The notes below the pieces were generated by a model. That model saw nothing but the letters and a program-made list of their open reading frames with translations, made no database searches and was not told the DNA's origin. A stretch of 64,000 nucleotides of DNA from Pseudomonadales bacterium (GTDB lineage Bacteria; Pseudomonadota; Gammaproteobacteria; Pseudomonadales; DC-out160). The stretch lies in the NCBI GenBank assembly GCA_019090455.1, contig JAHRWA010000008.1, positions 8,083 to 72,082 of the forward strand, in the 5' to 3' direction. Both the position numbers and the translations under genes were made by a program. Of the stretch, positions 1 through 64,000 are shown piece by piece (within the stretch, counting starts at the first letter, position 1; each line of letters begins with the position of its first letter).

Positions 1-395
1 GCATCAGAGAAGGAGCGGCGATTGGCCGCCTCTTCAGCCAATCGCCGTAGCTCTTGTTTTTGGTTCTCGATTTTCTGAGCCTGTTCCAATTTGGTACTTA
101 GCTCCTTTGACTTTCGATCATCGATGGGATCGATTCCATTCGACAGGCCGGTTTTCAGCTTTCGGTGAATTTTGCGAATTTCCTGCAATGATGATGATGG
201 CCAATTTGCGACTTTGACTGTCCTGTATTTTTTACCATCCAGGCTACGATATTTGTACTCAAATTGTACGATTAGTGTTCCTGCACGATTATGGCGTACT
301 CGCCCTCGAAGACCACCGCCATCGTTAATGATGGAGTTGACATCCTTTTCCGCAAGCGCCTTCAAAGTGGCTGTTTTGAGAAGATTGGTCGACAT
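1..395 (-). CDS. int: Tyrosine integrase, P4/CP4-57-like; only the N-terminal part is present because the gene runs off the left edge
   Basis: The gene is absent from the ORF track because it has no stop in the window. Reverse-strand translation from the ATG at 395-393 gives MSTNLLKTATLKALAEKDVNSIINDGGGLRGRVRHNRAGTLIVQFEYKYRSLDGKKYRTVKVANWPSSSLQEIRKIHRKLKTGLSNGIDPIDDRKSKE... and stays open to position 1. The pattern (L..KAL...DK...DGGGL.(L/G)RV...G...F.F.Y....GK.....(L/V)G.(Y/W)P..SL.EAR......L..GIDP) is the arm-binding N-terminus typical of P4-family integrases. Confidence 0.75.
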   Translation of the reverse strand, partial: MSTNLLKTATLKALAEKDVNSIINDGGGLRGRVRHNRAGTLIVQFEYKYRSLDGKKYRTVKVANWPSSSLQEIRKIHRKLKTGLSNGIDPIDDRKSKELSTKLEQAQKIENQKQELRRLAEEAANRRSFSD

Positions 396-590
396 CAGCT
401 GGTTCCCTATTGACAGAGGGTTTTGAGGAGTGAATTTCTACTGCACCCACACTGCACCCACAAATACGAAGAATTTATAGGATTGTAATGGACAAGCTAG
501 GAAAAGGGAATTATTTAAAGATGATGTAAAACAGCTATTTAGGTTGTTTTTTGTGTCCGAGGGATTCCGAGATAGTTTATCGTTACCTAA

Positions 591-635
591 CTACGAACCA
601 GGCGGTCGGACGTTCGAATCGTTCCGGGCGCGCCA
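591..635 (+). tRNA. 3' fragment of tRNA-Arg(ACG), from the anticodon loop to CCA; not a functional gene, probably an att-site remnant
   Basis: CTACGAACCAGGCGGTCGGACGTTCGAATCGTTCCGGGCGCGCCA aligns almost base for base with the 3' half of enterobacterial tRNA-Arg(ACG), CTACGAACCGAGCGGTCGGAGGTTCGAATCCTCCCGGATGCACCA. It has the T-arm GGACG-TTCGAAT-CGTTC, the acceptor 3' strand CGGGCGC, a discriminator G and CCA. No matching 5' acceptor strand (GCGCCCG) or D-arm exists in 396-590, and the anticodon-stem 5' strand does not pair. Confidence 0.7.
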
Positions 636-644
636 TATAAAAAA

Positions 645-677
645 GGGCTTAGCAGATAAATGCTAGGCCCTTTTTTA
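645..677 (+). terminator. Rho-independent terminator following the tRNA-Arg fragment
   Basis: The stem GGGCTTAGCA (645-654) pairs with TGCTAGGCCC (661-670) with one mismatch. The loop is GATAAA and the stem is followed by TTTTTT. Confidence 0.7.
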
Positions 678-1368
678 TTGCCTATCCGAAATTATCCTGC
701 CTGCACCCAAAAATGTTGAAACAAAATAGAGTCGGGTGGAATTATTCTTTGTCGGGAGTCCGCAGTGAGAGAGAAGACTTACATCCTAAATGACGAATAT
801 CCTTCCGCAAATGTTGTGAATTAATCGATAAATGGAAAGCGCCAGTGCCTAAACCATTTCAATTTCTTTCATGGGCGGCCATTCTATTTATTCGGGATTA
901 CGTCTCGCAGATCCTTGGATACAAAAGGTGCACAGGGTTTTCAAAATACCTTTTCCCAAATTAGAAAATCACTTTTTGTAGTTATATTTATTGTTGGAGT
1001 TGAAGTTGCAACGGATTCACTTAATGATGATTTAAAGGTAATTGATTGGGACTCCAAAAATAAGCTGGTGCCCTCTCCTACAGAAATATAAATCTATACC
1101 GCTCTTCCTCCTGTCCTTCAGTAATACCTAAGCCGATCGTTTATCGTGGCGCATCGTCGCCATAGATTGGTGATGGGGTTTTGCCATGTATTGTAAAAAC
1201 ATTTAAAACCTATATGGAAGGTTCTGTAGAAAATTAGATAACGCCTCTTTCAGGGCGCATGAAAAATTAATATAAAATAAATTGACAATAGCTTTTGAAT
1301 GACAGTGGTCTTACACTCCTAGGCAGTCTTTCGTAACTTAATTTAAAAACGGTTTGGGAGGTGACAGG

Positions 1369-2913
1369 ATGTCAGAAGCAACATTGCAGCAGGCGCTCGA
1401 GTATCCAGCGAAAAAGGAGAAACTGGATATTGATTATGAGACACTCATAATTGGTTCGGGCTTATCCGGTATTGGTGCCGGTATTCGCTTAATTAAGGAA
1501 GGTTGTCCCGATTTTATTATTTTGGAAAAGGCCGATGACTTGGGAGGAACTTGGCGAGATAATACTTATCCCGGTTTGGCGGTGGATGTCCCATCTTTAA
1601 GTTATTCTTTTTCTTTCGAACAAAACCCCAATTGGTCTAGCTTGTACGCATCTGGCGTGGAAATGAAGAACTATGTTGATCATTGTGCCCAGAAGTATGG
1701 CATTCGTCCTCACATGCGATATAACGCTGAAGTCGAAGAGTCCTCCTTTGATGAGGAGCATAATGTTTGGGTTACTCGCACTACCGCTGGCGACACTTAC
1801 GTTTCGCGCTTTTTAGTCAGTGCTACTGGTTTCTTAACCGTACCCAAATTACCCATTATCGACGGCATTGAAACCTTTAAAGGCAAAGTGATGCATACCG
1901 GACGCTGGGATCATTCCTACGACATGACCGGGAAGCGAGTGGGTTTTATTGGTACCGGCGCGACAGGCATTCAGGCAGTGCCAGAGATAGTGGATGAATG
2001 TAAAACGTTGGATATTTACCAGCGAACTCCGATTTGGTTGTTACCGAAAAAGGAGATGCCCTTTAGTGAGCGCACACAGGAAATATTTGCAACGGTACCC
2101 GGAGCACAATGGTTAGCGCGACTGGTGATGATGTTCTTTACCGATATCGTGATGATCAATTTGCTGGTTTACAATAAGTACTTTTCCTTCGCGGGAAAAA
2201 AGCTACAAGATTTGTGCATTGATCATATTCGAAATCAGGTAGACGACCCTGCGACGCAAGAGGCCCTTATTCCAAAATACGATTTTGGTTGTAAGCGACC
2301 TAGTTTTACTTCTAAGTTTTATCCGGTGTTTAATCGCGATGATACCAACTTGGTCACTGATCCTATTGAGCGGATTACTGAGAATGCGATTGTCACTAAG
2401 GATGGAACAGTTCGAGAAATCGACATGCTGATTTGTGCTACGGGATTTGAGGTTTTTCAGAAGGGGAGTGTTCCTACCTATTGCGTGAAAGGGAAGGGGG
2501 ATCTTGATCTCAGCGATTTCTGGGAAAACAATCGTTATCAGGCCTACAGTGGATCCACAGTACCTCGTTTCCCTAATTTCTTTTTAATGTTTGGGCCTTA
2601 CAGTGTCTGTACGGCATCTTGGTTTGGCATGATAGATACGCAGTCTAAACATCTAGTGCGTTGTATTAAGGAAGCTAAAAAACGGAATGCAAATTATGTC
2701 GAAATAAAGGAATCAGCTAATGAAAAGGATTTTAAAAAAGTCGTTGCAAGAACCCGATCTACGATATTTAAAACGGGTGATTGTGCTCGCTCTAATAGCT
2801 ACTACTTTGATAGGCATGGGGACAGTCCAACGATTCGCCCTACTATGGGTTTTTTACATTGGTTCAATACGCGTTTTTTTAGTATGAAAAATTATATTAT
2901 TGAAAATAGGTAA
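1369..2913 (+). CDS. Class B flavin-dependent monooxygenase, Baeyer-Villiger (type I BVMO)-like
   Basis: The track ORF begins at a TTG (1354). The ATG at 1369 is preceded by GGGAGGTGA. The protein has a GxGxxG dinucleotide fold (IIGSGLSGIGAG), GGTWRDNTYPG, the BVMO fingerprint FxGxxxHxxxW[PD] (FKGKVMHTGRWD) and a second Rossmann motif (GFIGTGATGIQ). Confidence 0.8.
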   Translation: MSEATLQQALEYPAKKEKLDIDYETLIIGSGLSGIGAGIRLIKEGCPDFIILEKADDLGGTWRDNTYPGLAVDVPSLSYSFSFEQNPNWSSLYASGVEMKNYVDHCAQKYGIRPHMRYNAEVEESSFDEEHNVWVTRTTAGDTYVSRFLVSATGFLTVPKLPIIDGIETFKGKVMHTGRWDHSYDMTGKRVGFIGTGATGIQAVPEIVDECKTLDIYQRTPIWLLPKKEMPFSERTQEIFATVPGAQWLARLVMMFFTDIVMINLLVYNKYFSFAGKKLQDLCIDHIRNQVDDPATQEALIPKYDFGCKRPSFTSKFYPVFNRDDTNLVTDPIERITENAIVTKDGTVREIDMLICATGFEVFQKGSVPTYCVKGKGDLDLSDFWENNRYQAYSGSTVPRFPNFFLMFGPYSVCTASWFGMIDTQSKHLVRCIKEAKKRNANYVEIKESANEKDFKKVVARTRSTIFKTGDCARSNSYYFDRHGDSPTIRPTMGFLHWFNTRFFSMKNYIIENR

Positions 2914-2941
2914 TAGATACAGAAAGGAAAATGAAACAAAT

Positions 2942-2967
2942 AAACCGACAGAATTTCATGTCGGTTT
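2942..2967. terminator. Bidirectional hairpin terminator between the convergent monooxygenase and NRPS genes
   Basis: AAACCGACA (2942-2950) pairs with TGTCGGTTT (2959-2967) around an 8-nt loop. A/T runs lie on both sides. Confidence 0.65.
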
Positions 2968-3037
2968 ATTTGTTTCATAATACTAACGGAGTTTACCTAC
3001 TAGATATTTTCATAGAGTCCCTTCTATATAGTTTCTT

Positions 3038-6000
3038 CTATAGCGTTATTTCCTCAAACTCTTCTTCAAATTCACCCTCGGACCCACCTTCAGTTGAACC
3101 CGGCTGGATTGCTGTGGTGATGATCTCTGCTATGCCAGAAATCGTGGTGACATCAAACAAAGTATGTACACTAAGATCAACCGCTAACTCGGCTTTTATT
3201 CTTGAACGAATGCGTGTGACATCCAAGCTGTGCCCCCCTAAATCAAAGAAATCGAAGTTGGTGGATACATTGTCTAGTTCTAAAATATCTTGCCATATGG
3301 TTTTTAATTTCTGCTCAGTCTCATTTTTGGGGGCGATGTATTCTTTGCTTTCGTAGTTTGCAATTTCAGGTTCGGGGAGAGCACGTTTGTCGGTTTTTCC
3401 ATTTGCTGTTTTGGGGAACTGCTCCAGTATTACGTATGCCGATGGTACTAAAAATTGAGGTACCCTGTCTTTCATGCCAGCCTTTAATACATTGGGTGTG
3501 TGTTCTACACCGGGTATCAATAGTATGTAAGCTATTAGCTCTTTTGTGCCCTTATGATTCTCTTTTAGCAAGACACAGCTATCTCGAACTCCCGCTAACA
3601 TCTTAAGGTTTGATTCCACCTCTCCTAATTCAATACGATATCCACTGAGCTTAACTTGGTCATCAACGCGGCCCAGCAATTCGATGTTTCCATCTCCGTG
3701 AAACCGGCAGATATCGCCGGTTCGGTAAAGCCGGGCATCAGGAGTAGGATCAAATGGGTCAGAGATAAATTGCGCTAGCGTTTTTTCTGGTTGATTCAAA
3801 TATCTGTCTGCCACGCCATCGCCACCAACATAGAGCTCTCCGGCAACTCCTATCGGCACCTGTCTTTCTTGGGGGTCGAGGATGTAGACCGTTGAATTAG
3901 CGATGGGAGAACCAATCGGTATGCTTGTCGCGAATGAATCCACTGATTCCACAAGGTAGGTGGTTGCGAGGGTCGTATTTTCTGTTGGGCCATAGATATT
4001 AATTAAGCGTTTTGGTGCCGCCGCGCCATCGTTAGCCGTTAGCACTTCGCGCAGTTGACTCGCATCCGCATTTTCTGCTCCGAATATAACGGTATGGGCG
4101 TCAGCAAATACATCAATTTTTTGAGTTGTTAAATGATTGAATACTGAGGTGGATACGCCTAGTAGCTTGATATTCTTTTCCGCTATCATTTTGGGTAAAA
4201 GCTCGAGATCGAGTAGAGTCCCTTGTTCGACAATAACCAATTCACCGCCGTTCAATAGTGCGGCCCATATTTCGATAGTGGTGAGATCAAAGGACACATT
4301 CGAACAATGAAATACGGTGTCGCCAGGAAGGATGTCTATATAGTTGGTGTTGACTACCAATCTAGAAATGCCTTTGTGTCGAACACACACACCCTTTGGA
4401 TTACCGGTTGTACCGGATGTATACATCACATAAGCCAGATCCGTTGAACTGACAGGGATATCCAGATTAGTGTCGCTATAGTGTGTCAATTCTTCTTGCA
4501 AGTCTTCCCAGACCATGACGATCGACTGATGAGAGTTGTCACTTTCAGTCATGATTTTTCCCCGAATCCTTTGCATCATTTCTTGGCTGGCTTCGGAGGT
4601 AATTAAAACCGCTGATCCTGCATCTTCCAGTAGATACGCTATTCGATCTTGGGGGTATGAAGTGTCAATGGGGACGTAAACTCCTCCGACTTTTAATACG
4701 GCCAAAGTAGAGACAATCATGGACACTGAGCGGCCCAAGGCAATCGCGACCAGGTGGCCAGGTTTAACACCGGCGTCGACCAGTCGTCGCGCCATCTGAT
4801 TGGATGTTTGGTTGAGTTCACGGTAAGACCATTTTTCATGACCCAATGACAGAGCGGTGAACTCGGGGTATTCTGCGGCCTTATTTTCAAACTGAAACAT
4901 CAGTGATTTGTCTGAGGGGTACTCGGTTGAGGTGTTATTCCATTCTTTTAACAGTGCTAGCTCATCCGGCAAAACATAATTCAAACTACTGAGCGCTTCA
5001 GTCCCATTAAGGAGCTGTTGTGCGATCAATGTGATTCGTTCGAGAAGTCGACGGGAGTCAAACGCTGTGGGAGAGTAACTCAGGCTTAGCGTCAATCCTT
5101 CGTTGTCCTCTTGCACATATAAATGCACTACCTGTTCTACATTGTTTGAATGGCGCGTTAGTTTCTTTACCTTCGTGCCATTCAGCGAAAGTTGCGGCAT
5201 TGGGAGTAAGTAGTTGTAGTTAAACTCGGGGTCTGAAGACTCAACAATACTATTTCGTACGCTGGTTGAAAGTGCTTTATAGGGTTTTGACTCTTTCTGA
5301 AAACGACGAGCGGAATCCAATAACTGCGTGACTGAATCTTCCATGTTTTCAGGTTGAAATACGAAAGGTAAATTGTAGACGTAGATACCGAGATTGGATT
5401 GATGTCCTTTGGGTCGAACGCTCAACGCATTATTCACAATAAATGGGTTTGTTGGGCTGCCGTATTGTTTCAATATTAAGGCATAAATGCAGCGGAAGAA
5501 AAGCGCAGGGGTAATTGCCTTGGCACGACAATAGTGTTTGATTTCGGTAAATTTCCGCAGATTAATGACCTCGGATTGATGAATGAAATGCTCCTCTTCT
5601 ATTGCTCCATTTAAAAGGGAAGGTCGCCCTACTGAGAGAGGTTCTACATCTTGTAGTACGTCAGACCAATATTGTCTTAAGTCTGGGGTATCATATTCGT
5701 TTCGATGTTGGGTGATATATTCTAGGTAATCTGCATTTTTATTGAGTTTATGTTCAGATACCGCCGCTATTGTTTCGCTCTGTATATGGCTTTCTAGTTT
5801 TTGATACTTATTTAGAATCTGTTCAATATGAATAGAACCGCTGATTGCATCCATTAATATATGATGACAAGCGCTGGCAAAAATAAACCGGTTGTGACTC
5901 TGTCGCCAAACACGGTACCTCACTAATTGATTACCATGGATGTCATAGGGTTGATAAACGAATTGCTTCACCAAAGTTGATATTTCATCATCGGTTAGAT

Positions 6001-6418
6001 CTTGCGTAGTGGAATCAACTGTATCTAAAGTGGAATCAACCCTATCTAAAGAGCAATCAACGACATCTAAAGTGAAAGAGGGTTTTCGATAAATACATTG
6101 GAATGCCAGTTTCATCTCAAATTCTTGCTCATCACCTCTGTGAAAACGGGTTCGTAGTATGGCTTGGTCTTCATGTAAGGATCGAATGGCTTTTTCCAAC
6201 ATCACGTTATCCAGCTGCCCATCAATTGATAGGGATGCCCCAATACAACACTCTTGAGTGTTGGGGTTTATGATGCTGATGAAATACATGTCGTGTTGCA
6301 TCGGTGTTAACGAGAAAATGGATTCGATATCGATATTCGAGCCACGCTCTATATCTTGTTTGAGCGCAAAGTTAATATCTTGCGTCTGCGTTGTTGACGC
6401 TGTCTGATTCTTTTTCAT
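3038..6418 (-). CDS. Single-module nonribosomal peptide synthetase (C-A-T) with no TE, R or terminal C domain
   Basis: The condensation domain has the HHxxxDG motif (ACHHILMDAISG). Adenylation core motifs are LAYVMYTSGTTGNPKG, NIYGPTE, YRTGD, GRVDDQVKLSGYRIELGEVE and PKTANGKTDKRAL. The carrier domain has FFDLGGHSLD. The protein ends about 55 aa after the PCP serine. The track ORF starts at a TTG (6427); the ATG at 6418 is the more likely start. Confidence 0.9.
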   Translation of the reverse strand: MKKNQTASTTQTQDINFALKQDIERGSNIDIESIFSLTPMQHDMYFISIINPNTQECCIGASLSIDGQLDNVMLEKAIRSLHEDQAILRTRFHRGDEQEFEMKLAFQCIYRKPSFTLDVVDCSLDRVDSTLDTVDSTTQDLTDDEISTLVKQFVYQPYDIHGNQLVRYRVWRQSHNRFIFASACHHILMDAISGSIHIEQILNKYQKLESHIQSETIAAVSEHKLNKNADYLEYITQHRNEYDTPDLRQYWSDVLQDVEPLSVGRPSLLNGAIEEEHFIHQSEVINLRKFTEIKHYCRAKAITPALFFRCIYALILKQYGSPTNPFIVNNALSVRPKGHQSNLGIYVYNLPFVFQPENMEDSVTQLLDSARRFQKESKPYKALSTSVRNSIVESSDPEFNYNYLLPMPQLSLNGTKVKKLTRHSNNVEQVVHLYVQEDNEGLTLSLSYSPTAFDSRRLLERITLIAQQLLNGTEALSSLNYVLPDELALLKEWNNTSTEYPSDKSLMFQFENKAAEYPEFTALSLGHEKWSYRELNQTSNQMARRLVDAGVKPGHLVAIALGRSVSMIVSTLAVLKVGGVYVPIDTSYPQDRIAYLLEDAGSAVLITSEASQEMMQRIRGKIMTESDNSHQSIVMVWEDLQEELTHYSDTNLDIPVSSTDLAYVMYTSGTTGNPKGVCVRHKGISRLVVNTNYIDILPGDTVFHCSNVSFDLTTIEIWAALLNGGELVIVEQGTLLDLELLPKMIAEKNIKLLGVSTSVFNHLTTQKIDVFADAHTVIFGAENADASQLREVLTANDGAAAPKRLINIYGPTENTTLATTYLVESVDSFATSIPIGSPIANSTVYILDPQERQVPIGVAGELYVGGDGVADRYLNQPEKTLAQFISDPFDPTPDARLYRTGDICRFHGDGNIELLGRVDDQVKLSGYRIELGEVESNLKMLAGVRDSCVLLKENHKGTKELIAYILLIPGVEHTPNVLKAGMKDRVPQFLVPSAYVILEQFPKTANGKTDKRALPEPEIANYESKEYIAPKNETEQKLKTIWQDILELDNVSTNFDFFDLGGHSLDVTRIRSRIKAELAVDLSVHTLFDVTTISGIAEIITTAIQPGSTEGGSEGEFEEEFEEITL
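6009..6071. repeat. Three tandem 21-bp repeats inside the NRPS condensation-domain coding region
   Basis: The three units are gtggaatcaactgtatctaaa, gtggaatcaaccctatctaaa and gagcaatcaacgacatctaaa. They encode three 7-aa units (LDVVDCS-LDRVDST-LDTVDST) on the minus strand. Confidence 0.8.
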
Positions 6419-6456
6419 GTAGCACAACCCCCTATTTTTCTGTCTGTTCTATTTTT

Positions 6457-7662
6457 TTAGGCACAGCCATCAAGATAGATCACTTTTTTTCCTAGATAAT
6501 TGGTAAATTCCACTGTTGGATGACCATCCAAATCACCGTAATGCAAGCTATTGCTGTCTGATTCAGTGGTTCCATCGATGGGTATTTCGTATTTTCCCGT
6601 TTGGTGTACGATTTCATACATAGGTATAATTAACGACGAATCGTGTCTTCGTATTTCACTCAGTATTTTTCGGCCTTTCTCTACTTTCGGCCGGAATAGA
6701 TTGACGCCTGGGGTGAAAGGCATCGCGTGAAAAAGGTGTATGGGGATGATTTTAATTTGCACTAACAATAATAATAGTTGGCGTAACTTTTCCGTGGAAT
6801 CGTTAACGTCGTGCAAAAACGGAATTTGAGCGCACTTCAAGATTGAGCCGTAACCATACCGATCAAAAAGCGCGACGGCTGCCTTGAATTCAGGGGTGAT
6901 TTCCTCAGTACAGGCCACATGAAATACGATGGCGGTGACATCGTGTGTTTTACATAAAGTGATAAACTCTTCGTCGAAACGAAAAGGATTGTGGCTGAGG
7001 CAGCGAGTATGTATCCGTATAATTTTAATGCTTTCGATTTCCCGCAATGCCTTGAGTACTTGAGCGAGCTTCGAGTTTGACAAGATCATCGGGTCGCCAC
7101 CACTTAAGATGACTTCGTTGATTTCGGGATGATCTCTTAAATAGACAAGGGTGTTTTGCCATTCCCCACTTTTGTTAAAGCCATTTTTCTCCTTCTCCAT
7201 ATCGAGCGTCCTGGCTACTTTAAAACAGTAGGAGCAATAGGCAAGGCAGGTATCAGTGACATCGAGTAGCGCTTTGTAAGCATATTTATGATGGAGAAGC
7301 TGAGTGGGGAACTCCTCCGAATGTTCCCAGTTTTCATGATATCCGTGAAAGGCATCCGCAGCATCGGATGGCAATAAAGCCGCATCAGGAAAGAATTGTC
7401 TCGCAATGGGATCTGAAAGAGTCGGCAATCCCGATTCACATTTAAATTGGCTGATGAGATAGGGCGTCAATTGAAATCTAAAACGTTGCAGGTATTCAGC
7501 CAAACCGGTTTGTCTTTCTTGGCTTAGCCCGGGGTAGAGTTGAACAAGGTCTTTTAAAGTGCGGATGGCAAATTTTTGCTGCCATACCCAATCCGTCCAT
7601 TGCTCAATACGCACATTCCGGTAGAAAACGTGCCGATGATCATGCGATTTTATGGCTTCCAT
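6457..7662 (-). CDS. Lysine 2,3-aminomutase (KamA)-family radical SAM/PLP aminomutase
   Basis: The radical SAM cluster motif is CLAYCSYCFK (CxxxCxxC). The N-terminus is KamA-type (W.DW.WQ ... LTPYLISQF ... DPIARQFFP). LSGGDPM is present, and a probable PLP lysine lies in HQTGKYEIP. Confidence 0.8.
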   Translation of the reverse strand: MEAIKSHDHRHVFYRNVRIEQWTDWVWQQKFAIRTLKDLVQLYPGLSQERQTGLAEYLQRFRFQLTPYLISQFKCESGLPTLSDPIARQFFPDAALLPSDAADAFHGYHENWEHSEEFPTQLLHHKYAYKALLDVTDTCLAYCSYCFKVARTLDMEKEKNGFNKSGEWQNTLVYLRDHPEINEVILSGGDPMILSNSKLAQVLKALREIESIKIIRIHTRCLSHNPFRFDEEFITLCKTHDVTAIVFHVACTEEITPEFKAAVALFDRYGYGSILKCAQIPFLHDVNDSTEKLRQLLLLLVQIKIIPIHLFHAMPFTPGVNLFRPKVEKGRKILSEIRRHDSSLIIPMYEIVHQTGKYEIPIDGTTESDSNSLHYGDLDGHPTVEFTNYLGKKVIYLDGCA

Positions 7663-7695
7663 AGCGGGGTCCTTTCCTGTTTTTTATACTTATTC

Positions 7696-7740
7696 CCTTC
7701 GTGCTCTAACTCTAACTCTAACCTTCGTGCTCTAACCTTC
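7696..7740. repeat. Intergenic direct repeats between the Fe/2OG oxygenase and aminomutase genes
   Basis: CCTTCGTGCTCTAAC occurs at 7696-7710 and again at 7722-7736. Two extra TCTAAC hexamers separate the two copies. Confidence 0.8.
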
Positions 7741-7751
7741 TATAGAAAACC

Positions 7752-8708
7752 TCACGCAAACGCGGCAATTATTCTTCTATGACCAGAGCTTGGTGTCCAA
7801 TTAGCGACACCATGTGTCCAGGTGAGATTGTTTTGGATGACTAAGTCATTGGGTTGTAACTTATAAGAGATTTTACATTTAAAAAGTTGATCATACCGAC
7901 TACCGAAATGCCCTATTCTAAGACCCGGATCAGAATCAAACATCTTAAATTCCGAAATGCCGGCAGACTGTTTTAGCAAGCCGCTCTCTAGCAGTAGGTT
8001 TTTGAATTGTTCTAGTGAGTCATAGTCTATGGACTCGGTGGTATACCAAAGGGTGTGCAAGTCTTGGTTTAATATATTTGAATGTAATTTTTTCGGAGAT
8101 GCTAGAACATCATAGAGGGTAATGTTTGAATCGATGGTCGTCGCTTTTAATATTTCATCATCGCTCGTTAAGCTATCTTCCGGCATGTTGAGTCTATACC
8201 TCATCCTCAATTGACTTTTCTCAGATCGGCTTAAACTTCTTTTCGTCACTCCCTTTACGACTTTGTCACGAAGTATGCCCCACATTTCGCTATTTTGATC
8301 AACGTTCATCAGTATTGTCTCGCCACCATCAGTGGTATTTTCTAGACAATAAAAAGCAGCCATTTGCATACCCAGCAAATGGCTGCCTTCAGAATGGGGA
8401 GTTACAATTTTATAATCCTTGCGTTTATCTACTGTCATAAAATAGTCTCCCACATTATCACGGTGTCCTGCGAGGGAAGCCATTCCAGCTTGCAGCTCTA
8501 AGGATTCAAGTAGAGCAAAACCTTTTGCAATTTCGGCGATCAAACGGTCCGCTTCAGTGGGATCGACATTTTGTATCAACGCAACCTGATCCTTCTTCAA
8601 TGATGCGATTGCAAAACTAGCGTCATCTTTAACTGTGCGGGAGTTTATCCTGGATAAGCGACTCTTATCCTCTATTACAATCCCGCCCTGAGCAGTACAA
8701 TCTTGCAT
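7752..8708 (-). CDS. Fe(II)/2-oxoglutarate-dependent oxygenase, clavaminate-synthase/TauD-fold; candidate amino-acid hydroxylase
   Basis: A candidate HxE...H facial triad is present (TPHSEGS and, about 190 aa later, WTHGVANW), followed by a C-terminal Arg (GHRRIIA). HxE rather than HxD is typical of the CAS-like amino-acid beta-hydroxylases. The family call is from motifs only. Confidence 0.55.
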   Translation of the reverse strand: MQDCTAQGGIVIEDKSRLSRINSRTVKDDASFAIASLKKDQVALIQNVDPTEADRLIAEIAKGFALLESLELQAGMASLAGHRDNVGDYFMTVDKRKDYKIVTPHSEGSHLLGMQMAAFYCLENTTDGGETILMNVDQNSEMWGILRDKVVKGVTKRSLSRSEKSQLRMRYRLNMPEDSLTSDDEILKATTIDSNITLYDVLASPKKLHSNILNQDLHTLWYTTESIDYDSLEQFKNLLLESGLLKQSAGISEFKMFDSDPGLRIGHFGSRYDQLFKCKISYKLQPNDLVIQNNLTWTHGVANWTPSSGHRRIIAAFA

Positions 8709-8735
8709 ATTGGTTTTCTCCCATTTTTCGAGAGT

Positions 8736-8829
8736 TGGCGGAAGAGGTAGGAGTCGAACCCACCAAGCACCTTATCAGCGCCTCACTGGCTTTGAAGGCC
8801 AGGCACCCCACCGGGGACATCGCTCTTCC
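8736..8829 (-). tRNA. selC: tRNA-Sec (anticodon UCA)
   Basis: The minus-strand sequence is GGAAGAGCGATGTCCCCGGTGGGGTGCCTGGCCTTCAAAGCCAGTGAGGCGCTGATAAGGTGCTTGGTGGGTTCGACTCCTACCTCTTCCGCCA. It has the anticodon arm CTGGC-CTTCAAA-GCCAG (UCA), a long variable arm, the T-loop TTCGACT and an encoded CCA. The overall layout matches E. coli selC, and the gene lies directly downstream of selA-selB. Confidence 0.93.
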
Positions 8830-8849
8830 GAGATTGATCGGAATCCAGT

Positions 8850-10784
8850 TTATCGTGTAAATTCTTTTTCTGGAAGTGTCGTGTCGATTATCCTTCGGCT
8901 GCTACCATCGCGTAGGGTAAAACGAATAGAGTCGAAATATTCCAGCACTTCGATGATGAGATTACGGCCTACGCCGGTGATGTTTTTGTAGTTGCCGACA
9001 TTGATTGCCTCACCCCTCGCGTCCAGTACTAATACTTTTTGTGCGTAATCAAGAAGTTGATGAGGTAGTCCATAACGCTTTTCGTTAAGTTTTAACACCA
9101 GCCCCTGACGCTGTGCACGATTCAAGGTATCCATCACTTTTGGTTTACTCCAGGCTGTCACCTTCATCAATTCTGAGACTAACGGCATCTGTGCTGCCTG
9201 CTTTTCAAAAATGGGCTTTAGCGTTTTCCAGTGCGGTGGATCGGCTTCCTCTTCTTTGGCTTTATAGCCGGGTGTTTGTACTAGTCCACCCACCATCTTG
9301 AGTAATCCTTTTTGAATGGCTTCAGAAAGAATCGCTTGAAACAGCGTGCTTGTTATGACGTTTTGCAATTGTTCTAGCAAAGCAGATAATGGTAACCCTG
9401 TTTTTTCGGGGTGCTTTAAATGCAGTTGCTGCACGGCTTTAAGTAGCGTTTTTTCAGCAACCTGCCAGTGCTCCTTGGCGATGATGTAGCAAATGCTTTC
9501 CTGGATAAAATGCTTAGCGCCATCCAGGTTTTTCAATGCCTGCGTTTCCTGATCGCGCAGGTTCCAACTGCGGCTGAAATCGCTGAGGTTAATTTCAAAT
9601 TCCTGAGTCTCAAGAAGTTGCTTGATAGACTGCTCGGCATCGTCATGTGACATCGCTGCCAGATACGTTAATCGCTGCTCTCTGGATTTGCCTGCGCGCG
9701 GTGCCAGAGGGTCGAGTATCACCCCTCCGCCGAGAGTGACGGTTTCACTGTGATCTCTCAGTAGAAACCTATCGCCGTGACAACAAGAAAAAGGCAGGGG
9801 CGACATCAGCTGTACGAGTGCCTCGGTACCCGGTTGAAGACGGGGTCGTGCAGCTTCATCAATAATATAGAGTCTCGCCTCAATATGTTTTGCAGCGATG
9901 TGTAACTTGACGGGTGACAAGTGTTTCACCGCAAACGGCGCATCGGTCAGCAGACGAAAACGCGCATCACAACGATGTACCAGTGGAGCATCGATTGCAG
10001 TTGTCAGCACATCACCTCGGCTGATTTGTTGTCTCTCAATGTTGCCAGTAATATTGAGAGCGCAACGTTGTCCGGCTTGTCCGCTTTGTGCATCCTTATC
10101 CTGTACCCGTAGAGATCTGACTCGTAGCGTTTTACCCAGTGGCAACAACTGTAGTTCATCACCCACATTGATCTTACCTGCTGCGACGGTTCCAGTGACC
10201 ACCAAGCCTATGCCCTTGAGTGAAAATGCGCGGTCGATAGACATGCGAAAGTGACAATCTAAATTGCGAGCATTGTGTTGCAGTGGATGATTCTGCAAAT
10301 AGTTTAGCAACTCTGAAATTCCCTCACCCGTGGTGTTGGAGACGGTGAACAGGTCGCATTGTTGGCTTTTTAATAAATCGCGCACTTGCGCGCCGACTTC
10401 TTTCACTCGTGTGGCAGGCACTCGGTCTATTTTGGATACCACCGCGACAAAATGTTTGAGCCCAAGTAAACGAAGAACATTCAGGTGTTCTATGGTTTGC
10501 GGCATGGGCCCATCGTCCGCAGCCACTACCAGCATCCCTAGATCTATGCCACTGACCCCTGAAATCATCGTGTTAATAAAACGGCTGTGGCCAGGCACGT
10601 CGATAAAGCCCAACCGGGTGTCATTGTTCTGGGAATCCGTGGCGAGTGGGAGATAGGCGAAACCGAGGTTGATGGAAAGACCTCGGCGTTTTTCTTCCTC
10701 CAGACGATCGGTATCGATACCGGTTAATTGTTTGATCAACGAAGTCTTGCCATGATCTACGTGACCTGCGGTGGCAATGATCAA
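8850..10784 (-). CDS. selB: Selenocysteine-specific translation elongation factor SelB
   Basis: The N-terminal GTPase has MIIATAGHVDHGKTSL, DVPGH and SKID motifs. The 644-aa length includes the long C-terminal extension characteristic of SelB. The gene overlaps selA by 4 bp and sits next to selC. Confidence 0.92.
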   Translation of the reverse strand: MIIATAGHVDHGKTSLIKQLTGIDTDRLEEEKRRGLSINLGFAYLPLATDSQNNDTRLGFIDVPGHSRFINTMISGVSGIDLGMLVVAADDGPMPQTIEHLNVLRLLGLKHFVAVVSKIDRVPATRVKEVGAQVRDLLKSQQCDLFTVSNTTGEGISELLNYLQNHPLQHNARNLDCHFRMSIDRAFSLKGIGLVVTGTVAAGKINVGDELQLLPLGKTLRVRSLRVQDKDAQSGQAGQRCALNITGNIERQQISRGDVLTTAIDAPLVHRCDARFRLLTDAPFAVKHLSPVKLHIAAKHIEARLYIIDEAARPRLQPGTEALVQLMSPLPFSCCHGDRFLLRDHSETVTLGGGVILDPLAPRAGKSREQRLTYLAAMSHDDAEQSIKQLLETQEFEINLSDFSRSWNLRDQETQALKNLDGAKHFIQESICYIIAKEHWQVAEKTLLKAVQQLHLKHPEKTGLPLSALLEQLQNVITSTLFQAILSEAIQKGLLKMVGGLVQTPGYKAKEEEADPPHWKTLKPIFEKQAAQMPLVSELMKVTAWSKPKVMDTLNRAQRQGLVLKLNEKRYGLPHQLLDYAQKVLVLDARGEAINVGNYKNITGVGRNLIIEVLEYFDSIRFTLRDGSSRRIIDTTLPEKEFTR

Positions 10785-12199
10785 AACAGTTTCTCTCTTA
10801 GTTGTGCCAATTGTGCGACAAAATCCGCCTCTTGTTCCAAACAGCGCAGATCCAGTAATACGCCACCTTTGTGTAGGCGCCCGATCACCGGTATGGGTAA
10901 TGCTCGCAACGCTTCAATCAGACAGCGAAGTTCACTGTCGATGGCTTTTAACGGTTTTATTTCCAAGCAGGCACTGGCAAGGGTTTCGATGGGTAGTGCA
11001 CCACTGCCAATTTGGCTGAAGCCGGGGACGACGGTAACGACAAAGCGGGGTGTTAACGCTGCGCTCAGTATCGGCGCTAGGTTTGTTGCTTGGCTTTGAA
11101 TTATTTCTAAGGGTCGGGTCAGTTGCCTTAAGGTGGGAAGCTCTTGCAGCAAGGCTTCAGGATTACGATACAGTTTTAGCACCTCACTTAATGCCGCAAG
11201 GGTCATTTTGTCTAAACGCAAAGCCCGCTTAAGCGGATTCTTTTTTATTTTCTCTATCAAGTCTTTGCGTCCAGCAATAATTCCCGCTTGGGGGCCACCA
11301 AGCAGTTTGTCACCGCTGAAGGTAATGATATCGGCTCCATTGTTGATGGAGGTGGCAGCGCTTGGCTCATCCGGTAAACCCAAACTGGAAAAATCGATGA
11401 GGCTACCGCTGCCTAAATCGATGACAAAAGGTAAATTATGCTGACCTGACAGATGTGCCAAATCCACTTCACCCACCGATTTGGTGAAACCCTCTACGCG
11501 GTAATTACTGGTGTGTACTTTCATTAATAAAGCCGTTTGTGAATTGATGGCCTGTTCATAATCTCGCAGATGGGTGCGATTAGTGGCGCCAATTTCTACC
11601 AACGTACAACCGGAGCGTGACATAACCTCAGGGATGCGAAAGGAGCCGCCAATTTCCACCAACTCTCCCCTCGATACCGGCACCTCTTGGTTCATGGCCA
11701 GCGTGTTAAGCACTAATAATACTGCGGCGGCATTGTTATTGACGGCGGTAGCGGCTTCAGCGCCGGTGAGTTCACAAATCTGCGCTTCAATATGGGATTC
11801 GCGGTCGTCGCGTTTGCCGGTAGAGAGATCGAATTCAAGATTGGAAGGGGATTGAGCAACCATCACCATCGCCTCTATCGCCCTTTGCGGCAGAGATGCC
11901 CGCCCCAGATTGGTATGTAAAACAGTGCCGGATAAATTGAAAACAGGGCGTAGGCTGCATTTATCCATGTTCTCTAATTTCGCGGTAGCAGCAGACTGAA
12001 TGGCCTCAATGGAATGTGCCGGGGAATCTCCCGCTGTAATGGCCGTACGCAACAGCGACAATTCCTCACGAAGTGCTGCGACAAATTGTTCATGGCCCCA
12101 GCGTTCTATTAATGGTTGCGATTTTTGCAACAGGCTATCGATTCCGGGCAACTGGCGAAACAGCGCTTGAGTTGTCGAGTTGTCACGGCTCGTTGACAT
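10781..12199 (-). CDS. selA: L-seryl-tRNA(Sec) selenium transferase SelA
   Basis: The 472-aa protein carries a PLP-lysine motif, FSGDKLLGGPQAG. Its position upstream of selB-selC, with ATGA overlap coupling, fits selA. Confidence 0.9.
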   Translation of the reverse strand: MSTSRDNSTTQALFRQLPGIDSLLQKSQPLIERWGHEQFVAALREELSLLRTAITAGDSPAHSIEAIQSAATAKLENMDKCSLRPVFNLSGTVLHTNLGRASLPQRAIEAMVMVAQSPSNLEFDLSTGKRDDRESHIEAQICELTGAEAATAVNNNAAAVLLVLNTLAMNQEVPVSRGELVEIGGSFRIPEVMSRSGCTLVEIGATNRTHLRDYEQAINSQTALLMKVHTSNYRVEGFTKSVGEVDLAHLSGQHNLPFVIDLGSGSLIDFSSLGLPDEPSAATSINNGADIITFSGDKLLGGPQAGIIAGRKDLIEKIKKNPLKRALRLDKMTLAALSEVLKLYRNPEALLQELPTLRQLTRPLEIIQSQATNLAPILSAALTPRFVVTVVPGFSQIGSGALPIETLASACLEIKPLKAIDSELRCLIEALRALPIPVIGRLHKGGVLLDLRCLEQEADFVAQLAQLREKLF

Positions 12200-12372
12200 A
12201 GGTTTTCGATCTCATAGGGTAGAGGCGAGGAGTTTATTTAGAGAGGTGATGTTGCAGCTAGGCCATGCTAGCATGCAAACCAAATTATTGGTGAGTGCTT
12301 TCTCGAACAGGGATAGCACAGTGTTTTTATCTCGTTGATTGTTGAATTGTTAATCGTGAATCACATCAGGAA

Positions 12373-13248
12373 ATGAATATGCATCCTCCCGTCAGTTACA
12401 TCCAGCAAACGAAGGCGCTTTATGACAGCCTCGGTTATGAACCTTATAAATGGTTTGCAGCCGATTCAGAGCCCGCTTTCACCAAGCTCAAACAACCATT
12501 GTCAGAATGCAAACTCGGATTAGTCTCTACTGCAGGCACTTATGTTGCCGGCCAGGTAGCGTACTACTACAAGGACGATACCAGTGTTCGAGCCATTCCC
12601 AGTAATACGCCGGTGGAAGATATTCGTTTCTCCCACGTTACTGAAAATTATTTAGTCGATGCCCGTCAAGATCCGCGTTGCACTGTTCCTCTTGAGGCAC
12701 TGCAAACTTTGCAGAAAAAAGGCGTCATCGGTTCATTGGCGAATAACTTTTTTTCTTGCATGGGGGGTATTTATTCCCAGCGTCGGGTTGTGGATGAGCT
12801 GATTCCTGCATTGGAAAAAGGCATTGCCGATGAAGAGATTGATGTGCTTCTGATGGTGCCGTTGTGACCCGTTTGTAATCAGACCGTGTGTCTGATATCC
12901 CGTCATTTTGAAGCGAAAGGAATACCTACACTTATTCTTGGAGGTGGTCAGGACATCTTGCAGGCAGGAAAACCGCCGAGGGCTAAATTTCTGAATTACC
13001 CACTGGGTTTTGGCACAGGCAAGCCCTTTGACACAGAGAATCAACTGGCAGTGCTAACAGCGGCTGTTGCGGGTTTCGATAGCATGCTGAAACCGGGGGT
13101 TGAGTCTCTGGATTTCTCCTGGGATTCGGGGTGGGAGATGATAGCGGAACGAGACAAAAATAAAGATGGAGCGGATCAACGCTCGCCTCGAGATACCACA
13201 CCTCGTTATCAAACGGAACGAGACAAGGAATTGGCCGAAGGTAATTAG
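12373..13248 (+). CDS. GrdB/PrdB-family (glycine/betaine/sarcosine/D-proline reductase B-like) selenoprotein with Sec encoded by TGA at 12865-12867
   Basis: Track ORFs 12373-12867 and 12886-13248 are in the same frame and are separated only by one TGA. Read-through gives ...IDVLLMVPL-U-PVCNQTVCLISRHFEAKGIPTLILGGG...PPRAKFLNYPLGFGTGKPF..., which has a UxxC redox motif in the position I recall for this family. A hairpin starts 11 nt after the TGA. The gene lies 173 bp from, and divergent to, selA. Confidence 0.8.
12878..12896 (+). promoter_or_regulatory. SECIS-like hairpin downstream of the in-frame UGA
   Basis: ATCAGAC (12878-12884) pairs perfectly with GTCTGAT (12890-12896). The loop CGUGU contains GU. 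The stem begins 11 nt 3' of the UGA. Confidence 0.65.
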
Positions 13249-13249
13249 T

Positions 13250-13753
13250 ATGGCGACCGATGACCATTCAGAAATGAAGAATGCAACGACAGACAACACC
13301 ACTATTCGGAAAATTCTGGATGAGTCAAAAACCATTGCGATAGTGGGATTGTCGGGCAACTGGTATCGGCCGAGTTTTTTTGCCGCGAAATATCTGCTGG
13401 AACGTGGATTTAATGTCGTCCCAGTAAACCCTAATTATGAGGAGATACTGGGGCAGAAGTGTTATCCGAATCTTGAGTCTATTCCCGATAAAGTGGATGT
13501 GGTCGATCTATTTCAAAAAGTGGAGCAAGTGCCTAAATTTGTGCAACCCGCTATCGATATCGGTGCCAAAGTGCTCTGGCTGCAACTGGGTATTGTTCAC
13601 GAAAAAGCAGCGGCTCAAGCTCACAATGCCGGCCTAAAAGTGGTCATGGATCGCTGCATGAAAATTGAATACGCGCGATTGTTTGGCGGCTTGAATTGGG
13701 CGGGTGTCAATACCGGTATTATTTCAGCCAAGCGTCCTCGGCGATTACCTTAA
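13250..13753 (+). CDS. CoA-binding domain protein (YccU/YneT-like)
   Basis: The ATG at 13250 lies 2 nt after the selenoprotein stop; the longer track ORF (13166) overlaps that gene. The protein has the typical IAIVGLS.....PS.....YL...G..V.PVNP pattern and a short Rossmann-like CoA-binding fold of about 165 aa. Confidence 0.75.
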   Translation: MATDDHSEMKNATTDNTTIRKILDESKTIAIVGLSGNWYRPSFFAAKYLLERGFNVVPVNPNYEEILGQKCYPNLESIPDKVDVVDLFQKVEQVPKFVQPAIDIGAKVLWLQLGIVHEKAAAQAHNAGLKVVMDRCMKIEYARLFGGLNWAGVNTGIISAKRPRRLP

Positions 13754-13769
13754 AAACCGTACTTAATAG

Positions 13770-15077
<1,308 letters not shown>

Positions 15078-15379
15078 AATTTGAATGCATGTCGGTGTCA
15101 CCAAAAACCCGTATTTAATGGTCAAGCGAGGGAGATTTTTTATTAGGCAGCAACGACTCAGTATTTTCTTATTATTGGGTTTCTTAGTTTCAGCTAGTAA
15201 GCGTGTGGCCTGTAAAGAATAAATTAAAGGCATCCACAGCGTGCCCTTTTTTATTGTCTCGTTTATTTGTCATATTCAAATGTTAGGCTGCGTAGCTCTA
15301 TACCAAGAACTTGGTATTTAATCTGACATCGAAATTACATAGAGTTTGATAATCCTGGGTTAAATATAAAGGAAATCAA

Positions 15380-18300
15380 ATGAGCATCGGAAAATGCGAA
15401 GCATTAAAACGTCACCAATCTAGACAAACTCTTGGTCAATCTATTGATCATTATAAAAAACGGATTCGTTACGCCGGCTTTATTTTTCTATCTCAGTTCT
15501 TACTGATCACGGCCAACGCTGAAACAGTGACTATTTTGCCTGATGGTCCGGACCAAATGCCGGTCTTGTTTATACACGGTGTTAATTCCGATGGTGCTTT
15601 GTGGGGAGTGGGGCCAACAGAGGGGCATTTGGGGGGACGTGTAGATTTAGCGAGCAAGTATATCGAAACTAAAACGTTGGGGCCTGCTCGTTCCCCTTCT
15701 CGATTCTTTGATCAGCAGGGTATACCCAACTGGGCGGTTCAATGGAAAGCGGAGGGAGGCGATAGTCCTTATGCTAGCGCGGATGAAGGGCATGCATTTT
15801 TACAAACCCCAGCTGAATTAAGGGCAGGCGTTGACTGGATTGAGGGGACGTGGACCTCTCAAAATAACCCGCTACCCAGTGCAAAAAGCGTTTTAGCTTC
15901 ATTGCATATCCTTGACGTGGATACGACTAATCTTCCTCTTCCTATTACTGAAATTGATAAAGTGGCAGCCCCAAATTTTTCAAGATTGATGATCGCAGCT
16001 CAATTGCCCGGAAGACATAATTATCAAACAGCAGGTCGTATTGATGGTCGTGCTGATAATCTGTTGGATATGTTAGCGTCTGAGCGCAGCGAAATGGGTA
16101 AACTTGGCAAGTATAGACAAGTCAATATTCTCACTCACTCAATGGGAAGCCTGATCACTCGGGCCGCATTACACAAGGCGGTTGAGGATGGTTCTCGTCA
16201 AGATTCAGAATTTGTCGCGAACGTGATTTATAACGCGCCTCCGTTCGCGGGCTCTACATTGGCATATCTGGCGAACTTATTGTTTGAACCGACACTAGTG
16301 ACTCGGGAAGTATTTGCCGATCCTATGGTTAGGCGGATGTTAGAGACGCATCCAGTAGCAGTCGCATCTATTGGTGGATTGATAGATGTTATTATTTCTC
16401 CCCTTTATAGGGAGCTGGGTTTTACTTCTACCTCATTTTACGGCTCCTTACCGTTATCGTTCAAAGTAACAAAATTCCTTTTAGATAGAACGAACGGAGG
16501 TAATGCGGGTATTCTTTTATTAAATTATCTTACGGTGGATATATTTTGGGGAAATGTAGCGGCGACCTTTATGAATACAGGATTGCGCGCACTCCTTCGG
16601 GATTATAATGGACTGCCGGGGATGAAAGAGCTGGAGCCGGAAGGTGGGGCAACTCACATCACACGTTATGATAATCATCCCGATATAAAACAATTTGTCA
16701 CTTTGGGTAATGGTGGTCCACAAGTAAACTTGTTTCCTGATAATTTGAGTTCAATCGTCACTAACCCCGATATATTATTCAATCCGCCTTTTTTATCTGC
16801 TCAGCAAGATGATTTGGCCTTGGCTACCGGTAGTGCAGAGCTATTAACAACGACCGATGCTTTTGGTCCGGCCATGACACTGCTGTCGCCTATCAATTCA
16901 ACCTCGGGTGTCTTTAATGGTTTTACCCATGAAGATTTGTGGTCCCATAATGTGCCGGCCATGGCTCCAGTGTGGCTGAAAACCTTATGGGTGCCGCCGA
17001 CCAGTTTAATCTTAGACGGTGATGTTATTGAAGCGGATTCGGCATCACGTAGTTATGTTATTAATGATCTGGATACGGAAATTCGATTTGAGTCGGAGTC
17101 CTTTGATAAAGCGTTAACTTTTACGGCACCGTTTCCTGTCAATCAACAAGATAGTTTAACGATTAATGTAGCCGCTGCATCTCATCAATACCGCGTTATT
17201 CCCGACAATGGTACTTTCACTGAAGTCGAAGAATGGCAGGAGTTGGCGGTGGGTTCCAGCCTTTCGTTCCGGCAAATTGTCGATGATTTTTCGCTATCAG
17301 GAACTCCCTTCTTTCTGGAATGGCGCTCGATTAATGCCATAGGAGGTCGAGAGATGATTCGGCGAGCACGTTTTGCCGTGATAGGGGATGTCGCTCAGAT
17401 ATCCAGTTACCGACTGTTGGCCGTTGATTACAGTGAGGTGTTGGAGAAGTCTGCTTACTCGCATTTGGATGCTAAAGCCGTACGCAATAAACTATTACTG
17501 CGGACGCTAGAGGGGAATGCCTCTTTATTGGAAAAGTTAGCGCAAGTGCAGGCGCAAACCGAGGCGAAGTGGGTGTTACGCAATCCGCAAAGCAAAGCAC
17601 TTTTCTTCACCTTCGATGCACGCACGGATATAGAGTATGCGTGGGATGATGAAACCCTTTCTAACCCCAGCAATCGGGCGGATGTGGATAGCGCGGTAAT
17701 CAATTTAGGTTCTTTAAGCGAGGGGCGTCACAATTTGTTTATACGTACATCGGTATCCGCAATCGGTGTTACACAACAATCGGATATTATGCAATTCAGT
17801 GTGTTAGTCGATAACACACCACCGTTGATCCATTTTACCCAAGCCAGCAATCATCCGTTAGGGGTGGTCGTCGGGCCGATGACGCCATTGTATTTTACAG
17901 TACAGGATATTGAAACCAACGCGGCAACGGGCGTGGCATTGTTGGCGGGTCAGGAGAAATGGACTTACCCCGATAGCAAAATTTTTAATTTAAATAATAC
18001 AGATTTTATTGAAGACCTCGAATCGAAGGGTATCGCCGGCGGCTTTGTTGATATTGTTTTTAACGCGGAAGACGCCGTTGGAAATCGCAGTGAAATCACT
18101 GAGCAGTTTTATTTGGATATCGTCTCGCCCGACCAAGAAATTGTTGAAATTACGGATACATTATTAGTTGCGCAAGGTGAATATAAAACCGCGACAAAGA
18201 CGGTGACATTAGTGTTAGATCAGTCAGATTCCGGAGCCGGTGTGACTGAAAACCCACACTTAATGGGGGTGCATGAAAATGGCGAACTGGTTGCCAATGA

Positions 18301-20875
18301 AACGTTGATTAAAGGAGCCGTCGCAGGATTCTTACAAAGTTATAGCGCCGATATAGAATTATCGGAGGGTATCAATCACTTCGTTGTGAATTCTGTCGAT
18401 ATTGCCGGTAATGTTGCCGCACTGGAATTTGATATTGAATACGCATCAATTGAATCTGTTAGTGATGTTGATATGTTGTCGCCTCGGCTGGAGAGCTGCT
18501 TTGATGAAGAGGGGGAAGCTGCAATTTGCGGGTCGACAGGTGCGATTGACGAAATGGCCACGTCCTATCACGGAGATACCACGGTATTTTCCTCCAGCGG
18601 ACGACGTTTTGTTCATGGTGATTTTAATAAGGAGCAGGATGTCTTTGTTTATCGTAATGGATTGTTGTCTTTAGTGAGTAGTACGCAAGATCTAGAGCAG
18701 AGCAATGGGAGAAGCCAGCAGCCTGCTGTTTCAGGAAACGGTCGATATATTGTCTTTCAAAGTGCAGCGACGAATCTGGTCGCTAATACAGAACAAACGA
18801 GTAGCACGCAGAAGAACTTATATATAAAAGACTTGGATACAGGAAAAATTGCGGTAATTTCCCGAGAAAGCGACCAATCCCCTGCAAATCTATTCGGTAG
18901 TTTTAATTATTTATCTGCGATTACCTATTCGGGACGTTATGTGTTTTTTTCTGCTCGTGTGAATCGATTCGTTGACGGAATGACCTCACCGGATAATTTT
19001 AACAAGATGTACATGGTTGATCTTGATCCCGATGCTAACGGAGATTATTTTGATGATAATTATCAAAATCACGCAGTCTCCTATAGAGCCGATGAAGAAA
19101 CAGAAATGTTAGCGGGAAATATGTTGAACGCCAGTGTGAGCCAGAATGGTAAATACCTGGCGTTCAGTACGGGTGTGAATGAACTCACTACGTCTGCAGG
19201 TATTATGTTGTTTAAATTTTCCGGCAATGATGTAGATGGCACGTTGGATGTGTCTCAGAGAGAAGCCGTTTTTATTGGGGGCGGTAGTTTGGCTCGTGTT
19301 AGCCCAAGAGGTGATAGTGTTGCTTTCCTCACTCGTGATAATTTAACGGCAGATGATGACAATCAAGATGGCGTTGATGCGGACATCTATCTTTCGTCGG
19401 GTGAAACAGCAGGCGGAAGTTTTAGTAATCGTCAGCTTGAATTGGTAAGCAAGTCCCATGACGGTGGAGGGTCAGCAGGTAACGGCGGATATGTCATTAA
19501 ACATATTGCTATTAGCCAGGATGCTCCTTCAAGCTCAAGTGACAGCGACGTAAAAGTCAGTTGGGTGTCGGAACACAATAATATTGTGTTGAACGACGGT
19601 AATAATGCAGAAGACCTTTTTGTTTATCGCCAGTCACTCACTTTTCCTGATGGTTTAGAAGTGCCGAATTGGATTAGCAGTGATACACCCTCTATTAACG
19701 TCGGAGCGGGCCTGTTAACCCCAGATGGGCGTTACGCTCTCTGGACGACTCGACAAACTTACTTTGATCCGTTTGCACCCGATGGGAATACCAACGTCTA
19801 TCGACGACGAATTGATCCCATTGCAGAAATCACATTAGACGTAGCGATAGTCGGTGACGGTACTGTGAATCGCTTTCCGGAAGGCAGTGAAGTCACAGCC
19901 TCTACGTTTGATTATAATGACGATGAACAGGTCGTGTTAACGGCTCGGGCGAATGAGAATTCAGTCTTTATCGGCTGGACGATCGCTGATGGAGCGGGTA
20001 GCAGTGGTTTGGGTAGCGATGGCAACAGTACAAACTCTGTCTTGACATTAAAAATGCATGAGGCGAAAAGTGTTGTCGCGAATTTCGAAACCGTTCCTGG
20101 CCCTGTATCAGCGGCCGTTGAAATCACTACTGATCAGAATGTAGAAAGTCTCGGTGTAGAACCCGTCATCCAAGGTGAGCCGCAGCATTTGTATTCGGTA
20201 ACAATAGAGTCTAACCCGTTAAACGGTCAGGTTCGAGCCAGCAACGGCCTGCTGTTTTATAAACCCGATGTCGATTTTGTTGGCAGCGATAGTTTTACCT
20301 TCCAAGTTGAGAATCAATTTGGACAACGCTTGGCGACACCCGCTACTGGGACCGTTATTGTTAACGCCGTTAACCAGGCGCCAGAATCTGCAACATTAGT
20401 CATTGAAACTCAAATGAATGTTGCCAGTGAATTAACAGAGCCTGAAATTGTCGACAGTACTGAGGATGAGGTATTTACTTACCGTGTGCTGATCCCACCA
20501 AACAATGGTGTTGTTAACATCATTGATGACGGCTTTATCTATACTCCGGTAACGGGGTTTGTGGGTGAGGATAGTTTTCTGTATCAGATAACGGATTCCG
20601 CCGATAACACGCTATCGGCAACAGCAACGATTACAGTACTGTCGTCCACGTTTGTTGAGCCATCGGAAGAACCCGTTGAGAATACAAATCCAGACATCGT
20701 TGATGAAACTGAAGATCCTATCGAAGATGAATCTAATCCGCCCTCGAATGATGATGCGGGTGAAGAGTCAGGTGGCGGCGGTGGAGGTGGTGCGTTGGAA
20801 CCTGTGAGGCTTTTTGTCTTCATGATGCTACTGCTTTTTCTTAGAATGAGGGGGTTGCGAAGAAAATTGGTGTAG
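15380..20875 (+). CDS. Giant secreted multidomain protein: lipase-like alpha/beta hydrolase, Ig-like domains, TolB/PD40-like beta-propeller repeats, InlB-B-type repeat, two cadherin/Big-like domains, acidic linker and a GlyGly-CTERM-like anchor
   Basis: The signal peptide is FIFLSQFLLITANA. The hydrolase has PVLFIHGVNSDG and the nucleophile elbow LTHSMGS. Repeated PD40-like strands are present (SGNGRYIVFQSAATNLV, SQNGKYLAFST, SPRGDSVAFLT, TPDGRYALWTT). There is an SVFIGWT-type repeat and two DFVG.DSF.(F/Y)Q modules. The C-terminus is SGGGGGGALEPVRLFVFMMLLLFLRMRGLRRKLV, a Gly run followed by a TM helix and a basic cluster. Confidence 0.75.
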   Translation: MSIGKCEALKRHQSRQTLGQSIDHYKKRIRYAGFIFLSQFLLITANAETVTILPDGPDQMPVLFIHGVNSDGALWGVGPTEGHLGGRVDLASKYIETKTLGPARSPSRFFDQQGIPNWAVQWKAEGGDSPYASADEGHAFLQTPAELRAGVDWIEGTWTSQNNPLPSAKSVLASLHILDVDTTNLPLPITEIDKVAAPNFSRLMIAAQLPGRHNYQTAGRIDGRADNLLDMLASERSEMGKLGKYRQVNILTHSMGSLITRAALHKAVEDGSRQDSEFVANVIYNAPPFAGSTLAYLANLLFEPTLVTREVFADPMVRRMLETHPVAVASIGGLIDVIISPLYRELGFTSTSFYGSLPLSFKVTKFLLDRTNGGNAGILLLNYLTVDIFWGNVAATFMNTGLRALLRDYNGLPGMKELEPEGGATHITRYDNHPDIKQFVTLGNGGPQVNLFPDNLSSIVTNPDILFNPPFLSAQQDDLALATGSAELLTTTDAFGPAMTLLSPINSTSGVFNGFTHEDLWSHNVPAMAPVWLKTLWVPPTSLILDGDVIEADSASRSYVINDLDTEIRFESESFDKALTFTAPFPVNQQDSLTINVAAASHQYRVIPDNGTFTEVEEWQELAVGSSLSFRQIVDDFSLSGTPFFLEWRSINAIGGREMIRRARFAVIGDVAQISSYRLLAVDYSEVLEKSAYSHLDAKAVRNKLLLRTLEGNASLLEKLAQVQAQTEAKWVLRNPQSKALFFTFDARTDIEYAWDDETLSNPSNRADVDSAVINLGSLSEGRHNLFIRTSVSAIGVTQQSDIMQFSVLVDNTPPLIHFTQASNHPLGVVVGPMTPLYFTVQDIETNAATGVALLAGQEKWTYPDSKIFNLNNTDFIEDLESKGIAGGFVDIVFNAEDAVGNRSEITEQFYLDIVSPDQEIVEITDTLLVAQGEYKTATKTVTLVLDQSDSGAGVTENPHLMGVHENGELVANETLIKGAVAGFLQSYSADIELSEGINHFVVNSVDIAGNVAALEFDIEYASIESVSDVDMLSPRLESCFDEEGEAAICGSTGAIDEMATSYHGDTTVFSSSGRRFVHGDFNKEQDVFVYRNGLLSLVSSTQDLEQSNGRSQQPAVSGNGRYIVFQSAATNLVANTEQTSSTQKNLYIKDLDTGKIAVISRESDQSPANLFGSFNYLSAITYSGRYVFFSARVNRFVDGMTSPDNFNKMYMVDLDPDANGDYFDDNYQNHAVSYRADEETEMLAGNMLNASVSQNGKYLAFSTGVNELTTSAGIMLFKFSGNDVDGTLDVSQREAVFIGGGSLARVSPRGDSVAFLTRDNLTADDDNQDGVDADIYLSSGETAGGSFSNRQLELVSKSHDGGGSAGNGGYVIKHIAISQDAPSSSSDSDVKVSWVSEHNNIVLNDGNNAEDLFVYRQSLTFPDGLEVPNWISSDTPSINVGAGLLTPDGRYALWTTRQTYFDPFAPDGNTNVYRRRIDPIAEITLDVAIVGDGTVNRFPEGSEVTASTFDYNDDEQVVLTARANENSVFIGWTIADGAGSSGLGSDGNSTNSVLTLKMHEAKSVVANFETVPGPVSAAVEITTDQNVESLGVEPVIQGEPQHLYSVTIESNPLNGQVRASNGLLFYKPDVDFVGSDSFTFQVENQFGQRLATPATGTVIVNAVNQAPESATLVIETQMNVASELTEPEIVDSTEDEVFTYRVLIPPNNGVVNIIDDGFIYTPVTGFVGEDSFLYQITDSADNTLSATATITVLSSTFVEPSEEPVENTNPDIVDETEDPIEDESNPPSNDDAGEESGGGGGGGALEPVRLFVFMMLLLFLRMRGLRRKLV

Positions 20876-21123
20876 CTTCGTTAGGGGATACACCCATCCT
20901 TGAAAACTGATTTAAGGTAGTGAATTGAATGATTTTTCGAGGATTGATGAAAAGGTAAGATAGGTTGAAAGGGTCCTGTTAATAGAAAAGCTAGAAAAGC
21001 GAATGGACAGTTAGCTTGTTGATCATGTCTTACGATTAGTCAGTGCTGACAATTCATCGCTATTGGTACCCGGCATTACGCAATCAGAAATAATCTCTTT
21101 ACAAAATGGGAGCTGATTATCAA

Positions 21124-22110
21124 TTAGAAAATGTCATGAGAGGTGTTGCCGTATATCTGTGGTTCTTGTTTGTAGCCTAGACCTTTTTTAATTGAATCTC
21201 GCTTAACGCTCCGGCGTACACTTTGATATATAGTATCGAGCTGCTTGGTTCCCTTTGATAACTGGTCGATGAGGTAATAGGAAAAGAGCCTATGTCCCTT
21301 ATCTTGAAAATCATTTGCGAATTCATTACTTTTTCCGGCGGTAAAAACGGCGAGCTTGCGGCTATCGACTTTTTCTTTTTTCACCTTTAATACGGGCGCG
21401 ACTCCCTTGTATAATAGATTGCCTTCATCATCTTTACCGCTAAAGCACGAATCAATGAATACAAATACACTAGATGCCGACGAGGAGGAAAGTTTTTTAT
21501 AGATATTGCTCAACTTCAAGTTAGGTTCTAAATAAATGGCATCGGCACTCATGTCTGCAGGCAATAAATAGGTATCTCCATCTTTGCCTGGTACACCATG
21601 ACCGGCAAAATAGAGATAGATTTTGGAGTCATTCTCCGCCAGCTCCCTTAGTGTTTCGATTTTGTATTTCAGTTGGCCACTACTAGCTTCATCGTTATAC
21701 AGGGTTAAGATATTTTTCTCGGGAATACCGAATGTCGTATTTGCCAATTGATAAAAAGACTGCGCTGACGAATCAGCATACATCACATTGGTGTTTTGTT
21801 TGTATTCATTGATGCCGATAATCAAGGCGTAGGAGTTGTCATTGATGTTGGGGTTTTTAGTGTAGGTGAAAGCGCTTTTCCGTCTTTTACTGTTTTTCGA
21901 AAGCTTAGCGCGTCTTGTACTCTTAGGACTATCTGAGGACTCGTTAGGCTGAGCGTCACCTTTACCGCTGGATAGAGTTGTTATCGTATCAGCGAGAGTG
22001 TTGGCCGCTTCCGAAGATGCCTCGAGTATATTGTTGACGGCAACGGAGGAGCAGCCAAAGAAGACCGCTGACATTAGGCAGATCATGATGAGTCGTGTTA
22101 GAGCAATCAT
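21124..22110 (-). CDS. Caspase-fold (peptidase C14 / orthocaspase-like) lipoprotein
   Basis: The lipobox is AVFFGCSS. A low-complexity linker follows, then YALIIGINEY, the catalytic His in YLYFAGHGVPG and the catalytic Cys in VFIDSCFSGK. The ATG at 22110 is preceded by GGAGA; the track ORF starts 15 nt earlier at a TTG. Confidence 0.8.
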   Translation of the reverse strand: MIALTRLIMICLMSAVFFGCSSVAVNNILEASSEAANTLADTITTLSSGKGDAQPNESSDSPKSTRRAKLSKNSKRRKSAFTYTKNPNINDNSYALIIGINEYKQNTNVMYADSSAQSFYQLANTTFGIPEKNILTLYNDEASSGQLKYKIETLRELAENDSKIYLYFAGHGVPGKDGDTYLLPADMSADAIYLEPNLKLSNIYKKLSSSSASSVFVFIDSCFSGKDDEGNLLYKGVAPVLKVKKEKVDSRKLAVFTAGKSNEFANDFQDKGHRLFSYYLIDQLSKGTKQLDTIYQSVRRSVKRDSIKKGLGYKQEPQIYGNTSHDIF

Positions 22111-22332
22111 GCTATATATCTCCAATTAATTGAGTAGCAGTCCCATAGGGCCACGAATTTAGATAGGTTGTGAATACATCCCTTCGCTGGGATAGCGGTG
22201 GCACTAATTCTATCAGTAGATACTGAATTAGACGAAGCTAATAATAACAATGTGACTCCTTTAGGCCGTGAGTTAGACTATATACCTCTTCCAATCTCCC
22301 TTCGCAAAGTCGGTCATATTTTAATGATGTTA

Positions 22333-22734
22333 ATGAAATACATTGCGTTATCCTTTGTACTACTGCTGGCGGGTTGTGGCTTTATTTCAGATGAGCTGTT
22401 GAATTGCCTTAATCGTGAACTTGAATTTTCTCAAAGCACCATTCCGCCAGCGGTATTGAACCAAGAGTATCAAACGACAATTTCAGCGGCTATTCGTCAT
22501 ACCCCTGACGATGACGTTTATTCCTATCGCCTTTCTTTATCGGGGGATTTACCATCTGGCCTTGAATATTATCGTTCCTCTTCTAGTCGGCATATGGAGT
22601 TTCGGGGAACACCTCTTGAAAGTGGAGACTTTCCATTTGAATTGCGAGTCTCTTTGCCTATGGATGATGAGGATCTATTTTGCGGGGAAAATGTGCTAAC
22701 GCAGAGCTATACCTTACGCGTATCGGTCATGTAG
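22333..22734 (+). CDS. Small lipoprotein with a putative Ig-like domain
   Basis: MKYIALSFVLLLAGCGF is a signal peptide with a lipobox; the track ORF begins upstream at a GTG. LSGDLPSGLEY resembles the 'putative Ig' surface-protein repeat. The function is unknown. Confidence 0.5.
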   Translation: MKYIALSFVLLLAGCGFISDELLNCLNRELEFSQSTIPPAVLNQEYQTTISAAIRHTPDDDVYSYRLSLSGDLPSGLEYYRSSSSRHMEFRGTPLESGDFPFELRVSLPMDDEDLFCGENVLTQSYTLRVSVM

Positions 22735-22845
22735 TGGTTGAAACGAGAAAGGATGCATCTGTTGACAATGTTAGATATCATCGCATCTAGCACATTATTT
22801 TTAGTCATCAGGTGAGTCAAAAGTCACTATGAGAATTGTATTTGA

Positions 22846-23847
22846 ATGACAGTATTTAAACGGACATCCTTCTTTTTTCTACCCCCTCTCTTTTTTTCTA
22901 TTCTGCTTCTTGTTTGGCACGACGGGGTTTTTGCCGCATATCCTGCTTGGTATTTAAAGTCAGCGACTAACAGCTATGAACTTTACGGCTATGGGCAGGG
23001 GGCGACGATTAATGATGCGAAGGCAAGAGCGTTACTTGATATTGCCCAGGCGTTGGAGGTTCAGGTCGAAGGCTCAATGACGATATCTGAATCGTTACAT
23101 AACGATAATTTTGAGAGCGCTGTTTCTCAAGATGTTAAAACCTCTTCCTCTTCCGTTATTGTGGGTGCGGTACTAAAAAATTTCCACGAGAGTGAGGGTA
23201 TTTGGTATGTGTTGCTCACCTACGATACCCGGTCGCTAGGTTTGAAGTTTAAGAGTGTGTTGAAAGCCAGAGCGCTGGTGGAAGAGACGAATAATTATTT
23301 GTCTGAATCCAGTTTAGTCAGCAAGATAAATCAACAGGTAGGCGTCAAATTACGCTACCAAGTTTTACGGGAAGATGACCTTTGGAAAATTCGCTACAAA
23401 GACGTTAAGTTTACGCTTACTGAATCGGAGTTAATAAAAACATTTAAGCCTAACAAGGGAAAATCGATAGGCTTAAAGCTCAATAAAAAAATATATTATC
23501 CTGAAGATGTTATGACGTTTGATGTTACCTCACGAGACAAAGGATTCGTGTCCATTCTTTTGGTAGAAAAAAATGGCAAGGTCGGTGTTCTTTATTCCAA
23601 TATTGAAAGTCACTCGAAGATGGTCGTTCCTAGCAAAGATAGCGATGAGGAAATAATCGTATCGAATCCAGAACAAAAAGTCCTGCACGAAATGTACGTC
23701 GCAATCTGGAGTGAAAACCCTAGGGACTTATCATTATTTGAAGATATTCAGAGTGATTATCTTGATGATAGTAACTATAAATTTGGAGACCTCACCAATC
23801 TATTGGACACTGTAGATTACAGTTCGGCAGTCATAAAAATAAAGTAG
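22846..23847 (+). CDS. Secreted LPP20-like / DUF4384-like two-domain protein
   Basis: The signal peptide is FFFLPPLFFSILLLVWHDGVFA. The N-terminal PAWY...YGYGQGATINDAKARALLDIAQ resembles LPP20-family proteins. The C-terminal KIYYPEDVMTFDVTSRDKGFVSILLVEKNGKVGVLYSN resembles DUF4384. Both calls rest on remembered family patterns. Confidence 0.5.
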   Translation: MTVFKRTSFFFLPPLFFSILLLVWHDGVFAAYPAWYLKSATNSYELYGYGQGATINDAKARALLDIAQALEVQVEGSMTISESLHNDNFESAVSQDVKTSSSSVIVGAVLKNFHESEGIWYVLLTYDTRSLGLKFKSVLKARALVEETNNYLSESSLVSKINQQVGVKLRYQVLREDDLWKIRYKDVKFTLTESELIKTFKPNKGKSIGLKLNKKIYYPEDVMTFDVTSRDKGFVSILLVEKNGKVGVLYSNIESHSKMVVPSKDSDEEIIVSNPEQKVLHEMYVAIWSENPRDLSLFEDIQSDYLDDSNYKFGDLTNLLDTVDYSSAVIKIK

Positions 23848-24008
23848 ATTGAAACTGACACCATCCCCTGGTGCGATAATTCTCTTCTGAAGGTACAATG
23901 TTTCAAATTTAGGGGGCAGCGCCAAATCGGGGCTGGTCTTACACTATGAGTAGAGCTTCAAACTTAGGCTAATTTTATTTATCGATAGTTGAGCTATTTC
24001 TAGCGGAG

Positions 24009-25136
24009 ATGTACGTGAAAACTGTAGTAATAAGTGGTACTGGCTTGTATACGCCAAAGGAGTCCATTAGTAATGATGAGCTGGTGGAGACATTCAATCA
24101 ATATGTGGGCAATTATAACAAGAGCCACGAGGCAGAAATCGAAGCCGGCACAGTTACGGCGTTAGATGTATCCAGCTCAGCGTTTATCGAAAAAGCATCA
24201 GGTATCAAGAGCCGGTATGTGATGAATAAATCGGGGGTGCTTGACCCGGAAGTCATGCACCCGCTTATTCCTGATCGCCCTGATGAAGCGCAATCACTGC
24301 AGTGTGAAATGGCAGTTGTCGCGATAGATCAAGCACTTAGCCAGTCGGGAAAAGAGGCTGGTGATATCGATTTTGTGGTCGTGGCTTGTTCCAATATGCA
24401 GCGAGCTTACCCCGCGATATCAGTGGAGATTCAAGATGCCCTAGGGTTTGAGGGTTATGGCTACGATATGAATGTAGCATGTTCTTCAGCGACCTTTGGT
24501 ATTCAGGCAGCGATGGATGCTATCCGCTCTGGTTCTGCTTCCTGTGTAGTGGTGGTTAATCCTGAAATATGCTCTGGACATTTGGATTGGACAGATCGTG
24601 ATTGCCATTTTATTTTTGGTGATGTTTGTACTGCCATTGTTTTAGAAGCGGAAGAAACGTGCACTAGTGACAATGCATTTGAAATCGTGGGTACCAAATT
24701 GATCACTCGGTTTTCAAGCAATATTCGAAATAACTATGGTTTTATGAATCGCGCCGATCCCAGTGCTGTGGGTGCGAGAGATAAGTTGTTTAAGCAACAA
24801 GGAAGAAAAGTGTTTAAGGAAGTTGTGCCGATGGTGAGTCAATTGATCACTGAGCATATTCAGTCTCTGGACATCACTAATACTCAGTTGAAGCGGCTTT
24901 GGTTGCATCAAGCAAACTTGGGTATGAATTTGCTCATTACAAAGCGGGTCTTAGGCCGAGAAGCGGTCAAGAATGAAGCTCCTATAATACTGGATGAATT
25001 TGCTAACACGAGTTCCGCTGGCTCCATTGTGGCTTTCCACCGTCATAATGATGATTTCGAGACTGGAGATATTGGATTGATCTGTTCTTTCGGTGCGGGC
25101 TATTCTGCAGGGAGTGTGGTTGTTCGTAAGCGATAG
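24009..25136 (+). CDS. Beta-ketoacyl-ACP synthase III (FabH-like, long form)
   Basis: The active-site Cys lies in NVACSSATFG, the His in LWLHQANLGMN and the Asn in FANTSSAGS. The C-terminus has SFGAGYS. Confidence 0.8.
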   Translation: MYVKTVVISGTGLYTPKESISNDELVETFNQYVGNYNKSHEAEIEAGTVTALDVSSSAFIEKASGIKSRYVMNKSGVLDPEVMHPLIPDRPDEAQSLQCEMAVVAIDQALSQSGKEAGDIDFVVVACSNMQRAYPAISVEIQDALGFEGYGYDMNVACSSATFGIQAAMDAIRSGSASCVVVVNPEICSGHLDWTDRDCHFIFGDVCTAIVLEAEETCTSDNAFEIVGTKLITRFSSNIRNNYGFMNRADPSAVGARDKLFKQQGRKVFKEVVPMVSQLITEHIQSLDITNTQLKRLWLHQANLGMNLLITKRVLGREAVKNEAPIILDEFANTSSAGSIVAFHRHNDDFETGDIGLICSFGAGYSAGSVVVRKR

Positions 25137-25602
25137 TGTTTCTCTATTTTCCATTGTGCCTGCGATAACGTTGGCACATGGGATCTTCTAAGTATTTCTT
25201 CGTCCCGCCTCAGATCTTTAATCATTTGCTGCACTAGCTAATTTTATCCCTATCCAAAGTTACTACCATTCAATGTTACCGCCATCCAAAGTTGAGACAA
25301 GCTTGAATCGTTATTGAAGTTCGATTGCCAATCGACAGAGAATCATTTTTTGATGATTAGAGTTGTCCACATTGATGTGAGTCAATGGCTTTTAATATGA
25401 TCCCGCTAATCTTCTAGTTTTAGCGCCACTGATCCTTTCTATACATAGAGAATAGAACGACATAGCGAGTAGCAGGTAGAGTTCGAAAATCTCATTTTTG
25501 AGGGATTTCCCCCAATACTCAGATCAGTGTGTGCGTGATACTCAGTTCAATTAGACGCATCACGGAGACAAGTGAGATATGCAGCTGAAGACCCATTTGT
25601 TT

Positions 25603-25670
25603 AATGAATCTAGGCTTAATGAATCTAGGCTTAATAAATCTAAGCTTAATAAATCTAGGCTTAAGAAATG
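25603..25670. repeat. 15-bp tandem repeat, about 4.5 copies, at the 5' end of the coxB reading frame
   Basis: The units are aatgaatctaggctt, aatgaatctaggctt, aataaatctaagctt, aataaatctaggctt and a partial aagaaatg. They translate as LNESR-LNESR-LNKSK-LNKSR in the long ORF. Confidence 0.9.
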
Positions 25671-25680
25671 TTGGATTTTA

Positions 25681-26817
25681 ATGTTTCAGATCACAACAGG
25701 ATCTATTCGATTAGTCGGTTTTCTTTCACTTTTTTTTTGTAGCGTTGCAATGGCATCACCGTCTGATCGATGGCAAATGAATTTGTCACCAGGTGTCACT
25801 GAATTAGGGAAATCCATTTATGATTTGCATATGATCATTGTCTGGATCTGTGTAGCAATTGGGGTCGTCGTTTTTGGTGTGATGGGATACGTGCTGATTG
25901 CCCATCGTAAATCCCTGGGAAGAACACCTGCCACCTTTGATGAAAGCGTCAAAATCGAAATCGCGTGGACGATAGTGCCGACATTGATTTTGATGTTAAT
26001 GGTGGTGCCAGCGACCAAAACGATGATTGAGATCTACGATACTAGTGAAGCAGATCTGGATATTATGATCACCGGCTACCAATGGAAATGGAAATATGAA
26101 TACATCGACAATGAGGGTGGTGAAAATTTCTCTTTCATGAGTATCCTGTCCACTCCGCAAGACCAGATCAATAACCTTGAGCCCAAAGGTGAAAACTACT
26201 TATTAGAAGTGGATGAGCCATTAGTGATTCCTGTGAATAAGAAGACGCGCTTGCTGCTCACCGGTGCTGATGTGATACATGCCTGGTGGGTGCCGGCATT
26301 GGCTGTGAAGAAGGACGCGATTCCTGGGTTTGTAAATGAAGCTTGGACCTTGCCCACCGAGATAGGAACTTACCGAGGTCAGTGTGCGGAACTGTGCGGT
26401 AAGGATCACGGATTTATGCCAATCGTGGTTGAGGTAGTGAGTGAAGAGGATTACGCGATTTGGCTAGCCGATAAAAAGAACGCTTCTAAAGTTGATCTTA
26501 GTGTGAAAACGAAAGATGAGCTGATGGCCAGCGGGCAGGCCCTCTATGATAAAAACTGCGCTGCTTGTCATCAGGTAAACGGTAGCGGAATTCCTGGAGT
26601 TTTTCCTGCCTTAATTGACAGCCCTATTGCCTTGGGTGATGTTAAAAAGCATATCGATATTGTAGTCAATGGATTGCCAGGCACAGCGATGGGAGCCTAC
26701 GGAGATCAACTACCGCCCGATGTGTTGGCTGCAATTATTACCTATGAAAGAAATGCTTGGGGCAATGATGTCGGTGACACAGTTCAAGCTGCAGACGTCA
26801 CTAACTTTAATCGTTGA
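25681..26817 (+). CDS. coxB: Cytochrome c oxidase subunit II with a C-terminal cytochrome c domain
   Basis: The CuA site is HAWWVPALAVK...CAELCGKDHGFM and the C-terminal heme-c motif is CAACHQ. The start is uncertain. The ATG at 25681 gives a normal signal/TM N-terminus, while the ATG at 25579 would add the repeat-encoded extension. Confidence 0.88.
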   Translation: MFQITTGSIRLVGFLSLFFCSVAMASPSDRWQMNLSPGVTELGKSIYDLHMIIVWICVAIGVVVFGVMGYVLIAHRKSLGRTPATFDESVKIEIAWTIVPTLILMLMVVPATKTMIEIYDTSEADLDIMITGYQWKWKYEYIDNEGGENFSFMSILSTPQDQINNLEPKGENYLLEVDEPLVIPVNKKTRLLLTGADVIHAWWVPALAVKKDAIPGFVNEAWTLPTEIGTYRGQCAELCGKDHGFMPIVVEVVSEEDYAIWLADKKNASKVDLSVKTKDELMASGQALYDKNCAACHQVNGSGIPGVFPALIDSPIALGDVKKHIDIVVNGLPGTAMGAYGDQLPPDVLAAIITYERNAWGNDVGDTVQAADVTNFNR

Positions 26818-26875
26818 TCTCAATGTTAAATGAATAACTATAAACATTAACTAATAGTCAAAGAAGGGATAAGTA

Positions 26876-28435
26876 ATGGGAGAGCATCACGGTCCTGCGA
26901 AGGGCATCAAACGCTGGCTATTTGCGACGAATCATAAAGATATAGGCACCCTGTATTTGTGGTTTAGTTTCGCTATGTTTTTCGTTGGTGGATTGTTTGC
27001 CATGGTGATTCGGGCTGAGTTATTCCAGCCGGGATTACAGTTGGTGAATCCACAGTTCTTTAATCAGATGACAACGATGCATGGGTTGGTAATGGTTTTT
27101 GGTGCGGTGATGCCCGCCTTTGTCGGGTTAGCAAACTGGATGATTCCCATGATGATCGGTGCGCCGGATATGGCGCTACCGCGTATGAATAATTTGAGCT
27201 TTTGGTTGTTACCCGTTGCGGTGATTCTGCTGGTAAGTACCTTCTTTATGGAAGGTGGCGCGCCGGCATTTGGCTGGACTTTTTATGCGCCGTTATCCAC
27301 CACCTATGCGCCGCCATCCACCACCTTTTTTATCTTTGCTGTGCATATACTGGGAGCTTCGTCGATTATGGGGTCGATAAATATTTTGGCGACCATAATT
27401 AATTTGCGCGCGCCGGGTATGACGTACATGAAAATGCCGATGTTTGTGTGGACGTGGGCCATTACCGCATTTTTGCTGATTGCCGCAATGCCCGTGTTAG
27501 CCGGTGTGGTCACCATGATGTTAATGGATATCCATTTTGGAACTTCCTTTTTTAGTGCGGCAGGGGGTGGTGATCCGGTGTTGTTTCAACATGTATTCTG
27601 GTTCTTTGGGCATCCTGAGGTGTATATTATTATTCTGCCTGCATTTGGTGTGATTTCTGAAATTATCCCTACGTTTTCCAGAAAACCTTTGTTCGGTTAT
27701 TCCTCCATGGTTTATGCCACCGCGTCTATCGCCTTTTTGAGTTTTATCGTTTGGGCTCATCATATGTACACTACAGGGATGCCTTTGGCTGGTGAGCTTT
27801 ATTTTATGTATGCGACGATGTTGATTGCTGTGCCAACGGGAGTGAAGGTGTTTAACTGGGTTGCCACTATGTTTGGTGGGGCACTGACCTTTGAGGCACC
27901 CATGTTATTTGCCGTCGCAACGGTATTTCTTTTTTCGTTGGGTGGATTTACCGGGTTGATGCTAGCGATTGCACCCATCGATTTTGCCTATCAAGAATCT
28001 TATTTTGTGGTAGCTCATTTCCATTACACCATGGTGGCTGGTGCCATTTTTAGTATCTCCGGGGCGATTTATTTTTGGTTACCCAAATGGACAGGGAAAA
28101 TGTACAACGAAACATTGGCGAAGTTACATTTCTGGATCGCGTTCGTGGGATTTAATGTCACTTTCTTCCCACAGCATTTTGTCGGGTTAGCAGGGATGCC
28201 ACGTCGGACCCCGGATTATGCATTACAGTTTGCTGATTTCAATATGATCTCAAGTTTGGGCTCTTTTGTTTATGCTATTGCACAGCTAATCTTTCTGTTC
28301 GTTATTATCCAAACTATTCGAAGTGGTACTAAGAGTTCAGAAGAGAAAACTTGGGATGGGGCAAATGGATTGGAGTGGACGATTCCAAGTCCAGCCCCTT
28401 TTCATACGTTTTCGACTCCTCCCACTGTAAAATAG
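26876..28435 (+). CDS. ctaD: Cytochrome c oxidase subunit I
   Basis: Motifs include TNHKDIGTLY and WFFGHPEVYI. The 519-aa protein is predicted as a 12-TM heme-copper oxidase. Confidence 0.95.
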   Translation: MGEHHGPAKGIKRWLFATNHKDIGTLYLWFSFAMFFVGGLFAMVIRAELFQPGLQLVNPQFFNQMTTMHGLVMVFGAVMPAFVGLANWMIPMMIGAPDMALPRMNNLSFWLLPVAVILLVSTFFMEGGAPAFGWTFYAPLSTTYAPPSTTFFIFAVHILGASSIMGSINILATIINLRAPGMTYMKMPMFVWTWAITAFLLIAAMPVLAGVVTMMLMDIHFGTSFFSAAGGGDPVLFQHVFWFFGHPEVYIIILPAFGVISEIIPTFSRKPLFGYSSMVYATASIAFLSFIVWAHHMYTTGMPLAGELYFMYATMLIAVPTGVKVFNWVATMFGGALTFEAPMLFAVATVFLFSLGGFTGLMLAIAPIDFAYQESYFVVAHFHYTMVAGAIFSISGAIYFWLPKWTGKMYNETLAKLHFWIAFVGFNVTFFPQHFVGLAGMPRRTPDYALQFADFNMISSLGSFVYAIAQLIFLFVIIQTIRSGTKSSEEKTWDGANGLEWTIPSPAPFHTFSTPPTVK

Positions 28436-28482
28436 CTTCTATCAACAATCTAGATTAACCATTTAAGGGAAGGGAGACGTTA

Positions 28483-29421
28483 GTGACTTCTACAGATAAT
28501 CAATCTTATTATGTACCCGACAGCAGTCCGTTGGCTGTCTCCACCTCGGTTGCCGCAGGGGTACTGATTGCAGGTATTGCAGTCGCTCTCAATGGAATGA
28601 CTTTTGGTGATGGAGGGGGAGCTGGATGGTCGATCTCGTTAGTTGGGTTGGTGCTACTGACAGCGGTTCTATTTTCTTGGTTTCGAACAACGATTGTTGA
28701 AAATCGGCAGCGCATGGCTTCTGCGCAGTTGAAGAGATCTTATGTGTTGGGGATTCAGTGGTTTATTTTTTCTGAGATTTGTTTTTTCGCTGCATTTTTT
28801 GGCTCGCTGTTTTATGTTCGAAACCTGGTGGGTCCCTGGTTGGGCGGAGAGGGGACCAAGATGGGGGGCACTAATGAATTGTTGTGGCAAGGCTTTCAGT
28901 TTGCTTGGCCCATGCAAATTACACCTCAGGATGCGGTTGGAATCAATAATCAGATGCCTGCCAATAATGGTATTTATTCCGGTGCCGATCAGGTGATGCA
29001 TTGGAACGGAATCCCTCTTATTAACACCTTGTTGTTGCTGAGCTCTAGTGTCACAGTGCATATAGCGCATCATGCATTGAAGGCAGGTAAAAAATCCGGT
29101 TTTAATCTGTGGTTAGCCATTACGTTGCTATTGGGGTTCGCCTTCGTGGGTTTTCAGGTACTGGAGTATCATGAAGCCTACAATGAATTAGGTTTAACAT
29201 TAAAGTCTGGGATTTACGGGTCGACCTTTTTTATTCTCACGGGGTTTCATGGGTTTCACGTGTGTATGGGGGCTATAATGTTATCGGTGCAATGGCTGCG
29301 CTCCATTATGAAAGGCGACTTTACTGCGGATGATCATTTTGGATTTGAAGCCGCATCCTGGTATTGGCATTTTGTGGACGTGGTATGGGTAGGACTATTT
29401 CTATTCGTTTATATATTTTAA
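28483..29421 (+). CDS. coxC: Cytochrome c oxidase subunit III
   Basis: A GTG start follows GGGAGA. The C-terminal pattern is FFILTGFHGFHV...ASWYWHFVDVVW. Confidence 0.9.
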   Translation: MTSTDNQSYYVPDSSPLAVSTSVAAGVLIAGIAVALNGMTFGDGGGAGWSISLVGLVLLTAVLFSWFRTTIVENRQRMASAQLKRSYVLGIQWFIFSEICFFAAFFGSLFYVRNLVGPWLGGEGTKMGGTNELLWQGFQFAWPMQITPQDAVGINNQMPANNGIYSGADQVMHWNGIPLINTLLLLSSSVTVHIAHHALKAGKKSGFNLWLAITLLLGFAFVGFQVLEYHEAYNELGLTLKSGIYGSTFFILTGFHGFHVCMGAIMLSVQWLRSIMKGDFTADDHFGFEAASWYWHFVDVVWVGLFLFVYIF

Positions 29422-29512
29422 TCTGAAAGGGCTAGCAAGGTTCTTGTGCGATTAGGTTCTTTAATATTCGAGTCATTACAATTAATGGGATTTTGAGAAA
29501 AAGGAGCACATC

Positions 29513-29899
29513 GTGTCTTATTCTGAGTTGCTGGTAACATCTTTGGAAATGGCAGCAGATAAAATGGATGATATCACTGAGCAAGTGTATGCGCTTTATT
29601 TCAAGGCTAGCCCGGAGTCCAGAGATTTAATGGGGCATATGGATATGCTGATGTGCGGTCGCATGTTGAATGAAGTCATTACACTTATCATCATGCCTGA
29701 TAATGATTTGGAAGTGACGCTTAAATTTGAGGTCAAAACCCACGCAGCAAATGGCGTGGATCTTAATATGTATCTTCTTTTATTCAACGCGTTGCATTCT
29801 GTGATTCGAACTACTGTTGGTGATGGTTGGAATCCTGAATTTGAGTTAGCATGGAAAGAGCGCGTTGATTATCTGTGTGGCGTCATCAATACACCTTAG
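29513..29899 (+). CDS. Hypothetical 128-aa protein, possibly globin-fold
   Basis: A GTG start follows AAGGAG. The protein is all-helical in appearance and has a conserved-looking His (KTHAANGV). The globin idea is weak. Confidence 0.35.
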   Translation: MSYSELLVTSLEMAADKMDDITEQVYALYFKASPESRDLMGHMDMLMCGRMLNEVITLIIMPDNDLEVTLKFEVKTHAANGVDLNMYLLLFNALHSVIRTTVGDGWNPEFELAWKERVDYLCGVINTP

Positions 29900-30623
29900 G
29901 TATGACTTTAGATGTTCGCTGTTGGTAATCGAGATAGTTCTTCCCTAAGGTTTTAGCCAAGCCTTTTTCTTCAAAGTGCATGCCTAATAAAATATAAATG
30001 GACATGCCGATTGAAAAAACTAAATGCCCAGTCGTCATGGTGGGTATCGTCCAAAATACAATAAACATGCCGAGCATCATCGGATGTCTAATCCATCGAT
30101 AGAATAGAACTTCGGTAAAAATGACGGGTGTGTAGGTCCTTTTAACAAAGTGTAACCACGATTGGCGCAATCCAAATAAATCAAAATGATCCGTTAAGAA
30201 TGTCGATAGCAATACGAATATCCACCCGAGCGCAAATAAACCCCAAATACAATTAATGGCTGTGGGGTTTTCCACTTGCCAGATAATTCCTGCCATTGGC
30301 TGCCAAAAATGCATCAATATCGCTAAAACAATTCCTGATACGAGAACGTAAGTGCTGCGTTCAATATAGTGAGGGATCACGGGCTCGATCATGTCTTTGA
30401 ACCAGCCCCGTGCCATGACGCTGTGCTGAACACCCCATAACAACAACAATCCAATGTTTACTATAAGCGCGTTAAGTGCACTGACAGTCACCTCAGCCGA
30501 GAGGGTTTTCGTCACCACTAGATCGCCAACAAACCCCATAAAATAAAGAAAGACAGCGAAAAAAAACAAGTAGCTCATTATTGAATACAGCATCGAAAAA
30601 AATCGCATAACTGACTCCGTCAA
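29886..30623 (-). CDS. Integral-membrane methyltransferase of the ICMT/PEMT-like family (MddA-like possibility)
   Basis: The protein is multi-TM, with WGVQHSVMARGWFK near the N-terminus and FYRWIRHPMMLG (the RHPxY/M motif of ICMT-type enzymes). Confidence 0.55.
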   Translation of the reverse strand: MTESVMRFFSMLYSIMSYLFFFAVFLYFMGFVGDLVVTKTLSAEVTVSALNALIVNIGLLLLWGVQHSVMARGWFKDMIEPVIPHYIERSTYVLVSGIVLAILMHFWQPMAGIIWQVENPTAINCIWGLFALGWIFVLLSTFLTDHFDLFGLRQSWLHFVKRTYTPVIFTEVLFYRWIRHPMMLGMFIVFWTIPTMTTGHLVFSIGMSIYILLGMHFEEKGLAKTLGKNYLDYQQRTSKVIPKVY

Positions 30624-30732
30624 AAATAGAAATTATGTTGTAAAACAATGTTTATATAAAAAAGTGCCCAATATAGAAGGCCGAGTAAATTACGTGTTTT
30701 TGGTCTGGTTTGCAATCTCGAGGCGAAATGCA

Positions 30733-30751
30733 ATTGACAATCATTATCATT
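30733..30751. promoter_or_regulatory. Fur-box-like operator upstream of bfd-bfr
   Basis: ATTGACAATCATTATCATT closely matches the right half and core of the GATAATGATAATCATTATC consensus. It lies 42 bp upstream of the bfd ATG. Confidence 0.6.
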
Positions 30752-30792
30752 TAGATTACATTTACTACATCTCTTCTTTATAGGCAGCAGTC

Positions 30793-31026
30793 ATGTATAT
30801 CTGCTTGTGCAAAGGCATAACTGATACTCAAATCCGAGAAACCGTATTAAACGGGTCCGCTACATCGCTAGGTGACGTTCAGAATCAGTTGGGCGTTGGA
30901 TCTCAATGTGGAGGGTGTGTCGAGAGTGCGGATCAAGTTATTCAGCTAGCGTTGGCGCAGCTGAATAAGCCTCATGTCATGGAGCCAATGGCTGCTAAGC
31001 TTTTTTATCCTCTCCTTTCAACTTGA
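30793..31026 (+). CDS. bfd: Bacterioferritin-associated ferredoxin (BFD-like [2Fe-2S])
   Basis: MYICLCKGITDTQI...GSQCGGC supplies the four Cys of the BFD domain. The gene lies directly upstream of bfr. Confidence 0.85.
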   Translation: MYICLCKGITDTQIRETVLNGSATSLGDVQNQLGVGSQCGGCVESADQVIQLALAQLNKPHVMEPMAAKLFYPLLST

Positions 31027-31085
31027 CAAGAAAATAACCGTTGACCAGACTCTTTCATTCTATAAATCCAAATAGAGGTTTTGTA

Positions 31086-31556
31086 ATGAAAGGCGATATC
31101 AAGGTCATTGAGTATCTCAATACCGTTCTTGGTAATGAGCTGGTAGCCATTAACCAATATTTCCTACACGCCAAAATGTTCCAAGATTGGGGGCTCACCG
31201 AGCTTTTCGAGCATGAGCATCATGAATCAATTGATGAAATGAAGCATGCCGATAAATTGGTTTCACGCATTTTGTTTCTTGAAGGTCTACCCAATTTACA
31301 AAGCCTCGGTAAGTTGATGATTGGTGAGAATACAAAGGAAATGCTTGAGTGCGATTTGAAGTTGGAAATGCAAGGTCTATCTGCTCTTAAAGAAGCCATT
31401 AGTTATTGTGAGCAATGCCAAGATTATGTGAGTCGCGAATTGTTTGAAGAAATTCTTGAATCTGAAGAGTCACATATTGATTGGTTAGAGACGCAACTGT
31501 CCTTGATCGGAAAAGTCAGTGAGCAAAACTATTTGCAAAGCAAAATGAAGGGTTAG
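31086..31556 (+). CDS. bfr: Bacterioferritin
   Basis: The sequence is [32 protein letters not shown]...[17 protein letters not shown]...[12 protein letters not shown]. The track ORF has a 15-codon upstream extension. Confidence 0.92.
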
Positions 31557-31612
31557 TTACCCAAATATTTTAGGCTGGCTCAATTGTTTCGTTATGCGAA
31601 TGCTATTCGTAA

Positions 31613-32371
31613 TTAAATAATCACAACAGTATCATCGTCAGTTTTGATTGCCTTTGCCGAATATTGCCAATGGTGGGATATATTGTTCGTGGTCAGTATT
31701 GTTTGTGGTGTATCAAATTCCGCTATGACACCCTCATTTAATATGGCGCAATGATCGCAGTAACGCATGACTTGATTTAAATCGTGTAGAACTGCGATGA
31801 CTGTGTAGCTCTGTTTTTGACATAACTCTTTACATAAAGTCAGAATGTTGTGTTGTTGACCTAAATCCTGAGCGGCGGTGGGTTCATCCAACAGTAATAA
31901 TGGTTGTTGTTCGGCTTGGCTTAATTGAACTAATACTCGGGCCAGTTGCACTCTTTGTTTTTCGCCACCGGAAAGTGACGGGAAGGCTCGCTCCGATAAA
32001 TGCAGGCAGTGCGTAGCGCGCATCTTTTTTCGTATCAGTTGTTTGGCATCGGATTGAGTTATGTTTAAGGGCGTTAAGCCTAGGGCAATAACTTCGAATG
32101 CGCTGAAAGAAAAACTGAGTTGACTGCTTTGTGGTAACACCGCTAAATGTTTCGCGCGATGGAGTCTAGGCCATTGTTTGAGGTCTTGACGATGTAATTC
32201 GATGTTTCCTTGGTAGTTTATTTCGCCGGCAATAGATTTAATCAGTGTTGATTTTCCTGATCCATTGGGTCCAATTACGGCAACAAACTTGCCGCTATTG
32301 AAATGTAGAAACGGGATGTGGAGTAAGGTTTTCTTTCCACTCTGGCAGTGTAGTGAGCGAATCTTTAACAT
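31613..32371 (-). CDS. hmuV: Heme/iron-complex ABC transporter ATP-binding protein
   Basis: The Walker A motif is GPNGSGKST, the signature is LSGGEKQR and the Walker B motif is LLLLDEP. The gene is in an operon with a FecCD permease and a hemin-type binding protein. Confidence 0.85.
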   Translation of the reverse strand: MLKIRSLHCQSGKKTLLHIPFLHFNSGKFVAVIGPNGSGKSTLIKSIAGEINYQGNIELHRQDLKQWPRLHRAKHLAVLPQSSQLSFSFSAFEVIALGLTPLNITQSDAKQLIRKKMRATHCLHLSERAFPSLSGGEKQRVQLARVLVQLSQAEQQPLLLLDEPTAAQDLGQQHNILTLCKELCQKQSYTVIAVLHDLNQVMRYCDHCAILNEGVIAEFDTPQTILTTNNISHHWQYSAKAIKTDDDTVVII

Positions 32372-32384
32372 AGCATCTCTTGTC

Positions 32385-33407
32385 TTACAGAATGTGTTTG
32401 CGCTGTTGAATGAGTAGAAGAATAAAAAAAGGAGCGCCTAAAAGTGCAGTGACTAGTCCCACGGGTAATTCCGCTGGCTGGACTAGGAGTCGAGCGCTTA
32501 AGTCACCTATCACGAGTAGCAAAGCGCCGCACAATGCGGATAGTGGTAGTAAGCTATGGTGATTAGGGCCGCTAATGATGCGTATAAAGTGGGGGATAAC
32601 CAAACCCACAAATCCAATCACGCCCGCTGCCGATACCGCAATACCGACACCAATGGCAGTGAGTATTATGAGTTCGAGTTTCAGTTTTTCGACTGCGATA
32701 CCTAAATGTCGTGCTTCAGCTTCACCTAGTAGGAGAGCGTTCAGCGCTGTCGATTTTCTTCTAAAGCAATAGCTGAGAATGGCGAGAGTGATAAATGCGA
32801 GTATTAGGTTGGTATCATTTGCCCCATTTAATGAGCCCATTTGCCATAAGCTTAATTCCCGTAATTTCTGATCGTCAGTAAAGTAGCTCATGAAGCCGAT
32901 TCCAGCCCCAGCGAAGGATGAAATGGCAATGCCGGCTAGCAGTAAGACTAAAATTGAAGTGCCTTGTTTCGATTGGGCTAGGGCATAAACCAATAGGGTG
33001 CTAACGAGCCCACCTAAAAACGCAAGTAAAGGCACCGCCCAGATTTTCATTTCATTGGGGAAAAAGGCAATGGCGATTACGGCTCCGATTGCCGCCCCCG
33101 CCGATACTCCTATGATGCCTGGATCGGCTAAAGGGTTTCGAAATAGTCCCTGCATGACTGCACCACACTGAGCCAAAATAGCGCCGACGGCAATGGCTAG
33201 AAGTAGGCGCGGTAAGCGCAATTCAACAATAATGGCTTCTTGGTAAGTCAGTAGCTGACTGTATTGGCTTCCACTGAAATAATCTACTACCGATAATAAG
33301 CTTTCGTCTGCTGGCAATGGCATCGCACCCAAGCTCAATGATAATAAACTGAATATGACTAATGTCGTAGTCAATATCAGCGCGCAGGAATAAAAGGGAA
33401 ATCGCAT
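32385..33407 (-). CDS. hmuU: FecCD-family ABC permease (heme)
   Basis: The 340-aa polytopic protein has typical RNPLADPGIIGVSAGA and GPNHHSLLPLSAL..G motifs. Confidence 0.85.
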   Translation of the reverse strand: MRFPFYSCALILTTTLVIFSLLSLSLGAMPLPADESLLSVVDYFSGSQYSQLLTYQEAIIVELRLPRLLLAIAVGAILAQCGAVMQGLFRNPLADPGIIGVSAGAAIGAVIAIAFFPNEMKIWAVPLLAFLGGLVSTLLVYALAQSKQGTSILVLLLAGIAISSFAGAGIGFMSYFTDDQKLRELSLWQMGSLNGANDTNLILAFITLAILSYCFRRKSTALNALLLGEAEARHLGIAVEKLKLELIILTAIGVGIAVSAAGVIGFVGLVIPHFIRIISGPNHHSLLPLSALCGALLLVIGDLSARLLVQPAELPVGLVTALLGAPFFILLLIQQRKHIL

Positions 33408-34264
33408 TATCTTTTCACCACCTGTGATGACGCCTGTGCGAGGCGAATCGCTTCGTCTATGGCGGCGATGCTTAAGCCGGCAATAATGCTGCTACTGTTG
33501 ATCGAATAGATTGCATTGTTAATATTGGCTTTGGTGTGTTTGAGTATCGGGTTGGCTTCGAATAATTCCTGTATTGCCAAGTCTTGATTACGGCCAGCCA
33601 CGATAATTATGTCGGCATCCAATGCCAGTATGGATTCCGCTGATACGTTTTGATAATTGTTAAAATCCACTACATTTTTAGCGTTTAGTACTTCTATAAA
33701 GGCATTGGCCGTCGTGTCCAAGCCGCCCAAGCGTAATTTTTTTGGATCCATGCTAAGTAGAAAGGCGACTTTCTTCTTCGACCATCTATTGTTTTTCAGC
33801 TGCTGTTCTTGTCGTTCTAGTTTTTTGAGTAAGGGGCCGGCTTTGTTTGTTGTGTTCAGTGTTTTTGCTAGGTTTTGAATGTTGCTGCGTACATCACCAA
33901 TATTTTTAGAATTGACTAATTGTATCAACTTTATGTCGGTTTTTAGTAAAGCACTAATGACGGGAGGGGGGCCCATGTGGTCGCTACCAATAATATGGCT
34001 GGGGTTGAGGCTCAGCAAGCCTTCGGCAGAAAGGTTGCGATGATAACCAATGTTAGCCAATGCGCGGTAGTTTGTCGGAGTCTGGCTAGTGACATCGATG
34101 GCTATTAAATTTTCATCTTTTCCTAGTGCAAAAAGAAGCTCGGTAACCGATGCGTTAGTGCTAATAATGCGTGCGTCATCTGCTCGTGAATAATGGCTTG
34201 ATATCAATATCAGTGCCGAGAGTAAAATGCTAACTATGCGTGATTTGTACGTTGTCATCGTCAT
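33407..34264 (-). CDS. hmuT: Periplasmic hemin-binding protein of the ABC transporter
   Basis: The protein has a signal peptide and a cluster-A binding-protein pattern (RIIS.....TELLFALG....LIAID; AFLLS...). It is the first gene of the hmuTUV operon. Confidence 0.75.
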   Translation of the reverse strand: MTMTTYKSRIVSILLSALILISSHYSRADDARIISTNASVTELLFALGKDENLIAIDVTSQTPTNYRALANIGYHRNLSAEGLLSLNPSHIIGSDHMGPPPVISALLKTDIKLIQLVNSKNIGDVRSNIQNLAKTLNTTNKAGPLLKKLERQEQQLKNNRWSKKKVAFLLSMDPKKLRLGGLDTTANAFIEVLNAKNVVDFNNYQNVSAESILALDADIIIVAGRNQDLAIQELFEANPILKHTKANINNAIYSINSSSIIAGLSIAAIDEAIRLAQASSQVVKR

Positions 34265-34323
34265 TTATCTTGTATTGCGAATTGATTCATTAAGATTAAG
34301 GTAACAGCTTTAGTTAGGAATGT

Positions 34324-34343
34324 GAATAATAATGATTCGCATT
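34324..34343. promoter_or_regulatory. Fur-box-like sequence in the divergent hmuT / hutZ-like promoter region
   Basis: GAATAATAATGATTCGCATT is an AT-rich partial match to the Fur consensus. A second weaker match (GCGAATTGATTCATTAAG) lies at about 34275-34292. Confidence 0.45.
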
Positions 34344-34396
34344 TACAATACCTGGGTTGATGTTATATGCTCGTGGTATTCGAGAGGGAGATAAAA

Positions 34397-34921
34397 ATGA
34401 AAAGTATGAAGCTAGAAGAAAAAATAAAGAATGAAGTGTTAGATTTTATTGCTAGCCGAAAGAGTTTACATCTTGCGACGATTACCGGCGCAGGAGAACC
34501 CTTTATTTCTTACGCCCCCTTTGCTTTGGGTGACAATTGTATCTATGTGCTGATTAGTGAGATTGCGTTGCATGCGGTGAACCTTCAGGAGCTGCCGAAG
34601 GGATCTGTGATGATGGTGGAAGACGAAGGTACGGCGAAAGAACTGTTCGCTCGTATTCGTGTGAGTTACTCCGTGGAATCGCAAATGCTAGAGCATGACA
34701 AAGAGGAGTGGATAAAAGGAATCAAAATTATGGCGGCGCGTCATGGAGATAGAATCAAGAATTTGAGTGAGTTGTCTGACTTCAAACTTTTTAAATTGTT
34801 ACCCATCAGTGGGCGCTATGTTAAAGGATTTGGTCGCGCTTATAGTTTGGCGGGTGGTTCTCTTGCGGGTGATTTGGTTCAGCATCTACGTGATGGTCAT
34901 AAAAAACGGGCGGTTGCGTAG
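34397..34921 (+). CDS. HutZ/HugZ-like heme utilization protein (PNPOx-like split-barrel fold)
   Basis: The ATG follows GGGAGA. The pattern FIASRKSLHLATITGAGEPFISYAPF...RIRVSY is typical of this family, and the gene sits in a heme-uptake context. Confidence 0.6.
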   Translation: MKSMKLEEKIKNEVLDFIASRKSLHLATITGAGEPFISYAPFALGDNCIYVLISEIALHAVNLQELPKGSVMMVEDEGTAKELFARIRVSYSVESQMLEHDKEEWIKGIKIMAARHGDRIKNLSELSDFKLFKLLPISGRYVKGFGRAYSLAGGSLAGDLVQHLRDGHKKRAVA

Positions 34922-34931
34922 TGGATTTATT

Positions 34932-34973
34932 AGTTAGCTGTTATGGGTTAGGAGTTAGCTGTCATGGGTTAGG
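34932..34973. repeat. Two tandem 21-bp direct repeats upstream of the TonB-dependent receptor gene
   Basis: agttagctgttatgggttagg is followed by agttagctgtcatgggttagg (one mismatch). More TTAGG-containing sequence continues up to the start codon at 35013. Confidence 0.85.
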
Positions 34974-35012
34974 TATTAGGTTCTATGAGTTAGACATTAG
35001 GAGATATTAGGG

Positions 35013-37022
35013 GTGCGATTATTTGGAAAAATACATTGGGCATTCTGTTTAGTGTTGATATTCGGATCTGAAATATCACTCTCAGCACTCACCCTGGAGC
35101 TTGATAATGTGGTGGTAACGGGTACCCGCACTGAGAAATTATCTCGAGAGTCTCCCGTTCGTACGGAGGTGGTTAGCGAAGAGGAAATTCTCACCATTCA
35201 TGCTCGAGACCTTAAAGAAGCGCTGCAATACATGCCGGGACTTCAGTTACGTGAAATTCACGGTAAATCGGGTTACGAGGTGTGGATTCAGGGTTTAAGT
35301 GCCGATCGCGTTCTTATATTGCTTGACGGTATGCCTATCACACCCACAACGGGATCATCAGTCGACGTCACACAATTGTCGATGATTGATGTGGAACGAG
35401 TGGAAGTGGTTAAAGGAGCGACATCTGCTCTATACGGTAGCGCCGCTATGGGGGGAGTGGTCAATCTTATAAGCAAACCCATAGCGTCGGGATTGCACGG
35501 TGAAGTCACTGGGGATGCAGGCACGTATTTCAGTCAAAACCCCAACGGCGATGGAGCGGAACCTAGCGCCTACCACGGGCGTGTCAGAGGTAGCGTTGGG
35601 TCCGAACAATGGCGACTACGGTTTGCAATTGATGAGAATAGCGCTGATGGGATAGACCCGGATCCAGATACTTGGAAACAGCCTGGGGATGAAATTACGC
35701 GCCAGAATATAGGTGCTCGATTGGAATGGCTTCCCTCAAAACAAGACGCCGAAGCTTATTTGCAATTGAGCTCCCTAGATGAAACCACTTTGTCTCGTTT
35801 CGTTGCCGATAATAATGCCAATAACATTTTGGAAAATAACAGCAAAAGCGAAGCGTTAGACCGGTTACGGATTGCCAGTGGCGTGAGTTGGCAATCGCCC
35901 AATCGATGGCGGTGGAGTTTGGATGGGTTACAAGAAACCTTGACTGACGATACCCGAAAGGAAAACCACAGCTTTCAATATCATTATGATTTTCGTGAAG
36001 CTGATTTCGACATCGCACGTTATAGCTTGCGACTGGAATTGCCACAGCTCGCTAATCAAATATGGATGTTTGGATTCGATTTGAGTGACGAGGCATTAAA
36101 CCAAGTTAAGAGTGCCAATAGTATTAGTGCATTTGAATGTGAGCTGGAAGGTTGTCATACCGAACGTGATGGACAAGAGTTTTTTATTCAGGATGATTTG
36201 TTTTTCGGTGAAAACTGGGAGTTATTGATTGGTGCTCGTTATCAAAAGGATTCTGATTTTGGTAATCATTTTGCACCCAAGTTCAATTTACGATATCAGT
36301 ATATTGATGAGTTAGAGAAGAATATATTTTTCCGCTTGGGTTGGGGAGGAGGGTACCGAGTTCCTAACTTGAAAGAACGATTTTTCGTTTTTGATCACAG
36401 TAATCTAGGTTATATGGTGTTGGGCAATCCAGAGTTGAAACCCGAAGAATCCTCGAGTTGGCAGTTCGGTATAGGGATGCAATGGCAGGAGAACCTCACG
36501 ATAGATATTAATTTTTTCTACAATGATCTGAGTGATTTAATACAAGCTGATTTTGAAGAATTCGATTCCAGCGGTGTCCAACTTTTTCGTTATCACAATC
36601 TTGATAAAGCGCAAACAAAAGGTGCAGAAATGACAGGGCGGTGGCGTTACCGATCTAACCTGAATTTTTCATGGGGCTATACCTTTCTTGAAGCTAAAGA
36701 TAAGGCGACGGAAGGTGATTTGACCCGTAGGCCACAGCATCAAATGAGTTTGGGGATGGATTGGCTTGATATTATTCCCGGTTTAAAACTGAGTGTGCGT
36801 GCAAGAGGGCAAAGTCATGAATTGGTTGATAGTAACAATGATCGCCGTTCGCCAGGCTGGGTTTTAGTGGATCTAAAGTTAAATAAAAAAGTAAACGACA
36901 ATGTCCAATTATTTTCTGGTTTGGATAATGTTTTAAACCGGCAGCGGGATTTTGAAACTGCTTTTGATTTTGCTCCGGTTGCGGGCCGATTCTTCTATGT
37001 CGGTTTCCGAGTTAGATATTAA
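35013..37022 (+). CDS. TonB-dependent outer-membrane receptor (heme/hemoprotein type by context)
   Basis: The protein has a signal peptide and plug-domain motifs (VVVTGTRTEK, ...PGLQLRE..., ILLDGMPI, VEVVKGATSALYGSAAMGGVVNLI). The C-terminal beta-strand ends in an aromatic residue. Confidence 0.88.
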   Translation: MRLFGKIHWAFCLVLIFGSEISLSALTLELDNVVVTGTRTEKLSRESPVRTEVVSEEEILTIHARDLKEALQYMPGLQLREIHGKSGYEVWIQGLSADRVLILLDGMPITPTTGSSVDVTQLSMIDVERVEVVKGATSALYGSAAMGGVVNLISKPIASGLHGEVTGDAGTYFSQNPNGDGAEPSAYHGRVRGSVGSEQWRLRFAIDENSADGIDPDPDTWKQPGDEITRQNIGARLEWLPSKQDAEAYLQLSSLDETTLSRFVADNNANNILENNSKSEALDRLRIASGVSWQSPNRWRWSLDGLQETLTDDTRKENHSFQYHYDFREADFDIARYSLRLELPQLANQIWMFGFDLSDEALNQVKSANSISAFECELEGCHTERDGQEFFIQDDLFFGENWELLIGARYQKDSDFGNHFAPKFNLRYQYIDELEKNIFFRLGWGGGYRVPNLKERFFVFDHSNLGYMVLGNPELKPEESSSWQFGIGMQWQENLTIDINFFYNDLSDLIQADFEEFDSSGVQLFRYHNLDKAQTKGAEMTGRWRYRSNLNFSWGYTFLEAKDKATEGDLTRRPQHQMSLGMDWLDIIPGLKLSVRARGQSHELVDSNNDRRSPGWVLVDLKLNKKVNDNVQLFSGLDNVLNRQRDFETAFDFAPVAGRFFYVGFRVRY

Positions 37023-37069
37023 CAATAACGATTAACAAATGTCGATTAATTTAAAAAAGGGGATAAAAG

Positions 37070-38254
37070 ATGAAAGCGAGTCTTCGAAAATTAAGCTTAA
37101 TGTTACCGATAATCGGGCTAGTCGCTTGTGGCGGTGGCAGTGATAAGGTGGCGACTAATTTAGAAACCAATGATGACGGCCAATCTGGTTTGGTCAATGG
37201 GGGGTTGTCGAGTTTGCAAATTGACGCGACTGATTATGACACCTATCGCTACTTTAGTTTTGATACGGGGACAGTTTTGGATATTAGCGATGAACAAGCG
37301 CAAAGCTCAGTGGCTTGGCATTTGGCGTTTCGACGAGATTCCATTAAGTTGAATGGTGGAGCGTCAGGCGTTGGTGGAGTTGCTGGAGCATTGGTGGCGG
37401 CACAAGATGATTTTTACATTGACGCAGAAGCCGACGTGAATGTTTTTCTTAATGCGACCTTTGAATCAGAGGTTGAACACTTAGCAGCGACTTACAATGC
37501 GCCATCGGATCTTCAGGCAGATGTGTTAATCACGAATTTGCAAGGTTCCGGTGCAGTAGTGGGATCTTCTATTGATGGTGGTTGGTATTGGTATGATTTT
37601 ACCAACCATCAATTAAGCCTTAATGACAGTCATGGCTGGTTACTAAGAGCGGGAGAAGGTGACAGCTATGCGCGTTTTCGAGCAACGCAATTTGACTATC
37701 AAGTGGGTAACGACAACGACAGTGATAATTTTCTTGCGGTCACTTTTGAATTCGATACCCAATCAACAGATGCAGATGCTTTTGATGGTAGTGCTGAGTT
37801 TGTGACGCAAATTCCCGCTGCTGGAGGTGAAGTTTGTTTCGACTTTAATAGCGAATCGATTGTTACTTGCAATGGGTTGCTATGGGATTTGAAGGTGGGA
37901 ATTGATGGACGAGATTTCTTTTTAAGAGCCAATGGCGGGGTGAGCGGTGAGGGTAGTGGTGCCGCGAGTCGAATATTTGAATGGCAAGGTGAGTTGGCCG
38001 ATTACGCCAGTGCTTTTACCGATAGCTATTTCTACAGCGCCGACAGTACTGGTGGGCTGTTTTCAGATAATAGTTGGTATGCCTATAATCTCGATGGCAC
38101 TCATAAGTTGCATCCTAATTATCGCGTGTATTGGATAGATTCCGATAGTGCAGATGAAGCAGCAGATAAGTATCTATTACAGATTAGTGGCTATTACAAT
38201 GATGAGGGAGGGGAGAGTGGTTATCCCAATATTCGCTGGATGAAAGTGGATTGA
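37070..38254 (+). CDS. HmuY-like lipoprotein, apparently two HmuY-type modules
   Basis: The lipobox is IGLVACGG. The motifs YRYFSFDTG...VAWHLAFRRDSIKLNGGASG and later LLWDLKVGIDGRDFFLRANGGVSG match the W(D/H)LAF.R...NGG.SG pattern I associate with HmuY-family proteins. The gene lies immediately downstream of the receptor. Confidence 0.55.
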   Translation: MKASLRKLSLMLPIIGLVACGGGSDKVATNLETNDDGQSGLVNGGLSSLQIDATDYDTYRYFSFDTGTVLDISDEQAQSSVAWHLAFRRDSIKLNGGASGVGGVAGALVAAQDDFYIDAEADVNVFLNATFESEVEHLAATYNAPSDLQADVLITNLQGSGAVVGSSIDGGWYWYDFTNHQLSLNDSHGWLLRAGEGDSYARFRATQFDYQVGNDNDSDNFLAVTFEFDTQSTDADAFDGSAEFVTQIPAAGGEVCFDFNSESIVTCNGLLWDLKVGIDGRDFFLRANGGVSGEGSGAASRIFEWQGELADYASAFTDSYFYSADSTGGLFSDNSWYAYNLDGTHKLHPNYRVYWIDSDSADEAADKYLLQISGYYNDEGGESGYPNIRWMKVD

Positions 38255-38427
38255 TTTCAGTGGGTAATTATATTCCCTCTTGCTGTTAAAAATAAGATAG
38301 TGTGTTGATGTGTTTTAGGTTCAAACTTCGGTTCAATCTGTCATCGTAAACGTGATGCATGGCAGTACTAGTTGATTGAATCGAATCGAATCGATTGTGA
38401 ACGATACATCAATAAGGGAGAAATATA

Positions 38428-39420
38428 ATGTTGTTTATGGTGACCAATAGACGAGTGATAGACGGGAAGTTAGGTGATGAACCAAAACCCAATAACAAGT
38501 TCGATTATCAATACGCCTATAACAAGGAAAAACGAGGGCAGGATAAGTTTGAAAAGTCCGGAAAAAGAGGTTTTGAAACGGCGCTGCTAAGAGAACTCGA
38601 TAGACTAAAGGCTGAGAATAAAGTTAATACCCCGAAAGTAGGCATTTATATACATGGCTACAATAATACTTACCAAGATAGTCTTGATGAGCTTTATGAC
38701 TTAGAGCAAAGTTTTTTTAAGGTGTATGGTTACTACCCCGTGATTGTGGGTTTTTCCTGGCCATCCGCTGGAAAATTGACGAGCTATATATCAGACAGAG
38801 ATGAAGCGAGAGATTCGGTGGGTGCCTTTACCCGTTTTCTTATGGAATTAAACGAATTCTCGACACGTAATGAGCGAGACTGTTTTTCTACGACTTTTTG
38901 CATTGCCCACTCCATGGGAAACTATTTGTTAAGAAAAGGCATGGAATACCTTTCCGACCAGCTCGGTGCTCCTGAGGGGAGAATGATTTTTAATGAGACG
39001 ATTTTGTTAGCACCTGATATTTCATCAAAAGATATCGAGCTGGAAGGCAAAGCCAAATACATTGCCAAATTTTCGAGAAGAGTTCACGTCTATTATTCAA
39101 AGCATGATAGAGCACTTAAAGCCTCCAGTGCGAAGCGTTTTGGTGGCAATAGGCTAGGTAGGCATGGCGCTAATTCCTATGAGAATTTGCCAGATAATGT
39201 CATTGTGATAGATGCGAAAGAATATGCGAATAAGGTAGCGATATCAGGTTATAAAGATCGGACAGGTGAGCAGGTGTCGGTGCATAGCTCACATCGACAT
39301 CACACCAAGATAGTCGCTGACGTGACTCACGTCCTTGCCAGTGTCGATAGGCATGAAATAGACGGTAGAAAGCTTGTGGAATCTGAAGGCATGTCGTCAA
39401 ACCACTTCCGATTAAAGTGA
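38428..39420 (+). CDS. Alpha/beta hydrolase of the DUF900-like type with no signal peptide
   Basis: The N-terminus is MLFMVTNRR, followed by GIYIHGYNNTYQDSL and the nucleophile elbow CIAHSMGNYL. Later, YYSKHDRALKAS supplies a candidate Asp. Confidence 0.6.
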   Translation: MLFMVTNRRVIDGKLGDEPKPNNKFDYQYAYNKEKRGQDKFEKSGKRGFETALLRELDRLKAENKVNTPKVGIYIHGYNNTYQDSLDELYDLEQSFFKVYGYYPVIVGFSWPSAGKLTSYISDRDEARDSVGAFTRFLMELNEFSTRNERDCFSTTFCIAHSMGNYLLRKGMEYLSDQLGAPEGRMIFNETILLAPDISSKDIELEGKAKYIAKFSRRVHVYYSKHDRALKASSAKRFGGNRLGRHGANSYENLPDNVIVIDAKEYANKVAISGYKDRTGEQVSVHSSHRHHTKIVADVTHVLASVDRHEIDGRKLVESEGMSSNHFRLK

Positions 39421-39583
39421 AGCAACCTAAATCTGGAAAAAGTGATGTGAGGCAAGGTTTAAGCAAAGGGGGAAAGTGGGTATAGATTTAGCAACTAAAA
39501 GCGATGTTTTTTGGCAACAAGCAGATCAATCCCAGCTACGCTATTTATATAGGATCGATTAGTAGTGTTGGAAGGGTAAGGTA

Positions 39584-40216
39584 ATGGGTGGTGAGTCCAG
39601 TAGTGATGTAAAGGGTAGTGTCAACAGCGCTAGAGTCTCGTTGGTAGCAACGGGGATTGCTGCAAAACTGTCGGAAGCGGAAAAGGTAGCGAGGCATTTA
39701 TTATTAGCGGCAAAAAATGCCCGAGCGACTATGGCGAGAGCAGGTTCTGATGCTGCGGGTTTAAAAGTCATTTCTGAATACTTCAGTGAATTGGCTAATT
39801 TGACTATTAGTCTTGCGAAGGAAATTAATCAAACGGCTTTCGATATTACGAAAGTCAGTGTTGTTGAGTGGCGTACTCGTGAGTTTCTTCATCAATTGGA
39901 AAATGCTGAAGAATTAGTAGGCTCGCCCTTTACCGGCCATCTGGGTAATATTAAGCATCAGGCTAAGAATAGTTATGATGCGCTCAGTGAAGAAAGTCGT
40001 GACCTGATGAAAGAGTTGGAAACATTGTTAACTGAGATTCAAAATCAAATGAGAGCGGTAGGCGTTGTCGTCATTACTTCTCGTTTGGAAGCTTCCCGTA
40101 CCGGGGCGTTTGAGGAATCATTAAATAATATGGCTGACAATATTCAGGAGTTATCCGATAAAATAAAGAACCGAGTTAACAGCTCCTATTCACTGTTAGT
40201 CAATGAGATAAGTTAA
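39584..40216 (+). CDS. Minimal soluble chemoreceptor-like protein (MCP signalling hairpin only)
   Basis: The 210-aa protein has no TM segment. LLLAAKNARATMARAGSDAAGLKVISEYFSELANLT aligns with the MCP hairpin-tip consensus LALNA.IEAARAGE.GRGFAVVA.EVR.LA. The rest is heptad-like helical sequence. Confidence 0.6.
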   Translation: MGGESSSDVKGSVNSARVSLVATGIAAKLSEAEKVARHLLLAAKNARATMARAGSDAAGLKVISEYFSELANLTISLAKEINQTAFDITKVSVVEWRTREFLHQLENAEELVGSPFTGHLGNIKHQAKNSYDALSEESRDLMKELETLLTEIQNQMRAVGVVVITSRLEASRTGAFEESLNNMADNIQELSDKIKNRVNSSYSLLVNEIS

Positions 40217-40231
40217 TATAGGAGGAAGCAA

Positions 40232-40960
40232 GTGGAATGCTTCACGATTTACGATGAGCGTCATCAGTGGCATATCTTTGGACGTGATCCAAACAAGCCA
40301 GATAAAATCATAGACACGAATCAATGTATGATCGTCAACGAAGGGCAAGCTATTTTGCTTGATCCGGGTGGGATTGAACTGTTTGCCCCCATGTTGGCTG
40401 CGATTTCGAAAAAGATAGAGGTGGAATCTCTTAAAACGCTGTTTGCGAGCCATCAGGATCCGGATGTCATTTCTTCTTTGGGATTATGGGATCAGGTGCT
40501 GACTGATGCAAAGCTCTATAGTTCCGGATTGTGGGAAGGCTTTATACGACATTTTGGTATTAATAACATTGAATATACCCAGGTAGCGGATTCAGGTTGT
40601 TATATTAATTTGTTGGGATTGAATCTTGAGGTGGTACCTGCTCATTATCTCCATTCATCTGCTAATTTTCACATCTACGATTCCGTTGCGAAGGTCTATT
40701 TCAGTGGTGACGTTGGGGCAGCATTGGAGGAGCCAGGGTCTGGTTTGTATGTCGAAGATTTTGACAGCCATATACAGTACATGAAATTTTTCCATCAGCG
40801 TTGGATGCCCTCGGAGATAGCAAAACAAGCTTGGATTAAGCGTGTTAGGGACTTGGATATCGAAATGCTAGTGCCACAACATGGCCGAATTTTTAAAGGC
40901 GAGGAGGTAGGACTCTTTTTGGATTGGTTCGAAAGTTTACCTGTGGGGATTGCAGTATAG
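40232..40960 (+). CDS. Metallo-beta-lactamase-fold protein resembling the di-iron domain of flavodiiron proteins / ODP (oxygen-binding di-iron protein)
   Basis: A GTG start lies 6 nt after AGGAGG and 15 nt after the stop of the MCP-like gene. Candidate metal ligands are SHQDPDV (HxDxD), PAHYLHS, FSGDVG and PQHG, spaced as in the FDP lactamase-like domain. Confidence 0.55.
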   Translation: MECFTIYDERHQWHIFGRDPNKPDKIIDTNQCMIVNEGQAILLDPGGIELFAPMLAAISKKIEVESLKTLFASHQDPDVISSLGLWDQVLTDAKLYSSGLWEGFIRHFGINNIEYTQVADSGCYINLLGLNLEVVPAHYLHSSANFHIYDSVAKVYFSGDVGAALEEPGSGLYVEDFDSHIQYMKFFHQRWMPSEIAKQAWIKRVRDLDIEMLVPQHGRIFKGEEVGLFLDWFESLPVGIAV

Positions 40961-41025
40961 AATTTAGGAGCCTATTTTCACTACTGATTAGCTAGTGATT
41001 GTTACTAAGGTGCAGTAGACTCGTG

Positions 41026-41056
41026 AAAAACGGCTTCCTCGGAAGCCGTTTTTTTG
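41026..41056 (+). terminator. Rho-independent terminator after the MCP-like/ODP-like pair
   Basis: AAAACGGCTTCC-TC-GGAAGCCGTTTT forms the stem and is followed by a T-run. Confidence 0.85.
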
Positions 41057-41160
41057 TGGAAAACTTTGTGGATTGATCTCTTTCGGTTAAGGTTTTAGGA
41101 AAGGGTATCTGCCTTGAGAATAGAAAGCACTAGAGGGATTGTTAGAGTGAGTACGACTAT

Positions 41161-41994
41161 TTGAAAGCAGCGATTTGGATGCTCGGCGCTCTAATCTCAT
41201 TGTGCACTGTGGCCATCGGTGCGCGTGAGCTTTCTGGAGAGATTGATCTTTTTCAGGTGCTGTTTTTCCGAAGTGTTATTGGATTAGGGGTTATCTCTTT
41301 TCTAATATATCGCTCGAAAGGTTCAATACTGTTCTCTACTTTTCGACTGAAAACACATGTTGGGCGTAATGTCTTTCATTTTGGTGGGCAGTACGGTTGG
41401 TTTGTGGGTATTGGCTTGCTGCCGCTTGCTGAAGTTTTCGCCATAGAGTTTACCGCTCCTGTCTGGACGGTATTGATAGCGGCCGTATTTTTGAAGGAAC
41501 CACTGACTGCAAGAAAACTGTGTGCAGTGCTTCTGGGTTTGGTCGGTGTTTATGTCATCTTAGATCCTAGTTCCGGTTTTAATTGGGGATCTCTTGTTGT
41601 TCTTGCTGCATCCGTTTGTTTTGCTATCTCCTATTCTTTTACCAAATCGTTATCAGATACAGAGAGTCCATCAACCATCTTGTTTTACATGTGCCTTGTT
41701 CAGCTTCCTATGGGATTATTGTTGGTGGGGTCGCATTGGATGATGCCAAATATAGGGCAATGGTTTTGGATTGGTATTATTGGTTTGGCGGCACTCACGG
41801 CCCATTATTGTATTACGCGAGCGTTGGTTTTGTCGGATGCGGGGATGGTGGTTACGCTTGATTTTTTGCGCTTACCATTGATTGCGGTGATCGGCGTCCT
41901 ATTTTATAGCGAAGATTTTGAGATGACATTATTGGTCGGTGCTGCAATTATGTTATTGGGAAATTTGATCAATGTGCTTAAAACAAACAAATGA
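41161..41994 (+). CDS. DMT-superfamily (EamA-like) transporter
   Basis: The 277-aa protein has about 10 TM segments arranged as two EamA-like halves. It starts at a TTG in the track. Confidence 0.7.
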   Translation: MKAAIWMLGALISLCTVAIGARELSGEIDLFQVLFFRSVIGLGVISFLIYRSKGSILFSTFRLKTHVGRNVFHFGGQYGWFVGIGLLPLAEVFAIEFTAPVWTVLIAAVFLKEPLTARKLCAVLLGLVGVYVILDPSSGFNWGSLVVLAASVCFAISYSFTKSLSDTESPSTILFYMCLVQLPMGLLLVGSHWMMPNIGQWFWIGIIGLAALTAHYCITRALVLSDAGMVVTLDFLRLPLIAVIGVLFYSEDFEMTLLVGAAIMLLGNLINVLKTNK

Positions 41995-42079
41995 TAGATA
42001 GTCGCGCTGGGCTAGATCCTATTTGGGTAACTTGCTAGACTCTTCAGCACTACCCGTCAGTGTGAAAGAGACTATAAAA

Positions 42080-42466
42080 ATGAATGAAATGACATTAGAC
42101 AAACCCGTTAATGTTTTAGGTGAACCCTTAGTTCCTTGCGGGAAAGATCCCATTACGGGTTTTTTTAGGGATGGCCATTGCAATACCTGCGAGCAGGATG
42201 TGGGATCGCATACTGTCTGTATTGAGGTGACACAGGAGTTTTTGGAGTTTTCTCGTTTTCGCGGCAATGATTTATCAACACCTCATGAAGCCTTTAATTT
42301 TCCTGGACTGCGACCTGGTGACCGTTGGTGCTTGTGTGCGGCACGTTGGTTGGAAGCGTTTGAGGGCGGAATGGCTCCGAGAATCTCCTTGGCGAGCACC
42401 CATCAGAAAGCATTAGAAGTTGTCCCGTTGGAGAAGCTAAGACAATACGCCTTAGACTTGAATTGA
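42080..42466 (+). CDS. DUF2237-family protein
   Basis: NVLGEPLVPCGKDPITGFFRDGHCNTCEQDVGSHTVC..VT.EFLEFS...GNDLSTP......PGL.PGDRWCLCA.RW is the characteristic DUF2237 pattern. The ATG at 42080 is preferred over the track start. Confidence 0.75.
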   Translation: MNEMTLDKPVNVLGEPLVPCGKDPITGFFRDGHCNTCEQDVGSHTVCIEVTQEFLEFSRFRGNDLSTPHEAFNFPGLRPGDRWCLCAARWLEAFEGGMAPRISLASTHQKALEVVPLEKLRQYALDLN

Positions 42467-42601
42467 AAGAGCTAAATTTAGGGATCTAAACTAAAAGACC
42501 TAACCTAATGGGTCCAAGCTGGTATTGAGGTTTGCCAACAAGGTTTAGAAAAGTGCTTATTGAATAAATGCTTTTAGAAAAAAATATTGAGGAAAACAAC
42601 G

Positions 42602-43147
42602 ATGAGCTTAACACCCTCCACTATGTCTCCACTCGGATCGATAGCGCCAGGGTTTGATTTGCCTAACCCCAAGACCGGGGGCCGACTTACGATAGCGGAA
42701 GCAAAAGGCGAGAGTGGGTTATTGGTCATGTTTATTTGTAATCATTGCCCTTACGTTATTCATTTAGAATCTGCATTGATTGCTTTAGGTGATTCGTATA
42801 AAAATTCAGGTTTGGGTATCGTTGCTATAAGTGCAAATGATGTGGCGAATTACCCTCAAGATGCTCCGGAATTGATGGCTAAGAAGGAATACTATTTTCC
42901 GTATTTATATGATGAGGATCAGTCCGTCGCTAAGGCTTACGATGCGGCCTGTACGCCGGATTTTTTTCTTTATGATGCGAATTTAAAATTAGTTTATCGT
43001 GGTCAATTTGATGGGTCGAGACCCAATAGCAGTACACCGATAACCGGATCTGATCTGAAGAGTGCGATGGATTTAGTTCTCGCTGGAAACCCGATTACAG
43101 AAAATCAGGTACCCAGCGTGGGTTGTAATATCAAATGGCAAATCTAG
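42602..43147 (+). CDS. Thioredoxin-fold thiol-disulfide oxidoreductase (redoxin/AhpC-TSA-like)
   Basis: The CxxC motif is FICNHCPYV. The ATG lies after GAGGAAAA. The protein is about 180 aa. Confidence 0.7.
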   Translation: MSLTPSTMSPLGSIAPGFDLPNPKTGGRLTIAEAKGESGLLVMFICNHCPYVIHLESALIALGDSYKNSGLGIVAISANDVANYPQDAPELMAKKEYYFPYLYDEDQSVAKAYDAACTPDFFLYDANLKLVYRGQFDGSRPNSSTPITGSDLKSAMDLVLAGNPITENQVPSVGCNIKWQI

Positions 43148-43208
43148 CTAAACCTAAAATTAAAACCTCTATAACTAAAACCTAGCCATTTTCCCTATAT
43201 GTTGAGCG

Positions 43209-46200
43209 CTACTGCGGTGTCAATGACGAATCATCGGGTGGTATGACGGCTGCTGCAACTGACAGTTGTAGGAAGGCTCGGTAAGAATGATAGTCTTGCA
43301 TGTAATTATTTAAGAATGTGAGTTGTCGCGCAAAGGGTAGAAGGTAGGCCTGGCTTTGCGAAGGTGCTGGGTTGGGCATGGCATTGGGTGCGCCGGGCCA
43401 TTCCCAAAGCCAGTTCTCCCAATTGTCGGGTATGTTTTCGAATGCGGCAAGGGGGATTTCGGAGGTGGCGCCGCCTACGGCCACAGAGTGACAGTTTTGT
43501 TCCAAGATTCTCTTTGTCAGACTGTAGTAACGATCATATTGTTCCTGTTCGGCGGCATTTCCGATGGATAAGCCTGTTTGATGTAAAGCATAAGCGATAC
43601 CGAATATTTGGAAAAATTCACCTGCACTTCCCGCTCCATTTGCCAATCCCCAGGCATCACCATTTGACCCCTCTGTCATTAGGTCTGCTACATAATAAAT
43701 CATCGGTAATATTCGAGAGTCTGCGGTTCTTTCTAAATGATAGTGAAGGCCAAAGGAGCCGCCTTGTGCAAAGTATTCAAAAGGGCTGGCATTATTGTAT
43801 TGTGAGATGAAACCAGAATTACTGCCGTTGTCATATAAATAGCTCAGCATGGTCTCAATTTTTTGATCGAACCAAACATGAATATTCTCATCTTGGTAAT
43901 TTTCAAAAATGCTAGTCGTACGAGAGAGTATATCTAAGCCATTGCGTAAGGATTCATAACCACAGCTTGAGCATTTGGCGGCGAACCGGGCTGCCTCATA
44001 TAAAACGCCTCTTGCGCGATAATCCCCTGTTAAATAGTAATAGGTTTCTATTCCGCCCACATGAGAATAATCGATTGCACCGGCGTAACCCGACCAGCCC
44101 TGCTTTCCGTGACGGTGAACTGAGCCGACATGCCCCGGTGTATTATAAAGGATATCGTTAAGGTGGGAGCCCATGTTTTTATCGCCATAATGTATCATGG
44201 GGATATCCATTTGATGGATTGAGAAGGCCTCTGCATCAGTGAAGACATCTTGATTGATGGTTCGTAAAAACTGAACCCATAATTGGTTTAAGGGCTCTCC
44301 TGAATTAGCTGACCAACCGTATCGGCCTTTCTCTATCCAAGTAAAAACACCGTCATCACAAACTTGTCCGGTGCTGCGACCGTTACCGCAAAATAGTCCG
44401 CGAATATCGCCGTATTCCAGCATGCCGTACCAACCAAATTGTTTTCGCTGATTGAAGCGCATAAAATCTTCTATCACTTTTAGCTTTCGGTCTATTCGAA
44501 AGTGTACTTCAGAGCCGGTCTCAAGGTTGGCATCAAAATGAAAGGGGCCTACGCCCATGACAAGGCTGTCAGAATACCACTTGGCTTCGGCGAACATCAT
44601 CGGTGGGCCTGCATCGACACGGGTAGATTGATCATATTGGGATTGTGTATCAATGGGGCCGGTGCCTAAGCGCACGAAGAAGCGATCTGTTTTTGCGATG
44701 CCTTGAGATGACCTGTTGTCTCCAATATACCCAATTTCTTGATCTGGATTACCTGCGTGAACGATGTTGTCATAGCGCTCTAAATTTAAGATAAAACTAT
44801 CGTCTTTTGGATATAGCTCTACGTCTATGCCGTTATTTTCTACCGATAATGCTTTCGGAAAATTCTCAGCCATATCGCGTAAAATCACAGACATGTGGAA
44901 ATCGTCATTGCCTTTGGATACTCGACCGGCAGCTTGGCCTACTCGATTGTCGCCGTTGACGGAATAGTTGTCGAAGTCTGTTTGTAGCAGGGTTCCACTA
45001 TCGGTTGCGTCCGATTCAATAGTGGCAATCTCACCGGTAAAGGGGAGCTTGATACCGTATCCTTGAATTTTATCAGTGGATGCACCAGTAAAAATAAAGC
45101 TGTGTTGGAAATTGATATCCGAAGTTCCACGGGTAAATGTCATTCGCGTGACATAGCTACAATAGCCCATGCCGTCGTTGTCTAAATGGGTGCCGGATAC
45201 TTTGACAATCACCACTAACGGCCCTTGCTCTTCAATCGCAACATCTAATGTCCAGGGGTCATATAAATTGTGTCGTCCTTGCCCGCTGGCGTGAGATGCG
45301 GCTTGGTAGGCGGCAATAGGGTCGTTGGCTAAAGCGACTGAATCGCTACTCAGGTTTGAGCCCCAGTAGGTGACGTCATCCCGTTTTACCCAAGCGCCTC
45401 TTTTGATTCCATTGCTGGGCTCGTCGATAACCAATTCATCATTAATGAAGGCGCGATGTATTAGTCCGCCTGTTGTTTTTGGGATTTCAATATTCATGAC
45501 ACCGGTATCCACAGTGATAAAATCATCTGACTCAGTGGTGATGACGGGATTATTAAGGGCGTCTGAAGTCGAGGAAACGTTAAGGTTTAATACCGTTGAT
45601 TGGTATTGCACTAAATCCACTTGCGTGTTGATTAGCAGCCATCTGACGCTACCGTCTGGCCAAAAGGCTAATGGTTTAGTTTGAGTAGGGTAGACCGCAT
45701 CATTATTTTCGCTGATTAAGGAAATATGACTCGACTCTGAAAGTAGACCCTGTGGCATGGGGATGCCTGAACGGGCAAAGACGCCATTTTCACTGACACC
45801 GGTGAGTTCTTTAATTGTCAGCTGGGTGATGGTATCGCCTGAATTGACGGTAGATTGAATTGAAAATTCAACACTGTAATCGGTGCTGGTTAGGAGGCCG
45901 TCTAAAGTCTGGCATTTGACATAGAAAATGTAATGGTTCCCGGCTTCTAAATTGTTGATCGTGTGGGTGTGTTGAATGCTGTCTTGGGAGTCTAGATTTA
46001 GCGACATTTCACCGTAGTTAACATTCGGGTTTTGGTCGTATTGGCAGGCAGAGGCTGACGTTGTGGTGAGTGAAAGTAGGGTGTTAGCGCGTGCGGTTAA
46101 TATTCCTTTGGGTGACAAAAGACTAATGTTCAGAGTATCTGTTTCATTCTCCTCTTCCTCCTCTTCTTCCTCTTCTTCATTTGGATTATTAGCTCCACCA

Positions 46201-46409
46201 CCTGTATTACCGGAATCATCAGGGGTAGGTGTGGAGCCATTGTCGTTATCGATGTCGGTGTCTGTCTCTGTGTTGCCGCTAGTATCCGGATCTTGGGTGT
46301 TAGTTGAAGTGTCTCCTGTTTCTGGTTTGTCTTCTGTCCCGGTTCCACCGCAGCTGATGAGTAATAGAATGACGAGGAGGAGAGAGGGGATTTTTAACAC
46401 TGTATACAT
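43209..46409 (-). CDS. Large (1066 aa) lipoprotein of unknown function with an acidic low-complexity linker
   Basis: The lipobox is LLISCGG. An approximately 80-aa D/E/T/N-rich linker follows, containing NEEEEEEEEEN, and then about 950 aa with no motif I can assign. WPDGSVRWLLINTQ faintly recalls YetA/PcRGLX-like glycan-active proteins, but that is speculation. Confidence 0.7.
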   Translation of the reverse strand: MYTVLKIPSLLLVILLLISCGGTGTEDKPETGDTSTNTQDPDTSGNTETDTDIDNDNGSTPTPDDSGNTGGGANNPNEEEEEEEEEENETDTLNISLLSPKGILTARANTLLSLTTTSASACQYDQNPNVNYGEMSLNLDSQDSIQHTHTINNLEAGNHYIFYVKCQTLDGLLTSTDYSVEFSIQSTVNSGDTITQLTIKELTGVSENGVFARSGIPMPQGLLSESSHISLISENNDAVYPTQTKPLAFWPDGSVRWLLINTQVDLVQYQSTVLNLNVSSTSDALNNPVITTESDDFITVDTGVMNIEIPKTTGGLIHRAFINDELVIDEPSNGIKRGAWVKRDDVTYWGSNLSSDSVALANDPIAAYQAASHASGQGRHNLYDPWTLDVAIEEQGPLVVIVKVSGTHLDNDGMGYCSYVTRMTFTRGTSDINFQHSFIFTGASTDKIQGYGIKLPFTGEIATIESDATDSGTLLQTDFDNYSVNGDNRVGQAAGRVSKGNDDFHMSVILRDMAENFPKALSVENNGIDVELYPKDDSFILNLERYDNIVHAGNPDQEIGYIGDNRSSQGIAKTDRFFVRLGTGPIDTQSQYDQSTRVDAGPPMMFAEAKWYSDSLVMGVGPFHFDANLETGSEVHFRIDRKLKVIEDFMRFNQRKQFGWYGMLEYGDIRGLFCGNGRSTGQVCDDGVFTWIEKGRYGWSANSGEPLNQLWVQFLRTINQDVFTDAEAFSIHQMDIPMIHYGDKNMGSHLNDILYNTPGHVGSVHRHGKQGWSGYAGAIDYSHVGGIETYYYLTGDYRARGVLYEAARFAAKCSSCGYESLRNGLDILSRTTSIFENYQDENIHVWFDQKIETMLSYLYDNGSNSGFISQYNNASPFEYFAQGGSFGLHYHLERTADSRILPMIYYVADLMTEGSNGDAWGLANGAGSAGEFFQIFGIAYALHQTGLSIGNAAEQEQYDRYYSLTKRILEQNCHSVAVGGATSEIPLAAFENIPDNWENWLWEWPGAPNAMPNPAPSQSQAYLLPFARQLTFLNNYMQDYHSYRAFLQLSVAAAVIPPDDSSLTPQ

Positions 46410-46845
46410 AACGTGAACCTTGAAGGTTTGGATAAAGATGAGCGTAACACCGAAGTAGCTAAAGTCTTTAATCTCTGGCGGGGGAGGTAAACCTAAAGCT
46501 ATCTAATATAGTGTGGACCAGTTGAGAGTTTACGGCGACTGCAGGTTGGCGCGTTGTGCGGTGGATCAAACTTTTCAAATTGTTGAAAGCCTATTTTTCG
46601 ATAGTGAGAAGCTTGTCAATATTTGAATGATGATGAGACCATGGGTTAACGGCTCTGATGGAACTGGTATCTGTGGATACTATCAGGTGAGTTCTGAGTG
46701 GCTAGATGTCTTTTGTTGGGAATGCCACGGTGTTGACAAAGCCGTGTAACTAGAGCATAAACCTGCTTGGCGAGTGTCTGGATTACAGTGGCTTCAATAG
46801 GGTTTTAAGGCTCTTTTGAATCGTCTAAAAGGGACTAGTTCATCC

Positions 46846-46874
46846 ACCTATGTTTCATCGACCTATGTTTCATC
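46846..46874. repeat. Two tandem direct repeats (15-bp period) upstream of the thiolase gene
   Basis: ACCTATGTTTCATC occurs at 46846-46859 and again at 46861-46874, 66-94 bp upstream of the ATG at 46940. Confidence 0.8.
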
Positions 46875-46939
46875 CACTTGTAGGTCAGCGATCGAACAAT
46901 AATTGATAATAATATTGAACAAAAATGAGGGTCAAGGAA

Positions 46940-48184
46940 ATGAGTGAAGTTTGGATAATTGATACAGCTCGTACACCAAGGGGCATCGGTAAAGTCGGGA
47001 AGGGCGCACTTGCCCACATTCATTCCCAGCGTCTATTTTCTACCGTGTTAAAAGCGTTGGCAGAAAGAAACAGCCTTAACACCGAAGAGGTGGATGATGT
47101 TATTGCCGGTTGTGGAATGCAGAGCGGAAATCAGGGCAGTTGTATTGCTCGGATGTCACTTTTGGATGCAGGCTGGAGTGTTAAAACACCCGGTATTGCG
47201 GTTGAGCGTTTTTGTGGTTCCGGTTTGAGTGCTGTGAACTTAGGTATTATGGGTATCATGTCAGGCATGCAAGATTTGGTTGTGGCTGGCGGTGTTGAAT
47301 CCATGTCTCATATGATGGAAACGGCAGCAAAGAATCCAATGGGTAGTGCGTTTATCGATTCCGGTAATTTACATCTGCGTGAAATGTATCCTCAGCCTCA
47401 TCAAGGAATATGTGCCGATTTAATTGCCACCTTAGAAGGCATTTCTCGTGAAGAAACGGAACTGCTCGCTGTTGAGACTCAAAAACGTGCAGCGCACGCG
47501 ATTGAGAATGGTTATTTCGATAAGAGCCTAGTCACTGTTTATAATGATGATGGCAGTGTGGCGTTAGATAAAGAAGAATTCCCTCGTCCTGGAACCACAG
47601 CAGAATCCTTAGCCGGTCTGAAGCCGTCTTTTGCTGGTTTGTATGCGATGCCTCTTGATGCGGAAGGATTAAGTTATAAGAAGCTAGTGGAAAGAACGTA
47701 TCCTGATCTTGATATTAAGCACATTCACCACGGTGGTAATTCTTCAGGTGTTGTGGACGGTGCTGGTGCGGTGGTATTGGCTTCTCCTGAATACGCCAAA
47801 GCCCATGGCTTAAAGCCACGAGCGAAAATTATCACCGTGACAACTGCGGGAGATACTCCACAGTTGATGCTGAATGCACCGGTTCCGGCGGCTAAGAAGG
47901 CATTAGCGAAAGCGAAGATGAAGTTAAGTGATATTGATTTGATTGAAATCAACGAAGCTTTTGCCGCTGTTCCTATCAAATTTATGCGTGATTTAGATCT
48001 TGATGGCAGCAACGTGAATGTAAATGGTGGTGCTATGGCGCTAGGCCATCCGATTGGTGCGACAGGTGCGATGTTAGTCGGTACTGTGTTAGATGAATTG
48101 GAACGACGTGATTTATCTACTGGATTGATAACGCTCTGTACTGGTGGCGGAATGGCTCCAGCGACGATCATAGAGCGAGTGTAA
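46940..48184 (+). CDS. Acetyl-CoA C-acyltransferase (thiolase)
   Basis: The sequence begins MSEVWIIDTARTPRG. The active-site Cys lies in ERFCGSGL, and the C-terminal motifs are NVNGGAMALGHPIGATG and LCTGGGMA. Confidence 0.9.
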   Translation: MSEVWIIDTARTPRGIGKVGKGALAHIHSQRLFSTVLKALAERNSLNTEEVDDVIAGCGMQSGNQGSCIARMSLLDAGWSVKTPGIAVERFCGSGLSAVNLGIMGIMSGMQDLVVAGGVESMSHMMETAAKNPMGSAFIDSGNLHLREMYPQPHQGICADLIATLEGISREETELLAVETQKRAAHAIENGYFDKSLVTVYNDDGSVALDKEEFPRPGTTAESLAGLKPSFAGLYAMPLDAEGLSYKKLVERTYPDLDIKHIHHGGNSSGVVDGAGAVVLASPEYAKAHGLKPRAKIITVTTAGDTPQLMLNAPVPAAKKALAKAKMKLSDIDLIEINEAFAAVPIKFMRDLDLDGSNVNVNGGAMALGHPIGATGAMLVGTVLDELERRDLSTGLITLCTGGGMAPATIIERV

Positions 48185-48203
48185 GGCTCTAAGTGTGATA
48201 ATA

Positions 48204-48237
48204 AAAAAGGGCGAAGAATTCTTCGCCCTTTTTTTTG
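48204..48237. terminator. Bidirectional terminator between the thiolase and enoyl-CoA hydratase genes
   Basis: AAAAAGGGCGAAGAATTCTTCGCCCTTTTTT is a perfect palindromic stem flanked by A- and T-runs. Confidence 0.9.
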
Positions 48238-48266
48238 CAACTCATTTTATCCCTATCCCTTATGTC

Positions 48267-49043
48267 TTATGCATTTTTCCATACGGGTTTGCGTTTTTCC
48301 AAGAACGCGGTGGTACCTTCTTTTTGGTCCTCTCTATCAAATAGTGCAACAAAGCCTTCCCGTTCCATTGCTAAGGAACCGTCCATAGGCTTGTCTCGGC
48401 CTAATTGGATGAGAGTCTTGCAAGTGGCAACACTGCTGGGGCTTTGTTTCTCTACTTGCGCAGCCAGTGCCAGGGCGGTTTCAAGCGCCTTGCCGGTTTC
48501 TACGACCTCTTCTACTAATCCGATTCGCAAGGCTTGTTCCGCATTCAGGCGTTCGCCGCAAAGTATCATGCGCTTTGCCCAGCCTTCGCCGATTAGGTGA
48601 GGCAGTATTTGCGTACCATGGCCGGCGGGAAGTAGTCCCACTGAGGCTTCAGGTAATGCCATATTGACCTGCTCTTCTGCGATACGGGTATCGCAAGCTA
48701 GAGCCGCTTCTAGTCCACCACCCATCGCCCAGCCATTGATCGCTGCAATACTGACACCGCGAAAGTGAGATAGGGCTTCAAATGCTTCGCCAAATAACAG
48801 GGCGATGACGGCAGCATTACCCTTGTCACCATCGGCAAACATATTGAGATCCGCACCTGCACAGAAGAATTTTTTGCCGGCTCCGGTAATGATGAGGCAA
48901 TAGATTTCCTTGTTTTCATTTAGAGTGTGGACAATTTTGGGTAACGCTTGGAGGCTCTCTTTGGTCCAAGTATTGGCACCGGGGTTATCCATGGTAATAA
49001 TCGCGGTATGACCGTGAATTTCGAGTTTGAGTAATTCACTCAT
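48267..49043 (-). CDS. Enoyl-CoA hydratase/isomerase (crotonase family)
   Basis: The 258-aa protein has FCAGADL and GGGLEAALACD motifs. Confidence 0.88.
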   Translation of the reverse strand: MSELLKLEIHGHTAIITMDNPGANTWTKESLQALPKIVHTLNENKEIYCLIITGAGKKFFCAGADLNMFADGDKGNAAVIALLFGEAFEALSHFRGVSIAAINGWAMGGGLEAALACDTRIAEEQVNMALPEASVGLLPAGHGTQILPHLIGEGWAKRMILCGERLNAEQALRIGLVEEVVETGKALETALALAAQVEKQSPSSVATCKTLIQLGRDKPMDGSLAMEREGFVALFDREDQKEGTTAFLEKRKPVWKNA

Positions 49044-49066
49044 GACAGTTATCTCCGAATTTGAGT

Positions 49067-49843
49067 TTATTTAGGCTGCATTCTTAAGGCGCCATCTAAT
49101 CGGATGGTCTCACCATTGATATAAGCATTTTCAGCCAGGTGTACGATAAGAGAGGCATATTCTTCCGGTAGCCCCAGGCGCTTTGGAAATTGTATGTTAG
49201 AGACTAGACTTTCTTGCACTTTTTCAGGCATACCGAGAAGCATGGGAGTGCCCATGGTGCCGGGTGCGATAGCATTCACTCGAATGCCAAGGTGAGCAAG
49301 ATCCCGAGCCATAGGAACGTTCAAAGCAAGTATTCCCCCTTTACTGGCAGCATAGGCGGCTTGTCCAATTTGACCTTCATAACCTGCCACTGACGAAGTG
49401 TTAACGATGAGCCCACGTTCGCCCGCTTCACCGATGGGATCATTTTGTGCCATGGCTGAGGCGGCAACTCGAGCGACGTTAAATGAGCCTACCAGATTGA
49501 TATCGATGACATTCTGAAAATCTTCCAACGGAAGTGGATTGTTAGTGCGGTCAAGTGTGCGTTTGGCGGGGGCGATCCCGGCGCAATTGACACAGAGATG
49601 AACCGCTCCCCAATGATCCATCACGGCTTTAACTGCCTTCTCGATAGATTCTGCATTGCGTACATCAACTTGATAAAAGGCGGCGTTGTCATTGCCTAAT
49701 TCAGCAACGACTTTAGCGCCTTGTTCGGCATTAATGTCAAAAACGGCGACTTTAGCCCCTTTGGCGATAAGACTTTTAGCGGTGGCATTCCCCAGCCCAG
49801 AACAAGCTCCGGTTACGATGGCAATTTTTTGATTGATATCCAC
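49067..49843 (-). CDS. Short-chain dehydrogenase, 3-hydroxyacyl-CoA dehydrogenase type
   Basis: A GTG start lies 5 nt after AGGAG. The protein has TGACSGLG and YAASKGG. The track ORF carries an implausible 21-codon AT-rich extension. Confidence 0.85.
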   Translation of the reverse strand: MDINQKIAIVTGACSGLGNATAKSLIAKGAKVAVFDINAEQGAKVVAELGNDNAAFYQVDVRNAESIEKAVKAVMDHWGAVHLCVNCAGIAPAKRTLDRTNNPLPLEDFQNVIDINLVGSFNVARVAASAMAQNDPIGEAGERGLIVNTSSVAGYEGQIGQAAYAASKGGILALNVPMARDLAHLGIRVNAIAPGTMGTPMLLGMPEKVQESLVSNIQFPKRLGLPEEYASLIVHLAENAYINGETIRLDGALRMQPK

Positions 49844-50029
49844 AATGACTCCTTGGTATAGACAATATAGGTTTATATATAGGTATATATAAATAGGTAT
49901 AGACAATTGGGTTTGTTTAGACGACCTGTATTAAATCGTCGGCAATAATACCCAAAATTGTCTTATATAGCATGTGTTGAGTCAGTGAACTCGAAAGACA
50001 GGAGAATGTAGTGGATGCATCGATGGAAT

Positions 50030-51502
50030 TTAAAAAACGCCGCTAATCGCCAACGAATAGACAGCGTTGTGGCTGCCGGGATTGGTTAGAAAGAAGCCGT
50101 TTGTTCCTTTGAAATGCTCATAGTGGGCGATTTCAAGTTTTGCTCTCAGATTCGTGTTTATCCAATAATTGGTGCCGACGGTATAAGAGTGGTATGTCAC
50201 TAACACTCCGGCGTCCTTGAGTAGATCAACCAGTATCCCTCCGACGGGAGAACCAATTCGATCACTCATAGTGCTCACCACATTTTTGGTAATGTCTGAA
50301 GTGACAAAACTACCAATTGAAAAATACGGTAACCATTTCTCTAATCTATGTCCATAGAGGATGTAACCCCCAGGACCTAATGGATTTAGGTAACCGGTTG
50401 TTTTTACTTCGCCGTATTCAGCGATGACCAAAGAGATTCCGTTGTCATATTTGAGTGCTAAATTAGTGTATTCTCCCTTCCAGCTCTCAGGTGTATAGAG
50501 CTCTCCAATCGATGGGTCGATGGAAAGCAAATTGTCTATATAATCGAAGGCGACTGACAGAGTGTCCACACCCGCGCAATCGACAGCGTCAAAGTCAAAA
50601 TTTGAGCCAGCTATGACCTCATCAATATGTGTTGTGACAGTGTCTTCATCGCAAGGTCGGTTGGCGGCAAAGCCAGCGTTTGTGGAGAGGTAGCTAAAGT
50701 GAAATTGAAAATCGCCAAGATTATAGTTCAATGAAATGCCTTTGATATCGGCCAAAGACAGGGTCGCATCAATGAGTAAGGCTACTGAGTTCTGTCCGCT
50801 GCCAACAAATACAGAGGCGCGTCCATAGCCATTGCCGATGCTAAACCGTTTTTCCAATGTTGCGCCCTCGTATCCTGACATGGGGAGGGTATATATTTCT
50901 ATGGGAGGGCGTACCCAAGGGTAGGTGAACCCTACATCAACGGATTCCGATAATAAGAAAAAGGGAACTCTGAGCCTTCCTGCCTTAATCGTAGTGTTGT
51001 TTGTTAATTCATAACTAAAGTAGGCCCATTCCGTTTTTACGGTGTGACTAAGATCGTAACCAACGGTGGTCATTTGATGGGTATATCGTGTTTTATTGTT
51101 TATGCTAGCGTCTAGTTGTAGTCCAACAATGGCGTCCGATTGGAAGTTAGGTTCATCTCCAATTTCTTGGTTTTCTTGCTCCAAGCGAATTTTTGATTTG
51201 CCATCAGTCGTTGCGACACCTGCGGTGAAAAAGCCTCGGATTTTTAGTGCTTGTTCCTTTTTTCGTAATCGGCGAAACGCCTTTTTTGTTGTGCGTTTAT
51301 TCTTCTGTATTTGTGTCTTAAGTTCTTGGTATTTTAGATGTAGTGCCTGTAGCTCTTGTTCAAGTCGCTTTTCAATTTGTTGTGGTTGAACCGGGTTTGC
51401 GTCTGCTGCTGAATAGGCTGTTGGCCATAAGAAGAAACAGCACAAGCTGAAAAATAGTGTTTTCTTTTTTCTGTGTTTTCGGTGATCCATTATTGTATTC
51501 AC
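50030..51502 (-). CDS. Outer-membrane porin-like beta-barrel with an N-terminal coiled-coil extension (paralog of 52369-53499)
   Basis: A signal peptide is followed by a basic heptad segment (QIEKRLEQELQALHLKYQELKTQIQ) and then alternating beta-strand sequence that ends ...YSLAISGVF. It shares TEWAYFSYELTNNTTIKAGRLRVPFFLLSESVDVGFTYPWVRPPIEIYT with its paralog. Confidence 0.65.
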   Translation of the reverse strand: MNTIMDHRKHRKKKTLFFSLCCFFLWPTAYSAADANPVQPQQIEKRLEQELQALHLKYQELKTQIQKNKRTTKKAFRRLRKKEQALKIRGFFTAGVATTDGKSKIRLEQENQEIGDEPNFQSDAIVGLQLDASINNKTRYTHQMTTVGYDLSHTVKTEWAYFSYELTNNTTIKAGRLRVPFFLLSESVDVGFTYPWVRPPIEIYTLPMSGYEGATLEKRFSIGNGYGRASVFVGSGQNSVALLIDATLSLADIKGISLNYNLGDFQFHFSYLSTNAGFAANRPCDEDTVTTHIDEVIAGSNFDFDAVDCAGVDTLSVAFDYIDNLLSIDPSIGELYTPESWKGEYTNLALKYDNGISLVIAEYGEVKTTGYLNPLGPGGYILYGHRLEKWLPYFSIGSFVTSDITKNVVSTMSDRIGSPVGGILVDLLKDAGVLVTYHSYTVGTNYWINTNLRAKLEIAHYEHFKGTNGFFLTNPGSHNAVYSLAISGVF

Positions 51503-51565
51503 TATTCGTCGGTTCTCTTTAATTGTAGTACTCTCATATTCTAAAATATTTCGGCTTAATTTTAA

Positions 51566-52117
51566 TCAGTCTGAATTCAAAGTGGGTAATGTGAGCAGCA
51601 CTTTGACTTTATTGCCCGTGTCTTCTGTATTTACATACCCAATGTAATTCAATTCTTCAGAAATTATGTCGATAACATCCTCAGCGGATTCGGCAACGGG
51701 AGGGGGAATTCCCTTGCCTGTAAAAATCAGTCTTGACCAATAGGCTTTCATTTGCATGGCTGATTTTTTCGTCATTGATAAATAAAAATCATTTCTTAGG
51801 CTATTGCCGTTCGGCATATCAATTGGTTTTAGGCTCGTGCCATTGAGACGATTGGTTTTTGCAAGGAATAATGCTGAGACTTCTTTGGCCGTGACTACGC
51901 TCAATGAGCTATCTTTGTTCACGATAATTGCAATATCTGCGAAACTAGTATTTGGCAAAAAAGAAAGCGAGAGCGTAACAAGGCCAATTAAAATGCAGTG
52001 GTTGAGGAAACAATAGAATCCTATGCCATAGCACCGCAATCGGTCGCGTAACTGGAAAAGGTTTTTTCGAGAGAATAAAATGGAGAGCTCAGTCTTCATA
52101 TAGCTAAAGTGGTACAA
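51566..52117 (-). CDS. Small periplasmic PstS/PBP-like protein (paralog of 53576-54007)
   Basis: ADIAIIVNKDSSL..VTAKEV.ALFL.K........LKPID.........F........SAMQMKAYWSRLIFTGKG.PP resembles the N-lobe of phosphate-binding proteins. The start codon is uncertain because the N-terminal region is long. Confidence 0.55.
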   Translation of the reverse strand: MYHFSYMKTELSILFSRKNLFQLRDRLRCYGIGFYCFLNHCILIGLVTLSLSFLPNTSFADIAIIVNKDSSLSVVTAKEVSALFLAKTNRLNGTSLKPIDMPNGNSLRNDFYLSMTKKSAMQMKAYWSRLIFTGKGIPPPVAESAEDVIDIISEELNYIGYVNTEDTGNKVKVLLTLPTLNSD

Positions 52118-52368
52118 GTGAAGATAGCATTTTATGTATTGTTGTCAATTTTACAAAATGTGATCAACTTGCTGAAGTGATAATGCAGGGTTTGGACATT
52201 TAAAATGGTTTGACTAAAATGGCTGTACTATATCTATTCTGTACTACTCTTGTGCTTATCTGAATAAATTAGTGCTGTGGAGTGGTTAGATAAATTAGAG
52301 ATACTTGTATCGTATGATCTTTGGTTATACTGGAGTTAATGGAATTAGGCGGAAACTAAAATAGAACA

Positions 52369-53499
52369 ATGATGAATAGAATCAAACTTGTTAATACTAT
52401 CTTTTGTAAACTCAGATTCTGCAGTGCCAAGTTCTTACTGAAGACATCCATGTTATTTCCCTTGGCCCTCTGTGCTCAGGGTGTTGCCGCAGAGTCCATT
52501 CAAATAAGTGGCTTTTTTTCTACGGGTGTGACAAATGTTGATAAGGAAAATATCGTTCTTACTGCAAAAAATATAGAACGTAAGACTAATTATCTTGCGG
52601 ATACTGTTTTCGGATTACAACTCGATTCCTTGCTTTCAAATGAGGCGCGATTTTCAGCGCAGTTGGTTGCGAAAGATAAGTCCAATAGCTTTAATCTTGA
52701 AGCTGAATGGTTGTTCATCTCTTATCAACTATCACAGAACTACGAATTGCGAGCCGGGAGATTGCGTATTCCTCTTTTCTTGACATCGGAAACTATATTA
52801 GTGGGGCAATCCTATAATTGGGTGCGACCCCCTTTAGAGTTGTACACCCTGGACTCTGGTTTAAGTCAGTACAATGGGTTCAGTACCATTCATAGTGTTG
52901 TTTTGGGTCAGGCATCGATTGAAACTGAATTTTATATTGGGCAAACAGTGGGTGAAATTGATCTTGGTTTTGTTGCGGACTTTAGTAGTGATCATTTGTA
53001 TGGGGTTCAGTTCAGCTATTCCACCGATAATCTTATTATTCGAGCTTCTCGATCTGAATTTACAGCATCGGTCGAGGGTACGCTTAGTATTGAAGACATA
53101 GAGATTCAAATACTGCAAGTGACAAGTGCTTCGTTCAGTATCTTAGGTGCTAGTTATCGTTCTGGAAATTGGGGTGTGATATCGGAAATAGGTCGAATGG
53201 AAACTGAGAATCAGGGTCAAACGACGGCTTATTATTTGACGATTAGCCATAATTTCAATCGTCTAATGCCTTTGTTTACCTATGGTGCGAATAAGACCTC
53301 ATCAAGTTTTGCGAGTCATAAAGGCGATTCTCTTTCTCTTGGAGTTAAATACAACTTTAATGAAACGGCATCTATGAAGACAGAAGTACTGTATGGCGAA
53401 CTGTTGGATGGTCGCTCTTTACTGCTAGGGACTTCTTTGAAATCGGACTTTGATGAAAAAGTGACTATGTATAGTATGACGCTGAATTTAATTTTTTAG
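52369..53499 (+). CDS. Outer-membrane porin-like beta-barrel (paralog of 50030-51502, without the coiled coil)
   Basis: AEWLFISYQLSQNYELRAGRLRIPLFLTSETILVGQSYNWVRPPLELYT is shared with the paralog. The protein ends ...MTLNLIF. Confidence 0.65.
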   Translation: MMNRIKLVNTIFCKLRFCSAKFLLKTSMLFPLALCAQGVAAESIQISGFFSTGVTNVDKENIVLTAKNIERKTNYLADTVFGLQLDSLLSNEARFSAQLVAKDKSNSFNLEAEWLFISYQLSQNYELRAGRLRIPLFLTSETILVGQSYNWVRPPLELYTLDSGLSQYNGFSTIHSVVLGQASIETEFYIGQTVGEIDLGFVADFSSDHLYGVQFSYSTDNLIIRASRSEFTASVEGTLSIEDIEIQILQVTSASFSILGASYRSGNWGVISEIGRMETENQGQTTAYYLTISHNFNRLMPLFTYGANKTSSSFASHKGDSLSLGVKYNFNETASMKTEVLYGELLDGRSLLLGTSLKSDFDEKVTMYSMTLNLIF

Positions 53500-53575
53500 C
53501 GCTTTTAATATTCTAAAGTATCTAATTTTCTAGAACATTTGATAATTGTTGTGTAGTGAGGAGAAAAAGAAGTAG

Positions 53576-54007
53576 ATGAGAAAGAAGGTGATCGTATTTT
53601 TGATATTGTTTAGTTCCCTTTTTGTTACCCTACCCGTGGTGGCAGATATTGCTGTTATTGTGAATACGAATAATGTAACGGAAACTATGTCAGTGCCTGA
53701 TCTTAAAAATATTTATAATGTACGAAAATCTCGATTTGTTGATAATAGCCCGATTATTCTTTCGTATCAGAATGGAGAGAATGAGATTTCTAAGCGATTC
53801 TTCGAGCTTGTCGTCGGCCGGTCTATGATGCAGCTCAATCGGTTTTGGGCAACAAAAATATTTTCTGGAAGAATGTTGCGGCCAATTAAACTGGCTGATG
53901 ATCAATTGGTTATTCAGTGGATATCAGAAAATACAAATGGTATTGGGTATATAGATGTAACAAGCCTAACCGATAAGGTAAAGGCGATAGCCCTTATTTC
54001 TGAATAA
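53576..54007 (+). CDS. Small periplasmic PstS/PBP-like protein
   Basis: A signal peptide is followed by ADIAVIVNTNN..ETMSVPDLKNIY........DNSPI.........F......RSMMQLNRFWATKIFSGR, which is colinear with 51566-52117. Confidence 0.6.
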   Translation: MRKKVIVFLILFSSLFVTLPVVADIAVIVNTNNVTETMSVPDLKNIYNVRKSRFVDNSPIILSYQNGENEISKRFFELVVGRSMMQLNRFWATKIFSGRMLRPIKLADDQLVIQWISENTNGIGYIDVTSLTDKVKAIALISE

Positions 54008-54205
54008 CAATTTCAGATTAACTACCACTGATAAAATATAGAATAAGGTAGCTAAATATCATGTTGAGATGGTAGCTACTTGTCTTGATAGAATCCCCTC
54101 CTTTTTTTCTTAAATATAGGTACTTTATTGTTAGTGTTTAACGGTCGAGTCTGTAGACTGTTAATGGATTTCTTTCCGCTACTGTGATGACGGTTTTTTA
54201 ATATT

Positions 54206-55246
54206 ATGATCAAAGACAATGAAATTTCCCCCATAACCAGGCTGTTGGTAGATCTTGCTGCATTTATTGTGGTGGTTGCAGGAATGAAAGCAGCACAACC
54301 GATATTGGTTCCTTTTCTTCTTTCCGCTTTTATTGCAGTGACGTGCGCGCCTTTAGTGTCTTGGCTAAATCGGCACCGAGTTCCCACCTCATTATCTGTG
54401 ATTTTAGTGGTGTTTGGTTTGCTGGGCTGTGGATTATTGATCGCAGTGTTTATTGGTAGTTCTCTCAACGATTTTTCACAATCACTGCCAATATATCAGG
54501 CTCGATTACAGGAGGAATTATCAGGTTTGCTTGGTGTGCTATCAGAGGTTGGCATTGAAATCTCAAATGAAACCATTCTTGAGTATTTTGATCCGGGCAT
54601 GGCGATGGAGATGGTTGCGAGTACTTTGTCCGGTCTCGGGGGGGCTTTAACAAACGCTTTTCTTATCATATTAACGGTCGTTTTTATTCTGATGGAAGCG
54701 TCTGGCTTACCCAAGAAACTAAAAAGAGCGTTACATGATCCGGTTGCATCATTACAGGGTTTTGATGAGTTTGCGATTGGTGTGAATCGTTATTTGGTGA
54801 TCAAGACAGTGGTTAGTGTTATTACCGGATTGGTGATTGCGGGTTGGTTGTGGATGCTCGATATCGATTACCCTTTCTTGTGGGGGCTTGTGGCTTTTCT
54901 GCTGAATTATGTTCCGAATATTGGCTCCATCATTGCGGCGATTCCCGCTGTTTTATTGGGATTCGTCCAATACGGGATAACTATCGCGGGGTTGGCTGCG
55001 TTGGGTTATGTGTTTGCGAATATCGTGATGGGTAATATTATTGAACCTAGGTATATGGGACGTGGCTTAGGTTTGTCTACATTAGTGGTCTTCTTATCTT
55101 TAGTTTTTTGGGGGTGGGTGCTCGGGCCTGTTGGAATGTTATTGTCAATTCCATTGACTATGATTGTTCGAATTGCGTTGGATAACAATGAGGAAACGCG
55201 GTGGATTTCTGTATTGCTTGGTCCGGAATCAGGGAGTAAAGTGTAG
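54206..55246 (+). CDS. AI-2E family transporter (PerM/YhhT-like permease)
   Basis: The 346-aa polytopic protein has LLNYVPNIGSIIAAIPAVLL and P.YMGRGLGLS..VVFLSL.FWGW.LGPVG motifs. Confidence 0.8.
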   Translation: MIKDNEISPITRLLVDLAAFIVVVAGMKAAQPILVPFLLSAFIAVTCAPLVSWLNRHRVPTSLSVILVVFGLLGCGLLIAVFIGSSLNDFSQSLPIYQARLQEELSGLLGVLSEVGIEISNETILEYFDPGMAMEMVASTLSGLGGALTNAFLIILTVVFILMEASGLPKKLKRALHDPVASLQGFDEFAIGVNRYLVIKTVVSVITGLVIAGWLWMLDIDYPFLWGLVAFLLNYVPNIGSIIAAIPAVLLGFVQYGITIAGLAALGYVFANIVMGNIIEPRYMGRGLGLSTLVVFLSLVFWGWVLGPVGMLLSIPLTMIVRIALDNNEETRWISVLLGPESGSKV

Positions 55247-55332
55247 ATCATCTAGATATAAAAAATATTCCACTAGCAGTACTTGAGGTCAAACGGACTC
55301 GAAGGGAGTGGTGAAATACGGAATGGAATTTG

Positions 55333-57501
55333 ATGACTGCATTAACGGCTATATCGACAACGCTATCGACTGATTTATTAAATAAGAGATCGACAACGCC
55401 ACCTTTACTCTCCGGCGATTGCATTCAGGCTAAGCGCGATCAAATACGGGAGTATTTTAACCAGACATTTGCACTCTACGAGTCACTTTTTGAAATAATT
55501 GCGACGGACGAGGCGTACTTTCAGCGTCCTGAACCCTTGCGTCATCCTTTGATTTTTTATTTTGGTCACACCGCTACTTTTTTCATTAATAAATTAATTG
55601 TCGGTAAGATTATTGATCAGCGCATCAACGAGAAGTTTGAATCAATTTTTGCGATTGGTGTTGATGAAATGTCTTGGGACGATTTGGATGAACGTCACTA
55701 CGACTGGCCCACGGTGAATGCGGTGCGTGAGTACCGGTCTCAAGTCAAAGTGTTGGTTAACGACCTCATTTCTAACATGCCTTTAACGCTTCCTATACGA
55801 GACGATTCTGTAGCCTGGGTTTTATTGATGGGGATTGAGCATGAGAGGATACATCTAGAAACCTCTTCTGTGATCATAAGGTTGTTGCCCTTAGATTCCG
55901 TTAGCTCCCACCCTTTGTGGGAGCCTTGCCTGGATAGTGGTACTGCACCGGATAATAAGTTGTTGCCTATTACGGGCAGGAAAATCCAATTGGGTAAGCC
56001 TGAAAATGTTGAAACCTATGGTTGGGATAATGAATACGGTAGACGGGAACTCGCCGTTGAATCCTTTTCCTGTGCACAATATCTGGTTTCGAATCAGGAG
56101 TTTCTTAAATTTGTTGACGCTGGAGGTTACCATGAATTGCGCTATTGGACTGAGGAAGGTCGGCAATGGTTATCTTATAGTAAAGCGGGCATGCCACATT
56201 TTTGGTTAAAAAAAGAAGGACAATATTGGCAGCGAAATTTGTACAACGAAATACCACTCCCCCTCAATTGGCCGGTTGAGGTTAACTTTCTTGAGGCTAA
56301 AGCATTTTGTAATTGGAAGGCGGAAGAAGCTGGGAGCGCAATTCGATTACCCACTGAAGCGGAATGGATGGTGTTAAGGGAGAAGCTAGACGCGGATATT
56401 ACCGATTGGGAAGTCGCACCCGGTAACCTTAACTTAGAAGAATACGCATCTTCTTGTCCTGTGGATAGACACCAGGTAAATGGTTTTTTTGATATTGTGG
56501 GTAACGTGTGGCAATGGACCGAAACACCGATTGATGGTTACACGGGTTTTCAGGTTCATGAGTTGTATGATGATTTTTCGACTCCTACTTTTGATGGTAA
56601 GCATAATTTATTTAAAGGTGGGTCGTGGATCTCGACCGGCAATGAGGCTTCGAAACACAGTCGATACGCATTTCGGCGTCATTTCTTTCAGCATGCGGGC
56701 TTTCGATATATCGAAAGTCAAACCGAGGTGTTACCGGTGGATAAGGTGAATATATATGAGACTGATGACTTAGTTTCTCAGTATTTAGAGTTTCACTATG
56801 GAGCCAATTATTTTGAAGTGTCTAACTATCCCAAGAGCTGTATTCGAGCCTGTATGGATTATACAGATGAGCTTCCAAAGCATAGAGCATTAGATTTAGG
56901 TTGTTCCGTGGGTCGGAGCACGTTTGAATTAGCCCGATATTTTGAGCACGTTGATGGTATCGATTTCTCTGCGCGTTTTATTCAGCAGGGAGTTCAACTT
57001 AAAGAAGAAGGGGCGGTACGCTATACGATTCCGACTGAGGGAGAGTTGGTGGAATTTAAAGAGACAAGTCTTAGTGCTTTGGAATACAACAGCATTAAGG
57101 ATAAAGTTCACTTTAGTCAAGGTGATGCCTGTAATTTAAAAACACAGTTCTCTCGTTATAATCTGATTTTTTGCGGTAACTTGATTGATAGGTTGTATGA
57201 TCCCGTTTCATTTTTACAAATGATTGGTGATCGTTTGGAAGATCAGGGCTATTTGGTATTAACCTCTCCTTATACTTGGTTGGAAGAATATACCGAAAAA
57301 ACAAAGTGGTTAGGTGGCCATAAAGTTAACGGTGAAAATTACACTACATTAGATGGATTGAAGGAAAACCTGTCGCCACGATTTGAGTTAGTGGATGTAT
57401 GTGATATTCCCTTCGTTATTCGAGAAACCCAACGAAAATATCAACACACTATTGCGCAGATGAGTGTTTGGTTGAAGAGTGCAGCGACCGATATTGAATG
57501 A
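55333..57501 (+). CDS. ovoA: 5-histidylcysteine sulfoxide synthase / ovothiol biosynthesis protein OvoA (DinB-like, FGE-sulfatase-like and SAM methyltransferase domains)
   Basis: The DinB-type N-terminus is HPLIFYFGHTATF and the iron site is GIEHERIHLETS (HxxxHxE). The FGE-like domain has GNVWQWTE and KGGSWIS. The C-terminal class I methyltransferase has motif I, ALDLGCSVGRSTFELA. The three-domain order and length of about 720 aa are diagnostic of OvoA. Confidence 0.88.
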   Translation: MTALTAISTTLSTDLLNKRSTTPPLLSGDCIQAKRDQIREYFNQTFALYESLFEIIATDEAYFQRPEPLRHPLIFYFGHTATFFINKLIVGKIIDQRINEKFESIFAIGVDEMSWDDLDERHYDWPTVNAVREYRSQVKVLVNDLISNMPLTLPIRDDSVAWVLLMGIEHERIHLETSSVIIRLLPLDSVSSHPLWEPCLDSGTAPDNKLLPITGRKIQLGKPENVETYGWDNEYGRRELAVESFSCAQYLVSNQEFLKFVDAGGYHELRYWTEEGRQWLSYSKAGMPHFWLKKEGQYWQRNLYNEIPLPLNWPVEVNFLEAKAFCNWKAEEAGSAIRLPTEAEWMVLREKLDADITDWEVAPGNLNLEEYASSCPVDRHQVNGFFDIVGNVWQWTETPIDGYTGFQVHELYDDFSTPTFDGKHNLFKGGSWISTGNEASKHSRYAFRRHFFQHAGFRYIESQTEVLPVDKVNIYETDDLVSQYLEFHYGANYFEVSNYPKSCIRACMDYTDELPKHRALDLGCSVGRSTFELARYFEHVDGIDFSARFIQQGVQLKEEGAVRYTIPTEGELVEFKETSLSALEYNSIKDKVHFSQGDACNLKTQFSRYNLIFCGNLIDRLYDPVSFLQMIGDRLEDQGYLVLTSPYTWLEEYTEKTKWLGGHKVNGENYTTLDGLKENLSPRFELVDVCDIPFVIRETQRKYQHTIAQMSVWLKSAATDIE

Positions 57502-58637
57502 GTGATTTATCCCGATATAAAACCATCAGTCATCATGCATTTGTACGATCACTTGGAGGAGGGTTAGGATTTTCTTTAAGTGATTCTTGCGCAGAGACCA
57601 TGAGCGTGGCGGATCTACAATCATTGAGTAAATTTGCGCTATCTGATATTGATTTAAACTACAGTAGTCTTCAGGGGTTGCCAGCCTTAAGAGAACAGAT
57701 AGCGAAGCTTTATACGGGTGATGGCGTCGAAATAGAAAAGGAAAATGTCGCGATATTTTCTGGCGCTCAAGATGCGTTGTATGCCGCTTTTAACAGTATT
57801 TTGAATGACGGCGATGAAGTCATCCTGTTTACTCCGTGTTATCCCCCTTTGTTGGAAACCCCTAGATTGGCGGGCGCATCAGTAGTACCGATTCCGCTAA
57901 AGTATGAAAATCGTTGGCAGATTGATATTAGTCAGGTGATTGCGGCGGTGACAGAAAAAACCAAGCTCATTCTTTTAAATTTCCCGCATAATCCTACGGG
58001 AGCTGTATTAGACCAGAATGTTGCGCGTGATATTCTAACCTTGGCGAAAGTTAAAGGAATCCATTTGTTAGTGGATGATGTTTCTCTTTTCTCTGATTTT
58101 AATGGTATTGGCATACAGCATAGGTTGCTGTCTTATGATCGAACGATCGTTGTAGGCGTGATGTCCAAGAGCTTCGGTTTAGCCGGGGTTAGAATTGGAT
58201 GGTCGATTACCTCAGATTTGCAACAGTTAGAGCGTATGATGACGGTAAAGTCATATACCTCCATTTGCCCCTCGGTGTTTGATGAATACCTTGCTTTGGC
58301 GGCCCTGGAAAATTGTCAATTAATATTGGATCGCAATAACGGCATTATAAAATCGAATGTCGAATTATTTGAGATGTTTTTGAAAAGAATGTCTAAGGCT
58401 TTTGAGTGGGTTACTCCCCGAGCCGGTATTCTTGGTATGCTGAAAAATAAATTACCTGTTTCGAGTCATGCAATTGCACAGGGTTTAGCGGAGAAGGAAG
58501 GCGTGTTGATTTTGCCTGGGGATTTGTTTTCTATTGAAGGCGAGTTTTTTCGTATTGGATTAGGTCGTGAAAACTTCCCTCAGGTACTTTCCTTATTTGA
58601 ACGGTATATACAAAATGAATGTTCAGATTTATTGTAG
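57498..58637 (+). CDS. ovoB: PLP-dependent class I/II aminotransferase-fold enzyme; candidate ovothiol sulfoxide beta-lyase (OvoB)
   Basis: The gene overlaps the ovoA stop by 4 bp (ATGA). It has NFPHNPTG and the PLP lysine in MSKSFGLAGVRIGW. The function is inferred from the coupling to ovoA. Confidence 0.6.
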   Translation: MSDLSRYKTISHHAFVRSLGGGLGFSLSDSCAETMSVADLQSLSKFALSDIDLNYSSLQGLPALREQIAKLYTGDGVEIEKENVAIFSGAQDALYAAFNSILNDGDEVILFTPCYPPLLETPRLAGASVVPIPLKYENRWQIDISQVIAAVTEKTKLILLNFPHNPTGAVLDQNVARDILTLAKVKGIHLLVDDVSLFSDFNGIGIQHRLLSYDRTIVVGVMSKSFGLAGVRIGWSITSDLQQLERMMTVKSYTSICPSVFDEYLALAALENCQLILDRNNGIIKSNVELFEMFLKRMSKAFEWVTPRAGILGMLKNKLPVSSHAIAQGLAEKEGVLILPGDLFSIEGEFFRIGLGRENFPQVLSLFERYIQNECSDLL

Positions 58638-58681
58638 GATTAATTATAGGCCTTATTGTTGAGCTTTAAATAATAAGTCCG

Positions 58682-59941
58682 CTAGAATAATTCAAAATCA
58701 TCTTCTTCTTCGTTGGTATTGATGATTGGCAGGTTTGGGATGTGGTTCCTAATGATGTCTCGTTCATCGCTCATTGTCATGTTGTCGATTAATTTAGTTC
58801 CTAGCGTTTTTTTACTTTCTTCGCTTAGCTCGTTCTCAGTTGCTGTACCCGATCGTAACGAGCGCCAAGATAAAATTGATTTGGACAGGTTCTCCATATT
58901 CTGACGAATTCGGTCTTGAAACTGGACCGAGGTCATAATTGTACGAACAAGTTCGTCTATGGTGTCATCGATATCTATTCTGTTTTGAATAGAACCTAAC
59001 AGTATTTTCGTCGCTGCCTTCTTTGAGCTGTGAGAAACGGTGTCCACTACTTGTTTTATTTTTTCTAACGCTTCAATACTGTCGTCTGAAATGTTACTGG
59101 CGCTGATTGATGTTTCGCGTACTTCAACAATGATTTGTAATATAGGGTCTATGGCTTCCGAAGAAATTCGTTCGTTCCATTTCAAAGTTGAGCTTGTGAA
59201 TTCAGTTAAGTCACACATGATTTTTTCTTTTAGTTCTTCGGGTGGTGTGTTACCTATGTATCGTGATAATAATTCCGCCGGAATATCAATGGCAGAATCA
59301 GGGTAGTTTTCTTTAAGAACAGTTTGAAAGAAAAGTGATCTCTGTTGCTCACAGTTCAGCTTTAAATATATTTTTGTGAGAGTCGTCTTTGCATCAAATA
59401 CGTCAGATTGATGGATGTCATTGATCACTTGATGCCAAATATCGACAATACTTTTTATTAATGAAGACAATAGATCCTCAAATTGTAAACCGTGAAAGAT
59501 GGGGAGTACTTTATATTTTATATCGTCTTCGAGTCTGATTAGTGCTTCCATGTCTTTTTGTAAGGCAGAAAAACTGAGTCTGGTAGCGGCCATTTGATTG
59601 GTGTCAATTTCTTCAATAGATTTGACTAGTTCATTAACATTTCCTGAATCATTTTTTTGTACTAGTGTGATGAGTTGATCAACCCCTTGGTCAACGGCAT
59701 CTTTAAGTTCATCAAAATGAGAGTCGGGCGAATAGAGGTGGTGAAAATCGTCAATGACCTTTGATGCTTCCACGGATAAAAACTGCTTTGAAATATCCAG
59801 TATTTGGTTTGTCGCAGACTGAACTGTTTCGAGTAGGTTTATCGAAAGACTGCCGAGAACATCATCAAATAATTCGTCGTATTGATGTAAAGCTGTTTTA
59901 CTGGTTAAACCCTTCACAAGACATCCTCGATTACTGGCCAA
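58682..59941 (-). CDS. Hypothetical acidic helical protein with a CheZ-like D-x3-Q motif and an acidic C-terminal peptide
   Basis: In the 419-aa protein, VQFQDRIRQNMENL resembles the CheZ active-site segment QDFQDLTGQ (Asp and Gln four residues apart). The protein ends in EEEDDFELF, 76 residues after the motif. This is comparable to the spacing and character of the CheY-binding tail of E. coli CheZ (...DDLLDSLGF). Confidence 0.35.
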   Translation of the reverse strand: MASNRGCLVKGLTSKTALHQYDELFDDVLGSLSINLLETVQSATNQILDISKQFLSVEASKVIDDFHHLYSPDSHFDELKDAVDQGVDQLITLVQKNDSGNVNELVKSIEEIDTNQMAATRLSFSALQKDMEALIRLEDDIKYKVLPIFHGLQFEDLLSSLIKSIVDIWHQVINDIHQSDVFDAKTTLTKIYLKLNCEQQRSLFFQTVLKENYPDSAIDIPAELLSRYIGNTPPEELKEKIMCDLTEFTSSTLKWNERISSEAIDPILQIIVEVRETSISASNISDDSIEALEKIKQVVDTVSHSSKKAATKILLGSIQNRIDIDDTIDELVRTIMTSVQFQDRIRQNMENLSKSILSWRSLRSGTATENELSEESKKTLGTKLIDNMTMSDERDIIRNHIPNLPIINTNEEEDDFELF

Positions 59942-60244
59942 AATAGCTTCTGCGCAATATCTCTATTCTCATAATATTAAGCATATATCAATCGTGAAAC
60001 TATGCTATCTCTTCAAGCAATAACTTCTAGAGAATTCGATAGCGAAGTTTATTCATCGCCTAAATGGGACGAGGCGTAGATTGTTGGGTAACGTTAGGTT
60101 TGATCGTAAGAACTGAATATTGAAGAGCTTCTGGCGGTCTAAGCTGAACCCGTTGAGTCATCTATACTCAAAATTATAAGGCTGATTTGATTAAAAATAA
60201 ATTGGCGGTGAAACCTCTATTTTGATGAAACCTAAGATTAGAAG

Positions 60245-61993
60245 ATGAGACCGGGTATGTCAGCTGCATTGCAAGGTTATGAGCGGTTAGAGAAAAGGGC
60301 TGAAGGGGGGATGGCGGTATTATACCGTGGAGTGCAAACTTCGCTGAATCGTCCTGTGGCGATTAAGTTTCTTAAGATGGATATTGCTGATAATGAACAT
60401 ATTCGTCGTTTATTTGATGCGGAATCTAGAATTATCGCGCGTTTGGATCACCCCAATATCATTCGTGTCATCGATAGGGGTGTATCCGCTAGTGGTCAGC
60501 CCTATTTTATTATGGATTTTGTAGAAGGGATCGACTTAAAGCAAGCACTGAAGACGGAAGAGATTAGTCACTCTCGAAAGTTACGAATGATTATTCAAAT
60601 TGCGAAAGCGTTGTCTTATGCGCATCGCAACGGCGTTATCCATCGGGATATTAAACCCGCCAATATTTTGCTGGACCAAGAACACAATGCGCGCATAGTT
60701 GATTTTGGCGTTGCTTTTTTTTCCGGTAGCACGCAAACGAATCCCTTAGTTGATGGCGCAACGGTAGGTACTCCGGCCTATATGGCGCCGGAACAAAAGG
60801 AGGGTGCTGAGTTTGCGACCGCAGTCAGTGATATATATTCTTTCGGTGTCATGATGTACGCCATTTTTACAGGAAAGACTCCAAAAGGAGATGCACCACT
60901 AGTCCATGTTTTGAATAAAGAAATCCCCGAGGGTTTGTCGAAACTAGTGTGGCAGTGCATGTTGGAAGAACCTAGTAAACGGCCACAAACAGCAGATGAA
61001 GTTATTGCTCGGGTACTGAGTGTCATCAAAGGAGATCATCTTCAGCCACAACAAAGGGAAAAGGCAAAGAAGTTTACGCTACGAGCGCATGAAAAATTTA
61101 TCCTGCTAGATGTTCTGAAAGAAGATGATTATAGCGCGGTTTATCTCTATGAAAATAGAGAAGATGGGGGGTTATTGATTTTGAAAAAATGTACTTCCGA
61201 CGCGCTAGGCTATCAAGAAAACAAAATGCTGGAGCACTTAACGCATACCAATATTGTTAATGTTGTAGGTGTGACGAAGAACGATAGAATCTTTATTGCG
61301 ATTATGGAATATTTGAATGGCGGTAGTTTGCGGTCCCGACTCGCGCGTCCGATGACCTTAAAGCAGTTTTTACCCATTGCTTTGGCTATTGGTCGAGGTC
61401 TGAGTTTTGCTCATAAGAATCGAGTTATACATGGAAATTTGCGACCTGCTAACGTGTTATTTACCAGTAAAGGTAGCGTGAAGATTACTGATTTTGGATT
61501 CAAGGAACATTATGAGGGTAAGAGGAAAAGAAACTGGTATTGTGTTGATGGCGAGCCAGTTTCCATTAAAGGCGACGTCTATTCTGGTGGTGTGATGTTT
61601 TACCAAATGTTGGTAGGTGTTAGACCGAAGTGGGCGTTGGGTCGTTTGACATCTCATAAACGCTATAAAGAATTACCGGAATCCATGCGTCGATTACTGA
61701 CTGTAATGTTGTGTCGAAAGGCGAGTGATCGTATTGTCAATTATGACGAAGTGCTTAATGAATTGGTGCAGATAAAAAATGCAAGTTCGGGAGAGGCTGT
61801 TGCCAGGAGTGATGAGTGCGTCACGATCGTTGATATGCCTCCCTCTAAGTCGAAGATAATGGTTAAGGTTATGGGAGCGATTTTTTTTGCTTTGGGTATG
61901 GCGGGGGCTTATGCGGGATACTGGCAATCTGTCAATGGTGACTTGCTACCGATGCTAGTTAACGTTCTCAATATTTTTGGTGTTGTAAATTAG
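60245..61993 (+). CDS. Membrane-anchored Ser/Thr protein kinase with tandem kinase and pseudokinase domains
   Basis: Domain 1 has VAIKFL, HRDIKPANILL, DFGVA and TPAYMAPE. Domain 2 (about residues 290-500) has HGNLRPANVLF (the catalytic Asp position reads Asn) and ITDFGF. A C-terminal TM helix (IMVKVMGAIFFALGMAGAYAGYW) is present. Confidence 0.8.
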   Translation: MRPGMSAALQGYERLEKRAEGGMAVLYRGVQTSLNRPVAIKFLKMDIADNEHIRRLFDAESRIIARLDHPNIIRVIDRGVSASGQPYFIMDFVEGIDLKQALKTEEISHSRKLRMIIQIAKALSYAHRNGVIHRDIKPANILLDQEHNARIVDFGVAFFSGSTQTNPLVDGATVGTPAYMAPEQKEGAEFATAVSDIYSFGVMMYAIFTGKTPKGDAPLVHVLNKEIPEGLSKLVWQCMLEEPSKRPQTADEVIARVLSVIKGDHLQPQQREKAKKFTLRAHEKFILLDVLKEDDYSAVYLYENREDGGLLILKKCTSDALGYQENKMLEHLTHTNIVNVVGVTKNDRIFIAIMEYLNGGSLRSRLARPMTLKQFLPIALAIGRGLSFAHKNRVIHGNLRPANVLFTSKGSVKITDFGFKEHYEGKRKRNWYCVDGEPVSIKGDVYSGGVMFYQMLVGVRPKWALGRLTSHKRYKELPESMRRLLTVMLCRKASDRIVNYDEVLNELVQIKNASSGEAVARSDECVTIVDMPPSKSKIMVKVMGAIFFALGMAGAYAGYWQSVNGDLLPMLVNVLNIFGVVN

Positions 61994-62033
61994 ATAATGT
62001 AATTGAGTTTTTGATTTTCTAATTCCCTTTTTT

Positions 62034-62915
62034 TTATAAAACCCAGTATGCAATCGCTACAGTTATCAGAATAACAATAGCCAAGAGTGATGCAGTCTTT
62101 ATCGAAACAGTAGATTGTGGAGTCGCTCCGTTTGAATTTTCTTCTAGTCCAGCAGCTGACATCGAAACTTGATGATGAGTATGAGGATCAATTTTTATAG
62201 AAGGAGCCTGTGGCGTGGAGGGAGGGGTTGCAGCGCTAGTTTTATTAGCTAGTTTCGCGGGTGAAATAGAAAATACAGTAATATCTTCTTCATCTGGTGC
62301 ATCTTGTGTCGCAACATGGATGGGGCCAATCACCAGAAATGTTAGGTTTTCAAATTGAATTTGATCTCCAGACGAAAGCGAAATCTCTTTGATTTTTTTT
62401 CTATTAACCTTGGTTCCATTTGCAGAGCCGAGGTCCTTGATGTGAAGACTGTTATTGATGACGTGTAATTCTGAATGCCGGCGAGAAATTCGGTCGTCGT
62501 GTATGCAGATCTCACAACTACTGGAACGTCCAAGCGTCATCGAACCGAATATAGGGAATTTCTGCCCTTTGAGTTCGCCGCTAATGGCTTGAATAGACCA
62601 TTCACAGCTGTCAGTACCGGCTATTTTAGCTGTCTGCGGTGAATCTAGTACAAGTACTACGTTGGCCACCTTGATTTTATCGTCGGGCCTCAATTGGTAG
62701 CGTGAAACAATACGCTCTCCGTTAACAAAAGTGCCATTGGAGCCTGCATCATCTAAATAATATTGGCCATTCTCTCGTCTGATCTCCGCGTGAAAAGTGG
62801 CTACGCCTGATTCTTTGAGGCGTAAGTTGTTTTTCGGGTCACTTCCTATTGTGAATCTTTCATCGGAAAGCCAAATAGCGGGTTGACGTTGATCTTCAAA
62901 ATGCAGTTTTAACAT
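62034..62915 (-). CDS. Membrane-anchored protein with two FHA domains
   Basis: FHA 1 is FTIGSDP.N.LRL....VATFHAEIRRENGQYYLDDAGSNGTFVNGERI. FHA 2 is MTLGRSSSCEICIHDDRISRRHSELHVINNSLHIKDLGSANGTKVN. A Pro/Thr/Ser-rich linker and a C-terminal TM helix follow. Confidence 0.85.
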   Translation of the reverse strand: MLKLHFEDQRQPAIWLSDERFTIGSDPKNNLRLKESGVATFHAEIRRENGQYYLDDAGSNGTFVNGERIVSRYQLRPDDKIKVANVVLVLDSPQTAKIAGTDSCEWSIQAISGELKGQKFPIFGSMTLGRSSSCEICIHDDRISRRHSELHVINNSLHIKDLGSANGTKVNRKKIKEISLSSGDQIQFENLTFLVIGPIHVATQDAPDEEDITVFSISPAKLANKTSAATPPSTPQAPSIKIDPHTHHQVSMSAAGLEENSNGATPQSTVSIKTASLLAIVILITVAIAYWVL

Positions 62916-63038
62916 ACTGTTGCCTTACTCAAAAATACTGTTTCTTCTCTATTCGATTTTATGCAACATTATTAAGTTTGTCGTCCTTATTCTTCGCATT
63001 TAGAGATTGGGATTTTGGTTTTTATGTGATGGCGCTTT

Positions 63039-63076
63039 GGTTTTGTGTGCAGTGACAGGTTTTGTGTACAGTGACA
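63039..63076. repeat. Two tandem 19-bp direct repeats in the FHA / lipoprotein divergent intergenic region
   Basis: GGTTTTGTGTGCAGTGACA (63039-63057) is followed immediately by GGTTTTGTGTACAGTGACA (63058-63076). Confidence 0.85.
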
Positions 63077-63245
63077 CACATTGAACCGCGTTACGTGTGG
63101 TCTTCAAATGCGGAGTTGTATACTGTGTAGTGAACGTATTGACTGTCTGACGGTCGGATTGTCTGTGTTAGTAGTGGTCATAGTTTTCACGAAGAGGGGA
63201 GCTGTGAGGAGCGAGGTGTGAAGTGTGAATCGTGAAGTGCAGGGT

Positions 63246-64000
63246 CATGTGGAATAGTCAGCTAAACCGCCAGTACTGTCGAATAACGATGATGCTAGTT
63301 TTGGCCTGTGGGTTGTTCGGTTGTGCCAGTAGCAGTCTTTTTACTTCGTATCCGAATCAAATGGCCTCTAGGCTTGAAGCTCTGGACCGTGGAGGAAAGG
63401 TCAAGGAAGTGAAGGTGGACGGGAAATGGAACCCCGATGAGCTGCTGCACTATTTGGAGCGAGGGCGCTTAGCACAGATAAGCCAGCAAGATGCCCAGAG
63501 CGTGAAGGCATACCGGGAAGCCATTAATCTATTTGATGAAAAAGATTTAGGTGCCGTTGTTGAGCTGAGTGGCGTGAGAGATAAAGGAGCCTCTTTTATT
63601 GTCAATGATAATGCGATTCCTTATATGGGAGAGACTTTTGAACGTGGTTTTCTCCATACCTACCAAGCGTTGAATTACTTGATGGCAAAAGATTTAGAAA
63701 GTGCTGGAGTGGAAATTCGGCGTTTAAATCGAGTTCAGAAAAATGCGTTACTCAATAATGAAAAAGGGCTCATTCAGCAGCAGAAACAGGCGAAAAAGAA
63801 GTTAAATGGAATTCCCTTTGATGTGCATAAAAATCAGAATGGGTTTGATGAGAAATTTGGCGCTATGGATCGGGAGGCGGCTAAACTTAAGTATTCTTTT
63901 CAAAATGGTTTCGGTTTTTATGTTTCAGGCTTGGTTTACGAATTGCGGGGTGAATTGAATGATGCCTACATTGATTATAAGAAGGCTTTGGATCTCAATG
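63246..64000 (+). CDS. Lipoprotein of unknown function (TPR-like helical, COG3014-like impression); partial, runs off the right edge
   Basis: The gene is absent from the ORF track because it has no stop. The frame from the ATG at 63246 (or the ATG at 63288) reads ...MMLVLACGLFGCASSSLF... (lipobox LFGC), then ...ERGRLAQISQQDAQSVKAYREAINLFDEKD...FERGFLHTYQALNYLMAKDLESAGVEIRRLN..., and stays open to 64000. Confidence 0.6.

Follow-up and report, generated by a model that had tools for sequence, protein, structure and literature searches.

An ODP family protein paired with a predicted double-tip receptor adaptor in a two-gene operon of a Pseudomonadales bacterium

Two adjoining genes from a Pseudomonadales MAG, referred to here as gene A (the partner) and gene B (the ODP gene), are interpreted with moderate confidence as a two-gene sensory operon, in which an ODP sensor would be combined with a double-tip mini-receptor adaptor that feeds CheA. 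The pair lies within a 64-kb window, which is the whole stretch of DNA that was analysed.

The operon and the ODP gene product

The features of the locus are as follows.

39584-40216, + strand: partner gene (gene A), an open reading frame of 210 residues with an ATG start and a TAA stop at 40214-40216
40221-40226, + strand: Shine-Dalgarno sequence AGGAGG of the ODP gene, read from the sequence within the 15-nt intergenic gap and 5 nt before the GTG
40232-40960, + strand: ODP gene (gene B), GTG start, 242 residues, MBL fold, no flavodoxin domain
40451-40468, + strand: HQDPDV, residues 74-79 of gene B, the first candidate metal-ligand motif of ODP, identical in both solved ODPs
41025-41054, + strand: intrinsic terminator with a 13-bp stem, a 4-nt loop and a U tract, which ends the two-gene operon

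The two reading frames, the 15-nt gap and the AGGAGG sequence are exactly as claimed in an earlier note on this DNA, and the terminator that it placed after the pair is present. That note also described the genes as translationally coupled; the tight operon spacing is seen in the sequence, whereas the coupling itself we infer. The terminator has a ΔG of -19.7 kcal/mol (z of -3.1 versus shuffles, with an equally good fold in 1 of 200 shuffles) and was overlooked by a simple pattern scanner because its U tract pairs into the stem. The N-termini of 21 homologues fit the GTG start of the ODP gene. A scan 5' of 39584 gave no convincing sigma-70 promoter, with five matches versus 3.4 expected and none in the 163-nt upstream gap. 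Gene A is annotated at NCBI as hypothetical protein KUG82_01455. Haem uptake genes and AhpC/TSA neighbour the pair, and an aa3 oxidase is also encoded in the window.

Judged by its profile and pairwise matches, the product of gene B is an unambiguous member of the ODP family, in agreement with the earlier note. It scores 236.2 bits against Pfam PF19583 (cut-off 27.2, E of 3.8e-70) with a full-length match, residues 27-218 covering model positions 1-194 of 194, and it matches the crystallised ODPs 6qrq and 6qnm with E-values of 2.5e-62 and 6.1e-56, respectively. The HQDPDV, AHxLH, SGDxGAA, FHxRxM and PQHG motifs align identically in both. The earlier note had regarded the HxDxD site as divergent. 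Given that the same HQDPDV occurs in both crystallised proteins, however, it is the family norm; HxExDH is the motif of the flavodiiron proteins and not of ODP. Indeed, the candidate ligands His 74, Asp 76, Asp 78, His 138, His 141, Asp 160, His 188 and His 217 are invariant in 88 unique relatives, and likewise in a 22-sequence alignment. The only other Pfam matches are to Lactamase_B and, weakly, Lactamase_B_2, and the match to the NCBIfam flavorubredoxin model is weak (E of 1.5e-4, 20.8 bits versus a cut-off of 635). Several relatives carry the JGI label "flavorubredoxin". As in flavodiiron proteins such as FprA and flavorubredoxin, the di-iron MBL domain is homologous and the ligand spacing similar, but gene B encodes a single domain with no flavodoxin domain, and its motif reads H-x-D-x-D-[IV] rather than H-x-E-x-D-H, with isoleucine or valine at the histidine position in 88 of 88 relatives. 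No transmembrane-like segment is present (maximum Kyte-Doolittle 19-residue mean of 1.56). By analogy with the Treponema denticola and Thermotoga maritima proteins, the gene B product may function as an O2-binding di-iron, Fe(II)-reporting cytoplasmic sensor.

Pairing and che-gene context in other genomes

Genome loci were gathered with ODP as the anchor, the partner alignment having no stretch conserved enough for a genome scan. At 76 of the 80 loci a partner homologue in the same orientation immediately precedes ODP, and the remaining four are cut at a contig end, so that the count is 76 of 76 evaluable loci. The same arrangement was found for three of three distant partner members and for the first four relatives inspected. 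The median gap between the genes is 21 nt, they overlap in 19 of 84 pairs (13 of these by the 4-nt ATGA type), and a purine-rich, Shine-Dalgarno-like sequence precedes the ODP start in most relatives. The pairing is thus far beyond chance and near-obligate, and the co-occurrence in other genomes that the earlier note called for is borne out. No gene beside the pair is conserved across all loci. Lineage-specific neighbours do occur, namely the haem uptake genes here, nitroreductase/DoxX in Shewanella, PilZ/DUF676 in L001 and DUF2846/purEK/SodB in L002 and L005; in L068 a second ODP gene is overlapped by a gene for a GGDEF-EAL protein.

No che genes were found in the whole 64-kb window, and about 85% of the loci have no che neighbour. 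It is common for receptor genes to lie at scattered sites outside che operons. At 11 of the 80 loci, however, CheR-CheD-CheB genes lie directly upstream of the pair on the same strand, with a twelfth such locus cut by a contig end. At L091 the operon starts with genes for a REC-SpoIIE-HATPase_c_2 protein, an MCP and a STAS protein, continues with CheY-CheA-CheW, a PAS/HAMP MCP (PAS/HAMP_2) and CheR-CheD-CheB, and has the pair as its 3' end. The Methylococcales pairs come after genes for CheR-CheD-CheB, for a sensor-less MCP, for a STAS protein and for a REC-SpoIIE-HATPase_c_2 protein. In this order and in one other lineage the che operon that the pair closes is complete, with CheY-CheA-CheW, a PAS/HAMP MCP and CheR-CheD-CheB. 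The earlier note had proposed that a gammaproteobacterial pair with no che genes nearby would be a new context. That suggestion does not hold: there are roughly 589 loci in species-representative genomes, hundreds of gammaproteobacterial species have the pair, and several lineages carry it within che operons.

A mechanism can be proposed for the operon as follows. The di-iron site of ODP would bind O2 and report Fe(II) availability, making the protein a cytoplasmic oxygen/iron sensor, and the partner would be its dedicated output adaptor, a "mini-receptor" of two tandem signalling tips. The tip end of the partner bundle would dock with the CheA/CheW baseplate or join mixed receptor trimers, ODP would bind the bundle, and the O2/Fe state of ODP would then alter CheA output. 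Because the operon stands alone in the Pseudomonadales MAG, its output would go to a Che pathway with genes at another place in the genome, which could be that of flagellar taxis or a Che2/F7-like pathway of the kind attached to the pair in methanotrophs.

The gene neighbourhoods bear on what such a pathway would control. The che gene set of L091 and the Methylococcales loci resembles the Aer2/McpB-type Che2 (F7) clusters known from Pseudomonas and Vibrio, a likeness drawn from the gene set and the gene order of the Pseudomonas Aer2 cluster. The pair might then feed a Che2/F7 or "alternative cellular function" pathway with a partner-switching read-out (a REC-PP2C phosphatase, a STAS protein and an anti-sigma-type kinase), such that a stress or stationary-phase programme, and not the direction of swimming, would respond to O2 or iron. 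The REC-SpoIIE-HATPase_c_2 and STAS genes beside the pair are of the partner-switching type, and the role of the Aer2-containing F7 cluster that the layout recalls is itself still unclear (PMC7534058). A context of this type is found at only about 12 of 80 loci, however, the window itself is uninformative on the matter, and the sole characterised ODP system controls chemotaxis (PMC7666581). We consider this explanation unlikely, though deserving of attention, and retain the mechanism given above, with its output through CheA, as the preferred reading.

The partner: a tandem pair of receptor tips

An exhaustive HMMER search of 1.84 billion representatives places the partner in a family with 194 cluster representatives, which in almost every case have 196-225 residues, and there are no ordinary MCPs among these 194 matches. 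A word-indexed homologue search with the partner returned no match besides itself. The earlier note had held that failure of the 210-residue protein against MCP-signal HMMs would refute its reading, and the partner does score under the Pfam gathering cut-off for MCPsignal, PF00015 (25.6 versus 34.6 bits), but homology at the level of the family profile is solid. MCPsignal is matched at E<0.01 by 71 of 136 family members (best E of 1.7e-8), with any other Pfam family matched by at most three of the 136. The family profile matches Tm14 (3g6b) with an E-value of 5e-10, as well as Tm1143, PcaY, Tsr and Aer, and it is in register with the tips of Tm14, Tm1143 and Tsr. Searched against the PDB as a single sequence, the partner matches Tm14 best, though with an E-value of only 0.012. 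The name "chemotaxis protein" is already carried at NCBI by some members of the pair.

The tip sequence quoted by the earlier note, NARATMARAGSDAAGLKVISEYFSELA, corresponds to residues 45-71 of gene A. The two tip motifs of the partner are as follows.

39713-39763, + strand: tip motif 1, KNARATMARAGSDAAGL, residues 44-60, aligned to MCP tips and conserved in the family
40079-40123, + strand: tip motif 2, SRLEASRTGAFEESL, residues 166-180, a duplicated, more degenerate tip

Within the family, the conserved positions of tip motif 1 are Asn 45 (99%), Arg 52 (94%), Gly 54 (99%), Gly 59 (90%) and Phe/Leu 60 (99%). By their spacing we take these to be the equivalents of Asn 381, Arg 388, Gly 390, Gly 395 and Phe 396 of Tsr. 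Equivalents of Phe 373, Leu 380 and Glu 402, which are among the trimer- and CheW-contact residues of Tsr, are not conserved in hairpin 1 of the partner. The equivalent of a further such residue, Glu 385, is lost from hairpin 1 and kept only in hairpin 2, as Glu 169 (99%). Also conserved in tip motif 2 are Ala 170 (90%), Arg/Lys 167 (92%) and Leu/Phe 180 (98%).

The partner contains no transmembrane-like segment (maximum Kyte-Doolittle 19-residue mean of 0.89), consistent with the earlier description of gene A as having neither a sensing nor a transmembrane region. The methylation consensus [ASTG][ASTG]xx[EQ][EQ]xx[ASTG][ASTG] is absent from the window partner and occurs in three of 136 family members, versus 4.5 ± 2.3 in shuffles. 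A 690-residue partner "fusion" in a Myxococcota locus (L073) proved to be an open-frame artefact of DNA with 74% GC, the real gene encoding about 205 residues. On the basis of these alignments, gene A is derived from an MCP signalling tip and is without sensor, HAMP, methylation or membrane segments.

The earlier note had regarded gene A as encoding only a signalling hairpin. The homology within the chain and the predicted fold indicate more than that. HHalign places residues 24-79 of the N-terminal half on residues 144-199 of the C-terminal half with an E-value of 1.9e-5, RAG falling over RTG, and the C-half profile alone matches the Tm14 tip fragments 3ur1/4jpb in tip register (E of 1.5e-5). 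At the level of sequence, the two tip motifs are thus the product of an internal tandem duplication. Two AlphaFold2 models of the partner have pLDDT values of 89.7 and 89.1 and pTM values of 0.81 and 0.79, with predicted helices at about residues 15-53, 58-111, 114-170 and 174-209 (H1 to H4). The top PDB fold matches of the models in Foldseek are single-chain four-helix bundles of about 196 residues, with TM of 0.62 or less and an RMSD of 5.6-6.2 Å over about 200 columns; the E-values, about 3e-3, are weak, as is usual for all-helical proteins.

Coevolution agrees with a bundle. In a mean-field DCA of 250 sequences, with contact classes that were defined after the AlphaFold2 helix boundaries had been seen, 32 of the top 50 pairs fall on bundle-consistent diagonals or antidiagonals versus 12 expected (p of 3e-9). 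The top 50 include eight H1-H2 pairs around the turn at about residue 56 and five H2-H4 pairs joining residues 60-67 to 180-183 (1.8 expected in each case). Residues 60-67, which lie just after tip 1, coevolve with both flanks of tip 2, namely residues 159-168 and 180-183. Note that DSSP assigns an unbroken helix at tip 1 in both models, with a dip in pLDDT only, and the first U-turn therefore rests on the fold matches, the coevolution and the homology. Three turns are supported by AlphaFold2, Foldseek and DCA, with one tip at about residue 56 of 210 and the second at about residue 172. As modelled, the partner is probably a single-chain four-helix bundle running up-down-up-down, with both tips at one end.

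The unbroken helix across tip 1 would also suit a conventional, very short soluble MCP, that is, a long hairpin turning near residue 112 and forming a Tm14-like homodimer, in which the tip motifs are relics in the middle of an arm. Tm14 is of near-equal length (213 residues) and is the best sequence match in the PDB, as given above, and the H1-H4 and H2-H3 pairs on a single antidiagonal (i+j of about 225) are expected of the hairpin as well. A long hairpin cannot, however, form the H1-H2 and H2-H4 pairs. Moreover, the models superpose at about 6 Å on compact bundles but at 30-65 Å on long hairpins (2ch7, Smc arms), Tm14 is not in the best 50 fold matches, a pTM of about 0.8 is atypical of an isolated 150-Å hairpin, and the U-turn residues Gly 54 and Gly 59 would have no role in mid-helix. 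The hairpin is accordingly judged to be decidedly improbable.

With four helices in one bundle and both tips at the same end, one chain would reproduce the tip of a chemoreceptor dimer. Tentatively, as an idea to which we give somewhat less than even weight, the partner is a natural single-chain pseudo-dimer of the chemoreceptor tip, in which the protomers were fused by tandem duplication and the hairpins then specialised, hairpin 1 keeping the equivalents of Asn 381, Arg 388, Gly 390, Gly 395 and Phe 396, and hairpin 2 that of Glu 385. One face could engage CheW/CheA-P5 or a receptor trimer and the other ODP. Such a molecule would be the smallest array-competent receptor known, and an asymmetric one, with which hundreds of gammaproteobacterial species would connect a di-iron sensor of O2/Fe to their Che pathways, those of the Aer2-type Che2/F7 class among them.

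A very unlikely alternative is that an MCP-like fold was recruited to regulate, stabilise or scaffold ODP alone and makes no contact with CheA/CheW, ODP then acting by another route or as a di-iron enzyme, related to the flavodiiron proteins, that scavenges or detoxifies: the score under the MCPsignal threshold, the loss of some canonical tip residues, the scarcity of che genes nearby, the loosely recurring redox neighbours (AhpC/TSA here, nitroreductase and DoxX in Shewanella, Fe-SOD in L002 and L005) and the ability of ODP paralogues to pair with other outputs, as with GGDEF-EAL in L068, would all be compatible with it, but the strongest constraint in the partner falls exactly on the MCP tip signature, co-transcription of the pair with CheA/W/Y/R/D/B recurs, no redox neighbour is retained from locus to locus, and the single ODP domain has no flavodoxin domain for electron supply. 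The partner would instead couple to CheA/CheW, as in the mechanism proposed above.

Significance and comparison with known systems

The combination of ODP with a sensor-less receptor is a known kind of system, and it is common in Gammaproteobacteria. The double-tip architecture of the partner is seemingly undescribed and probably represents a new receptor variant. No account of the gammaproteobacterial pair was found in the literature on ODP, PF19583 and sensor-less receptors. To our knowledge, ODP is among the few non-haem, non-flavin O2 sensors for chemotaxis and has been studied in two anaerobes only; here the module is seen to be widespread in aerobic marine and methanotrophic Gammaproteobacteria, always with a partner of about 200 residues. 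Annotation would gain in hundreds of genomes, where the partner is now a "hypothetical protein" in databases. If the partner is indeed a single-chain mimic of a dimer tip, it would be the smallest natural unit that addresses CheA/CheW, a convenient monomer for structural studies and for the reconstitution of receptor-kinase coupling, and a test case supplied by nature of how the two protomers of a receptor dimer differ in function. The Aer2-type che operons to which it is joined provide a way into the as yet unexplained Che2/F7 systems and into the positioning of methanotrophs in O2 and iron gradients.

The closest parallels are the T. denticola ODP/TDE2496 and T. maritima ODP/Tm14 systems, which were reportedly described by Muok et al. 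(PNAS, 2019), with PDB entries 6qnm/6r9n, 6qrq/6qwo and 3g67/3g6b. As in those systems, an alignable, full-length ODP with the same ligand motifs adjoins a co-oriented gene for a cytoplasmic MCP-tip protein. The earlier note was correct in seeing here a mirror of published ODP-receptor coupling: in T. denticola there is genetic coupling between ODP (TDE2498) and TDE2496, a sensor-less MCP that modulates CheA, and deletion of ODP alters CheA order in the arrays (PMC7666581). In contrast to both systems, the gene order here is receptor followed by ODP, and the host is an aerobic member of the Gammaproteobacteria, with an aa3 oxidase encoded in the window, whereas theirs are anaerobes. Tm14 folds as a long hairpin that homodimerises and has its tip close to residue 110; the partner belongs to a separate family, has two tips and is predicted to form a single-chain bundle.

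A second point of comparison is Aer2, a cytoplasmic, O2-responsive receptor (PMC7534058). Whereas Aer2 senses O2 through a PAS-haem inside the receptor, sensing here would be delegated to a separate di-iron protein. The window pair lies outside any Aer2-like cluster.

We know of no described chemoreceptor type other than DosM with two signalling tips per polypeptide. DosM (VC1403), of the Vibrio cholerae F9 cytoplasmic arrays, has a double signalling domain, is cytoplasmic and is without a transmembrane region; its tips lie at the two ends of an elongated rod, which bridges two baseplates (PMC7534058). The partner likewise carries two MCP tips in one chain, as the HHalign comparison of its halves indicates, and is predicted to be cytoplasmic with no transmembrane region. 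Unlike those of DosM, however, its tips would lie, on the basis of coevolution and the models, together at one end of a short bundle; the protein has about 200 residues and is always paired with ODP.

The gene pair and its two protein families

The pair is composed of the following elements:

39584-40216, + strand: gene A (the partner), ORF with an ATG start, 210 aa
40221-40226, + strand: AGGAGG, within the 15-nt spacer between genes A and B
[quoted passage not shown]
41025-41054: terminator, 13-bp stem, 4-nt loop and U tract, 64 nt past the gene B stop

The ORF coordinates, the AGGAGG ahead of gene B, the terminator and the lack of a transmembrane region in gene A had all been read correctly in the earlier note. 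The GTG start agrees with the N-termini of homologues, and neither protein contains a TM-like segment. The terminator (dG -19.7 kcal/mol, z-score -3.1) was not picked up by a pattern scanner because its U tract base-pairs as part of the stem. In the NCBI MAG "Pseudomonadales bacterium" the exact proteins are annotated as "hypothetical protein KUG82_01455" (gene A) and "MBL fold metallo-hydrolase" (gene B). The two genes share a reading frame, with TAA and five codons between them and 648 nt from start to start, and read-through of the single stop would yield a partner-ODP fusion. The shared frame is probably a coincidence, since gaps and frames differ among relatives.

The gene B protein covers the full length of Pfam PF19583 (ODP family beta-lactamase), scoring 236 bits where the cut-off is 27, and aligns with the crystallized ODPs 6qrq (E 2.5e-62) and 6qnm (E 6.1e-56). 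Its H-Q-D-P-D-V motif, described earlier as a divergent HxDxD site, is in fact identical in both solved structures, as are AHxLH, SGDxGAA, FHxRxM and PQHG. Among 88 unique relatives, His 74, Asp 76, Asp 78, His 138, His 141, Asp 160, His 188 and His 217 are invariant, and position 79 is always Ile or Val. Flavodiiron proteins have a histidine at the equivalent of position 79. The Pfam match, the motifs shared with known ODPs and the absence of a flavodoxin domain identify gene B, at the level of sequence, as a regular ODP, in line with the original reading. Two other assignments were rejected: a zinc hydrolase, given the full-length PF19583 match and the motifs identical to those of solved ODPs; and a flavodiiron protein, given a flavorubredoxin score of 20.8 bits (cut-off 635), the missing flavodoxin domain and the Ile or Val at position 79.

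Gene A taken singly scores 25.6 bits with Pfam MCPsignal, under the cut-off of 34.6 and over residues 34-91 only; its top PDB match, the soluble receptor Tm14, has an E value of only 0.012, and a word-indexed homologue search returned no protein beyond itself. An exhaustive phmmer search of 1.84 billion cluster representatives yielded 194 relatives, nearly all of 196-225 aa and aligned end to end, with no ordinary long MCP among them. Their uniform size, their end-to-end alignment and the absence of long MCPs mark these proteins, as judged from sequence, as a compact separate family. MCPsignal is matched at E<0.01 by 71 of 136 members; any other Pfam family is found in at most three of the 136. 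The family profile retrieves Tm14 at E 5e-10, followed by Tm1143, PcaY, Tsr and Aer, and homology to MCP tips is clear at the family level. The earlier view of gene A as an MCP signalling protein thus stands for its descent from an MCP tip; it is no ordinary MCP. Conservation peaks at Asn 45 (99%), Arg 52 (94%), Gly 54 (99%), Gly 59 (90%) and Phe/Leu 60 (99%), which we take, by their spacing, to be Asn 381, Arg 388, Gly 390, Gly 395 and Phe 396 of Tsr. The family lacks a methylation consensus: three of 136 members carry one versus 4.5 expected by chance. Some Shewanella members already carry the NCBI name "chemotaxis protein".

Pairing across genomes and che context

At E<1e-20 the ODP relatives form 2,902 clusters, many from marine Gammaproteobacteria, and scanning GTDB species, each represented by a single genome, confirmed at least 589 ODP loci; the gammaproteobacterial setting, suggested earlier as new, is common. 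In the best 80 of these loci, a local HMM search placed the partner directly upstream of the ODP on the same strand in 76, and in the remaining four the ODP lies at a contig edge. The pairing, whose recurrence in other genomes had been proposed as a check, is essentially obligate. The 80 loci include Oleiphilus, Hahellaceae, Methylomonas and other Methylococcaceae, Shewanella, Rheinheimera, Pseudoalteromonas, Enterovibrio, Grimontia, a Cycloclasticus symbiont, one Sneathiella and one Myxococcota. The same arrangement was seen in the first four relatives inspected and in three distant partner members. Across 84 distinct loci the median stop-to-start gap is 21 nt; 19 pairs overlap, and the gap is 79 nt or less in 83.

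The immediate neighbors of the window pair are lineage-specific: a heme-uptake cluster and a DUF900 hydrolase upstream, and EamA, DUF2237 and AhpC/TSA genes downstream. A heme/iron-uptake cluster beside an Fe/O2 sensor is suggestive, yet it is not conserved at other loci. This cluster and other features of the window are as follows:

31613-38254: heme/iron uptake, immediately 5' of the pair; on the - strand an ABC ATPase, a FecCD permease and a periplasmic binding protein, then PNPOx-like protein, TonB-dependent receptor and HmuY-like lipoprotein
3038-6427 (- strand) and 1354-2913: single NRPS module (C-A-PCP, 1129 aa), with a flavin monooxygenase-like gene nearby; possibly a small locus for a siderophore or metabolite
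6457-7662 and 7752-8708: two ORFs without a Pfam match, downstream of the NRPS module
8737-12199 (- strand): selenocysteine machinery; tRNA-Sec 8737-8830, SelB 8850-10784, SelA 10781-12199
15380-22125: 1831-aa protein matched solely in its C-terminal part, by Big_9/cadherin-like and InlB B-repeat domains, adjoined on the opposite strand by a caspase-family (Peptidase_C14) protein
43209-46409 (- strand): 1066-aa predicted lipoprotein with an acidic, low-complexity N-terminal region (run of 13 Glu) and PcRGLX-like (rhamnogalacturonan lyase-type) domains
55330-58637: 723-aa protein of OvoA-like (ovothiol synthase) architecture, combining DinB_2, FGE-sulfatase and methyltransferase domains; its stop overlaps the start of a class I/II aminotransferase that follows
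60245-61993: eukaryotic-type Ser/Thr protein kinase, 582 aa

In locus L091 (GCA_052728735.1) a complete operon of abutting or overlapping genes has the pair at its 3' end, in the order REC-SpoIIE-HATPase_c_2, MCP, STAS, CheY, CheA, CheW, PAS/HAMP_2 MCP, CheR, CheD, CheB, partner and ODP. In 11 of the 80 loci the pair is immediately preceded, on the same strand, by CheR-CheD-CheB genes, and one further locus of this kind is truncated by the end of its contig. These loci are all of Methylococcales type, Methylotuvimicrobium buryatense 5G among them, and several have an MCP without a sensor, a STAS protein and a PP2C/anti-sigma-kinase module inserted. The che clusters at L037:2368-5257, L023:1774-5266 and L091:1-2623 also encode an MCP of ~385-400 aa consisting of the signalling domain only, a STAS protein and a REC-PP2C-anti-sigma-kinase protein. 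In the Methylococcales and L091 this set points to a Che-to-partner-switching output, and a pathway ending in a partner-switching cascade rather than in motility was considered. Also considered was a partner that regulates the ODP alone and is unconnected to Che proteins. The 64-kb window itself carries neither che nor flagellar genes; the lack of nearby che genes had been remarked from the sequence.

Further ODP genes and neighbors were noticed at some loci. At L068:2343-5271 (Ca. Methylomicrobium oryzae) a second ODP paralogue (259 aa, HQDPDI, more Treponema/Thermotoga-like) lies 3 kb upstream of the pair and overlaps the start of a 718-aa protein with GGDEF and EAL motifs. Because of this overlap the ODP seems to be a portable sensor, wired to c-di-GMP enzymes too. 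L022 carries another divergent paralogue (8856-9623, - strand), and in L037 the ODP is followed by a 1418-aa Hpt-multiPAS-HisKA-HATPase-REC hybrid kinase.

The double tip and predicted fold of the partner

Gene A had been described as only a hairpin. The family displays, however, a second conserved block, S/A-R-x-E-A-x-R/Q-A/T-G, that resembles tip 1 (Glu 169, 99%; Ala 170, 90%). HHalign places residues 24-79 on 144-199 with an E value of 1.9e-5 and RAG over RTG, and a profile of residues 136-210 alone finds the Tm14 tip fragments 3ur1 and 4jpb in tip register (E 1.5e-5), its remaining natural matches being almost all MCPs. The half bearing tip 1 keeps the equivalents of Asn 381, Arg 388, Gly 390, Gly 395 and Phe 396, and the half bearing tip 2 that of Glu 385; from this complementarity one may speculate that the two hairpins are specialized.

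AlphaFold2 models of the window partner (pLDDT 89.7, pTM 0.81) and of P0272, a member ~25% identical to it (pLDDT 89.1, pTM 0.79), are all-helical with breaks at ~112 and ~172. The best PDB folds for both are single-chain four-helix bundles of ~196 residues (5vju, 8d9p and 6z0c; TM 0.48-0.62, RMSD 5.6-6.2 Å over ~200 columns), albeit with weak Foldseek E values of ~3e-3. Mean-field DCA of the family (250 unique sequences, Neff 206) provided an independent test. Among the top pairs, 50-67, 46-64, 53-63, 47-65, 32-78 and 25-88 define an H1-H2 hairpin turning at ~56; 60-164, 64-159, 60-168, 63-165 and 69-161 connect H2 to H3; 28-197, 44-187 and 28-201 connect H1 to H4; and 60/62/64/67-183 with 67-180 are parallel H2-H4 contacts beside both tips. 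An up-down-up-down bundle fits 32 of the top 50 pairs versus 12 expected (p 3e-9), the classes having been drawn after the AlphaFold2 helix boundaries were seen.

According to DSSP, tip 1 has no break in either model, only a dip in pLDDT. The helix runs unbroken across it (residues 52-59 of the window partner) in models mc05da4e525cb (H15-111) and mb4c100a67e9a (H4-106), at odds with the ~6 Å fit to compact four-helix bundles and with the coevolution turn at ~56. A conventional long-hairpin dimer was considered as well, but long hairpins (2ch7, 3zx6, Smc arms) superpose on the models at 30-65 Å, and Tm14, of equal length and closest in sequence, lies outside their top 50 fold matches. The best reading is a predicted single-chain four-helix bundle with helices at ~15-53, 58-111, 114-170 and 174-209. 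Both tips would lie at one end of the bundle, such that the chain would be a pseudo-dimer of the MCP tip.

Most likely, the di-iron site of the ODP would sense O2 and Fe(II), and the partner would serve as the dedicated adaptor of the ODP, offering CheW/CheA or receptor trimers a tip that resembles that of an MCP dimer. The state of the ODP would thereby change CheA output, with methylation-based adaptation absent from the partner element.

Comparison with known systems

An ODP coupled to a sensor-less receptor is a known kind of system, reportedly published in a 2019 study, and was correctly recognized as such in the earlier note. We could not find the partner family or its double-tip, single-chain architecture described in Pfam, NCBIfam or the literature searched, and both are apparently new, although the comparative genomics of the 2019 study may mention such receptors. 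The che gene set of L091 and the Methylococcales resembles Aer2-containing Che2/F7 clusters, the comparison being made with the Pseudomonas gene order. Aer2 of these clusters is a cytoplasmic O2 sensor receptor, and the cellular role of the clusters is unclear (PMC7534058). In T. denticola the ODP is a chemotaxis oxygen sensor with genetic coupling to TDE2496, an MCP homologue without TM and sensing modules that can modulate CheA, and deletion of the ODP alters CheA ordering in the arrays (PMC7666581). Whereas Tm14 is a homodimeric long hairpin, the partner is predicted to be a single-chain bundle, and whereas DosM is an extended rod with one of its two signalling domains at each end (PMC7534058), the two partner tips are predicted to lie at one end.
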